A stretch of DNA of 24,000 nucleotides, taken from NCBI RefSeq assembly GCF_040812015.1, contig NZ_JBFNXJ010000004.1, positions 248,443 through 272,442 of the forward strand, in the 5' to 3' direction. This DNA is from Chitinivorax sp. PXF-14 (GTDB taxonomy: Bacteria > Pseudomonadota > Gammaproteobacteria > Burkholderiales > SCOH01). Below are positions 1 to 24,000 of the stretch, one piece after another. Both the position numbers and the translations under genes were made by a program. The notes under the pieces are model-generated. The model was not told the origin of the DNA. It did not search any database and saw only the letters and a list, made by a program, of their open reading frames with translations. Numbering within the stretch: the first letter of the stretch is position 1; the number at the start of each line of letters is the position of its first letter.

Positions 1-414
1 GAAATCGAAGGGCATCACCACGAAGAACTCGAACCCTCGCATGCCGTCACCACCCTGGCGGATGGCTTGCCGGCTTTCGGTATCGTCGCGGCGGTGATGG
101 GGGTGGTGCACACGATGGAAAACGTGGGCCTGCCGCCTGCCGAGCTCGGTATCCTGATTGCGCACGCGCTGGTGGGAACCTTCCTCGGTATTTTGCTCGC
201 CTATGGTTTCGTCGGCCCCCTGGCCAAGGTGCTCGAAATCAAGGCGAATGAGTCCACCCGTGTCTATCAAACCATCAAGACCATCCTGCTCGCCAGCCTC
301 AATGGCTATGCGCCGCAGGTGGCCGTCGAATTCGGCCGCAAGGCGATGGATGCGATGGACCGCCCGGGCTTCAAGGAGCTCGAAGACCACGTCAAGAGCA
401 CCAAAGGCAAGTGA
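1..414 (+). CDS. motA: Flagellar motor stator protein MotA, C-terminal part (5' end outside window)
   Basis: Frame 1 is open from base 1 (EIEGHHHEELEPSHAVTTLADGLPAFGIVAAVMGV...) to TGA at 412-414. It shows the last TM helices and tail typical of MotA/PomA (GTFLGILLAYGFVGPL). motB follows 42 bp downstream. Confidence 0.85.
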   Translation, partial: EIEGHHHEELEPSHAVTTLADGLPAFGIVAAVMGVVHTMENVGLPPAELGILIAHALVGTFLGILLAYGFVGPLAKVLEIKANESTRVYQTIKTILLASLNGYAPQVAVEFGRKAMDAMDRPGFKELEDHVKSTKGK

Positions 415-456
415 TGCATCTCATCCCCACCTTGCCCACCTGGCGGGAGCTGAGCC

Positions 457-1416
457 ATGAGTGACGATTCGCAACGGCCGATCATCGTCAAGAAGATCAA
501 GAAGGGCGGTGGCGGCCACCATGGCGGCGCCTGGAAGATCGCCTACGCCGACTTCGTGACGGCGATGATGGCGTTCTTCCTGCTGATGTGGCTGCTGGGC
601 TCCACCTCCAAGGGCGATCTCAAGGGCATTGCCGACTACTTCAAGAGCCCGCTCAAGGTCGCGATGCTGGGCGGCTCGGGCTCTGGCGATGCCACCAGCC
701 TGGTGCCTGGCGGTGGGCAGGATCTGAGCCGCACCTCGGGCCAGGTGAAGCGCGGCGACACGCTGACGCACAAGGCGCTGAACCAGAACGTCGACCGCGC
801 GCAGCGCGAGATGCAGATGCTGCAGGATCTCAAGCAGCGTGTCGAAAAGCTGGTCGACAAATCCGAGACGCTCAAGCAGTTCAAGAAACAATTGCTGATC
901 GACATGACGGCCGAGGGGCTGCGCATTCAGATTGTCGATGAACAGAACCGGCCGATGTTCGACTCGGGCTCGGCCGAGCTCAAGCCCTATACGCGGGTGA
1001 TCCTGCGCGAGATCGGCAGCCTGCTGAACGAGGTGCCCAACCGCATCAGCATTGCCGGCCATACCGACTCCACGCCGTTCTCGGGGGGCGAGCGCGGCTA
1101 CAGCAACTGGGAGTTGTCGGCAGACCGCGGCAATGCCTCGCGGCGCGAGCTGATCGCCGGGGGGATCGCCGAGAACAAGATGATTCGCGTCGTCGGCCTG
1201 GCCTCTGCCACACCGTTTGACTCGGCCAACCCGCAAAACCCGATCAACCGGCGCATCAGCATTACCGTGCTGAACCAGGAAACCGAGCAGAACATCATGC
1301 GCGAGGGGGGGCAGGCTGTGGTCGATGCCAAGGATCTCGTCGAAAGCGCCAAGGCGGACGGCAAGACTGCCGCATCTGCCTCCAAGGAAAAGCCGGCCAG
1401 TGAGGGCAAGCATTAA
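457..1416 (+). CDS. motB: Flagellar motor stator protein MotB (OmpA-like peptidoglycan-binding C-terminal domain)
   Basis: ATG 457 follows GGGAG at 445-449. The N-terminus GGAWKIAYADFVTAMMAFFLLMWLL is the MotB TM segment with the conserved Asp. OmpA-like motifs are present (GHTDSTPF, NWELSADRGNASRREL, NRRISITVL). Confidence 0.9.
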   Translation: MSDDSQRPIIVKKIKKGGGGHHGGAWKIAYADFVTAMMAFFLLMWLLGSTSKGDLKGIADYFKSPLKVAMLGGSGSGDATSLVPGGGQDLSRTSGQVKRGDTLTHKALNQNVDRAQREMQMLQDLKQRVEKLVDKSETLKQFKKQLLIDMTAEGLRIQIVDEQNRPMFDSGSAELKPYTRVILREIGSLLNEVPNRISIAGHTDSTPFSGGERGYSNWELSADRGNASRRELIAGGIAENKMIRVVGLASATPFDSANPQNPINRRISITVLNQETEQNIMREGGQAVVDAKDLVESAKADGKTAASASKEKPASEGKH

Positions 1417-1420
1417 GCCC

Positions 1421-2185
1421 TTGCCCGGCTGGGCTTCCTGGCCGGTGTCCGTACAGGCGCTGGCCATCCAGCTCCTGTCGGCGCCGCTGAGCATCGCGCT
1501 GTGCCTGGTACTGGCTGCCGAGGGCAATGCGCCTGGTATCTGGGTGCTGGCCTGGGGGCAGGGCGCCGTGGCCGGCGGGCTGAGCCTGTCGCTTGGCCTG
1601 CCCTGGTGGTGGTGGCTCATCCAACTTGGTTTCTGGCCGCTGCTGCTCGCCGGCCTACTTGGCGGATTCTCGCCCATGCTGGCGGCTGGTGTTTTTTTGC
1701 TGCTGCTGCTGGTCTACGGCGGGGGCGTGGCGAGCCGCGTGCCGCTGTTCCTGTCGAGCCGCAAGGATTGCACTGCCCTGTTGACGCTGCTGCCCCAACG
1801 CCCCGGCTTGCGCGTGCTTGATGCCGGAGCCGGCGTGGGGAGCGTGCTGGCGGCGCTGAGCCATGCCCGGCCGGATCTGGATTGCCACGGGGTCGAACGC
1901 GCCTGGCTTCCATGGCTGTGTGCCAGGCTGCGCCTGACGCTGGCCCGCTCCGGCGCGCGCGTGGCGCGGCAGAACCTGTATACGCTGAACTGGGGAGATT
2001 TCGACGTGGTTTACGCCTACTTGTCGCCGGCCCCGATGGCCGATGTCTGGCGCAAGGTCTGCGCGGAAATGCGTCCGGGCTCGATTTTCATCAGCAACAG
2101 CTTTGCCGTGCCTGGCGTGGAGCCGGATCAGGTCATCGACACCCATGACTGGCACGGCTCGCGGCTCCTGATCTGGTATCGCTGA
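1421..2185 (+). CDS. Membrane-anchored class I SAM-dependent methyltransferase (start uncertain: TTG 1421 or GTG 1445; the 1325 start would overlap motB)
   Basis: The N-terminal ~110 aa are hydrophobic (several predicted TM helices, PWWWWLIQLGFWPLLLAGLL). A SAM motif I follows (VLDAGAGVGSVLAAL) and a short Rossmann-type C-terminal domain. The stop codon lies 2 bp before the next gene. Confidence 0.6.
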   Translation: MPGWASWPVSVQALAIQLLSAPLSIALCLVLAAEGNAPGIWVLAWGQGAVAGGLSLSLGLPWWWWLIQLGFWPLLLAGLLGGFSPMLAAGVFLLLLLVYGGGVASRVPLFLSSRKDCTALLTLLPQRPGLRVLDAGAGVGSVLAALSHARPDLDCHGVERAWLPWLCARLRLTLARSGARVARQNLYTLNWGDFDVVYAYLSPAPMADVWRKVCAEMRPGSIFISNSFAVPGVEPDQVIDTHDWHGSRLLIWYR

Positions 2186-2187
2186 AC

Positions 2188-3648
2188 ATGTCCATCGACG
2201 TATCCGTCCGTACCCCTGACGCCTGGCTTGCCCGCTGGCACACGCGGCCGATGCCCGTGCTGGCCGGCTCGGTCGCGCGTATCGCCGCGCTGGCCGAGGA
2301 TCTCGACCGGATCTCGCCGTCCCAGCTGGCCAAGGTGGCCGCGACGGATCCTTTCCTCTGTGCCCACCTGCTGCGCTTTGTGAACAATCGCAGCCGGAGT
2401 TCGACCGCTTCCGATGTGCTTAGCCTTGAGGCAGCCGTCGCGCTGATGGGGACACGGCGCTTTATCGAGCAGTTTGGTCATTTGCCGACCGTCGAAGCCC
2501 GCTACGCGCCGGGTAGCCCCGGCCTGGCCGTGGTCACCCAGCTGGTCGCGCGGGCCAGACTGGCGGCTGAGCTGGCCTTCGACTGCTCTGCCGCACGGCT
2601 CGACGTCAAGCCGGAAGAGGTCGAGGTCAGCGCGCTGTTGCATAACCTGGCTGCGTGCCTGCTGGCCCTGCATGAACCCGCCTCGCATGCGGAATGGCTG
2701 CCGTGGTTCTTGCCACGCCTGGACGATGGCGAGCATCAGCACAAACGGCTCGGTTGCACGCTCGCGGAGTTGCAGTCGGCACTATTGCAACGCTGGCACA
2801 TGCCGGGCCTGATCGGCGAACTGCTCGACCCGGGGCAGGTCGGCAACCCGCGTGCCAGCACCCTGCAGGCCGTGTGCAGGCTGACATCCATGCTGGAAAC
2901 CGGCTGGCATCACGCAGAGCTGCCCGATGCCTTGCAGCAGCTGGCCGGTTTTTTGCGCATTGAGCCCGAGGCCGTGCTGGCCAGGGCCGAGCGTGTGGCA
3001 TTGGCGCTGGCTCGTGTCTGGCCTTACCCGACCACGCCGACCGCGGCGAGCTGGTTGCCGATGCTGCCGGGCGCATGGGCGCGCCCCGCAGCGCCCGTTG
3101 CCGAGCCACCCGCGCCGCGCCAGCCCTCGCAGCAGATCTATACCGAAGTGGTGGCGCGCATCCGTGCCCACCTCGATGGCACACTGACCTTCAACGAGAT
3201 GATGGGGCTGGTGATTCGCGGCATGCATGAAGGCATTGGCCTCGACCGCATCGTTTTCGCCCTGATGGCCGACGGCCAGCGCCGGCTCAAGGCGCGCTAC
3301 CTGATCGGCGCGGCGGCAACCGAGCCGTTGGCCCATTTCGGTTTTGCGCTCGATACGCCGCACCTGTTGACGCGCCTGATGCAGAAGACGGCCGGTGTCT
3401 GGCTGACCGAGCACAATCGCGCCCAGATCGAGCCCATGCTGCCGCCGGGGATGCGCGCCTGCATCGGCGACGGCGATTTCTTCTCCATGTCGCTCTTCGT
3501 CAACGACAAGCCCGTCGGCCTGCTCTATGCCGACCGCCGCCCGGGCAGCAATCGCCTCGACGAGGTGAGCTACCAGGCGTTCAAGCAGCTTGCCCTGCTC
3601 GCCGCACAAGGCCTTGCACACCTGGCCGGCAAGACGCCGCTTCCCTGA
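2188..3648 (+). CDS. HDOD domain signalling protein with C-terminal GAF-like domain
   Basis: The N-terminal half has an HDOD-like pattern (PMPVLAGSVARIAALAEDLD..SPSQLAKVAATDPFLCAHLLRFVNN...VLSLEAAVALMG). The C-terminal ~170 aa (LTFNEMMGLVIRGMHEGIGLDRIVFAL...FFSMSLFVNDKPVGLLYADR) look GAF-like. There is no recognisable output domain. Confidence 0.65.
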   Translation: MSIDVSVRTPDAWLARWHTRPMPVLAGSVARIAALAEDLDRISPSQLAKVAATDPFLCAHLLRFVNNRSRSSTASDVLSLEAAVALMGTRRFIEQFGHLPTVEARYAPGSPGLAVVTQLVARARLAAELAFDCSAARLDVKPEEVEVSALLHNLAACLLALHEPASHAEWLPWFLPRLDDGEHQHKRLGCTLAELQSALLQRWHMPGLIGELLDPGQVGNPRASTLQAVCRLTSMLETGWHHAELPDALQQLAGFLRIEPEAVLARAERVALALARVWPYPTTPTAASWLPMLPGAWARPAAPVAEPPAPRQPSQQIYTEVVARIRAHLDGTLTFNEMMGLVIRGMHEGIGLDRIVFALMADGQRRLKARYLIGAAATEPLAHFGFALDTPHLLTRLMQKTAGVWLTEHNRAQIEPMLPPGMRACIGDGDFFSMSLFVNDKPVGLLYADRRPGSNRLDEVSYQAFKQLALLAAQGLAHLAGKTPLP

Positions 3649-3795
3649 GCATCCCGCAGCCGCGAGGCGGACTACCGCCTCTGGTTCATCGCCATTCTCC
3701 CCGCCTATTTCGCCGGCATCATCATCCGCCACCACGGCAAAGCGGGTGACATTGCCTGTTTTAAGAAAATATATTGTCAGTCAGTCAAACCGAAT

Positions 3796-3824
3796 TTGAC
3801 AAAATGGAGCTATAACTCTAATGT
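3796..3824 (+). promoter_or_regulatory. Candidate sigma70 promoter for the hydrolase gene (TTGACA-17 nt-TAATGT)
   Basis: TTGACA at 3796-3801, a 17-nt spacer, then TAATGT at 3819-3824, all within an AT-rich spacer ~77 bp upstream of ATG 3901. The inverted repeat GTCAAA-n5-TTTGAC (3784-3800) overlaps the -35. Confidence 0.4.
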
Positions 3825-3900
3825 GTGGCCGCTAGCAGGACTGCAGCACATGACCCGGCATAGAACGGGCTATCGACCTACATATTTGGAGAATGGAGAA

Positions 3901-5610
3901 ATGAAACCTAAGCACTATGTACTCGCGGCGGCGGGGTTGTTTGCATGCGCCAGCCTTGCCCATGCGGGCGTCAACTGCCAGCCCACTGCAGCGGGCGAGC
4001 CCTACCTCAGTTACCTGACCTCGCCCGGCAAGGTTTCGCCATACGACGGTACCTGCTGGATCAACAACCTGACGCTGACCAGCTGGGATGGCACCAAGCT
4101 GACGGCCAACCTGTTTCTGCCCAAGCGCACCAGCGCGACACAGAAATTCCCGACCGTCGTGATGGTGAGCAGCTGGGCCGCAGCCGACTTCTTCGAGTAC
4201 ATCGGCCAATCCTACCGCCTGGCCAAGGATGGCTATGTCGTGCTGAGTTACACCGCACGCGGCTTCTATCTGTCCGGTGGACAGGTCGAAGTGGCCGGGC
4301 CGCAGGATATCCGTGATGTGTCGTCGTCGCTCGACTGGCTGGCGGCCAACACGCCGGCCGACATGAACAACCTCGCCGTCAGCGGTATCTCTTATGGTTC
4401 CGGCATTGCGCTGATGGCCTTGGCTCAGGAGCCGCGCGTCAAGACCGCCGTGGCGCTGTCCACCTGGGGCAATCTGGAAGACCAGCTGTATACCGCCGAT
4501 ACGCCGAACAAGACCTGGAGCGACGTGCTGTTCTATTCCGGCAAGTTCACCGGGCGCCTCAATCCCATCGTCCAGGAATATATCAAGGCGCTGCAGGACC
4601 CGAACACATCGCAAGCCAAGATCGACGAGATCAAGGCTTGGGCCAAGATCCGCTCGCCACTGCAATATGTGCCGATGATCAACGCGCGCAATGCACCGGC
4701 ATTCATCAGCAAGAACTTCCAGGACGACATGTTCATCCCGAACTCGTCGATGGAGATGTTCCGCCAGCTGACCGGGCCCAAGAAGCTGCTGGTCAACCAG
4801 GGCATCCACGCCAGCGCCGAGCTGCCCGGCGCCTTGCTCGGTGCCGACAACTATATCTACGACCAGGCCCATCGCTGGCTCGATTACTGGCTCAAGGGCC
4901 AGCAGAACGGCATCGTCTCTGAGCCCAAGGTCAGCATGGAAGTGAAATTCAGCGGCGTGCGCGATCAGTTCGACACGCTGCCGGCGAGCAATATCGACAA
5001 TCGCCAGTACTATGTCGGCCCGCGTGGCGACATCCGCTGGGATTGGGGCTGCGTATGCTGGAAGGGCGGTGCCGGCGATCTGCTCACGGCCCCCAATTCG
5101 GCCACGTATCAGGATTGGATCGACAACAGCCTAGACACGACAGCAACGAGCGGGCTGATCCCGATTCTGTCAACCACCTTCGAGAGCCTCGGCGTGCCAG
5201 TGCTGAACTGGCTGCCGTCGGTGCTGCGCGGGCAGGGCGTGCGTTACGAGGGGCCTGCCCTGGGCTCGACGCTCAAACTGCGCGGCATCCCCAAGCTCAA
5301 TCTGCGCGTCAAGCCGTCACAGCCGCAAGCTCAGGTCGTGGCTTATCTATATGATCTGGACGCGCAGGGCTGGGGAACGCTGATCACCCATGGCGTCCGC
5401 ACGCTGCATGCGGCGACGCCGGGGCAGGTTGTCGACTTCCCGCTGGAGTTCTCTGCCACCGCGTATGACGTACCGGCCGGCCACCGCGTCGCGGTGGTGC
5501 TTGATACCCGCGACAGCCTGTATAGCGCCCCGAGCAACGGTTATCTCGATACACGCTTCGTGTTTGGCTCGGACAAGCAATCCACGCTGGTTCTGCCCGC
5601 CATGCGCTGA
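3901..5610 (+). CDS. Secreted alpha/beta hydrolase, CocE/NonD (X-Pro dipeptidyl-peptidase S15-like) family
   Basis: ATG 3901 follows GGAGAATGGAGAA. The signal peptide is MKPKHYVLAAAGLFACASLAHA. A nucleophile elbow GISYGSG sits after ...QDIRDVSSSLDWLA..., and a large C-terminal beta-sandwich-type region is typical of the CocE/NonD family. The ORF-track start at 3796 is rejected because there is no RBS and it precedes the signal peptide. Confidence 0.75.
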   Translation: MKPKHYVLAAAGLFACASLAHAGVNCQPTAAGEPYLSYLTSPGKVSPYDGTCWINNLTLTSWDGTKLTANLFLPKRTSATQKFPTVVMVSSWAAADFFEYIGQSYRLAKDGYVVLSYTARGFYLSGGQVEVAGPQDIRDVSSSLDWLAANTPADMNNLAVSGISYGSGIALMALAQEPRVKTAVALSTWGNLEDQLYTADTPNKTWSDVLFYSGKFTGRLNPIVQEYIKALQDPNTSQAKIDEIKAWAKIRSPLQYVPMINARNAPAFISKNFQDDMFIPNSSMEMFRQLTGPKKLLVNQGIHASAELPGALLGADNYIYDQAHRWLDYWLKGQQNGIVSEPKVSMEVKFSGVRDQFDTLPASNIDNRQYYVGPRGDIRWDWGCVCWKGGAGDLLTAPNSATYQDWIDNSLDTTATSGLIPILSTTFESLGVPVLNWLPSVLRGQGVRYEGPALGSTLKLRGIPKLNLRVKPSQPQAQVVAYLYDLDAQGWGTLITHGVRTLHAATPGQVVDFPLEFSATAYDVPAGHRVAVVLDTRDSLYSAPSNGYLDTRFVFGSDKQSTLVLPAMR

Positions 5611-5629
5611 TCACGCTGGCAGCAACCTC

Positions 5630-5660
5630 CAGAAAGGCTGGCCACAAGCCGGCCTTTCTG
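5630..5660 (+). terminator. Probable terminator hairpin after the hydrolase gene
   Basis: CAGAAAGGCTGGC-cacaa-GCCGGCCTTTCTG forms a 13-bp stem with one G-U pair. The T tract that follows is only weak (TTGCC). Confidence 0.4.
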
Positions 5661-5717
5661 TTGCCCGAGGCTAGGGCTGCGGGCGACAATGCCGGCTTGT
5701 CCGCTTTGTTGCCCGCC

Positions 5718-6488
5718 ATGGAAATCATCTCGTCGCGCCAGAATACGCAAATCAAACAGCTCGCCAGGCTGATGGAGTCCGCGCGCGAGCGTCGCAAGGC
5801 AGGGCAGGCTGTGCTCGAAGGCATTCACCTGGTCACGGCGTGGCATGAGGCGGCGCGCGGCTTCGAGCTGCTGCTGGTTGCCGAGTCCGCGCTGGCCCAC
5901 GGCGAGATTGCGCCGCTCTGGCGCGATGCCGAGGCCCAGCGCAGGCTGGTCGTCGGCGACAGCCTGTTTGCCCAGCTCGCCGAAATCAGCGCCCCGGTCG
6001 GCATACTCGCTATCGTTGGTATTCCCAAGCCTGCTTCGCACCGCCACGACTGCATCGTGCTGCTAGACGACGTGCAGGACCCGCTCAATGTCGGCGGCAT
6101 CCTGCGCACCGCGGCGGCTGCCGGGGTGGGGGCCGTCCACCTGTCTGCCGGATGCGCCGACGCTTGGTCGCCCAAGGTGCTCCGAGGGGGCATGGGCGGA
6201 CACCTGGCGCTCGACATCCACGAACACGCCGACTTGGCCCAGGTCGCGCGCGATTTCCACGGGCAGGTCGCGGTGACTACCCTGCAGCACAGCCAATCGC
6301 TGTACGACACCGATCTGCGCGGCGCGACGGCATTCGTGCTCGGCAACGAGGGCGCCGGCGTCTCCGATGGCCTGCTTGTGCTGGCGACGCTGCGATTGCG
6401 TATTCCCATGCCGGGTAAGGTCGAGTCGCTCAATGTTGCGGCGGCGGCGGCGGTGTGCCTGTTCGAGCGCGTGCGCCAGCAGCTGTAG
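5718..6488 (+). CDS. TrmH/SpoU-family RNA 2'-O-methyltransferase (RlmB-like group)
   Basis: Three SpoU motifs are present: DDVQDPLNVGGILRTAAAAG, FVLGNEGAGVS and LRIPMPGKVESLNVAAAAAVCLFE. ATG 5718 (MEIISSRQNTQIKQL...) is preferred over TTG 5661. Confidence 0.8.
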   Translation: MEIISSRQNTQIKQLARLMESARERRKAGQAVLEGIHLVTAWHEAARGFELLLVAESALAHGEIAPLWRDAEAQRRLVVGDSLFAQLAEISAPVGILAIVGIPKPASHRHDCIVLLDDVQDPLNVGGILRTAAAAGVGAVHLSAGCADAWSPKVLRGGMGGHLALDIHEHADLAQVARDFHGQVAVTTLQHSQSLYDTDLRGATAFVLGNEGAGVSDGLLVLATLRLRIPMPGKVESLNVAAAAAVCLFERVRQQL

Positions 6489-6711
6489 CGCCTGTTTACG
6501 GCCTGCCGCAAGCAGGGCAGGGCGATCAGCCGCGCATGAATCTTCCTTAAATGGGGCGTGCCGGCATGGCGGCTCGCCGATCTCACGGCAATCCGATATC
6601 CAGCCCGATGGGTCGCCGTGGGCACGGCGCTTCAATGCATCGGCCCGGATCAAGCCCGTCGATTCTGATAAAATTCCACCTCTTCCCTCCATCAACACCG
6701 TCGGGGCCGCA

Positions 6712-8232
6712 ATGACCGTGATTCGCCAGCAAGACTTCATCGATAGCATCTACGACAGCCTGCAGTTCATTTCCTACTACCATCCGATCGACTATATCCA
6801 GGCGCTCGGCGCGGCGTATGAACGCGAAGAATCCCCTGCCGCCAAGGATGCCATCGCTCAGATCCTGACCAATTCGCGTATGTGTGCCGAGGGGCATCGC
6901 CCGATCTGCCAGGACACCGGCATCGTCTGCGCCTTCGTCAAGGTCGGCATGGATGTGCGTTGGGAAGGCTGTACCATGTCCATTCAGGACATGGTCAATG
7001 AAGGCGTGCGCCGTGCCTACAACGATGCCGACAACAAGCTGCGTGCCTCGGTCCTCGCCGACCCGGCCGGCCTGCGCAAGAACACGCGCGACAACACGCC
7101 CGCCGTCGTACATTTCGACCTGGTGCCGGGTAACACCATCGAGGTGAAGATCGCGGCGAAGGGCGGCGGCTCGGAAAACAAGTCCAAGTTCGCGATGCTC
7201 AACCCGTCCGACAGCATCGTCGACTGGGTGCTCAAGACCGTACCGTTGATGGGCGCTGGCTGGTGCCCGCCGGGGATGCTTGGCATCGGCATCGGCGGCA
7301 CCGCGGAAAAGGCGATGATGCTGGCCAAGGAATCGTTGATGGAGCACATCGACATCCAGGAGCTGATCGCGCGCGGCCCGCAAAACCGTGTCGAGGAACT
7401 GCGCATCGAGCTGTTCGAGAAGGTCAACGCACTTGGCATCGGTGCGCAGGGCCTGGGCGGCCTGACGACGGTGCTCGACGTGAAGATTCTCGATTACCCG
7501 ACGCACGCTGCCAGCTTGCCGATCGCCATGATCCCGAACTGCGCCGCAACACGCCACGTTGAATTCTCGCTGGACGGCAGCGGCCCCGCCAAGCTCGATG
7601 CACCCAAGCTGGAAGACTGGCCGGCCGTGACCTGGTCGGCCTCGGCCTCGGCGCGCCGTGTCGATCTGAACCAGGTGACGGCAGAAGACGTCGCCAGCTG
7701 GAAGCCGGGCGAAACCCTGCTGCTGAACGGCAAGCTGCTGACGGGGCGCGACGCGGCCCACAAGCGCATGGTGGACATGCTCAACAAGGGCGAGAAGTTG
7801 CCGGTCGATTTCACCAACCGCTTTATCTATTATGTCGGCCCCGTCGATCCGGTACGCGACGAAGTGGTTGGCCCTGCTGGCCCGACGACGGCCACGCGCA
7901 TGGACAAGTTCACACGCCAGATGCTGGAGCAGACCGGCCTGCTGGGCATGGTGGGCAAGGCTGAGCGCGGCCCCGTTGCGATCGATGCGATCAAGGACAG
8001 CAAGGCGGTATACCTGATGGCCGTTGGTGGCGCGGCCTACCTGGTGTCGAAGGCGATCAAGGCGGCCAAGGTCGTCGCCTTTGAAGACCTGGGCATGGAG
8101 GCCATTTACGAGTTCGACATCGTCGACATGCCGGTGACGGTTGCCGTCGATAGCCAGGGTACGTCGGTCCACAAGACCGGCCCAGCTGAGTGGCAGGCCC
8201 GGATCGGCAAGATTCCCGTCGCCACAAACTGA
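6712..8232 (+). CDS. Class I (Fe-S dependent) fumarate hydratase, single-polypeptide ~506 aa form
   Basis: The sequence MTVIRQQDFIDSIYDSLQFISYYHP...CQDTGI...KGGGSENKSK...CPPG..GIGIGGTAE (alpha-type region) is followed by ...LLLNGKLLTGRDAAHKRM...IYYVGP...GPTTATRMD (beta-type region). The 115-codon upstream extension in the ORF track (from 6367) is Arg/Cys/Ser-rich nonsense and is rejected. Confidence 0.9.
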   Translation: MTVIRQQDFIDSIYDSLQFISYYHPIDYIQALGAAYEREESPAAKDAIAQILTNSRMCAEGHRPICQDTGIVCAFVKVGMDVRWEGCTMSIQDMVNEGVRRAYNDADNKLRASVLADPAGLRKNTRDNTPAVVHFDLVPGNTIEVKIAAKGGGSENKSKFAMLNPSDSIVDWVLKTVPLMGAGWCPPGMLGIGIGGTAEKAMMLAKESLMEHIDIQELIARGPQNRVEELRIELFEKVNALGIGAQGLGGLTTVLDVKILDYPTHAASLPIAMIPNCAATRHVEFSLDGSGPAKLDAPKLEDWPAVTWSASASARRVDLNQVTAEDVASWKPGETLLLNGKLLTGRDAAHKRMVDMLNKGEKLPVDFTNRFIYYVGPVDPVRDEVVGPAGPTTATRMDKFTRQMLEQTGLLGMVGKAERGPVAIDAIKDSKAVYLMAVGGAAYLVSKAIKAAKVVAFEDLGMEAIYEFDIVDMPVTVAVDSQGTSVHKTGPAEWQARIGKIPVATN

Positions 8233-8250
8233 TTTTCTTCCTTGTACCAG

Positions 8251-8281
8251 CAAAGGGGCCCATATGGGCCCCTTTGTTTTT
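8251..8281 (+). terminator. Rho-independent terminator of the fumarase gene
   Basis: CAAAGGGGCCCA-ta-TGGGCCCCTTTG is a perfect palindromic stem, followed by TTTTT. Confidence 0.85.
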
Positions 8282-8540
8282 GGGCGGATACACGCGAATC
8301 ATCGAAGTGCGGCTGTTCCAGCTGTATGCAAATGACAGGAAAACGTCACAGGGCGAGGGATGGGCGAAGTAAAACTTAGTAGGCCTCGGAACGTGACGAG
8401 GGCTGGGTAGGCGAAAAATTGGGCCGGGATTTTGATCTTGTGTTTGGTGATTTCTATTTTTATTACAAAGACTTATCGTGTTTCGAATACGCTGTCGTCA
8501 TTCCTCGATATGAAAAGTTCATTTTTTTTATGCATTCTTG

Positions 8541-8569
8541 TTGACACCTGAGAGTTAAAGCTCTAATCT
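8541..8569 (+). promoter_or_regulatory. Strong candidate sigma70 promoter of the secreted-protein gene (TTGACA-17 nt-TAATCT) with an A/T-rich UP-like tract upstream
   Basis: TTGACA at 8541-8546, a 17-nt spacer, TAATCT at 8564-8569. It is preceded by AAAAGTTCATTTTTTTTATGCATTC (8513-8538). It predicts a ~125-nt 5' UTR ending in the SD AGGAG (8689-8693). Confidence 0.5.
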
Positions 8570-8700
8570 AGAGTCCATGCACTAAACGTAACGGCGCGAA
8601 ACAAATCAAAAGCACTGCGCATGTGTCTGGTGCATGGTTTAGAGGGGTATCAGTTTTTCCAACTGTCATTAACTAAGTCTGATAAACGAGGAGTAAAACT

Positions 8701-9405
8701 ATGAAGAAGTCTCTGATTGCTGCTGCACTGGCCCTGGCATCCGTTCCTGCTTTCGCTCAAATGACCAACGTCGACGACGAAGTTCTGGGCACCCAAACCG
8801 GTCAAGAAGGTATCAGCATCGCACTGACCATCAAGGCTCACATCGATGACGTGATCTGGACTGACGATGGCAACTCCCTGCACTTCCAAGACATCGCGAT
8901 CGGTAGCGGCAGCACCATCGCTCGTCAAGTTGGCTTCGCAGTTGGTGGCAACACTCAGTACCTGAGCACTGGCACTGACTACTCCAACCCGGTTATCTTC
9001 CTGTCGCCGATCCGTATCGACGTTAAGAAGCTGGACCAAATCAACTTCACTATCGTTGATCAAGGCATGGGCACTGCACCTGCTGGCCTCGTAAACGTTA
9101 ACGGCACTGCTACCAACGTTCCGAACGGCAACACCCTGGCTCCGGGCTACGTTGTTAACTACGCTGACTACCTGAAGGCTTACGGCGCTAACGACGTTCT
9201 CGAAGGTGGTGCTGGCTCCAACGGCGCTCCTGGCTCGATCACTGGCACCAACTACGCTTCCGCAATCGTAATCGAAATGCCGCGTACTGTTGCTAGCTTC
9301 CGCGTCGGCGCGATCAAGGTAGGTAACGGTGCTTCGATGGGCTCCTTGGAAATGAAGGGTATGGACTTCTACGGTACCAAGGTTGCAATCTGGGGTCACC
9401 AGTAA
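8701..9405 (+). CDS. Secreted 234-aa protein with strong expression signals, Cys-free and G/N/T/V/I-rich (predicted beta-rich); family not recognised with certainty; putative cargo of the island
   Basis: AGGAG SD 7 nt upstream of ATG. Sec signal peptide MKKSLIAAALALASVPAFA|Q. Codon usage differs sharply from the neighbours (my count: Val GTT 14/20, Ala GCT 17/27, Gln CAA 7/9, Arg CGT 3/4). The gene has its own promoter and its own strong terminator. Confidence 0.8.
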   Translation: MKKSLIAAALALASVPAFAQMTNVDDEVLGTQTGQEGISIALTIKAHIDDVIWTDDGNSLHFQDIAIGSGSTIARQVGFAVGGNTQYLSTGTDYSNPVIFLSPIRIDVKKLDQINFTIVDQGMGTAPAGLVNVNGTATNVPNGNTLAPGYVVNYADYLKAYGANDVLEGGAGSNGAPGSITGTNYASAIVIEMPRTVASFRVGAIKVGNGASMGSLEMKGMDFYGTKVAIWGHQ

Positions 9406-9434
9406 TCAGTCTGCTGACAACGTCAGCCTGATTG

Positions 9435-9475
9435 AAAATCCACCACGGTTTTCCGTGGTGGATTTTTTATTTTTT
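9435..9475 (+). terminator. Strong rho-independent terminator/attenuator after the secreted-protein gene
   Basis: AAAATCCACCACGG-tttt-CCGTGGTGGATTTT forms a 14-bp perfect stem, followed by TTATTTTTT. Confidence 0.85.
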
Positions 9476-9705
9476 GCAGCTTGGCTAATTTATTTATTGA
9501 TTTACCGAAGATGACCACATCTTTTTGACTGAAAATCTCGCCGATTTGTCTGGTGTGAACGTGGTTTTGTTGTTTGTTTTTCTAGTATGCGATTGATATT
9601 GCTGGATATTTTGTCTGACAATAGTTTAAATGCATAAAAATTATTGAAAAAAAACCAAAACCCAGTAATATCCGATATGCGCGATGCATTGATTTGGAGT
9701 GGGGG

Positions 9706-10455
9706 ATGTTTCTTTCTATCGTAATGGCCTTGATGGCGATGACCAATGTCGGCCTGACTGACATCAAGGACAGCCCCGACGGCGTTTACCCTGTACAAAC
9801 CATTCCGGAATTCAGGGGGGGCGAACAGATCGCCATCCGTCCCTTGTCCGACCTCAAATACAGCGGCCTGGTGCATCAGGCATTCGACTACAGCTGTGGC
9901 TCGGCTGCGCTGACAACCGTTCTTAATTATTTCCTCAGCGAAAGCCTGCAAGAGTCGGAAGTCATGGAAGGCATGCTCAAGTTCGGCGAGAAGGACAAGA
10001 TCGTGCAGCGTCGTGGTTTCTCGCTGCTCGACATGAAACGCTATGTCGCATCGCTAGGCTACAAGAGCGCGGGCTTCAAGGCTGAATTGAGCGATCTGAT
10101 CGACCTGCGTCAACCGGGCATCGTTGGTATTCAGCATGCAGGTTTCAAGCATTTCGTGGTGTTCCGCGAGATCCGCGACGGCCATATCTATTTGGCAGAT
10201 CCTGCCCAGGGCAAGATCAGTTTTACGACATCCGAGTTTCTCAAGTTCTGGGATGGTAACGTGCTGTTCCTCATCTATCCCAAGGACGGCGTCGATATCA
10301 ACAATCGTCTGGAACTGACTGACAACGATTTGCGCGTGATGGACGAAGATCGCATCCGGCAATCGGTGTTGGCTACGCTACCGGCTTTTGGCCTGCCACT
10401 GGATCGTAAGGTCGATAAAGCCGCAGGCGGCACGGTTTATTACAAGCATAAATAG
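9706..10455 (+). CDS. Stand-alone C39-family cysteine peptidase (no ABC transporter fusion), N-terminal hydrophobic segment, probably periplasmic; FapD-like in architecture
   Basis: ATG 9706 follows GGAGTGGGGG. The motif Q58-x5-C64 (HQAFDYSCGSAALTTVLNYF) and H149...D165 (KHFVVFREIRDGHIYLADP) give a complete Gln/Cys/His/Asp set with a His-to-Asp spacing of 16, as in bacteriocin-processing C39 domains. The ORF ends after 249 aa, 14 bp before the next gene. Confidence 0.8.
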   Translation: MFLSIVMALMAMTNVGLTDIKDSPDGVYPVQTIPEFRGGEQIAIRPLSDLKYSGLVHQAFDYSCGSAALTTVLNYFLSESLQESEVMEGMLKFGEKDKIVQRRGFSLLDMKRYVASLGYKSAGFKAELSDLIDLRQPGIVGIQHAGFKHFVVFREIRDGHIYLADPAQGKISFTTSEFLKFWDGNVLFLIYPKDGVDINNRLELTDNDLRVMDEDRIRQSVLATLPAFGLPLDRKVDKAAGGTVYYKHK

Positions 10456-10469
10456 AATTCGATTACGGG

Positions 10470-11879
10470 GTGCTTCAATTGAACAAGCAAATCGTCGCGC
10501 TGGCCTTGGCGCTTATGGGTGGAACCGCAGTCGCAGCCGATGCGGATGCCGAGCCGAAACGCACACCGCTTGGTGTGAACCAGATCCAGGAGCCGGGGGA
10601 GTCCAAAAAACTGCAACCGGTAACGGACCTGCCGCAGGACAGCCGCCCGGCTGCCACGGCAGCTGAGGCACCCGCTGCTCCGGCGCAGGCCAGCCAGAAA
10701 AACGCCAAGAAGGGCAAAGGCGCCAAGACCGCAACGGCAAGCGCGGAAGCCGTAGCTGCACCCGCCGCGGCACAAAAGGCAGCGGAACCCAAGGCTGCCA
10801 CGGCGCAAGCGCCAGCCGAACCTAAACCAGTAGCAGAGACGAAGCCCGCTGTCGCGTCGACACCGGCCCCAGCTGCCGCACCAGCCAGCGCACCGCCGGC
10901 CAAGACCGCTGCGGCGCCTGCTGCCGGCGGCAAGGATACAACCGATGCGGCTCGCCAGGCACTGGCGAAGCAGGAAGGCGACAAGGACAACAAGAAGCTG
11001 GCTGAAGACGTGCTGACCTCGCAGGAAAAGAACTACACCCTGCTCAAGAAGGGCTCGTTCGATTTCAGCTATGACTTCAACTACAGCTATATCAGCGCGG
11101 ATCGCCTCGATTACGCCGTCGCCAGCAACAGCCAGAACCAGTTCAATATCTCCAAGTTCGGGCTGGAGCGTGACGCGACGCATACGGTGACCAACACGAT
11201 TACCGGCGACTATGGCCTGCGCGACAACCTGACCGTGGGTGTGTCAGTACCGCTGGTGTACAAGTACGACTCGTCCAACAATCTGAAGCGCTGGGTGACC
11301 GGTATCGGTGATCTCTCGCTCAACACGCGCTGGCAGCCTATCGAGGTGTCGCGCCGCATGCCGTCGCTGACCATCAACGGCTCGGTGCGTGCGCCGACCG
11401 GCATCAGCCCCTACGAGATCATCGCCGGCAAGGAATTGTCGACCGGTAGCGGCTATTGGGGCGGCACCGTCAGCGGCAACCTGTCCAAGGTCATCGACCC
11501 GGTCGTGCTGTTCGGCTCCCTGGGCTACTCGTACAACCTCAAGAAGACTGGCCTGAACCAGGTGCGCGGCAACGAAGGCCGCCGTATCTCCGCCATCGAG
11601 CCGGGCAGCGGCTTCAACGTGGGCGCCGGCTTCGGCTACGCCTTGTCGTACGATATCGCGCTGAACCTGTCGACCCAGGTGTCGTGGTCCAAGCAATCGC
11701 AGCTGATCTTCCATGATGGCACCTCGGTCATGCTCGACATGGAAACCTCGGGCTCGATGAACTTTGGCCTGACCTGGCGCCTCGACCCCAAATTCACGCT
11801 CGGCTTTACTGCCGCCATCGGCTTGACCAACGAGTCGCCTGACTTCTCGTTCGGCGTGAACATGCCGCTCAACTTCTAA
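10470..11879 (+). CDS. Outer-membrane beta-barrel protein (MetA-pathway/'transporter'-type barrel) preceded by a long Ala/Pro/Lys-rich linker and a charged helix; FapF-like architecture
   Basis: Signal peptide (LNKQIVALALALMGGTAVAA). Residues ~58-153 are almost only A/P/K/T/E/Q/S. A charged helix follows (DTTDAARQALAKQEGDKDNKKLAEDVLTSQEK). The ~275-aa C-terminal region has alternating beta-strand patterns, a TGIGDLSLNTRWQP motif and a terminal ...NMPLNF (C-terminal Phe, an OMP signature). The start could be GTG 10470 or TTG 10479. Confidence 0.7.
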   Translation: MLQLNKQIVALALALMGGTAVAADADAEPKRTPLGVNQIQEPGESKKLQPVTDLPQDSRPAATAAEAPAAPAQASQKNAKKGKGAKTATASAEAVAAPAAAQKAAEPKAATAQAPAEPKPVAETKPAVASTPAPAAAPASAPPAKTAAAPAAGGKDTTDAARQALAKQEGDKDNKKLAEDVLTSQEKNYTLLKKGSFDFSYDFNYSYISADRLDYAVASNSQNQFNISKFGLERDATHTVTNTITGDYGLRDNLTVGVSVPLVYKYDSSNNLKRWVTGIGDLSLNTRWQPIEVSRRMPSLTINGSVRAPTGISPYEIIAGKELSTGSGYWGGTVSGNLSKVIDPVVLFGSLGYSYNLKKTGLNQVRGNEGRRISAIEPGSGFNVGAGFGYALSYDIALNLSTQVSWSKQSQLIFHDGTSVMLDMETSGSMNFGLTWRLDPKFTLGFTAAIGLTNESPDFSFGVNMPLNF

Positions 11880-11896
11880 GCCGGGAGTTGAGTACG

Positions 11897-13513
11897 ATGG
11901 CGAAGTCAACATACAGCCTGCGCGGCAAGTGGCGCGAGGCGCTCGTAGCCTCTGTCCTGGCGGCGCTGAGCGCTCCGTCGCTGGCGGCGGTCGGGGAAAA
12001 CATCGGTGTCAGCCTGCGTGCCATGTCGCTGGGCAATGCCGTGACGGCCGACCCGGGCGGGATCGAGGCGGTACACTACAACCCGGCGGGGCTTACCCAC
12101 CTGACCGGCAAGCGGCATGATCTGACCTTGATGGCGGCACGTGTGCGCACGTTTGCCGAGTTCAATGCGCCGGAGGATTACAAGGGCATCTTCGGCTTCA
12201 AGGAAGACCCGGTCATCGGCCAGCGCAGCACCAGTGCCGATCACGCGTTCTACGTCCCGGGCATCGGCCTGGTGAAGCCCAAGGTGCCGGTCATCGTGGC
12301 GCCGATGAGCGGCTTCTCGTACAACGAGCCCGATTCTCGCTTCACCTTCGCGGACATGCTGTTTGCGCCGCAGCTGGTGGCCTACGACCGCTCGCGCCAA
12401 GGGGATGACGATCCGACCCGCTTCGGCGGTCGCACCATGGTGCTGCAGCGTTTCACCTATTTCGCGCCATCGATGGGCTACAAGGTCAGCGATACCTTGT
12501 CGCTGGGCGTGACGGCATCACTGTCGCACCATGCGCTGGCGCTCAATACCGATTTCCGGGCGCCGAACCAGCTGCTCGCGATGGTCGGGCAATTGCAGAA
12601 AGCGCTGTGCCCCGAGGGGGGCAACCCGATCGATACGGTATTGTTCGGCCTGTGTAGCAAGGGGCGGATGAACCCGTTCAACAAGATCGCCAACCTGGAG
12701 TTCCAGGTTTCCGTTCCTTCCGACCCGACTCTCTATCTGGGCTTTCTGTGGGAACCGAACGACTGGTTCGCGCTCGGCGGCGTGTACCAGAGCGAGAGCA
12801 AGATGCGCATGACGGGCAAGTACAAGTTCGAGTACGACCCCAATATCCGCGCCTTCTACGATGGCGTCAGCCATTCGGCTCTGGGCCCGATCATTCTGGC
12901 GGCGCTGGCGCAGCCGAGCTCGGTGCCGGAGAAGGAAGAGGGCAACGTGACCTTGACGCTGCCGTATCCGAAGCACATCCAGGTCGGTACCAAGTTCAAG
13001 TTCGGCCGTATCCAGTTGAACGGCGACGTCAGCTGGACCAACTGGAAGGCGTGGGAGAACTTCGTCTTCGACTTCGACCAGGAGCTGTCTGCGCTGCAGA
13101 TGGCCCGCCTGTTCGGTTACCCCGATGCGACCAAGCTGGTGATGCCGCGCGGTTACAAGAACACCTGGAGCGGCGGTATCGGCTTGCAGGTCGATGTGAC
13201 CAGCAAGCTGCGCACGCGCATGGGGGTGGAGTTCCGCAAGAGCTCGGTGCGGCCGGACCGCATCGATACCGTGGCACCGCTGTCGGATGACCGCTTGTAC
13301 GGGATCGGCTTCGGCTATTCGATCGACAAGTTCACCGATATCGACGCGACGATCGCCTTCCTGCATACGCGTTACACGGCGCAGGCCAATTCGAGTTGCA
13401 ACCTGAACTGCGACAACCTGCTGAACGTGGTGTACAACCCGTATGCGGGCCTGGATGTGACCACTGGCCTCAAGGTCGACGTGGGCGGCATCACCATCCG
13501 CAAGCGTTTCTAA
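11897..13513 (+). CDS. Outer-membrane transport protein of the OMPP1/FadL/TodX family, unusually long (538 aa)
   Basis: GGGAG at 11883-11887, 9 nt before ATG 11897. Signal peptide ...LAALSAPSLA|AVGEN. There is an N-terminal hatch-like segment with the family motif (SLGNAVTADPGGIEAVHYNPAGLTHL). Amphipathic beta strands run throughout and the protein ends ...GGITIRKRF. Two Cys pairs are present (ALCPEGG...FGLCSKG and SSCNLNCDN). Confidence 0.75.
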   Translation: MAKSTYSLRGKWREALVASVLAALSAPSLAAVGENIGVSLRAMSLGNAVTADPGGIEAVHYNPAGLTHLTGKRHDLTLMAARVRTFAEFNAPEDYKGIFGFKEDPVIGQRSTSADHAFYVPGIGLVKPKVPVIVAPMSGFSYNEPDSRFTFADMLFAPQLVAYDRSRQGDDDPTRFGGRTMVLQRFTYFAPSMGYKVSDTLSLGVTASLSHHALALNTDFRAPNQLLAMVGQLQKALCPEGGNPIDTVLFGLCSKGRMNPFNKIANLEFQVSVPSDPTLYLGFLWEPNDWFALGGVYQSESKMRMTGKYKFEYDPNIRAFYDGVSHSALGPIILAALAQPSSVPEKEEGNVTLTLPYPKHIQVGTKFKFGRIQLNGDVSWTNWKAWENFVFDFDQELSALQMARLFGYPDATKLVMPRGYKNTWSGGIGLQVDVTSKLRTRMGVEFRKSSVRPDRIDTVAPLSDDRLYGIGFGYSIDKFTDIDATIAFLHTRYTAQANSSCNLNCDNLLNVVYNPYAGLDVTTGLKVDVGGITIRKRF

Positions 13514-13533
13514 GCCGCCCTGGCGGCAGCGCA

Positions 13534-13567
13534 AACAAGAAAGCCGGCAATTGCCGGCTTTCTTGTT
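13534..13567. terminator. Bidirectional terminator between the convergent FadL-like and emrB genes
   Basis: Perfect 17+17 bp inverted repeat AACAAGAAAGCCGGCAA|TTGCCGGCTTTCTTGTT. It is flanked by A-rich and T-rich runs on either side, so it can act on both strands. Confidence 0.8.
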
Positions 13568-13584
13568 GCTTGCACCTGTTTGCT

Positions 13585-15168
13585 TCAGTGCAAATCCACG
13601 CTCTGCGAGTAGCGGTTGTGACGCATCAGCGCCAGCAGCGGCAGGGCGCAGGCCAGGATGACGCCGAACCACAGGAACAGCTTGGCAAACGCCAGCATCG
13701 TTACCTGTTTCTCCACCTGCATATTCATCACCGCATAGGCCTTGATCTGCGCCATGGCATCGGGAATGCCGCGCCCGATCAGTATCTGCTTGAGCTGGGC
13801 CAGCCTGCCCATGGCCGCGGGATCGTTGCCGGCCAGGTGTTCGACCAGGTGCAGGCGCTCGCTCTGCTGCAAGTGGCCCAGGCTGGTGGCCGCCGTGGCG
13901 ATGCCCACCGAGCCGCCGAGCATGCGCGTCAGGTTGTAGAGGCCGCTTGCGCCGGGAATCTCGATCGCCTCGACATTGGACATGGCGAGGTTGTTCAGCG
14001 GCACGAACACCATCCCCAGCCCCAGCCCGCGTAATACCAGCGGCCAGAAGAAGTCGCCGGCACCGCTTTCGGTGGTGAAGTGGTTGTGCTGCCACATCGA
14101 GTAACAGAACAGCACCGTGCCCAGCACGATGAGCACCTTCGGCGATACGCCGCGCGCCACCAGCTTGCTGGTGGTGGCCAGCGCGATGGCCGTGGCGATG
14201 GCCGAGGGCAGGATGAACATGCCGGTCTGGAATGCGTTGAATCCCATCAGGGACTGCGCGTAAACCGGGAACATGAAGATCGTGCAGTACAGCGCGGCCC
14301 CGGTCAGGAACGCATACAGCAGGCCGGCGCTGAACTGGCCATCGCGCATGATGCGCAGGTTCACGATCGGGTGCTCGGTCTCCAGCTCGTGGATCACGAA
14401 GGTGTAAAGCGACACGAAGCTGACGATCACCAGCGTGATGATTTCGCCGGACTGGAACCAGTCTTGCTTCTCGCCGCGCTCGAGCATGGTCTGCAGCGTG
14501 CCGATGCCGACCGCGAGCAGGATCAGCCCGATATAGTCGATGCGCTCGGCCTTTTGCTGCAGGCCCGAGTCCGGCACGTAGATCAGCGTCAAGAGCAGCG
14601 CGACGATGCCGAATGGCAGGTTGATGTAGAAGATCCACGGCCAGGAATAGGCATCGGTGAGCCAGCCGCCGATCGTCGGGCCGAGCGCCGGGCCCGCCAT
14701 GATGCCCATGCCGAAGATGGCCATCGCCGTGCCCATCTCCTTCTGCGGGAAGACCTCGAAGATGGTCGCCTGCGCGGTGGCCAGCAGGCCGCCGCCGCCG
14801 ATGCCCTGAATGATGCGCCACATCACCAGCGACTCGAGCGTGGTGGCGGCGCCGCAGGCCATCGATGCGATCGTGAACAGGAGGATGGACAGCGCGAAGT
14901 AGTTGCGCCGCCCGAACTGGCTCGACAGCCAGCCCGAGATCGGCAGCACGATCACGTTGGCGACGACATAACCGGTCGACACCCAGGCGATCTCGTCGAG
15001 CGTCGCGCCGAGCGTGCCCATCATGTGGGGCACGGCGACGTTGACGATGCTGGTGTCGAGCAGTTCGAGCACCGAGGCAAGCGTCACCGTCATCGCGATG
15101 ATGAAGCGGTTGGCGTGGATGGCCGCGGGCGAGGTCGAGCGCGACAGCCCTGGCAGCATGGGGCGCAT
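13585..15168 (-). CDS. emrB: DHA2-family (EmrB/QacA) MFS multidrug efflux permease, 14-TM type
   Basis: 527 aa. The N-terminus is ...IIAMTVTLASVLELLDTSIVNVAVPHMMGTLGA...WVSTGYVVANVIVLPISGWLSSQFGRRN, typical of EmrB. It follows the adaptor gene with a 9-bp gap. Confidence 0.85.
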   Translation of the reverse strand: MRPMLPGLSRSTSPAAIHANRFIIAMTVTLASVLELLDTSIVNVAVPHMMGTLGATLDEIAWVSTGYVVANVIVLPISGWLSSQFGRRNYFALSILLFTIASMACGAATTLESLVMWRIIQGIGGGGLLATAQATIFEVFPQKEMGTAMAIFGMGIMAGPALGPTIGGWLTDAYSWPWIFYINLPFGIVALLLTLIYVPDSGLQQKAERIDYIGLILLAVGIGTLQTMLERGEKQDWFQSGEIITLVIVSFVSLYTFVIHELETEHPIVNLRIMRDGQFSAGLLYAFLTGAALYCTIFMFPVYAQSLMGFNAFQTGMFILPSAIATAIALATTSKLVARGVSPKVLIVLGTVLFCYSMWQHNHFTTESGAGDFFWPLVLRGLGLGMVFVPLNNLAMSNVEAIEIPGASGLYNLTRMLGGSVGIATAATSLGHLQQSERLHLVEHLAGNDPAAMGRLAQLKQILIGRGIPDAMAQIKAYAVMNMQVEKQVTMLAFAKLFLWFGVILACALPLLALMRHNRYSQSVDLH

Positions 15169-15177
15169 GGGGCTTCC

Positions 15178-16257
15178 TTAGCTGGCTTTGATGGTGGCGA
15201 ACACGCTCATGCCCGGGCGCAGCGGATGTTGCGCATCGTCACGCTTGGCCAAGCGGATTTTCACCGGGATGCGCTGCACGACCTTGGTGAAATTGCCCGT
15301 GGCGTTGTCCGGTGGCAGCAGCGTGAACTTGGCGCCGGTGGCGGCGCTGATCGATTCCACCTTGCCGTTGAAGGTCACGCCGGGGTAGGCATCGACTTCG
15401 ATTTCCGCCTCGGCGCCATTCCTGACCTTGCCGACATCGGTTTCCTTGACGTTGGCGACCACCCAGATGTCGTCGTCGGCAACGAGGCTCATCAGTGTCT
15501 GGCCCGGCTGCACCAGTTGGCCGACTTCGACGTTTTTCTTGCTGACGAGGCCGTTGCTCGGTGCCCTGAGGCCGGTATCGGCGAGCTGGATCGCCGCGAG
15601 GTCGCGCACCGCGCGTGCCGCGTCGACCTTGGAGCGTGCCGAGCGCAAGGCGGCCGAGTACACGGTCACCTGTTCGCCGGCCGCGCTGGCCGAGTCACGC
15701 GAGGTCTTGAGTTGCGCTTCGGCCGTTCGCACGGTGGTTTCCGCCGCGTCGAGCTGTTGCTGCGACGCCATCGCCTGGGCCGCGAGCGACTTGATGCGCT
15801 CGAGATCGTTCCTGGCCTTCTGCAGATTGGCTTCCGCCTGCTTGATGGTGGCGCTGGCCGCCGAGGCGTTGGCCTGGGCCCAGTTGATTTGCGCCACGGC
15901 CTGGCCGACATCGTTGCCCTGCTTGTTGCCGGTATTCGAGAGCGCAATGGCGAGCTCGGCCTCGGCCTGCAGCAGCTTGGCCTTGTAGTCGCGATCGTCG
16001 ATCTTGACCAGCTCGGAATCCGTCCTGACCAGCTCATTGTCCGAGACATTGACGGCGCGCACATAGCCCGCCACGCGCGCGGCGATCGGCACGATGCGGC
16101 CTTCGACCTGCGCGTTGTCGGTGCTCACATAGTGATGGCCGTACCACCAGCGGTAGCCGAGGCCGCCGGCAATGCCGATCGCCATGATCATCAGGACCAG
16201 GCGGGCCTTGCCCTGTTTTGCCGGTGCAGCGTTGCCGGCCGGGGTTTCTGTCGTCAT
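15178..16257 (-). CDS. emrA: HlyD-family efflux periplasmic adaptor (EmrA-like)
   Basis: It has an N-terminal TM anchor (RLVLMIMAIGIAGGLGYRWWY), a long Ala/Gln-rich coiled-coil hairpin, and a beta-barrel C-terminus (RPGMSVFATIKAS). The gene sits between the TetR and EmrB genes. Confidence 0.85.
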   Translation of the reverse strand: MTTETPAGNAAPAKQGKARLVLMIMAIGIAGGLGYRWWYGHHYVSTDNAQVEGRIVPIAARVAGYVRAVNVSDNELVRTDSELVKIDDRDYKAKLLQAEAELAIALSNTGNKQGNDVGQAVAQINWAQANASAASATIKQAEANLQKARNDLERIKSLAAQAMASQQQLDAAETTVRTAEAQLKTSRDSASAAGEQVTVYSAALRSARSKVDAARAVRDLAAIQLADTGLRAPSNGLVSKKNVEVGQLVQPGQTLMSLVADDDIWVVANVKETDVGKVRNGAEAEIEVDAYPGVTFNGKVESISAATGAKFTLLPPDNATGNFTKVVQRIPVKIRLAKRDDAQHPLRPGMSVFATIKAS

Positions 16258-16910
16258 GCTTGGTTCTCCGTGTTATCAGGTGCGGCCTGAATGCCTTTCA
16301 GCACGACACTCAGGTGAAAGCGGGTGAATTCGCCCAGGTCCATGGCCTCCTGGCCATAGGGGCTGAAGGTGTGGTGCCAGATGGTCTGCAGGATCACCGG
16401 CGAAATGATTTCCTTGATGGCGAAGCCGAGATGCATCGGGCGGAACTCGCCGGCCTGGATGCCGCGCTCGAGCACTTCGCCGAATACCTTGCGCACCCGC
16501 GTCATCACTTCATTCAGATAGAAGTTGGCCAGGTCGGGGAAATTGCCCGCCTCGGCGACCACGAGCTTGGAGATGCCGTTGGCGGGTGACTCGACGATCA
16601 GCTCGACCCATTTGTTCATCAGATGGGTCAGCATCTCGGTGGCCGACAGCTTGGAATCGGCGACGAACTCTTCCGCCATCTGGATCGACGGTATCAGCGT
16701 CTCGCGAATGGCTGCCTTGAACAGCTCTTCCTTGCTCGAGAAATACAGGTAAAGCGTGCCCTTGGTGACGCCGGCCGCGCGGGCGACCTCGTCGAGTTTG
16801 GTGGCGGCGAAGCCCTTCTGGATGAACAGGGCCAGCGCGGCACTGGTGATTTCCGAGGGGCGCGCATCCTTACGGCGTTGCCAGCGTGGGCTGCTACATG
16901 GAGTGTTCAT
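16254..16910 (-). CDS. TetR/AcrR-family transcriptional repressor, first gene of the efflux operon
   Basis: N-terminal HTH: RPSEITSAALALFIQKGFAATKLDEVARAAGVTKGTLYLYFSSKEELF. Its stop overlaps the emrA start by 4 bp (ATGA). Confidence 0.85.
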   Translation of the reverse strand: MNTPCSSPRWQRRKDARPSEITSAALALFIQKGFAATKLDEVARAAGVTKGTLYLYFSSKEELFKAAIRETLIPSIQMAEEFVADSKLSATEMLTHLMNKWVELIVESPANGISKLVVAEAGNFPDLANFYLNEVMTRVRKVFGEVLERGIQAGEFRPMHLGFAIKEIISPVILQTIWHHTFSPYGQEAMDLGEFTRFHLSVVLKGIQAAPDNTENQA

Positions 16911-16919
16911 GATATTTAG

Positions 16920-16937
16920 TAACTGACTGGTTGGTTA
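16920..16937. promoter_or_regulatory. Candidate TetR operator (imperfect palindrome TAACnnACnnGTnnGTTA)
   Basis: TAACTGACTGGTTGGTTA is symmetric at 12 of 18 positions. It sits directly between the predicted -10 and the tetR start codon, the usual position for autorepression. Confidence 0.35.
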
Positions 16938-16966
16938 ATTATTTTTCAGGATAGTTATGCTGTCAA
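16938..16966 (-). promoter_or_regulatory. Candidate sigma70 promoter of tetR-emrAB (minus strand: TTGACA-17 nt-AATAAT)
   Basis: Read on the minus strand, TTGACA (plus-strand TGTCAA, 16961-16966) is followed by a 17-nt spacer and AATAAT (plus-strand ATTATT, 16938-16943). This lies 28 bp upstream of the tetR ATG. Confidence 0.45.
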
Positions 16967-17241
16967 CGAACTTTTCCAGTCTTTAGAGGACGTTATGCGT
17001 ATTGCTGGATGCCGTTACGGCGCAGCCTAGGCTTGGCGACGCGGCTGGGTTGCCGCCATGGGCATCTGGCGAGGAGGTGTGTGGGCGCATATATCCGCAA
17101 TTTGCCACCGAGGCGGCGGGTGGTGAGGCGGCGATGGAGGGGCCGGCTTGGCAGGCAGAACGCCTATCCAGACAGGGCCGCCGGTAATGGCGAGTGGCGC
17201 CGCCCCCGGCGCGGGCCGCCGAGTGTGACGGCCCACACTTA

Positions 17242-17973
17242 TTACTTGCTGCTGCGGCCTTGCAGTGTCTTGGTGAGCACGCCGCGCAGGATGTCGATTT
17301 CCTCGTTTTCGAGCCGCGCGCGCTTGTAGAGCCGGCGCAGCCGCGGCATCAGGCGCTTGGGGTTGGCCGGGTTGAGAAAGCCGATTTCGATCAGCGTGGC
17401 TTCGAGGTGTTGCAGCATGCCTTCGACCTGATCCTGCGTGGCCAGCGTGGGGGCCTCGTTCTGGTCATCGAACTCGCGCAGGCCCGCGGCCATGCGCAGC
17501 TCGTAGCACACCAGCTGCACCGCGGCGGCCAGGTTGAGCGAGCTGTAGACCGGGTTGGCCGGCACGTGCACGAGCAGATTGCACTGCATCACCTCGTCAT
17601 TGGAGAGGCCGAAGGTCTCGTTGCCGAAGACGAAGGCGATTTCATTGCTGCCCGCCAGGCCGACCATATGTTCCGCCGCTTCGCGCAGGTTTTCCGATGG
17701 CAAGGTCAGGTCGCGGCGGCGTGCCGACAGCGCGGCAACAAAGCCGACGCCGCTCAGCGCCTCACCGAGCGAGGTGCACGCGGTGGCGTTGCGCAGCACG
17801 TCGACGGCTCCGCTGGCCAGCGCGTCGGCATGGTCGCTGGGAAAGGCCTGCGGGCTGACGAGATAGAGCCGCGACAGGCCCATGACCTTCATCGCCCGGG
17901 CGGCCGAGCCGATGTTGCCCGGATGGCTCGGGCGCGAGAGAACGATGCGGATGCGGTCGAGTACGTTGTCCAT
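17242..17973 (-). CDS. trmJ: tRNA (cytidine/uridine-2'-O)-methyltransferase TrmJ (SpoU family)
   Basis: SpoU motifs are present: RIVLSRPSHPGNIGSAARAMKVMG, FVFGNETFGLS and VHVPANPVYSSLNLAAAVQLVCYEL. There is also a TrmJ-type C-terminal extension. The gene is divergent from suhB, as it is in E. coli. Confidence 0.8.
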   Translation of the reverse strand: MDNVLDRIRIVLSRPSHPGNIGSAARAMKVMGLSRLYLVSPQAFPSDHADALASGAVDVLRNATACTSLGEALSGVGFVAALSARRRDLTLPSENLREAAEHMVGLAGSNEIAFVFGNETFGLSNDEVMQCNLLVHVPANPVYSSLNLAAAVQLVCYELRMAAGLREFDDQNEAPTLATQDQVEGMLQHLEATLIEIGFLNPANPKRLMPRLRRLYKRARLENEEIDILRGVLTKTLQGRSSK

Positions 17974-18212
17974 GATGGGCTCGAAAAAGCAAAGCCGGCC
18001 ATTCTAGCGCAAACCCGAGTTTATTTATCCTCGAGAAAACAATACAATACGCGCCCATTGTCGCAGGCATCGGCTATTCTGAGGGCTGAGCCTGCTCGTT
18101 CCTTTTCATCGTGAGTGATGTCTGAGCCCGTCGGGCGGACGATACAGCGGCCCTGCCGGGTGCGTAGTCGTTCGTTTTGCGTGGCAGTCATCCTTCGCAC
18201 TGGAGTCACTAC

Positions 18213-19010
18213 ATGCACCCGATGCTGAATATTGCGGTCAAGGCCGCCCGCCGTGCCGGATCGATCATCAACCGCGCTTCCAACAACCTCGACGTGCTGC
18301 GTGTGGAGCGCAAGGGCCAGAGCGATTTCGTCTCCGAAGTCGACCGTGCGGCCGAGCAGGCGATCGTCGAAGTGCTGCTCGAAGCCTATCCGAACCACGC
18401 CATCCTGGCGGAAGAGGGCGGCGCGACAGGTGACTCCGAATTCCAGTGGATCATCGATCCGCTCGATGGCACGACCAATTTCCTGCACGGTTTCCCGCAA
18501 TATGCGATCTCGATCGCGCTGCAGCACAACGGCGTGCTGACCCAGGGCGTGATCTTCGACCCGGTACACAACGACCTGTTCACCGCCACGCGTGGCTCCG
18601 GCGCCTTCCTGAACGACCGCCGCATCCGCGTCGGCAAGCGCATCCAGCTGTCGGACGCGCTGATCGGCACCGGCTTCCCGTATTCCGACTTTACCCACCT
18701 CGACAGCTACCTCGCGATGTTCAAGGACCTGCTGCAGAAGACCGCCGGCCTGCGCCGCCCCGGTGCCGCCGCGCTGGACCTGGCCTATGTTGCCTGCGGG
18801 CGTTTCGATGGCTTCTGGGAGCTCGGGCTGAAGCCCTGGGATGTCGCCGCCGGCGCCTTGCTGGTGCAGGAGGCGGGTGGCCTGGTGAGCGATCTCGGCG
18901 GTAACGAGGGTTACCTCGAAAGCGGCAACCTGATCGCCGGCTCGCCCAAGATCTTCGGCCAGTTGCTGCAAGCCTTGCAGCCCCACCTGAACGACGCGCT
19001 CACGCGCTGA
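18213..19010 (+). CDS. suhB: Inositol monophosphatase family protein SuhB
   Basis: The N-terminus [16 protein letters not shown] is nearly the same as the E. coli SuhB N-terminus as I remember it. IMPase motifs are present ([25 protein letters not shown]). GGAG lies 7 nt upstream of ATG 18213. Confidence 0.9.
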
Positions 19011-19019
19011 TCCCCCTTG

Positions 19020-19052
19020 CAGCCCGACCCGGTCATATGGACGGGCGGGCTG
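19020..19052 (+). terminator. Probable terminator hairpin after suhB
   Basis: CAGCCCGACCCGGTC-atatg-GACGGGCGGGCTG is a GC-rich stem with two bulges, followed by a pyrimidine-rich TTCTCCTTGTTG. Confidence 0.4.
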
Positions 19053-19365
19053 TTCTCCTTGTTGCTGGTGTCGGCCCGATGCTTGATATGAGTCAAGAAT
19101 GATTGGGCGACTCGGTCTATGATTAAAAAATGTCCCGTCATCGACGTGATCTGCTGATCGCCACGTGATCCGATGCCCGCCCGCCCGCCAGGCACTCGAT
19201 CCGATTCACAATAACACCCGCCGCAGCGGCGGCACCTGATTGCTCCCCGCGCCTGGTCTCGGGCGTTGCCTATTGGGACTGGTTTCTAGCCTTCTCGCGA
19301 CATGTGCAAGGCATGCCCCTGCCTTGGCGTGTCGATCGGTCACTTGAGTTCTGGAGGTGTTATCC

Positions 19366-19881
19366 ATGTCCTACGATCAGCAATTCCCGCTTGCGCTGTA
19401 CAAGGCCAATCTCGGCTTGGCGGCGGATCTCTGCAATGTGATGCTCGAAAGCCTGCAGCGCTTTGGCTCGGTCGAGCTCGAAGCGCTTGCCGATGTCGAT
19501 GTCGCCTCGCTGGCCAATGCGAGTTCCGCCATGCTGCAGCGCGACCCGAGCGGTTTCCTCAAGCAGCAGGGCGAGGTGTTACAGACCCTGATGGGCCAGT
19601 GGAACGATCTAGCCCGTGTCTCCAATCATAATAACGCCGTCGTCGCGCAGGACTTGCAGCGAGCCGTCACCAACTGGCAGTCGGCCGTGCTGCAGGCGCT
19701 GGGCCAGCCCAAGGGGGCGGCAAACCTGGGCAACCCGCTGGCCGATGCCTTCAATGCCATGGCCAATGCGTCGGGCGAAATGTACCAGGCTTTCGTGAAA
19801 TCCACCCAGGATCTCGCTGGTGCGGCCGACGCCGGTATCAAGGCTGCAGCCAAGCCCGCCGCGCGCAGCAAGGCTGCCTGA
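19366..19881 (+). CDS. Phasin-like PHA granule-associated protein (putative)
   Basis: GGAGG lies upstream of ATG 19366. The 171-aa protein is Ala/Gln/Leu-rich, predicted all-helical, with a Lys/Ala-rich tail (AAKPAARSKAA). It sits immediately upstream of phaC. The assignment rests on composition and context, not on a recognised motif. Confidence 0.5.
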   Translation: MSYDQQFPLALYKANLGLAADLCNVMLESLQRFGSVELEALADVDVASLANASSAMLQRDPSGFLKQQGEVLQTLMGQWNDLARVSNHNNAVVAQDLQRAVTNWQSAVLQALGQPKGAANLGNPLADAFNAMANASGEMYQAFVKSTQDLAGAADAGIKAAAKPAARSKAA

Positions 19882-19903
19882 GCTTGCTCCGCCATCCTCG
19901 ATG

Positions 19904-19936
19904 AACTTGGCCGCCTTTTCCGGGCGGCCAAGTTTT
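19904..19936 (+). terminator. Rho-independent terminator after the phasin-like gene
   Basis: AACTTGGCCGCC-ttttccg-GGCGGCCAAGTT forms a 12-bp perfect stem running into TTTT. Confidence 0.6.
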
Positions 19937-19987
19937 GTGTGAACCCCGCCATGGCCCTGGCGGCGCAACCCGGAGTGCAGACCCGCG

Positions 19988-21712
19988 ATGGACACCGCAA
20001 AACAGACCGAAGACAGCCTGCTCGATTTCGATCGCCTGCTGCATGTGTGGATCAGCCGCTACACCAGCGGCATCTCGCCGGCCGCGCTGGCCCAGGCCTT
20101 TTTCGACTGGGCGATTCATCTTGGCCTGTCGCCGGCGAAGCAGCATCAACTGGTCGACAAGGCGGTGTTCCAGTGGATGCGCCTGCTCGACTATTGCGCA
20201 CATGCCCCGGCCGCCAGCGGCCAGCGCGCGATCGAGCCGCTGGTGCAGGATAACCGCTTCGAGAGCGGCGAATGGCAGGCCTGGCCTTACAACGCGGTCT
20301 ACCAGTCGTTTCTGCTCGGCCAGCAGTGGTGGCATTATGCGACCACCGATGTGCGCGGCGTGACGGATCATCACGAGCAGGTGGTGAATTTCACCATGCG
20401 CCAGCTGCTCGACATCTTTTCGCCATCGAATTTCTTTGCCAGCAACCCGGAAGTGATCCAGGCCACCGGCCGCGAGCATGGGCAGAACCTGCTGCGCGGC
20501 TGGCAGAACTGGCTCGACGACGTGCAGCGCCACCAGCACCGTGGCAAGCCTGCCGGTGCCGACCTGTTTCGCGTCGGGCACGAGGTGGCCGTCACGCCGG
20601 GCAAGGTGGTGTTCCGCAACCGGCTGATCGAGCTGATCCAGTATGCGCCGAGCACCGACACGGTGGCCGCCGAGCCCATTCTCATCGTGCCGTCGTGGAT
20701 CATGAAGTACTACATCCTCGATCTGTCGCCGCACAACTCGCTCGTACGCTTTCTCGTCGAACAGGGCCATACCGTGTTCATGCTGTCGTGGAAGAACCCC
20801 GACGCCGGCGACCGCAACCTGATGATGGACGACTACCTCAAGCTCGGTGTGCTCGCCGCGCTCGACCATGTCAGCAGCGCCTTGCCGGGGCAGCGCATCA
20901 ATGCTGCGGGCTACTGCCTCGGCGGCACGCTGCTCGCGATTGCCGCCGCCTGGCTGGCGGGCCGCGACGATCAGCGCCTCAACACGGTGACGCTGTTCGC
21001 GGCGCAGGTCGATTTCGACGAGCCGGGCGAGCTGTCGCTGTTCATCGAGGAGAGCCAGCTCGCCTTCCTCGAGGATGTCATGTGGGACAAGGGCTATCTG
21101 CGTGGCGGGCTGATGCACGGCGCGTTCGAGCTGCTCAACTCGCGCGACCTGTTCTGGTCGCGGCTGACGCGCGACTATCTGCTCGGCACGCGGCTGCCGC
21201 TCAACGACCTGATGGCCTGGAATGCCGACGCCACGCGCATGCCCTATCGCATGCACACCGAATACCTGCGCCGGCTGTACGGCAACAACGAGCTGGCCAC
21301 CGGGCAATATCACATCGATGGGAAAACTGTGGCGCTCACCGACATCCGCGCGCCGATCTGCGCCGTCGGCACGACCAAGGACCACGTGTCGCCATGGAAA
21401 TCGGTCTACAAGATACGCATGCTGTCCGATGCCGATGTCACCTTCGTGCTGGTCAACGGTGGCCACAACGCCGGCATTGTCAGCGAACCGGGCCACGCGC
21501 ACCGCGTGCACCAGGTGCGCACGCAGCTCGCGCAGGATAAATACCTGTCGCCCGACGAGTGGCAGCGCTCCACCCCGGTGCAGGAGGGATCGTGGTGGCC
21601 GACCTGGGATGGCTGGCTCAGGCAACACAACGGCGCGGGCACCGTGCCGGCGCGGCAGCCCGACGAGACCGGGCTTGGCGACGCGCCGGGCAGCTACGTG
21701 CTGCTGGCCTGA
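19988..21712 (+). CDS. phaC: Class I poly(3-hydroxyalkanoate) synthase PhaC
   Basis: 574 aa. Lipase-box-like G-x-C-x-G (INAAGYCLGGTLLA) and an alpha/beta hydrolase core are present, with conserved downstream Asp/His regions (...TTKDHVSPW..., ...VNGGHNAGIV...). The N-terminal region is typical of class I synthases. Confidence 0.9.
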   Translation: MDTAKQTEDSLLDFDRLLHVWISRYTSGISPAALAQAFFDWAIHLGLSPAKQHQLVDKAVFQWMRLLDYCAHAPAASGQRAIEPLVQDNRFESGEWQAWPYNAVYQSFLLGQQWWHYATTDVRGVTDHHEQVVNFTMRQLLDIFSPSNFFASNPEVIQATGREHGQNLLRGWQNWLDDVQRHQHRGKPAGADLFRVGHEVAVTPGKVVFRNRLIELIQYAPSTDTVAAEPILIVPSWIMKYYILDLSPHNSLVRFLVEQGHTVFMLSWKNPDAGDRNLMMDDYLKLGVLAALDHVSSALPGQRINAAGYCLGGTLLAIAAAWLAGRDDQRLNTVTLFAAQVDFDEPGELSLFIEESQLAFLEDVMWDKGYLRGGLMHGAFELLNSRDLFWSRLTRDYLLGTRLPLNDLMAWNADATRMPYRMHTEYLRRLYGNNELATGQYHIDGKTVALTDIRAPICAVGTTKDHVSPWKSVYKIRMLSDADVTFVLVNGGHNAGIVSEPGHAHRVHQVRTQLAQDKYLSPDEWQRSTPVQEGSWWPTWDGWLRQHNGAGTVPARQPDETGLGDAPGSYVLLA

Positions 21713-21736
21713 GCCGGGGATGGCCGAGCCTGGCGG

Positions 21737-23389
21737 CTAACGGCAGCGCAGGCCGTCCTCGCATTCGCCGATCACGCCGGCCCCGACCGTGGCGCCATGG
21801 CGGTAAACCGTGATGCCCTTGAGGCCCGCGCGCCAGGCCGCCTCATAGCTCGCGCACACGTCTGCGGCCGTGGCGGTGTCGGGCAGCGCCACGGTTTTCG
21901 AGATGGCATTGTCGACCTGTGCCTGCAGCGCGGCTACCAGCGCGATATGGGCTGCCGGCGGCACCTCGGCAGCGGTCGTGAAGGCGGGGGGCACGTCACC
22001 GTGGCCGGTGCGGGTGCGATACAGCGCCAGTGCATAATCCTCGACCGGGAAGGCCTGCAGCCTGCCATCCGCCAGGCGTATCTGCCGCTCACCGTGCAGG
22101 GCGAAGATCGGCTCGATGCCGGACGAGACATTGCCGGCCAGCAGGCTGATGCTGCCGGCCGGCGCGATGGCGAGCAGATGGCTGTTGCGGATGCCGTGGC
22201 GTGCGATGTCCTGGCGCAGCGAGCCGGGCAGGGCGGCGATGAAGGGCGTGGCGAGATAGCGTGTGGCATCGAAGGCCGGGAAGGGGCCCCTTTCGGCGGC
22301 CAGCTCGATCGAGGCCTGGTAGGCCGCGTGGCCGATGGCCTGCATGATGCGCGCGGCGCAGGCCAGCGACGCCGGCTCGCCGTAGCGCAGCCCCAGCATG
22401 GTAAACGCGTCGGCGAGGCCGGTGATGCCCAGGCCGATGCGCCGGCTGGCGCGCGCAGCCGTCGCCTGGCTCGGCAGGGGAAAGCCCGACAACTCGTACA
22501 CATTGTCGAGCAGCCGCACCGCGATGGCCGTGGTCTGCCGCAGCGCGGGCCAATTGAGTGCCGCGCTGGGCGTGAACGGGGCGCGCACGAAGCGCGTCAG
22601 GTTGAGTGAGCCCAGATTGCAGGCCCCGGCCGGGGGCAGCGGTATCTCACCGCAGGGGTTGGTGGCGCGGATGTGCTCGCGATAGCCGAGATTGTTGTCG
22701 CGGTTGATGCGGTCGATGAACAAGAGGCCCGGCTCCGCGCTCAGCGCGGCGCTCTCGCCGATGAGCCGCCACAGCCGGCGCGCGTGTCGTGCATCGGGCG
22801 CCCCGGGCGGCCACGCCGTATCGTCGATGATGGCTGACATGAAGGCATCGCCGATCAGCAGCGACAGGTTGAAATGGCTGAGCCCGCCGTGGTGCTTGGC
22901 CGACACGAAAGCCTGTACGTCGGGATGAGTGCAACCGAGCGTGGCCATCATCGCCCCACGGCGCTGCAGCTGCTCGGTCGCGTCGGTTGCGGCCTGCTCC
23001 AGCCGCTGCAGGAACGGAGCTACCTCACCAGCCGGCAGCGGCGACAGGTCGAGCCCGATGCCGCCACCGGTGCGCAGCGTGGCGATGGCCTCGGCCACGG
23101 CGTGCGCCTGGCCCGATGGCGAGCCGTCGAGGGTGTCGAGCACGAAGCAGTTGAACAGCGTGGCGTCGGCGTGGGTGCCGGCGTTGGCGAGGATGCGTCC
23201 GCCCGGCAGAAAGCGCCAGTCTTCGAGGATCGAATAGAAGCGCCGCGACCACGCCGCCGCATCGTGCTCCGCTTGCGCCAGTGTATCGGCCACGCGTCGC
23301 CAGCTGTCCGTCGGGGCGTGCTCGCTGGCCTGGCCGTTGAGGTGCCACTGGTACTTAAGGCGCCAGACCACGGATGAGATGTCGTTCAT
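21737..23389 (-). CDS. Compact class II (adenosylcobalamin-dependent) ribonucleotide reductase-like protein, 550 aa
   Basis: RNR alpha-subunit hallmarks are present: FLPGGRILANAG, LFNCFVL (redox Cys), GGGIG, NPCGEI (thiyl-radical Cys plus Glu), ACNLGSLNL (second redox Cys), IGLGITG, APAGSIS and ISKTV.LP. The C-terminal tail has two Cys (GECEDGLRCR). No ATP cone is present. Confidence 0.65.
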   Translation of the reverse strand: MNDISSVVWRLKYQWHLNGQASEHAPTDSWRRVADTLAQAEHDAAAWSRRFYSILEDWRFLPGGRILANAGTHADATLFNCFVLDTLDGSPSGQAHAVAEAIATLRTGGGIGLDLSPLPAGEVAPFLQRLEQAATDATEQLQRRGAMMATLGCTHPDVQAFVSAKHHGGLSHFNLSLLIGDAFMSAIIDDTAWPPGAPDARHARRLWRLIGESAALSAEPGLLFIDRINRDNNLGYREHIRATNPCGEIPLPPAGACNLGSLNLTRFVRAPFTPSAALNWPALRQTTAIAVRLLDNVYELSGFPLPSQATAARASRRIGLGITGLADAFTMLGLRYGEPASLACAARIMQAIGHAAYQASIELAAERGPFPAFDATRYLATPFIAALPGSLRQDIARHGIRNSHLLAIAPAGSISLLAGNVSSGIEPIFALHGERQIRLADGRLQAFPVEDYALALYRTRTGHGDVPPAFTTAAEVPPAAHIALVAALQAQVDNAISKTVALPDTATAADVCASYEAAWRAGLKGITVYRHGATVGAGVIGECEDGLRCR

Positions 23390-23507
23390 GCGCTATCCTC
23401 GATAGAGCGGTACGCCGCGCGGTATTGGCCTGCCCTGGGCTTGGGCCGTCGCAGGCGTGCAGGGCGGGGCTTGCCTATCTCCATACTAGATCGTGACACG
23501 AGGGCCG

Positions 23508-24000
23508 CATGGCATCGGTTAGCTTGCGCAAGGTGTGCAAACAATTCGGCGGCAGCCAGATCGTGCGCGACGTCGATCTCGACATCGAGGATGGCGAGTT
23601 CGTCGTCATGGTGGGGCCGTCGGGCTGCGGCAAATCGACGCTGCTCAACTGCATCGCCGGGCTGGAGGCGGTCAGCAGCGGCGAGATCTGGATCGGCGGC
23701 CGGCTGGTGAACCAGGTGCCGCCCAAGGACCGCGACATCGCCATGGTGTTCCAGAGCTACGCGCTGTACCCGAACATGAGCGTGCGCAAGAACATCACCT
23801 TCGGCATGGATATGCGCAACATCCCGCGAGCCGAGCAGGACACCATCCTCGCGCGCGTCGCCGACATGCTGCAGATCTCGCACCTGCTCGACCACAAGCC
23901 GGCCCAGCTGTCCGGCGGGCAGCGCCAGCGCGTGGCCATGGGGCGGGCCATGGTGCGCGACCCGGCGCTGTTCCTGTTCGACGAGCCGCTCTCGAATCTC
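23508..24000 (+). CDS. ABC transporter ATP-binding protein, MalK/UgpC-like (3' end outside window)
   Basis: This is not in the ORF track because it runs off the window. From ATG 23508 it reads [46 protein letters not shown] (Walker A)...[14 protein letters not shown]...[14 protein letters not shown] (signature)...[11 protein letters not shown] (Walker B). Confidence 0.9.

Follow-up and report, generated by a model that had tools for sequence, protein, structure and literature searches.

A run of four consecutive genes in the 24,000-nt window of the Chitinivorax sp. PXF-14 genome analysed here is best viewed as a minimal Fil-type locus, devoted to the Fap-related, Sec-dependent secretion and assembly of a pilus-like surface filament, a reading to which we assign a probability of about 0.72. 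In sequence comparisons, homology to the Fap exporter, and not mere analogy, was found for two of its four parts: the peptidase corresponds to FapD and the linker-bearing barrel to FapF. The initial annotation of this DNA had proposed a Sec-dependent outer membrane (OM) secretion/assembly module for an abundant surface or extracellular protein, and this functional reading holds in view of the Fap homology, a filament structure solved for a homologue (PDB 9XFV) and the wide co-occurrence of the genes. The description of the module as new had to be abandoned, however, because NCBIfam has matching models for FilA, FilB, FilC and FilD and Fil fimbriae have been published in Acinetobacter. Fil is thus a known but little-studied and poorly characterised surface-fibre system.

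Layout, expression signals and conservation of the island

The island comprises four plus-strand open reading frames (ORFs) lying between two terminators. On the left (8251..8281, plus strand), a caaaggggccc-atat-gggcccctttg hairpin followed by a T-run forms the intrinsic terminator of the upstream neighbour, a class I fumarase gene according to Pfam. On the right, a perfect hairpin read from the sequence (13534..13567) is common to filD and the convergent emrB and is a probable bidirectional terminator, beyond which EmrB, EmrA and TetR genes occupy the minus strand. ORFs, terminators and the short gaps separating filB from filC (14 bp) and filC from filD (17 bp) were all found where they had initially been placed. 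No ATPase gene is present in the island.

The first gene had been credited with a promoter, a Shine-Dalgarno sequence and a terminator of its own. Its probable promoter is a block at 8520..8595 (plus strand) that combines a T-run, a -35 element TTGACA (8541-8546), a 17-nt spacer and a -10 element TAATCT (8564-8569), and which is nearly identical in Chitinivorax sp. B, where the rest of the intergenic spacer has diverged. A sigma-70 consensus scan did not list this block because its -10 element matches at only 3/6 positions. A possible operator is the palindrome CTCTAATCTAGAG (8561-8573), which overlaps the block. The Shine-Dalgarno sequence GAGGAG (8688..8693, plus strand), 7 nt before the filA ATG, is also kept in Chitinivorax sp. 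B, and the gene is followed by a strong intrinsic terminator (9434..9477, plus strand) with a 15-bp stem and a T-run, where Rfam returned only weak hairpin matches below the gathering threshold. Further downstream, an AT-rich region with three overlapping sigma-70-like sites (9593..9671, plus strand) is a possible filBCD promoter; it holds all 3 sites found by the consensus scan, which is weak evidence since shuffled sequences gave a mean of 2.3 for the whole 7-kb scan. The terminator after filA, together with these promoter-like sites, suggests two transcription units, filA alone and filBCD.

The gene set was found again, in the same order, in about 80 other loci, which is more than chance would be expected to produce. 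Of 79 related loci, 77-78 have filB, filC and filD side by side; in 53/69, a DUF6160 gene is found no more than 5.5 kb away, and the peptidase is present in at least 596 species genomes. Conserved co-occurrence in other genomes, which the initial reading presupposed, was therefore found widely.

The FilA precursor and its putative processing by FilB

The filA-like gene (8701..9405, plus strand) encodes a 234-aa DUF6160 precursor of a putative fibre subunit (Pfam DUF6160, 1e-16; NCBIfam FilA, 7e-11, N-terminal part only), which is rich in G, A, V, I and T and, as previously noted, contains no Cys. Residues 1-19 (8701..8757, plus strand) form a predicted Sec signal peptide, MKKSLIAAALALASVPAFA, ending in AFA with Q as the first residue after the likely cleavage point, and the AxA site occupies a constant place (-19 to -17) across the DUF6160 family. 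It is followed by a putative leader of the double-glycine type, QMTNVDDEVLGTQTGQ (residues 20-35; 8758..8805, plus strand), whose length from the signal-peptidase site to G-Q is fixed at 16 residues. Among 43 unique family members the leader is invariant at D-10, L/M-7, G-2, Q-1 and G+2 and hydrophobic at -15, -12 and -4, although in the FilA clade of the window -4 is Q rather than V/I or another hydrophobic residue. Paralogues carry G-R, G-A or G-G at -2/-1, and among 7072 ORFs of Fil loci the motif is almost confined to cargo genes. The predicted mature protein (residues 36-234; 8806..9402, plus strand) has, according to family alignments, conserved N-terminal strands, a variable middle and a C-terminal domain ending in ...KVAIWGHQ. 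The AF2 model of FilA is of low quality (pLDDT 55.6, reaching 70-85 only at residues 37-67 and 188-233) and yielded no fold match; residues 26-33 of the leader are modelled as a helix.

The second gene, filB (9706..10455, plus strand), encodes a 249-aa stand-alone C39 (double-glycine-type) cysteine peptidase. Its mechanical ORF begins at TTG 9694, but the ATG at 9706 was taken as the start because all homologues begin at ATG. The initial assignment was borne out by profiles (Pfam Peptidase_C39, 8e-20; NCBIfam FilB, 3e-71, and FapD, 7e-37) and by the catalytic residues Q58, C64, H149 and D165, invariant in 20 homologues. The AF2 model, with a core pLDDT of 86-96, superposes on double-glycine peptidase domains, including leader-bound LahT150, its best fold matches being the peptidase domains of PCAT1, LahT150 and ComA (TM 0.73-0.78). 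The N-terminus, MFLSIVMALMAMTNVG, contains a predicted helix (residues 3-22) and looks like an uncleaved membrane anchor and not like a cleavable signal peptide. Of the signal peptides initially attributed to all four products, that of FilB is therefore doubtful; for the same reason, the statement that the island lacks an inner membrane component is doubtful.

FilB shares fold and catalytic residues with the peptidase-containing ABC transporters PCAT1, ComA and LahT, differing from them in having no ABC transporter fusion and in facing the periplasm. Known C39 substrates have G, A or S at -1, a range that excludes the Q of FilA. LahT150 and ComA recognise Leu-12, Leu-7, Val-4 and Gly-2 of their leaders (PMC6363468), and the conserved positions of the FilA family coincide with this -12, -7, -4, -2 spacing. 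Two differences set the FilA-type leaders apart: they follow a Sec signal peptide instead of forming the N-terminus, and in most members they carry Q or R at -1. We propose from these sequence features that FilB cuts FilA after G34-Q35, and that FilB probably trims FilA.

The fibre itself comes into view through PDB 9XFV, a "bacteria pilus (like)" structure of 25 chains that is matched by the DUF6160 profile (E=2e-30). In Ideonella margarita, the gene directly upstream of filBCD encodes a protein 98.8% identical to that of 9XFV, and the Ideonella loci differ from that of the window in having 3-4 leader-bearing genes instead of one. Both proteins share the family N-terminal strands and a C-terminal ...W.H end, but the mature lengths differ (173 residues in 9XFV against 199 in the window FilA) and the middle regions are unrelated. 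On its own, the window FilA matches 9XFV at the C-terminus only (last 36 residues; BLAST 8e-7, phmmer 0.29), whereas profile-profile comparison of the two clades gave a probability of 99.8% (E=4e-28 over 172 columns), so that the link is one drawn by profiles. The DUF6160 cargo family forms pilus-like filaments, and by homology the window FilA would do the same.

The 9XFV chain also bears on whether FilB processes FilA at all. It could be argued that the N-terminal segment is kept, for example as a flexible secretion signal or assembly strand, and that the target of FilB is FilC or FilD, or that FilB is a chaperone. In Fap, FapF has been suggested as one possible target of cleavage by FapD (PMC5557850), Q or R at -1 falls outside known C39 specificity, and the long linker of this organism's FilC is a possible target, yet most FilC proteins have no linker. 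The deposited chain begins exactly at +1, just after the invariant G-Q, with a complete C-terminus; this start may reflect an omitted disordered N-terminus rather than cleavage. As LahT150 and ComA bind their leaders at matching positions, canonical G-G and G-A occur at the same position in paralogues and the distance to G-Q is fixed, we consider this alternative unlikely.

The OM barrels FilC and FilD

The third gene, filC (10470..11879, plus strand), encodes a 469-aa FapF-like OM barrel with a signal peptide (residues 1-22), an Ala/Pro/Lys linker (about 61-165, 67% of whose residues are Ala, Pro or Lys), a conserved helix (about 158-195) and then the barrel, which bears a PTG motif at 309-311. 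Most homologues of FilC, with lengths of 334-363 aa, have no linker, a lineage-specific element. The fourth, filD (11897..13513, plus strand), encodes a 538-aa (from ATG) FadL/TodX-family OM barrel with a signal peptide, assigned by Pfam Toluene_X (2e-45, above the cut-off) and NCBIfam FilD (7e-139); it matches the P. aeruginosa FadL homologue 3DWO (7e-6) and has the NPA hatch motif. FilD exceeds FadL in length by about 100 residues, and its gene always occurs with genes for a C39 peptidase and a FapF-like barrel. Profile searches thus agree with the barrel types initially named. PorV, a shuttle with a FadL fold in type IX secretion, had been invoked as a precedent for protein handling, and FilD does show a weak local match to PorV2 (1.2e-4).

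Uptake of hydrophobic substrates, for which both barrel families are known, was the alternative offered in the initial annotation. In this reading, FilD and FilC would import lipids, alkanes or aromatics, with FilA as a secreted solubiliser or activator and the fibre as a secondary matter. FilD retains the FadL hatch motif and FilC the PTG motif (PMC6173800), carriers of the gene set include oil and lipid degraders (Alcanivorax, Marinobacter, Oleispira, Macondimonas and Ectopseudomonas oleovorans/mendocina), triacylglycerol-grown cells of Acinetobacter sp. Tol 5 bear abundant fibres that were deduced to be Fil fimbriae (PMC3498257), and 16 loci of Marinobacter and relatives keep filB, filC and filD with no cargo gene nearby. 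FilC, however, resembles the exporter FapF (NCBIfam, 8.5e-26; PDB 5O65/5O67, E=9e-20 for residues 169-468) far more closely than the COG4313/Phenol_MetA_deg uptake family (Pfam Phenol_MetA_deg, weak at 1.5e-4), and it matched no COG4313 structure in the PDB comparison. It is not obvious why uptake should require a leader-cleaving peptidase or a cargo with a conserved leader, the cargo homologue is a 25-chain filament, and the window has no catabolic genes beside the island. As a primary function uptake is unlikely and not the best reading, but it could be an added role.

Relation to Fil and Fap and a model for filament export

The best matches of the window proteins are the Acinetobacter Fil models (FilA-F; NCBIfam NF050077-NF050080; filF A1S_0695), including FilC at 1e-78, and the four core parts stand in the same order. 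All scores are far below the model cut-offs, so the window proteins are distant relatives. In the window, filD is followed by neither a FilE nor a FilF gene, and FilC is extended by the Ala/Pro/Lys linker of some 105 residues. In Acinetobacter sp. Tol 5, where Fil fimbriae have been reported, FilA is a protein of the surface fibres (PMC3498257, PMC11784438), and FilF was reported in A. baumannii pellicles (PMC3203104).

Co-localised fapD and fapF homologues outside Fap have been noted before (PMC6173800), and the initial description of Fap-like logic with a non-Fap cargo proved apt. Fap likewise uses a stand-alone, periplasm-facing C39 peptidase, a homologous barrel, the trimeric FapF, with plug helix and PTG motif, and Sec-delivered substrates without an ATPase; FapE even has the same motif after its signal peptide as FilA, L(-12)xxxE(-8)M/L(-7)xxL(-4)xG(-2)R(-1). 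The closest peptidase to have been studied is FapD, which resides in the periplasm and whose catalytic Cys is required for secretion through FapF (PMC5557850), although no true substrate was established (PMC5557850, PMC6173800). In contrast to Fap, with its FapB/FapC repeat amyloid, the window locus has a DUF6160 pilus-like subunit as cargo and a FadL-type barrel; FilC lacks the FapF N-terminal coiled coil, and FapD has no counterpart of the FilB N-terminal anchor or of its C-terminal tail of about 45 residues. A true Fap-type functional amyloid, in which a divergent subunit forms FapC-like cross-beta fibrils, is very improbable despite the FapD and FapF homologues and a secreted, Cys-free FilA rich in Gly, Ala, Val and Thr, since FilA alignments show no FapB/FapC-type imperfect or Q/N-rich repeats, FilA matches no Fap subunit model in NCBIfam, the DUF6160 HMM matches nothing in 80 Fap loci, FapA, FapB, FapC and FapE genes are absent from the island, and nearly all Fil loci have the FadL-type gene, which Fap lacks.

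In the Fil-type model that we favour, filA would be strongly transcribed from a promoter of its own, up to its own terminator, with filBCD as a second, tightly packed unit. Pre-FilA would cross the inner membrane via Sec and lose signal peptide 1-19, leaving the 16-residue leader to be bound by FilB, which would cut after G34-Q35 while membrane-anchored or free in the periplasm. This step is postulated because of the leader motif, the G-G/G-A of paralogues and the N-terminus of the solved filament subunit. Export of Fap subunits by FapF has been demonstrated experimentally, and by homology the FapF-type barrel FilC, which has a plug helix, would carry the subunit over the OM. FilD has an intact hatch motif and almost always accompanies FilB and FilC; at a guess, it might serve as an anchor or a platform for assembly, or form a channel for hydrophobic molecules. 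The driving force would come, as in Fap and curli, from folding and polymerisation outside the cell, where FilA, judging by its 9XFV homologue and the Acinetobacter Fil fimbriae, would assemble into a pilus-like fibre.

The Fil-type gene island and its boundaries

The four plus-strand genes of the island (8283-13567) are real and, by ORF calling, lie where the initial annotation had placed them: a filA-like gene (8701-9405, 234 aa), filB (9706-10455, 249 aa), filC (10470-11879, 469 aa) and filD (11897-13513, 538 aa). In the public annotation of this genome they are designated DUF6160 family protein, C39 family peptidase, transporter and OmpP1/FadL family transporter. The N-terminus of the first product is matched by Pfam DUF6160 (1e-16, 61 bits vs a cut-off of 27) and, over its N-terminal part only and below the narrow cut-off, by the NCBIfam model "putative pilus system protein FilA" (7e-11). 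The second product belongs to Pfam Peptidase_C39 (8e-20, 71.5 bits vs a cut-off of 22) and is also recognized by the NCBIfam models "FilB, C39 family peptidase" (3e-71, 240 bits, the cut-off of this narrow "exception" model being 475) and FapD (7e-37, short of the equivalog cut-off, 330). The third is weakly matched by Pfam Phenol_MetA_deg (1.5e-4) and by the NCBIfam models FilC (1e-78) and FapF (8.5e-26); its residues 169-468 match the FapF crystal structures 5O65/5O67 (9e-20), and the PTG motif is kept. The fourth covers the full Pfam Toluene_X model (2e-45, 155 bits vs a cut-off of 29.7), matches the NCBIfam model "FilD, OmpP1/FadL family transporter" (7e-139) and retains the FadL NPA hatch motif (...VHYNPAGLTHL), looking on these grounds like an intact FadL-type channel. 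As every NCBIfam Fil/Fap score is lower than the narrow cut-off of its model, the window proteins are, judging from these scores, distant relatives of the members of these models.

The components of the Fil system defined in NCBIfam, that is, a FilA-type subunit and an adjoining FilB followed by FilC and FilD, are all found in the island. The Acinetobacter Fil locus has in addition FilE and FilF, whereas neither follows filD in the window, where a terminator and the convergent emrB come next. The island is a minimal Fil locus, of a poorly characterized kind. Its initial description as an undescribed module does not hold, given that loci of this kind already bear the name Fil and that the filament of a relative is already in the PDB. 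Searches with Pfam and NCBIfam detected no usher with chaperone, no prepilin peptidase with ATPase and no CsgG/CsgE/CsgF among the four products or their neighbours, and the chaperone-usher, type IV and curli fibre pathways are therefore not matched.

The expression signals proposed initially are present in the sequence. These include the fumarase terminator (8251-8281), a strong terminator downstream of the first gene (9434-9467 plus a T-run), the perfect hairpin ahead of the convergent emrB (13534-13567), the spacing of 14 and 17 bp within genes 2-4, and a Shine-Dalgarno sequence (GAGGAG) 7 nt upstream of the filA ATG. The mechanical start of the filB ORF is a TTG at 9694; in the alignment, all homologues begin at the Met of ATG 9706. 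Upstream of filA, a block composed of a T-run, TTGACA (8541-8546), 17 nt and TAATCT is near-identical in Chitinivorax sp. B within an otherwise diverged spacer, which lends phylogenetic support to a putative filA promoter. The putative -10 of this promoter is overlapped by a perfect palindrome (CTCTAATCTAGAG, 8561-8573), unchanged in Chitinivorax sp. B, that could be the operator of some regulator. The terminator behind the first gene, together with three sigma-70-like sites at 9593-9671, suggests two transcription units, one consisting of filA by itself and the other of filBCD.

Over window positions 8200-10000 (from upstream of filA through that gene into the first part of filB) the G+C content is 45-52%, against 60-66% in the flanking genes, which could reflect AT-rich regulatory DNA plus a highly expressed gene, or horizontal acquisition. 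No riboswitch or known RNA was detected in the filA leader region or in the filA-filB spacer, the only matches being to terminator hairpins, all below gathering scores. Long antisense ORFs opposite filD, emrB and fumarase, such as 12518-14821 (minus strand, 767 aa) and 6583-8253 (minus strand), are rich in Arg/Gly/His and were judged to be typical G+C-rich-DNA artefacts rather than genes. An EmrB-type MFS pump, an EmrA/HlyD adaptor and a TetR regulator (13585-16910, minus strand), as well as a phasin and a PhaC PHA synthase (19357-21712), are unrelated to the island.

Conservation of the gene set

When one genome per species was scanned with the FilB alignment, relatives of the peptidase turned up in at least 596 species. 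The 80 best loci and five others were analysed by calling ORFs and scoring them with HMMs of the four proteins. FilB, FilC and FilD were encoded directly in this order at 77-78 of the 79 loci with enough sequence, one of the two exceptions being an ORF-calling artefact, and a DUF6160 gene was located at most 5.5 kb away in 53 of 69 loci. The co-occurrence in other genomes on which the initial proposal depended was thus found, and the island represents a real system with wide conservation. Among the taxa with the gene set are Pseudomonas, Ectopseudomonas, Alcanivorax, Marinobacter, Oleispira, Macondimonas, Kistimonas, Ideonella, Roseateles, Massilia and Janthinobacterium. Both Chitinivorax species have just the four genes, adjoining the fumarase gene.

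The 16 loci without a near DUF6160 gene belong to Marinobacter and relatives, and keep the filBCD order plus a lipoprotein gene. In Marinobacter and Tamilnaduibacter (related loci L021, L026, L057 and others; ~13420-14500), this gene follows filBCD and encodes a lipoprotein of 330-360 aa (...GCQ..., EGYFTWVDEQGRVRYSPIP). No leader-bearing gene was found within 10 kb in these loci, whose cargo genes are presumably elsewhere in the genome. Pseudomonas and Alcanivorax loci carry one or two extra genes downstream; when searched as FilE/FilF equivalents, these genes 3' of filD gave no Fil-family matches. The fifth gene of the Pseudomonas loci has a faint match to DUF4124 and a clear one to MalM in Pfam.

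Other neighbours vary with the lineage. In Massilia, the gene following filD (L033, 13963-14751; same place in L049, L054 and L077) encodes an MshE-type c-di-GMP-binding domain (4.7e-16), which hints at c-di-GMP control of the Fil system. In Ectopseudomonas mendocina-type loci (L001-L003, 3821-9255), two large MalT/LuxR-type regulator genes are placed directly upstream of the DUF6160 gene, and the conserved neighbourhood further comprises cysH, genes for a HAD-family hydrolase and a chorismate-binding (pabB-like) protein, and prpB/prpC. Going by this synteny, PA1761-PA1765 would be the counterpart in P. aeruginosa PAO1.

The Ala/Pro/Lys linker of FilC (residues 61-165, window 10650-10964, 67% A+P+K), located in the region from the signal peptide to a conserved helix, is lineage-specific. 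Apart from Chitinivorax, just a few loci (L005, L006, L025) have this segment of ~105 residues, whereas in most FilC proteins, with 334-363 aa, the signal peptide runs directly into the conserved helix.

A putative leader behind the signal peptide of a probable filament subunit

The signal peptide of FilA is followed by a conserved DxxLxxVxGQxG segment, with G34, Q35 and G37 invariant in alignments. In 43 unique family members, the AxA signal-peptidase site precedes a stretch of exactly 16 residues, the last two of which are invariably G-Q; x-G-(I/V)-(S/T)-(I/V) comes next. Counting from the proposed FilB cut (between -1 and +1), these members have M/L at -15, M/L/I at -12, D at -10 (100%), L/M at -7 (100%), V/I at -4 (93%), G at -2 (100%), Q at -1 (R in eleven further ORFs) and G at +2 (100%). 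At the sequence level, the segment has the spacing of a double-glycine leader: C39 substrates of this type present Gly-Gly, Gly-Ala or Gly-Ser at the leader end and hydrophobic residues at -4, -7 and -12, and the Fil family consensus has all the hydrophobic positions. The putative leader of the window protein, Q20-Q35 (QMTNVDDEVLGTQTGQ), has V-12, L-7 and G-2, but Q at -4 and -1, the Q at -4 being a deviation of the Chitinivorax clade from V/I. Residues 26-33 are predicted as a helix (AF2), and the mature protein is predicted to begin at E36.

The leader motif is almost confined to cargo genes among 7072 ORFs of Fil loci, the others being wrong-frame ORFs, and within the 24-kb window it occurs in FilA alone. 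In betaproteobacterial Fil loci the leader-bearing genes number three to five and fall into four size classes, some paralogues having the canonical G-G or G-A at -2/-1 (...AVRGG/DGISF and ...DVRGA/GLGVG, the slash marking the proposed cut). In L007, L010, L027, L034 and L078 four leader-bearing classes lie upstream of filB, corresponding to the major subunit and to proteins of ~115 (end ...MWAH), ~220 (end ...NTGKGP) and ~250 mature residues (end ...RLRPSN or ...IRFKR). The four classes look like major and minor subunits.

Regarding the peptidase, the catalytic Gln, Cys (Cys64), His and Asp of FilB are invariant in the alignment. The AF2 core (pLDDT 86-96) gives its best Foldseek superpositions with the peptidase domains of PCAT1, LahT150 and ComA (TM 0.73-0.78), which have in common with FilB the papain-like C39 fold and these catalytic residues. 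Such domains are fused to an ABC transporter and face the cytoplasm, whereas FilB, at 249 aa, stands alone, carrying only a hydrophobic helix at its N-terminus, and no ABC gene is found in the island. This helix has no obvious signal-peptidase site and is probably a membrane anchor, leaving the catalytic domain in the periplasm. The C-terminal tail of FilB (residues ~205-249, window 10320-10455; LELTDxDLRxxD...) is common to close homologues and missing from FapD; its spacing is like that of the cargo leader, with the glycines missing. The idea that this conserved tail (LELTDNDLRVMDED), of AF2 pLDDT 43-60, is an auto-inhibitory leader-like pseudo-substrate is speculative and unsupported, and was rejected.

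In DUF6160 proteins, whose total length is 100 to 725 aa, both ends are conserved, the C-terminal one reading …S-x-G-S…G-T-K-V-x-I-W-G-H, and a variable middle separates them. The family profile matches one solved structure, PDB 9XFV (E=2e-30), composed of 25 chains of one 173-residue protein and named merely "bacteria pilus (like)"; a limited literature search found no paper on it. This protein is 98.8% identical to the product of the ORF that immediately precedes the filBCD homologues in Ideonella margarita (L007), and its deposited chain starts (DGVSIAGD…) exactly at +1 and extends to the true C-terminus. In a single-sequence comparison the window FilA resembles 9XFV at the C-terminus only; alignments of the FilA and 9XFV clades match from the signal peptide through the last residue (probability 99.8%, E=4e-28). 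In Acinetobacter sp. Tol 5, FilA was identified by Edman degradation among cell-surface fibre proteins, and cells grown on triacylglycerol exhibited long curved fibres deduced to be Fil fimbriae (PMC3498257, PMC11784438). Additionally, FilF was induced in A. baumannii pellicles (PMC3203104). By analogy with relatives, the only ones in which it is seen (9XFV filament and Tol 5 Fil fimbriae), the Fil product of Chitinivorax may form surface fibres.

In the mechanism with the best support, FilA would be exported by Sec with removal of its signal peptide, after which FilB would cut off the leader behind G34-Q35. The protein would then leave through the FapF-like FilC and polymerize extracellularly into a pilus-like fibre, filaments having been shown for relatives only. 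FilB may, however, turn out not to act on the leader.

Relation to Fap and meaning of the proposed Fil pathway

The island could also be viewed as a pure hydrophobic-substrate uptake locus, the alternative raised in the initial annotation. The gene set is enriched in oil/lipid degraders and the Tol 5 fibres come from triacylglycerol-grown cells, both of which leave room for a link of Fil to hydrophobic surfaces or substrates. Pure uptake is nevertheless unlikely, since FapF is a far closer relative of FilC than the uptake family and a leader peptidase and leader-bearing filament subunits are encoded in the loci. FilD is almost always present in Fil loci and absent from Fap; a FadL-type barrel, normally an importer of hydrophobic molecules, is tied here to a probable protein-secretion module.

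The Fap-like logic initially recognized in the island was right: FilB corresponds to a FapD-type C39 peptidase with its catalytic Cys (7e-37, Cys64 invariant) and FilC to the FapF-type barrel with a plug helix. As judged by reading the sequences, the FapF N-terminus forms a heptad-rich periplasmic coiled coil (DADIETLKQELLELKQRYEVQQKALAVLEQRV), whereas FilC lacks it and is Pro/Ala/Lys-rich there. A true Fap amyloid system is excluded, with a cargo of another type and the fapA, fapB, fapC and fapE genes missing; as had been noted at the outset, the four genes include neither FapA and FapE equivalents nor imperfect-repeat subunits like FapB/FapC, whose repeats are Q/N-rich, and FilA has no match among the Fap subunit models of NCBIfam.

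A comparison with 80 Fap loci retrieved with the FapF sequence disclosed, behind the signal peptide of FapE, the stretch …FKPIELKDSEMAELRGR/YVMPGRIISFGIVM, the slash again marking the proposed cut. Its motif is conserved throughout 49 unique sequences: position -12 is L/M/I, -8 is E, -7 is M/L, -4 is L, -2 is G and -1 is R. FapE was rejected as a full-length DUF6160 relative, as the DUF6160 HMM finds nothing in the 5193 ORFs of the 80 loci, and a 16-column leader HMM reaches FapE with E ~5-15 only. The link therefore rests on motif and position, and the likeness is taken as a shared short motif in a shared place, homology not being claimed. The motif fits published observations, namely that FapD resides in the periplasm, that secretion depends on its catalytic Cys, and that FapE is the sole Fap protein with its N-terminus missing from cells; the same studies noted fapD-fapF homologue pairs outside Fap, a Fil-type system not being described (PMC5557850, PMC6173800). 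Limited literature searches turned up no paper that connects Fil to Fap; as far as they show, both the reading of a leader cut by a C39 peptidase and the parallel with FapE are apparently new.

With a probability of roughly one in three (0.35), Fil and Fap would represent one widespread, unrecognized outer-membrane secretion pathway. In this pathway, every secreted subunit would bear a post-Sec leader of the double-glycine type, whose removal by a periplasm-facing C39 peptidase (FilB/FapD) would be the licence for export by the FapF-type barrel; the leader-bearing subunits may be the major and minor ones in Fil, and FapE in Fap. If true, this would name the long-sought FapD substrate and its site, after G-R of FapE, and would set out a way of assembling fibres that differs from the chaperone-usher, type IV, curli and type V routes and has the FadL-type FilD as a new obligatory part. 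The reading of the gene set as a Fap-related fibre pathway offers a specific cleavage site, open to experiment, for a class of periplasmic C39 peptidases, the substrate of which has been in question since the 2017 FapF/FapD work.

On the practical side, FilF of A. baumannii counts as a vaccine candidate, and Fil fibres appear at hydrophobic interfaces, as in pellicles and on triacylglycerol-grown cells. The reading as a Fap-related fibre pathway would give a function to proteins annotated as DUF6160, C39, transporter and FadL, in hosts that include Pseudomonas, Acinetobacter, oil degraders (Alcanivorax, Marinobacter) and Ideonella, the peptidase being present in at least 596 species.

Follow-up and report, generated by a model that had tools for sequence, protein, structure and literature searches.

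The window analysed, a 24,000-nucleotide stretch of a contig of Chitinivorax sp. PXF-14, contains an open reading frame at positions 8701 to 9405 of the plus strand, which runs from ATG to TAA and encodes a protein of 234 amino acids with no Cys residue, as an earlier note on this DNA, made from the sequence alone, had pointed out. The product was 100% identical to "DUF6160 family protein [Chitinivorax sp. PXF-14]," and as such the gene is an unremarkable, previously annotated member of that family. Against Pfam DUF6160 (PF19657), the protein scored 61.3 bits (gathering threshold, 27; E = 1.1e-16), with residues 1 to 71 aligned to profile positions 4 to 73 of 96, and the Pfam scan returned no other family. 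The post-signal motif that the earlier note had tentatively ascribed to an uncharacterised proteobacterial family proved to be the core of this profile. Against the NCBIfam model NF050077 (pilus_FilA), the score was 42.1 bits (E = 7e-11), mainly over residues 4 to 58, which does not reach the curated cut-off of 220 bits; judged by its sequence, the protein is thus a distant homologue of the Acinetobacter FilA and not FilA proper.

The gene, here called filA, is the first of a four-gene operon, filA-filB-filC-filD, on the plus strand. The second gene, filB (9706 to 10455), encodes a C39 cysteine peptidase that stands alone and has a hydrophobic segment at its N-terminus (Pfam Peptidase_C39, 7.8e-20); its reading frame opens at TTG 9694, and the likely start is the ATG at 9706, which has GGAG ahead of it. 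FilB matched the NCBIfam FilB model with 240 bits (cut-off, 475; E = 2.8e-71), the NCBIfam FapD model with 126.8 bits, which is below the equivalog cut-off, and C39 domains in the PDB at about 1e-7. Its catalytic set Q/C/H/D, namely, Q...C in QAFDYSCG, H in KHFVVF, and D in LADP, was invariant in four orthologues. The third gene, filC (10470 to 11879), encodes an outer-membrane beta-barrel channel that resembles FapF and has a long periplasmic linker rich in Ala, Pro, and Lys; the protein scored 265 bits against NCBIfam FilC (cut-off, 630; E = 9.5e-79) and 90.7 bits against NCBIfam FapF, again below the equivalog cut-off, and its residues 169 to 468 matched the FapF crystal structures 5O65, 5O67, and 5O68 with an E value of 9e-20. 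The last gene, filD (11888 to 13513), encodes an outer-membrane barrel of the FadL/TodX family (Pfam Toluene_X, 2.2e-45; NCBIfam FilD, 464 bits against a cut-off of 970, E = 6.9e-139). The operon ends at 13513 with neither filE nor filF, and the next gene, at 13585 to 15168 on the minus strand, encodes an MFS pump. Since the three downstream genes encode relatives of FapD and FapF and a FadL-type barrel, a set for processing and secretion, the description of the filA product as a putative cargo was apt. Among 84 filBCD loci gathered with FilB as the anchor, the gene order was B-C-D in about 80; a FilA-like gene lay less than 6 kb away in 57, and the other 27 lacked a nearby filA.

The expression signals listed in the earlier note were all found. 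The promoter of filA (8541 to 8569, plus strand) was read from the sequence as a consensus -35 element, TTGACA (8541 to 8546), a 17-nt spacer, and a -10 element, TAATCT (8564 to 8569), with an A/T-rich tract upstream; a consensus scan missed it because the -10 element matches at only 3 of 6 positions. The promoter block GTTGACAC...AAAGCTCTAATCTAGAGT was identical in Chitinivorax sp. B, a second Chitinivorax species, in which the flanks have diverged. A palindrome overlapping the -10 element, CTCTA-atc-TAGAG (8561 to 8573), is a putative operator site and was 100% conserved in Chitinivorax sp. B. The Shine-Dalgarno sequence AGGAG (8689 to 8693, plus strand) lies 7 nt 5' of the ATG, and its context, AGTCTGATAAACGAGGAGT, is likewise conserved in that species. 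Downstream of filA, an intrinsic terminator or attenuator with a 15-bp stem, a 4-nt loop, and a T-run was computed at 9434 to 9477 on the plus strand; an equivalent hairpin with a T-run follows filA in Chitinivorax sp. B and the second subunit gene in Roseateles. The 128-nt 5' untranslated region of filA folded no better than shuffled sequences (z = -0.45), and an Rfam search of 8200 to 9750 gave only sub-threshold matches, which fell on the terminator hairpin; we therefore propose no riboswitch or leader RNA.

The codon usage of filA was indeed unlike that of its neighbours. A recount of filA and of the fumarase line at 7261 to 7320 reproduced every figure in the earlier note: GTT 14, GTA 3, GTC 2, and GTG 1 for Val; GCT 17, GCA 7, GCG 2, and GCC 1 for Ala; CAA 7 and CAG 2; CGT 3 and CGC 1; and a G+C count of 32 in the first 60 nt, against 41 at 7261 to 7320. 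At four-fold sites, T occurred in 58 of 130 codons of filA but in only 255 of 3,587 in the 16 other genes of the window (Fisher p = 7e-30), and both the Nc (30.0) and the GC3 (0.64) of filA were the lowest in the window. Two origins had been offered for this bias, very high expression under translational selection or foreign DNA. If filA or the whole operon had arrived by horizontal transfer, as an island with a lower G+C content, the codons would be those of the donor genome. The fall in G+C to 46 to 52% across 8500 to 10500, against about 64% elsewhere, is consistent with such an island, as are the AT-richer and weakly biased filB (GC, 0.53; Nc, 48) and the rarity of close FilA homologues, only three of which appeared at word-index sensitivity. 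However, at Phe/Tyr/Ile/Asn codons, filA was richer in C than its neighbours (48 of 49 C-ending, against 730 of 934 in the other genes of the window; p = 2e-4) and had the lowest Nc, the opposite of what an AT-rich donor would leave. The shift also depended on the amino acid, with Val, Ala, Gly, and Thr codons moving to T (GTT and GCT) and Leu and Pro codons moving to G (CTG and CCG). Moreover, the arrangement of the operon after the fumarase gene was the same in Chitinivorax sp. B, which argues against recent horizontal transfer.

The Phe/Tyr/Ile/Asn criterion was combined with a comparison across 61 operons, which represented over 10 genera and genomes with GC3 values of 0.30 to 0.97. In 60 of the 61, T was commoner and G rarer at the four-fold sites of filA than at those of the filBCD genes in the same operon, and C-ending Phe/Tyr/Ile/Asn codons were commoner in filA in 51 of the 61. 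On the other side, the bias was absent from the phasin gene in the window, which served as a proxy for ribosomal-protein genes. Taken together, the evidence supports translational selection acting on a structural protein of very high abundance and not foreign origin, which we regard as extremely unlikely. The comparison offers a clean example of how translational selection can be told from horizontal transfer without a ribosomal reference.

The protein was divided into three parts. Residues 1 to 19, MKKSLIAAALALASVPAFA (8701 to 8757, plus strand), have the K-K pair, hydrophobic core, and A-F-A end of a Sec signal peptide, read from the sequence, and cleavage would follow residue 19; in the DUF6160 family logo, the signal likewise ends in ...A-S-A just ahead of position -15. 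Residues 20 to 35, QMTNVDDEVLGTQTGQ (8758 to 8805), form a putative leader propeptide of double-glycine-like type that ends in an invariant G-Q, as delimited by the family logo and by the start of the filament subunit in PDB entry 9XFV. Residues 36 to 234 (8806 to 9402; 199 amino acids) are the predicted mature filament subunit, delimited by alignments, AlphaFold models, and a census of C-terminal motifs. The figure of about 215 residues for the mature protein given in the earlier note was correct in so far as it counted removal of the signal peptide; it missed a probable second processing step, removal of the leader at G-Q, after which the filament form is probably the 199-residue one.

The mature region consists of a conserved N-terminal strand block (36 to 68), a strand IRIDV at about 104 to 108, a variable N/G-rich middle (about 110 to 185), and a conserved C-terminal strand block (188 to 233), and it ends in I-W-G-H-Q. 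An exhaustive profile search showed the same organisation across the DUF6160 family: an N-motif comes first, the middle varies, and a ...[WYF][GA]H motif stands strictly at the C-terminus. Both motifs were present in the Chitinivorax protein: the N-motif, [DE]-D-x-x-L-x-x-x-[ST]-G-Q-x-G-[IV]-[ST]-I after the signal, as V-D-D-E-V-L-G-T-Q-T-G-Q-E-G-I-S-I, and the C-terminal motif, S-x-G-S...G-T-x-V-x-I-[WYF]-[GA]-H, as ASMGSLEMKGMDFYGTKVAIWGHQ. The absence of a type IV pilin N-terminus, of FapC/CsgA repeats, and of a terminal Phe held on inspection, the C-terminus being the family-specific ...I-W-G-H. Several other identities were rejected. A type IV pilin would have a class III signal and a hydrophobic N-terminus, whereas the signal of FilA is of an ordinary Sec type; no chaperone or usher, as a chaperone-usher pilin would need, and no type IV pilin was matched in the operon by Pfam or NCBIfam models; the Sec signal, the product of about 200 amino acids, and the lack of an ABC transporter speak against a bacteriocin precursor; and there were no matches to a porin or a periplasmic binding protein, homology to which the earlier note had named as evidence against a structural role.

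The leader resembles the double-glycine leaders that are cut by C39 domains, such as those of ComA, LahT, and PCAT1. In a logo of 181 DUF6160 sequences, G at -2 and L/M at -7 were found in 100%, a hydrophobic residue at -12 in 100%, Q at -1 in 98%, and V/I at -4 in 85%. The Chitinivorax leader has G34 at -2, L29 at -7, and V24 at -12; at -4, it has Gln32, and Gln instead of a hydrophobic residue occupies this position throughout the Chitinivorax clade. Further points of likeness are acidic residues in the region of -8 to -10, a short helix predicted by AlphaFold at residues 26 to 30, and a neighbouring gene for a C39 enzyme whose catalytic set is intact. The normal P1 residue for a C39 peptidase is Gly, Ala, or Ser; in FilA, by contrast, P1 is Gln, as in 98% of the family. 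Also unlike the known systems, FilB carries no fused ABC transporter, and its substrate would be a structural protein of about 200 amino acids. The first residue of the subunit in 9XFV is residue 38 of its precursor, exactly +1 after G-Q, although a first modelled residue could reflect disorder instead of cleavage. In the 15 to 16 residues from the Sec signal to G-Q, the hydrophobic positions are spaced as in a double-glycine leader. From this spacing and the 9XFV start, we infer that FilB removes the FilA leader at or beside G34-Q35 before export through FilC and FilD and polymerisation; as the leader sits behind a Sec signal, the cut would be periplasmic. A literature search found no paper linking Fil to Fap or describing processing by FilB.

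Two sets of homologues connect the Chitinivorax operon to filaments. PDB 9XFV is the cryo-EM structure of a helical "pilus-like-alpha" filament from cave water, built of folded subunits with alpha-helices at a rise of 11.7 A and not with the 4.8-A repeat of cross-beta (PMC12956863). The DUF6160 family profile matched its 25 chains with an E value of 4e-43, and its closest genomic homologue (86% identity) is encoded, as in Chitinivorax, in a filA...filB-C-D operon, that of Roseateles sp. PN1. The two subunits share the family, the N-terminal strand block after G-Q, and the C-terminal ...W-x-H end. They differ in that the 9XFV subunit (UniProt A0A257CJ09-like) belongs to a Burkholderiales subfamily of about 177 to 210 amino acids with about 30% identity to the Chitinivorax FilA, which has an insertion of about 30 residues past strand 3 and a different N/G-rich middle. 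Alone, the Chitinivorax protein matched 9XFV only over its last 36 residues (14 bits database-wide; pairwise E = 9e-7), and hhalign aligned the Chitinivorax profile with the 9XFV-like subfamily at 99.3% on the N-terminal block. AlphaFold models of the Chitinivorax FilA had an overall pLDDT of 59 to 60, with values above 80 only at 37 to 68 and 188 to 233, and a Foldseek search of these low-confidence models against the PDB gave no match with an E value below 0.001, 9XFV being absent among the 50 matches listed. The identity of the fold therefore rests on sequence profiles.

The second set is the Fil fimbriae of Acinetobacter (filABCDEF; NCBIfam NF050077 to NF050080), with which the Chitinivorax operon shares a homologous subunit bearing the DUF6160 N-motif, encoded first, followed by homologues of FilB, FilC, and FilD in unchanged order. 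In Acinetobacter, FilA is the major subunit of the fimbria; it is abundant there and has been seen as a protein band as well as detected by LC-MS (PMC3498257, PMC11784438). In contrast, the Chitinivorax proteins score so far under the NCBIfam cut-offs (42/220, 240/475, 265/630, and 464/970) that they are distant homologues; the operon is a minimal one of four genes without filE or filF; and the Acinetobacter FilA model has 279 positions against 234 amino acids, with a different middle. These homologues bear out the proposal of a fibre subunit; the suggested beta-solenoid fared less well, AlphaFold being confident only for a core of terminal strands.

The assembly genes could also be read as those of a functional amyloid, in which FilA, like FapC or FapB, would be exported unfolded through the FapF-like FilC and would form cross-beta fibrils. 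Homology links FilC to FapF (E = 9e-20 to 5O65) and FilB to FapD (127 bits), and FilA is Cys-free, beta-rich, and rich in Gly, Asn, Thr, and Val; the Fap system of Pseudomonas (FapA to FapF) and the Fil system share a stand-alone periplasmic C39 peptidase, an outer-membrane channel, and a Sec-exported, Cys-free fibre subunit as cargo. However, the Fil cargo is unrelated to FapC and FapB and has no imperfect repeats of the FapC/CsgA type, DUF6160 being its only Pfam match; the operon has a FadL-type barrel in addition and no FapA-, FapB-, or FapE-type gene, and in the NCBIfam scan its four proteins matched none of the FapA, FapB, FapC, and FapE models. The solved filament of the family, moreover, consists of folded subunits and is not amyloid. 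An amyloid is accordingly very unlikely.

FilA might instead be an abundant secreted or surface protein that does not polymerise and, for example, captures hydrophobic substrates and transfers them to FilD. FilD belongs to the FadL family of transporters, and fil operons are found chiefly among organisms that degrade hydrocarbons and lipids; at one fil locus, the operon is followed by a wax-ester synthase gene, and triacylglycerol induces Fil fibres in strain Tol 5 (PMC3498257); in addition, the middle of the Chitinivorax FilA is divergent and poorly modelled. Nevertheless, both blocks conserved across the family, which correspond to the ends of the 9XFV subunit, are intact in the Chitinivorax protein, and the Acinetobacter and cave-water homologues are filaments. 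A non-polymerising protein thus seems highly unlikely, and roles in fibre formation and substrate capture are not mutually exclusive.

We consider it likely that filA is the single major subunit gene of a Fil-type (DUF6160) filament, made by the four-gene operon through the following pathway, with its codons shaped by translational selection. The strong promoter, the Shine-Dalgarno sequence, the optimal codons, and the attenuating terminator downstream would together make FilA far more abundant than the assembly proteins. The Sec signal would direct pre-pro-FilA to the periplasm, where FilB is predicted, from the leader motif, the 9XFV start, and gene linkage, to cut the 16-residue leader at or next to G34-Q35. 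By homology, the subunit would then cross the outer membrane through the FapF-like FilC, with the FadL-like FilD in an accessory or anchoring part, and mature FilA would assemble into a helical, non-amyloid filament such as that of 9XFV. The conserved terminal strand blocks would form the filament core, and the variable N/G-rich middle would be exposed.

To our knowledge, no mechanism of Fil/DUF6160 pilus assembly has been published, and the solved structure of a DUF6160 filament has so far received no biological interpretation. Fil/DUF6160 filaments are a known but little-studied kind and are mechanistically uncharacterised; the FilB cleavage and the export route proposed here are what we infer. 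More tentatively, and at slightly under an even chance in our judgement, they may constitute a distinct class of pilus assembly, in which a Sec-exported pre-pro-subunit loses a double-glycine-like leader ending in G-Q to a stand-alone periplasmic C39 peptidase, leaves through a trimeric channel of the FapF type that works with a FadL-type partner, and forms a helix of folded subunits. If so, FilB would be the first known case of pilin maturation by a C39 enzyme, and the Chitinivorax operon would be the minimal natural version of the system. The DUF6160 family is widespread in Beta- and Gammaproteobacteria; among its members are the Fil fimbriae of Acinetobacter baumannii, of which the FilF protein is a vaccine candidate. 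The start of the 9XFV subunit, the invariant G-Q leader, and the adjacent C39, FapF-like, and FadL-like genes make the assembly pathway directly testable, and the operon of Chitinivorax is the smallest in which to do so. The FadL link and the occurrence of the operon in oil- and lipid-degrading genera hint that the filaments may serve in the capture of hydrophobic substrates.

The gene filA (8701-9405, + strand) extends from an ATG to a TAA codon and encodes a 234-aa product that contains no cysteine; every codon count and both 60-nt G+C counts given in the earlier note were exact on recount. The note's central observation, a codon usage unlike that of the neighbors, was confirmed in a comparison with the 16 other genes delimited in the window, from which filA differed sharply. 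T occupied 45% of four-fold sites in filA, 21% in filB, and 2 to 11% in 14 other window genes (pooled, 58/130 versus 255/3587; Fisher p = 7e-30). In addition, filA was the most C-rich gene of the window at Phe/Tyr/Ile/Asn codons (48/49 ending in C versus 730/934; p = 2e-4), and its Nc of 30.0 was the window minimum, although its GC3 was also the lowest.

The expression signals that had been described were present: a TTGACA -35 hexamer, a 17-nt spacer, and TAATCT (8541-8569), an AGGAG Shine-Dalgarno (SD) sequence (8689-8693), and a private terminator consisting of a 15-bp hairpin and a T-run (9434-9467). The promoter was read directly and was not called by a consensus scan, its -10 hexamer matching at only 3 of 6 positions. 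Overlapping the -10 hexamer is a palindrome, CTCTA-atc-TAGAG (8561-8573), which Chitinivorax sp. B shares without change and which may for these reasons be an operator. No regulator gene adjoins filA here; in L002 and L003, two fil loci of Burkholderiales, an AraC-type regulator lies upstream.

Either very high expression under translational selection or foreign origin had been proposed to explain the codon usage. Chitinivorax sp. B, with a genomic G+C content about 10 points lower, carried the identical fumarase-filA-filB-filC-filD arrangement, with the promoter block, SD, and parts of the 5'UTR conserved and a terminator hairpin likewise present downstream of filA. A FilB-anchored scan of GTDB genomes identified 377 relatives, and the best 80 of these loci included Ideonella, Roseateles, Massilia, Janthinobacterium, Duganella, Pseudomonas, Alcanivorax, Marinobacter, and others. 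Among 61 loci with filA plus at least two of filB, filC, and filD, which are phylogenetically non-independent yet span >10 genera and GC3 values of 0.30 to 0.97, filA exceeded its own operon partners in four-fold-site T in 60 (median, +0.10; Wilcoxon, 1e-11), fell below them in four-fold-site G in 60, and exceeded them in C-ending Phe/Tyr/Ile/Asn codons in 51. The window filA had the greatest T shift of all loci (+0.34). By amino acid, Val, Ala, Gly, and Thr shifted to T and away from G, and Leu and Pro shifted to G (CTG and CCG), which is the classic proteobacterial optimal-codon set. Such an amino-acid-dependent shift cannot be produced by a change in base composition; together with the synteny in Chitinivorax sp. 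B, it led us to reject foreign origin, and the comparison across operons supports translational selection for high expression.

The filA product was 100% identical to "DUF6160 family protein [Chitinivorax sp. PXF-14]" and scored 61 bits on Pfam DUF6160 (cut-off, 27); it is thus a member of a known but poorly characterized family. The downstream genes encode a stand-alone C39 cysteine peptidase (filB, 9706-10455), a FapF-like outer-membrane barrel (filC, 10470-11879; FapF crystal structures, E = 9e-20), and a FadL/TodX-family barrel (filD, 11888-13513). By NCBIfam, the four proteins are distant relatives of FilA, FilB, FilC, and FilD of the Acinetobacter "putative pilus system," all with scores below the curated cut-offs; the window operon stops after filD, and filE and filF are absent. 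The FilC barrel is preceded by about 130 aa of low-complexity periplasmic linker rich in Ala, Pro, and Lys (10560-10990), which is the source of a 0.51 spike in AT skew along the composition profile. No gene of the window is richer in AT or weaker in codon bias than filB, as delimited at 9694-10455 (GC, 0.53; Nc, 48.3), and the filB G+C deficit of about 10 points recurs in Chitinivorax sp. B (L001 10776-11597; 0.43 versus 0.53). Elsewhere in the window, the class I fumarase Pfam match begins at residue 127 of the listed 6367-8232 ORF, which is therefore overlong, with a true start near 6700. Minus-strand genes for an MFS pump (emrB-like), an HlyD protein (emrA-like), and a TetR regulator, together with a phasin-phaC pair, occupy 13585-16910 and 19357-21712; the phasin gene lacks the codon bias of filA, and long spurious antisense ORFs are common across this high-GC window.

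An exhaustive DUF6160 profile search yielded 118 cluster representatives sharing a signal peptide, the post-signal motif given in the earlier note, which proved real, a variable middle, and the motif ...G-T-x-V-x-I-[WYF]-[GA]-H at the extreme C-terminus. The long family proteins P0011 (436 aa), P0018 (502 aa), P0057, and P0091 each contain several copies of the unit, in which an N-strand-like segment without the G-Q that ends the leader motif comes immediately after a C-terminal-type motif; they look like covalent tandems of subunits, an arrangement suggesting that polymer subunits pack head to tail.

A profile of 30 diverse family members matched 9XFV in the PDB at E = 4e-43. This entry, titled "bacteria pilus (like)" and comprising 25 chains of 173 aa, is the filament "pilus-like-alpha" reconstructed from karst-cave drip water (rise, 11.70 A; twist, 283.86 degrees), with a sequence taken from density; it was used solely to validate a handedness method, and its biology was not discussed (PMC12956863). 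Its nearest genomic homolog in our set (86% identity) lies in an operon of Roseateles sp. PN1 in which filB-filC-filD come directly after four filA-like genes, the fourth of them only a weak match. Burkholderiales operons (L019 of Roseateles sp. PN1, 1600-3593; L002 9301-13002) carry two to five filA paralogs, of which only the first have strong expression-type codon bias; after these subunit genes and ahead of filB, they encode unknown proteins of about 277 aa. The long, curved Fil fimbriae of Acinetobacter sp. Tol 5 have FilA as their subunit; they cover triacylglycerol-grown cells and are few when the substrate is toluene, lactate, or ethanol (PMC3498257; PMC11784438). Family membership and the 9XFV filament thus support the proposed secreted fiber subunit. 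The window FilA alone aligned convincingly with 9XFV only over the C-terminal block (pairwise E = 9e-7), and the N-terminal blocks of the Chitinivorax clade and the 9XFV-like subfamily matched with an hhalign probability of 99.3%. The AlphaFold model had confident strands only at residues 37-68 and 188-233, and Foldseek searches of FilA models gave no PDB match with E below 0.001; a 9XFV-type fold is therefore predicted for FilA from sequence.

The 9XFV chain starts with D-G-V-S-I at precursor residue 38, right after ...S-G-Q, and extends to the last residue, although disorder instead of cleavage may set the first modeled residue of such a cryo-EM chain. In a leader logo of 181 non-identical family sequences, 15 residues separated the signal-peptide A-x-A from this point, M(-15) T A I(-12) D D(-10) x x L(-7) S x V(-4) T G(-2) Q(-1), with G(-2) and L/M(-7) at 100%, Q(-1) at 98%, and a hydrophobic residue at -12 in all. 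The spacing is that of double-glycine leaders, whereas P1 is Gln rather than Gly/Ala/Ser and position -4 is Gln in the Chitinivorax clade. The Gln/Cys/His/Asp catalytic set of FilB is intact and invariant among four orthologs, and an N-terminal hydrophobic segment is present. On these grounds, FilA is probably a pre-pro-protein (Sec signal, 1-19; leader, 20-35; mature subunit, 36-234), and FilB would be its leader peptidase.

The strong promoter and SD would drive filA, and its terminator is followed by 230 nt of AT-rich spacer, in which three promoter-like sites lie ahead of filB. This subunit-then-hairpin layout, also found in Chitinivorax sp. B and Roseateles, is consistent with subunit being made in large stoichiometric excess over the machinery. 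FilA identity between the two Chitinivorax species was 55%, versus 75% for FilB; the FilA differences were concentrated in the middle, where the window protein has a 23-residue N/G-rich insertion, a pattern that would be expected for a surface-exposed region.

The C39 peptidase and FapF-like channel are shared with the Fap system (PMC6173795), but Fap itself was ruled out since FapC/FapB-type repeats, FapA, and FapE are all missing; a chaperone-usher or type IV pilus was also rejected. Relative to Acinetobacter Fil, the window operon is a distant relative reduced to four genes. Our literature search found no paper tying Fil to Fap, describing the DUF6160 leader, or giving a biological interpretation of 9XFV.

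Across other genomes, fil operons (L004-L083) were concentrated in bacteria that degrade hydrocarbons and lipids (Alcanivorax, Marinobacter, and the Pseudomonas nitroreducens group), and in L003 a wax-ester synthase (WS/DGAT) gene (17093-18439) lies just after the operon. Together with the FadL-like FilD and triacylglycerol induction in Tol 5, these observations hint at a link to hydrophobic substrates. In 27 loci, mostly from Marinobacter and including L016, filB-filC-filD had no FilA-like gene within 6 kb; the L016 flanks hold transporters unrelated to the system and a lipoprotein-like ORF of 359 aa. The subunit must therefore be encoded elsewhere or be too divergent for detection.

The findings support filA as the gene of a secreted fiber subunit under selection for high expression, in a system that works most like a hybrid of Fap-type export and a non-amyloid, folded filament-subunit cargo. 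We infer its leader-peptidase step and export route, and these are the parts of the pathway worth testing.

Follow-up and report, generated by a model that had tools for sequence, protein, structure and literature searches.

A FilB/FapD-type stand-alone C39 peptidase in a minimal filABCD-like operon of Chitinivorax and a leader-like motif in its DUF6160 neighbour

Introduction

A 249-residue protein encoded within a 24,000-nucleotide stretch of DNA from Chitinivorax sp. PXF-14 (the window hereafter) carries a C39 cysteine peptidase domain that is not attached to an exporter, and the question that this locus raises is where such an enzyme works and what it cuts. Stand-alone periplasmic C39 peptidases were established in 2017 with FapD, which is exported by Sec, acts in the periplasm and still works when an OmpA signal sequence is supplied; its catalytic cysteine is required for FapC secretion, the Cys-to-Ala exchange abolishing it (PMC5557850). 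At the present locus, a conserved neighbour, FilA, offers a concrete candidate substrate.

Genes of a similar kind are known from Acinetobacter baumannii, where the fil cluster (filABCDEF, A1S_0690-0695) has been described as a putative type III pilus that is induced and abundant in pellicle and biofilm cells. Published work on it comprises expression studies, in which fil expression was changed in mutants, and vaccine studies, in which the cluster was tried as a target and FilF was a source of antigen. Our search of the literature found no experiments on Fil-type systems beyond these, and on the function of DUF6160 and FilB it found no mechanistic account, only a single incidental mention of DUF6160.

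Results and Discussion

The gene and its operon

The gene encoding the peptidase, referred to here as filB, runs from an ATG at 9706 to a TAG at 10453-10455, and its product begins with MFLSIVMALMAMTNVG. A purine-rich stretch, GGAGTGGGGG (GGAG/GGGGG), lies directly 5' of the ATG. The only longer in-frame start is a TTG at 9694, which would add 4 aa, and an in-frame stop is located at 9622-9624. In the public annotation of this contig (GCA_041905435.1, JAYRLD010000013.1), which was called independently, the product is likewise 249 aa long, and 14 bp separate the filB stop from the GTG at 10470 with which the next gene starts. The coordinates, the length and the 14-bp gap to an outer-membrane protein gene that had been given in an earlier note on this DNA agree with the reading frames and with the public gene call.

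Table 1. Features of the filABCD-like locus (positions in the window)
Feature	Position	Strand	Description and evidence
FilA-like DUF6160 protein	8701..9405	+	234 aa; Pfam DUF6160 E 1.1e-16; NCBIfam FilA E 6.9e-11, below cut-off
Predicted double-glycine-like propeptide of FilA	8758..8805	+	residues 20-35, QMTNVDDEVLGTQTGQ; motif logo, cleavage predicted
Terminator-like hairpin	9434..9467	+	15-bp stem then T-run; strong, intrinsic type; 29 bp 3' of filA
Sigma-70-like promoter matches	9593..9671	+	three, overlapping, weak; AT-rich filA-filB spacer
filB-like gene	9706..10455	+	249 aa; stand-alone C39 cysteine peptidase of the FilB/FapD type
N-terminal uncharged hydrophobic segment	9706..9756	+	FilB residues 1-17; predicted to be an export signal or signal-anchor; no positive n-region
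C39 domain	9868..10272	+	FilB residues 55-189; Pfam, alignment, structure comparison
C-terminal extension	10285..10452	+	FilB residues 194-249, conserved in the clade; alignment; AlphaFold2 confidence low
FilC-like outer-membrane protein	10470..11879	+	469 aa; NCBIfam FilC 265 bits, FapF 90.7 bits, both below cut-off
FilD-like outer-membrane protein, OmpP1/FadL/TodX family	11888..13513	+	541 aa; Pfam Toluene_X E 2.2e-45; NCBIfam FilD 463.6 bits, below cut-off

Four consecutive genes on the same strand have FilA, FilB, FilC and FilD as their best NCBIfam matches (Table 1), and they stand in the order filA-filB-filC-filD, the operon context expected for FilB (NCBIfam exception model). All four scores lie well below the curated cut-offs, and the proteins are distant relatives and not orthologues. 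The FilA-like protein, with a signal peptide of residues 1-19 (..A17-F-A19|Q20), is a putative secreted fibre subunit and a candidate substrate of FilB; it belongs to a very divergent family, for which a search of 5.8e9 proteins gave only 3 hits. The FilC-like protein, a relative of the amyloid secretion channel FapF, consists of a signal peptide, an Ala/Pro-rich linker of roughly 100 aa, a helix and a barrel. For the FilD-like protein the public gene call gives 538 aa. Neither the NCBIfam search nor the reading frames revealed FilE, FilF or a second FilA-like gene in the window, and the operon ends after filD because a convergent emrB/emrA/tetR-like cluster follows. filB thus sits in a minimal four-gene filABCD-like operon that putatively serves the secretion of a surface product, presumably a fibre.

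Between filA and filB lies a spacer of 300 bp with a strong hairpin on the filA side, a layout by which the subunit transcript would build up to higher levels than those of the machinery genes. The promoter matches in the spacer are the only 3 in the scanned region 8200-13700, where shuffled sequences gave a mean of 2.6, so that their number is about at chance level. No riboswitch or other known RNA was found in the spacer or upstream of filA at the Rfam gathering score, the weak matches all corresponding to the terminator hairpin.

FilB-type proteins are numerous: one search returned 2189 proteins at E <= 1e-5, and at E <= 1e-3 another gave 4479 cluster representatives (clusters of 50% identity). 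The closest named relative of the peptidase is from Chitinivorax sp. B, with 76% identity; Chitinivorax is a betaproteobacterium. We compared 80 related loci from Beta- and Gammaproteobacteria, including Ideonella, Massilia, Pseudomonas, Alcanivorax and Marinobacter; the curated FilB model stems from the fil cluster of A. baumannii. filC follows filB in about 78 of the 80, and the order FilB-FilC-FilD is found in about 77, which is essentially every locus with enough sequence. An HMM built iteratively, starting from the N-terminus of FilA, detected reading frames of the DUF6160 type in 59 of the loci, often as 2-6 paralogues per locus. A DUF6160 gene beside every filB is not the rule, since none was found within 8 kb of filB in the other 21, mainly from Marinobacter.

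A complete C39 peptidase without an exporter

FilB is almost certainly a C39 peptidase. The Pfam Peptidase_C39 model (PF03412, MEROPS C39) matched residues 55-189 with 71.6 bits (E 7.5e-20), where a score of 22 is the gathering threshold. Among 20 aligned homologues with 44-98% identity, Q58, C64, H149 and D165 are invariant (codons CAG 9877-9879, TGT 9895-9897, CAT 10150-10152 and GAT 10198-10200), and their spacing is Q-x5-C and H-x15-D. The AlphaFold2 model has a confident core of residues 62-205 (block pLDDT 80-95), and Foldseek ranks the peptidase domains of PCAT1, ComA and LahT150 first among its PDB matches (E 3e-7 to 1e-5, target TM 0.69-0.75, probability 1.00). A profile search of PDB sequences agreed with this result and aligned H149 and D165 to the HFVV...ADP block of PCAT1. 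Within the FilB clade, conservation is highest in the invariant block RRGFSLLDM (residues 102-110). It aligns with the helix of PCAT1 that binds the leader, and its G104 and L108 correspond to the PCAT1 groove residues A55 and I59.

No TMD or NBD follows the C39 domain according to reading frames, Pfam and NCBIfam, the ORF stopping at 249 aa, and of the full-length exporter models only the N-terminal ~130 positions were matched. FilB therefore lacks the fusion of C39 with a six-helix TMD and an NBD by which PCAT/AMS exporters are recognised. The earlier note had described the protein as a C39 peptidase that stands alone and has Q58-x5-C64 and H149-x15-D165; the Pfam match, the 20-sequence alignment and the PDB fold matches bear this out, and the genes downstream encode outer-membrane proteins. 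Its further claim that the enzyme is catalytically complete and not degenerate is supported, at the level of sequence, by the invariance of the four residues across the clade.

An unusual N-terminus and the probable site of action

The 81 proteins of the FilB clade all start with a hydrophobic, uncharged segment, and none of them has Lys or Arg within the first 15-21 residues. Glu occupies position 3 in 33 of them, positions 16-19 often hold a small residue, and the -3 position is mostly Asn, Gln, Thr or Gly. A canonical Sec signal peptide, with a positive n-region and an AxA site, was found neither in FilB nor in the 81 clade proteins. The positively charged n-region, whose absence from FilB the earlier note had pointed out, is thus lacking throughout the clade, and the start codon is not to blame: in 66 of the 80 loci the longest ORF itself starts at the hydrophobic Met, and in the remaining 14 an internal Met is present at the conserved position. 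In the window, a mis-called start or a frameshift masking a normal signal peptide is ruled out by the stop at 9622 and by the lack of an ATG or GTG upstream. An exception to the short start is the 273-aa FilB annotation in Chitinivorax sp. B.

According to the charge-difference (positive-inside) rule, a net negative or neutral C-terminal flank favours the N-in/C-out orientation, and in all 81 proteins the 15 residues past the hydrophobic segment carry a net charge of -4 to 0. Each of the 81 also contains exactly one Cys, the nucleophile, which fits a thiol enzyme in an oxidising periplasm. Among the 150 cluster representatives nearest to FilB, 81 have classical signal peptides, with Lys or Arg followed by a hydrophobic stretch, and 37 are of the charge-less type. 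Export is the best reading because of the flank charge, the single Cys, the signal peptides of relatives and the periplasmic action of FapD. Since the operon partners are all exported as well, we judge it very likely that the C39 domain of FilB faces the periplasm, and the hydrophobic segment may be either cleaved or kept as an inner-membrane anchor.

A leader-like motif at the mature N-terminus of FilA

The sequence AxA is the standard site of signal peptidase I, and the conserved DUF6160 motif therefore begins at the mature N-terminus. When the 99 unique N-termini of DUF6160 proteins at the 59 loci are aligned, their logo reads, in profile positions (n=99), A15(83)-x-A17(93), an optional residue, M/L19-x-x-L/M/I22-x-D24(94)-x-x-L27(87), continuing as S/A-x-V30(84)-T/S-G32(97)-Q/R/G/A33-D34-G35-I/V-S-I/F. 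Taking G32 as position -2 places V30 at -4, L27 at -7, L22 at -12 and M19 at -15, which is the spacing of a classical double-glycine leader (-4/-7/-12, Gly at -2). In FilA of the window, PAFA is followed by QMTNVDDEVLGTQTGQEGISI after the signal-peptidase site, with M21 at -15, V24 at -12, D26 at -10, L29 at -7, Q32 at -4, G34 at -2 and Q35 at -1. In loci with several subunits every paralogue retains the motif, the remainder of the DUF6160 protein being divergent, and the Acinetobacter FilA profile shows it at positions 20-46. A C-terminal block that ends in ...GTKVxIW(A/G)H is likewise conserved among FilA-type proteins, whose middle part is hypervariable.

[quoted passage not shown] The DUF6160 motif departs from this pattern in some respects. 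A true GG or GA at the motif Gly is present in 10 of the 99 N-termini; the residue after the invariant Gly, the predicted P1, is mostly Gln or Arg, whereas a small Gly, Ala or Ser would be expected for the narrow S1 site of C39; and FilA of the window has Gln at -4 against the usual Val or Ile. Any amphipathic helix followed by a Gly would give the pattern equally well, and the scissile bond could fall after G32 or after G35 (profile positions). When HMMs of bacteriocin GG leaders and of FilA were compared with the FilA leader, FilA alone matched, and at E <= 10 no link to the bacteriocin GG-leader families was found. A structure model of FilA built from a 3-sequence alignment reached a pLDDT of 39 and was left unused.

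The conservation of the groove in the FilB clade (G104/L108) and the motif in FilA both count in favour of FilA as the substrate. From motif, spacing and groove conservation we propose that a propeptide of roughly 16 residues is removed from FilA by FilB in the periplasm, and we put the chances slightly on the side of this propeptide being what FilB cleaves.

A proposed maturation route and its alternatives

Considered as a whole, FilB is probably an active exported C39 peptidase that acts as the processing enzyme of the filABCD-like operon, with the FilA propeptide as its target. FilA would cross the inner membrane by Sec and be cut by signal peptidase I after A17-F-A19. Its new N-terminus would then be an amphipathic propeptide of 15-16 residues whose geometry matches a double-glycine leader. 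The helix of this propeptide may dock in the groove of FilB (the RRGFSLLDM helix), which its uncharged N-terminal hydrophobic segment would either keep at the inner membrane or allow to leave it. Cleavage would occur at or beside the invariant Gly, which in FilA of the window corresponds to G34-Q35. Once processed, the subunit would be secreted through FilC, the FapF-like channel, FadL-like FilD being a further component in the outer membrane, and would assemble at the surface. That DUF6160 proteins in general mature in two N-terminal steps, by signal peptidase I and subsequently by removal of a 15-16-residue leader by a periplasmic C39 peptidase, is a more tentative proposal, to which we would give not quite an even chance; a leader mimic in the C-terminal part of the enzyme is a further possibility. 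If true, periplasmic C39 peptidases would gain a first defined class of substrates, and the bacteriocin leader code would turn out to serve again on the opposite side of the membrane.

The main competitor, which we regard as unlikely though worth serious attention, is that FilB is active in the periplasm on a component of the machinery and not on the subunit, for example on the periplasmic linker of FilC, thereby gating the channel; the N-terminal motif of DUF6160 proteins might then, with a similarly low likelihood, be a targeting or polymerisation element that is retained on the mature protein. Rouse et al. found no target of FapD and proposed FapE or the FapF linker (PMC5557850), and FilC of the window does have a long Ala/Pro-rich linker that ends in ..PAAGG just before the conserved helix. 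However, many FilC homologues have neither the long linker nor its GG, and in Marinobacter FilC the signal peptide leads straight to the conserved helix, so that FilC offers no conserved site, whereas 97 of the 99 DUF6160 proteins preserve the leader-like motif.

The two other alternatives concern FilB itself. Its N-terminus might be a reverse (N-out) anchor or no export signal at all, leaving a cytoplasmic C39 peptidase that serves the double-glycine peptide of an unlinked exporter. The missing Lys and Arg before the hydrophobic segment and the frequent Glu at position 3 would suit this, and the cytoplasm is the typical location of classical C39 domains; against it speak the net negative or neutral flank in the whole clade, the canonical signal peptides of more distant relatives, operon partners that are without exception Sec-exported or outer-membrane proteins, and the periplasmic action of FapD (PMC5557850). 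Neither an ABC exporter nor a small GG-peptide gene was found linked to filB, and we consider such a cytoplasmic role improbable. Still less probable, indeed very much so, is that FilB is a non-catalytic C39-like domain serving as a mere chaperone or receptor for the subunit, in the manner of the C39-like domain of HlyB. Binding domains of this type exist, and PDB 3zua and HlyB are among the fold matches of FilB, but they are devoid of the catalytic Cys, whereas Gln, Cys, His and Asp are invariant across the FilB clade and the Cys-to-Ala mutant of FapD is non-functional (PMC5557850). The reading of FilB as an exported, active processing enzyme of FilA is the one that we retain.

Relation to known systems

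FilB of the window is a distant relative within the already described FilB/FapD group and thus a known type of enzyme. The earlier note had named FapD for comparison; in NCBIfam, FapD is the second-best curated match and A. baumannii FilB (NF050078) the best, with 240.2 bits over residues 40-240. This score lies far below the cut-off of 475, and by the NCBI rule FilB is no orthologue. The two loci share the gene order, with a DUF6160 subunit, a C39 peptidase, a FapF-like protein and a FadL-like outer-membrane protein, as well as the leader-like motif of FilA. They differ in that the operon of the window is closed by the convergent emrB-like gene and is without filE and filF, and in the host, here a Chitinivorax-like betaproteobacterium and not Acinetobacter. 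As an operon of four genes with a single subunit, it would be a convenient minimal system for studying how a Sec-delivered propeptide might gate a FapF-type channel.

Like FilB, for which export is very likely, Pseudomonas FapD (NF058616) is a stand-alone exported C39 peptidase encoded beside the gene for a FapF-type secretion channel. FilB scores 126.9 bits against the FapD model, below the equivalog cut-off of 330, and the FilC-like channel scores 90.7 bits against the FapF model, whose cut-off is 700. In contrast to fapABCDEF, the window has no FapA, FapB, FapC or FapE amyloid genes; the cargo is a DUF6160 protein, and a FadL-family protein is present in addition. FilB also differs from FapD in its N-terminus, which lacks the n-region of a canonical signal peptide.

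With the peptidases of PCAT/AMS exporters (PCAT1, ComA, LahT150, CvaB), FilB shares the fold, the arrangement and spacing of Gln, Cys, His and Asp, and the conservation of the residues that match the leader-binding groove, and its proposed FilA substrate has the hydrophobic residues at -4, -7 and -12 and the Gly at -2. Unlike these peptidases, FilB is not fused to a TMD and NBD and is predicted to be periplasmic, so that its substrate would arrive via Sec and not through an ABC exporter. The predicted P1 is mostly Gln or Arg, and the substrate would be a protein of 150-450 aa instead of a small peptide.

The C-terminal extension of FilB

The earlier note had seen no obvious family in the C-terminal extension, a description that does not hold, since the FilB-type clade conserves the extension and the NCBIfam FilB model covers it as far as residue 240. 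The FapD profile match ends at residue 203, and the extension is not shared with FapD. Its motif reads L202-x-L204-[TKS]-[ED]-x-[DE]-L209-[RG]-x-[VIL]212-D213-[DE] and is followed by a terminal aromatic-aliphatic-R-R-K tail. L204, E206, L209 and V212 copy the -12/-10/-7/-4 spacing of the FilA motif, with Asp-Asp/Glu in place of Thr-Gly. One may speculate that the extension is a non-cleavable leader mimic in cis, which would keep the enzyme closed until it meets the substrate or FilC; because the AlphaFold2 confidence in this region is below 50, the idea stays a speculation. The protein also has an AAGG near its C-terminus, but autoprocessing at this site can be discarded: the Gly pair is not conserved, position 241 being occupied by Ser, Glu, Thr or Gly and position 242 by Gly, Arg or Leu.

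Leader-like motifs and candidate cargo genes

Among 99 unique DUF6160 proteins encoded by ORFs of the compared genome loci (L002-L079), a conserved motif with the spacing of a double-glycine leader was found directly downstream of the AxA signal-peptidase site, with hydrophobic residues at positions -15, -12, -7 and -4 and an invariant glycine at -2. Features of the operon in the window, including this motif in FilA, and its downstream neighbour are listed in the table.

Features of the filABCD-like operon and its downstream neighbour
Feature	Description	Window position	Strand	Location
FilA leader-like motif	residues 20-40	8758-8820		
FilA C-terminal block		9328-9402		
Terminator-like hairpin	very strong; 15-bp stem and T-run	9434-9467		between filA and filB
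FilB helix	residues 202-214; clade-conserved, L-x-L-T-[DE]-x-[DE]-L-R-x-V-D-D	10309-10347		
FilB tail	residues 244-249; conserved, aromatic/Arg-Arg-Lys type, at protein end	10435-10452		
FilC linker	residues ~55-165; Ala/Pro-rich, low-complexity, roughly 100 residues	10630-10970		
Efflux operon	emrB-like MFS, emrA-like membrane-fusion and TetR-family regulator genes	13585-16910	-	directly downstream of filD, convergent

In a set of betaproteobacterial loci (L022, L041, L029, L043, L048, L052, L072, L030 and L073), four to six DUF6160 paralogues of differing size (150-320 amino acids) are encoded in tandem, each with the leader-like motif; the set is reminiscent of a fibre built from major and minor subunits. 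Marinobacter-type loci, including L018, contain filB-filC-filD, and a 359-amino-acid putative lipoprotein is encoded downstream of filD (11422-12501 in the L018 entry). No DUF6160 gene was found within 8 kb of filB-filC-filD in L018 or the other Marinobacter-type loci.

The helix in the C-terminal extension of FilB has the same spacing of hydrophobic and acidic residues as the FilA leader and lacks the glycine; because it copies the leader in this way, it may act as a pseudo-substrate.

FilA-type proteins have a hypervariable middle and share a conserved C-terminal block that ends in GTKVxIW(A/G)H. Its histidine is invariant as the last or second-to-last residue (H233 of 234 in the FilA of the window), and the block could serve as a signal for secretion or for polymerisation.

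Operon organisation and remaining ORFs

Downstream of the hairpin lies an AT-rich spacer of 240 bp with weak promoter-like matches, and this combination suggests that the subunit and the machinery are differentially expressed. The FilC linker, which Marinobacter FilC lacks, separates the signal peptide from the conserved helix and the barrel. FilC length is 469 versus 454 amino acids in near-identical environmental contigs.

Elsewhere in the window, several long ORFs had no NCBIfam match (421-1677 and 23386-23895 on the reverse strand, and 17194-18986), and some of these may be shadow ORFs of the GC-rich sequence. For the class I fumarate hydratase (6367-8232), the mechanical ORF comprises 621 amino acids versus 506 in the public gene call, and its Arg/Cys-rich N-terminal extension is spurious.
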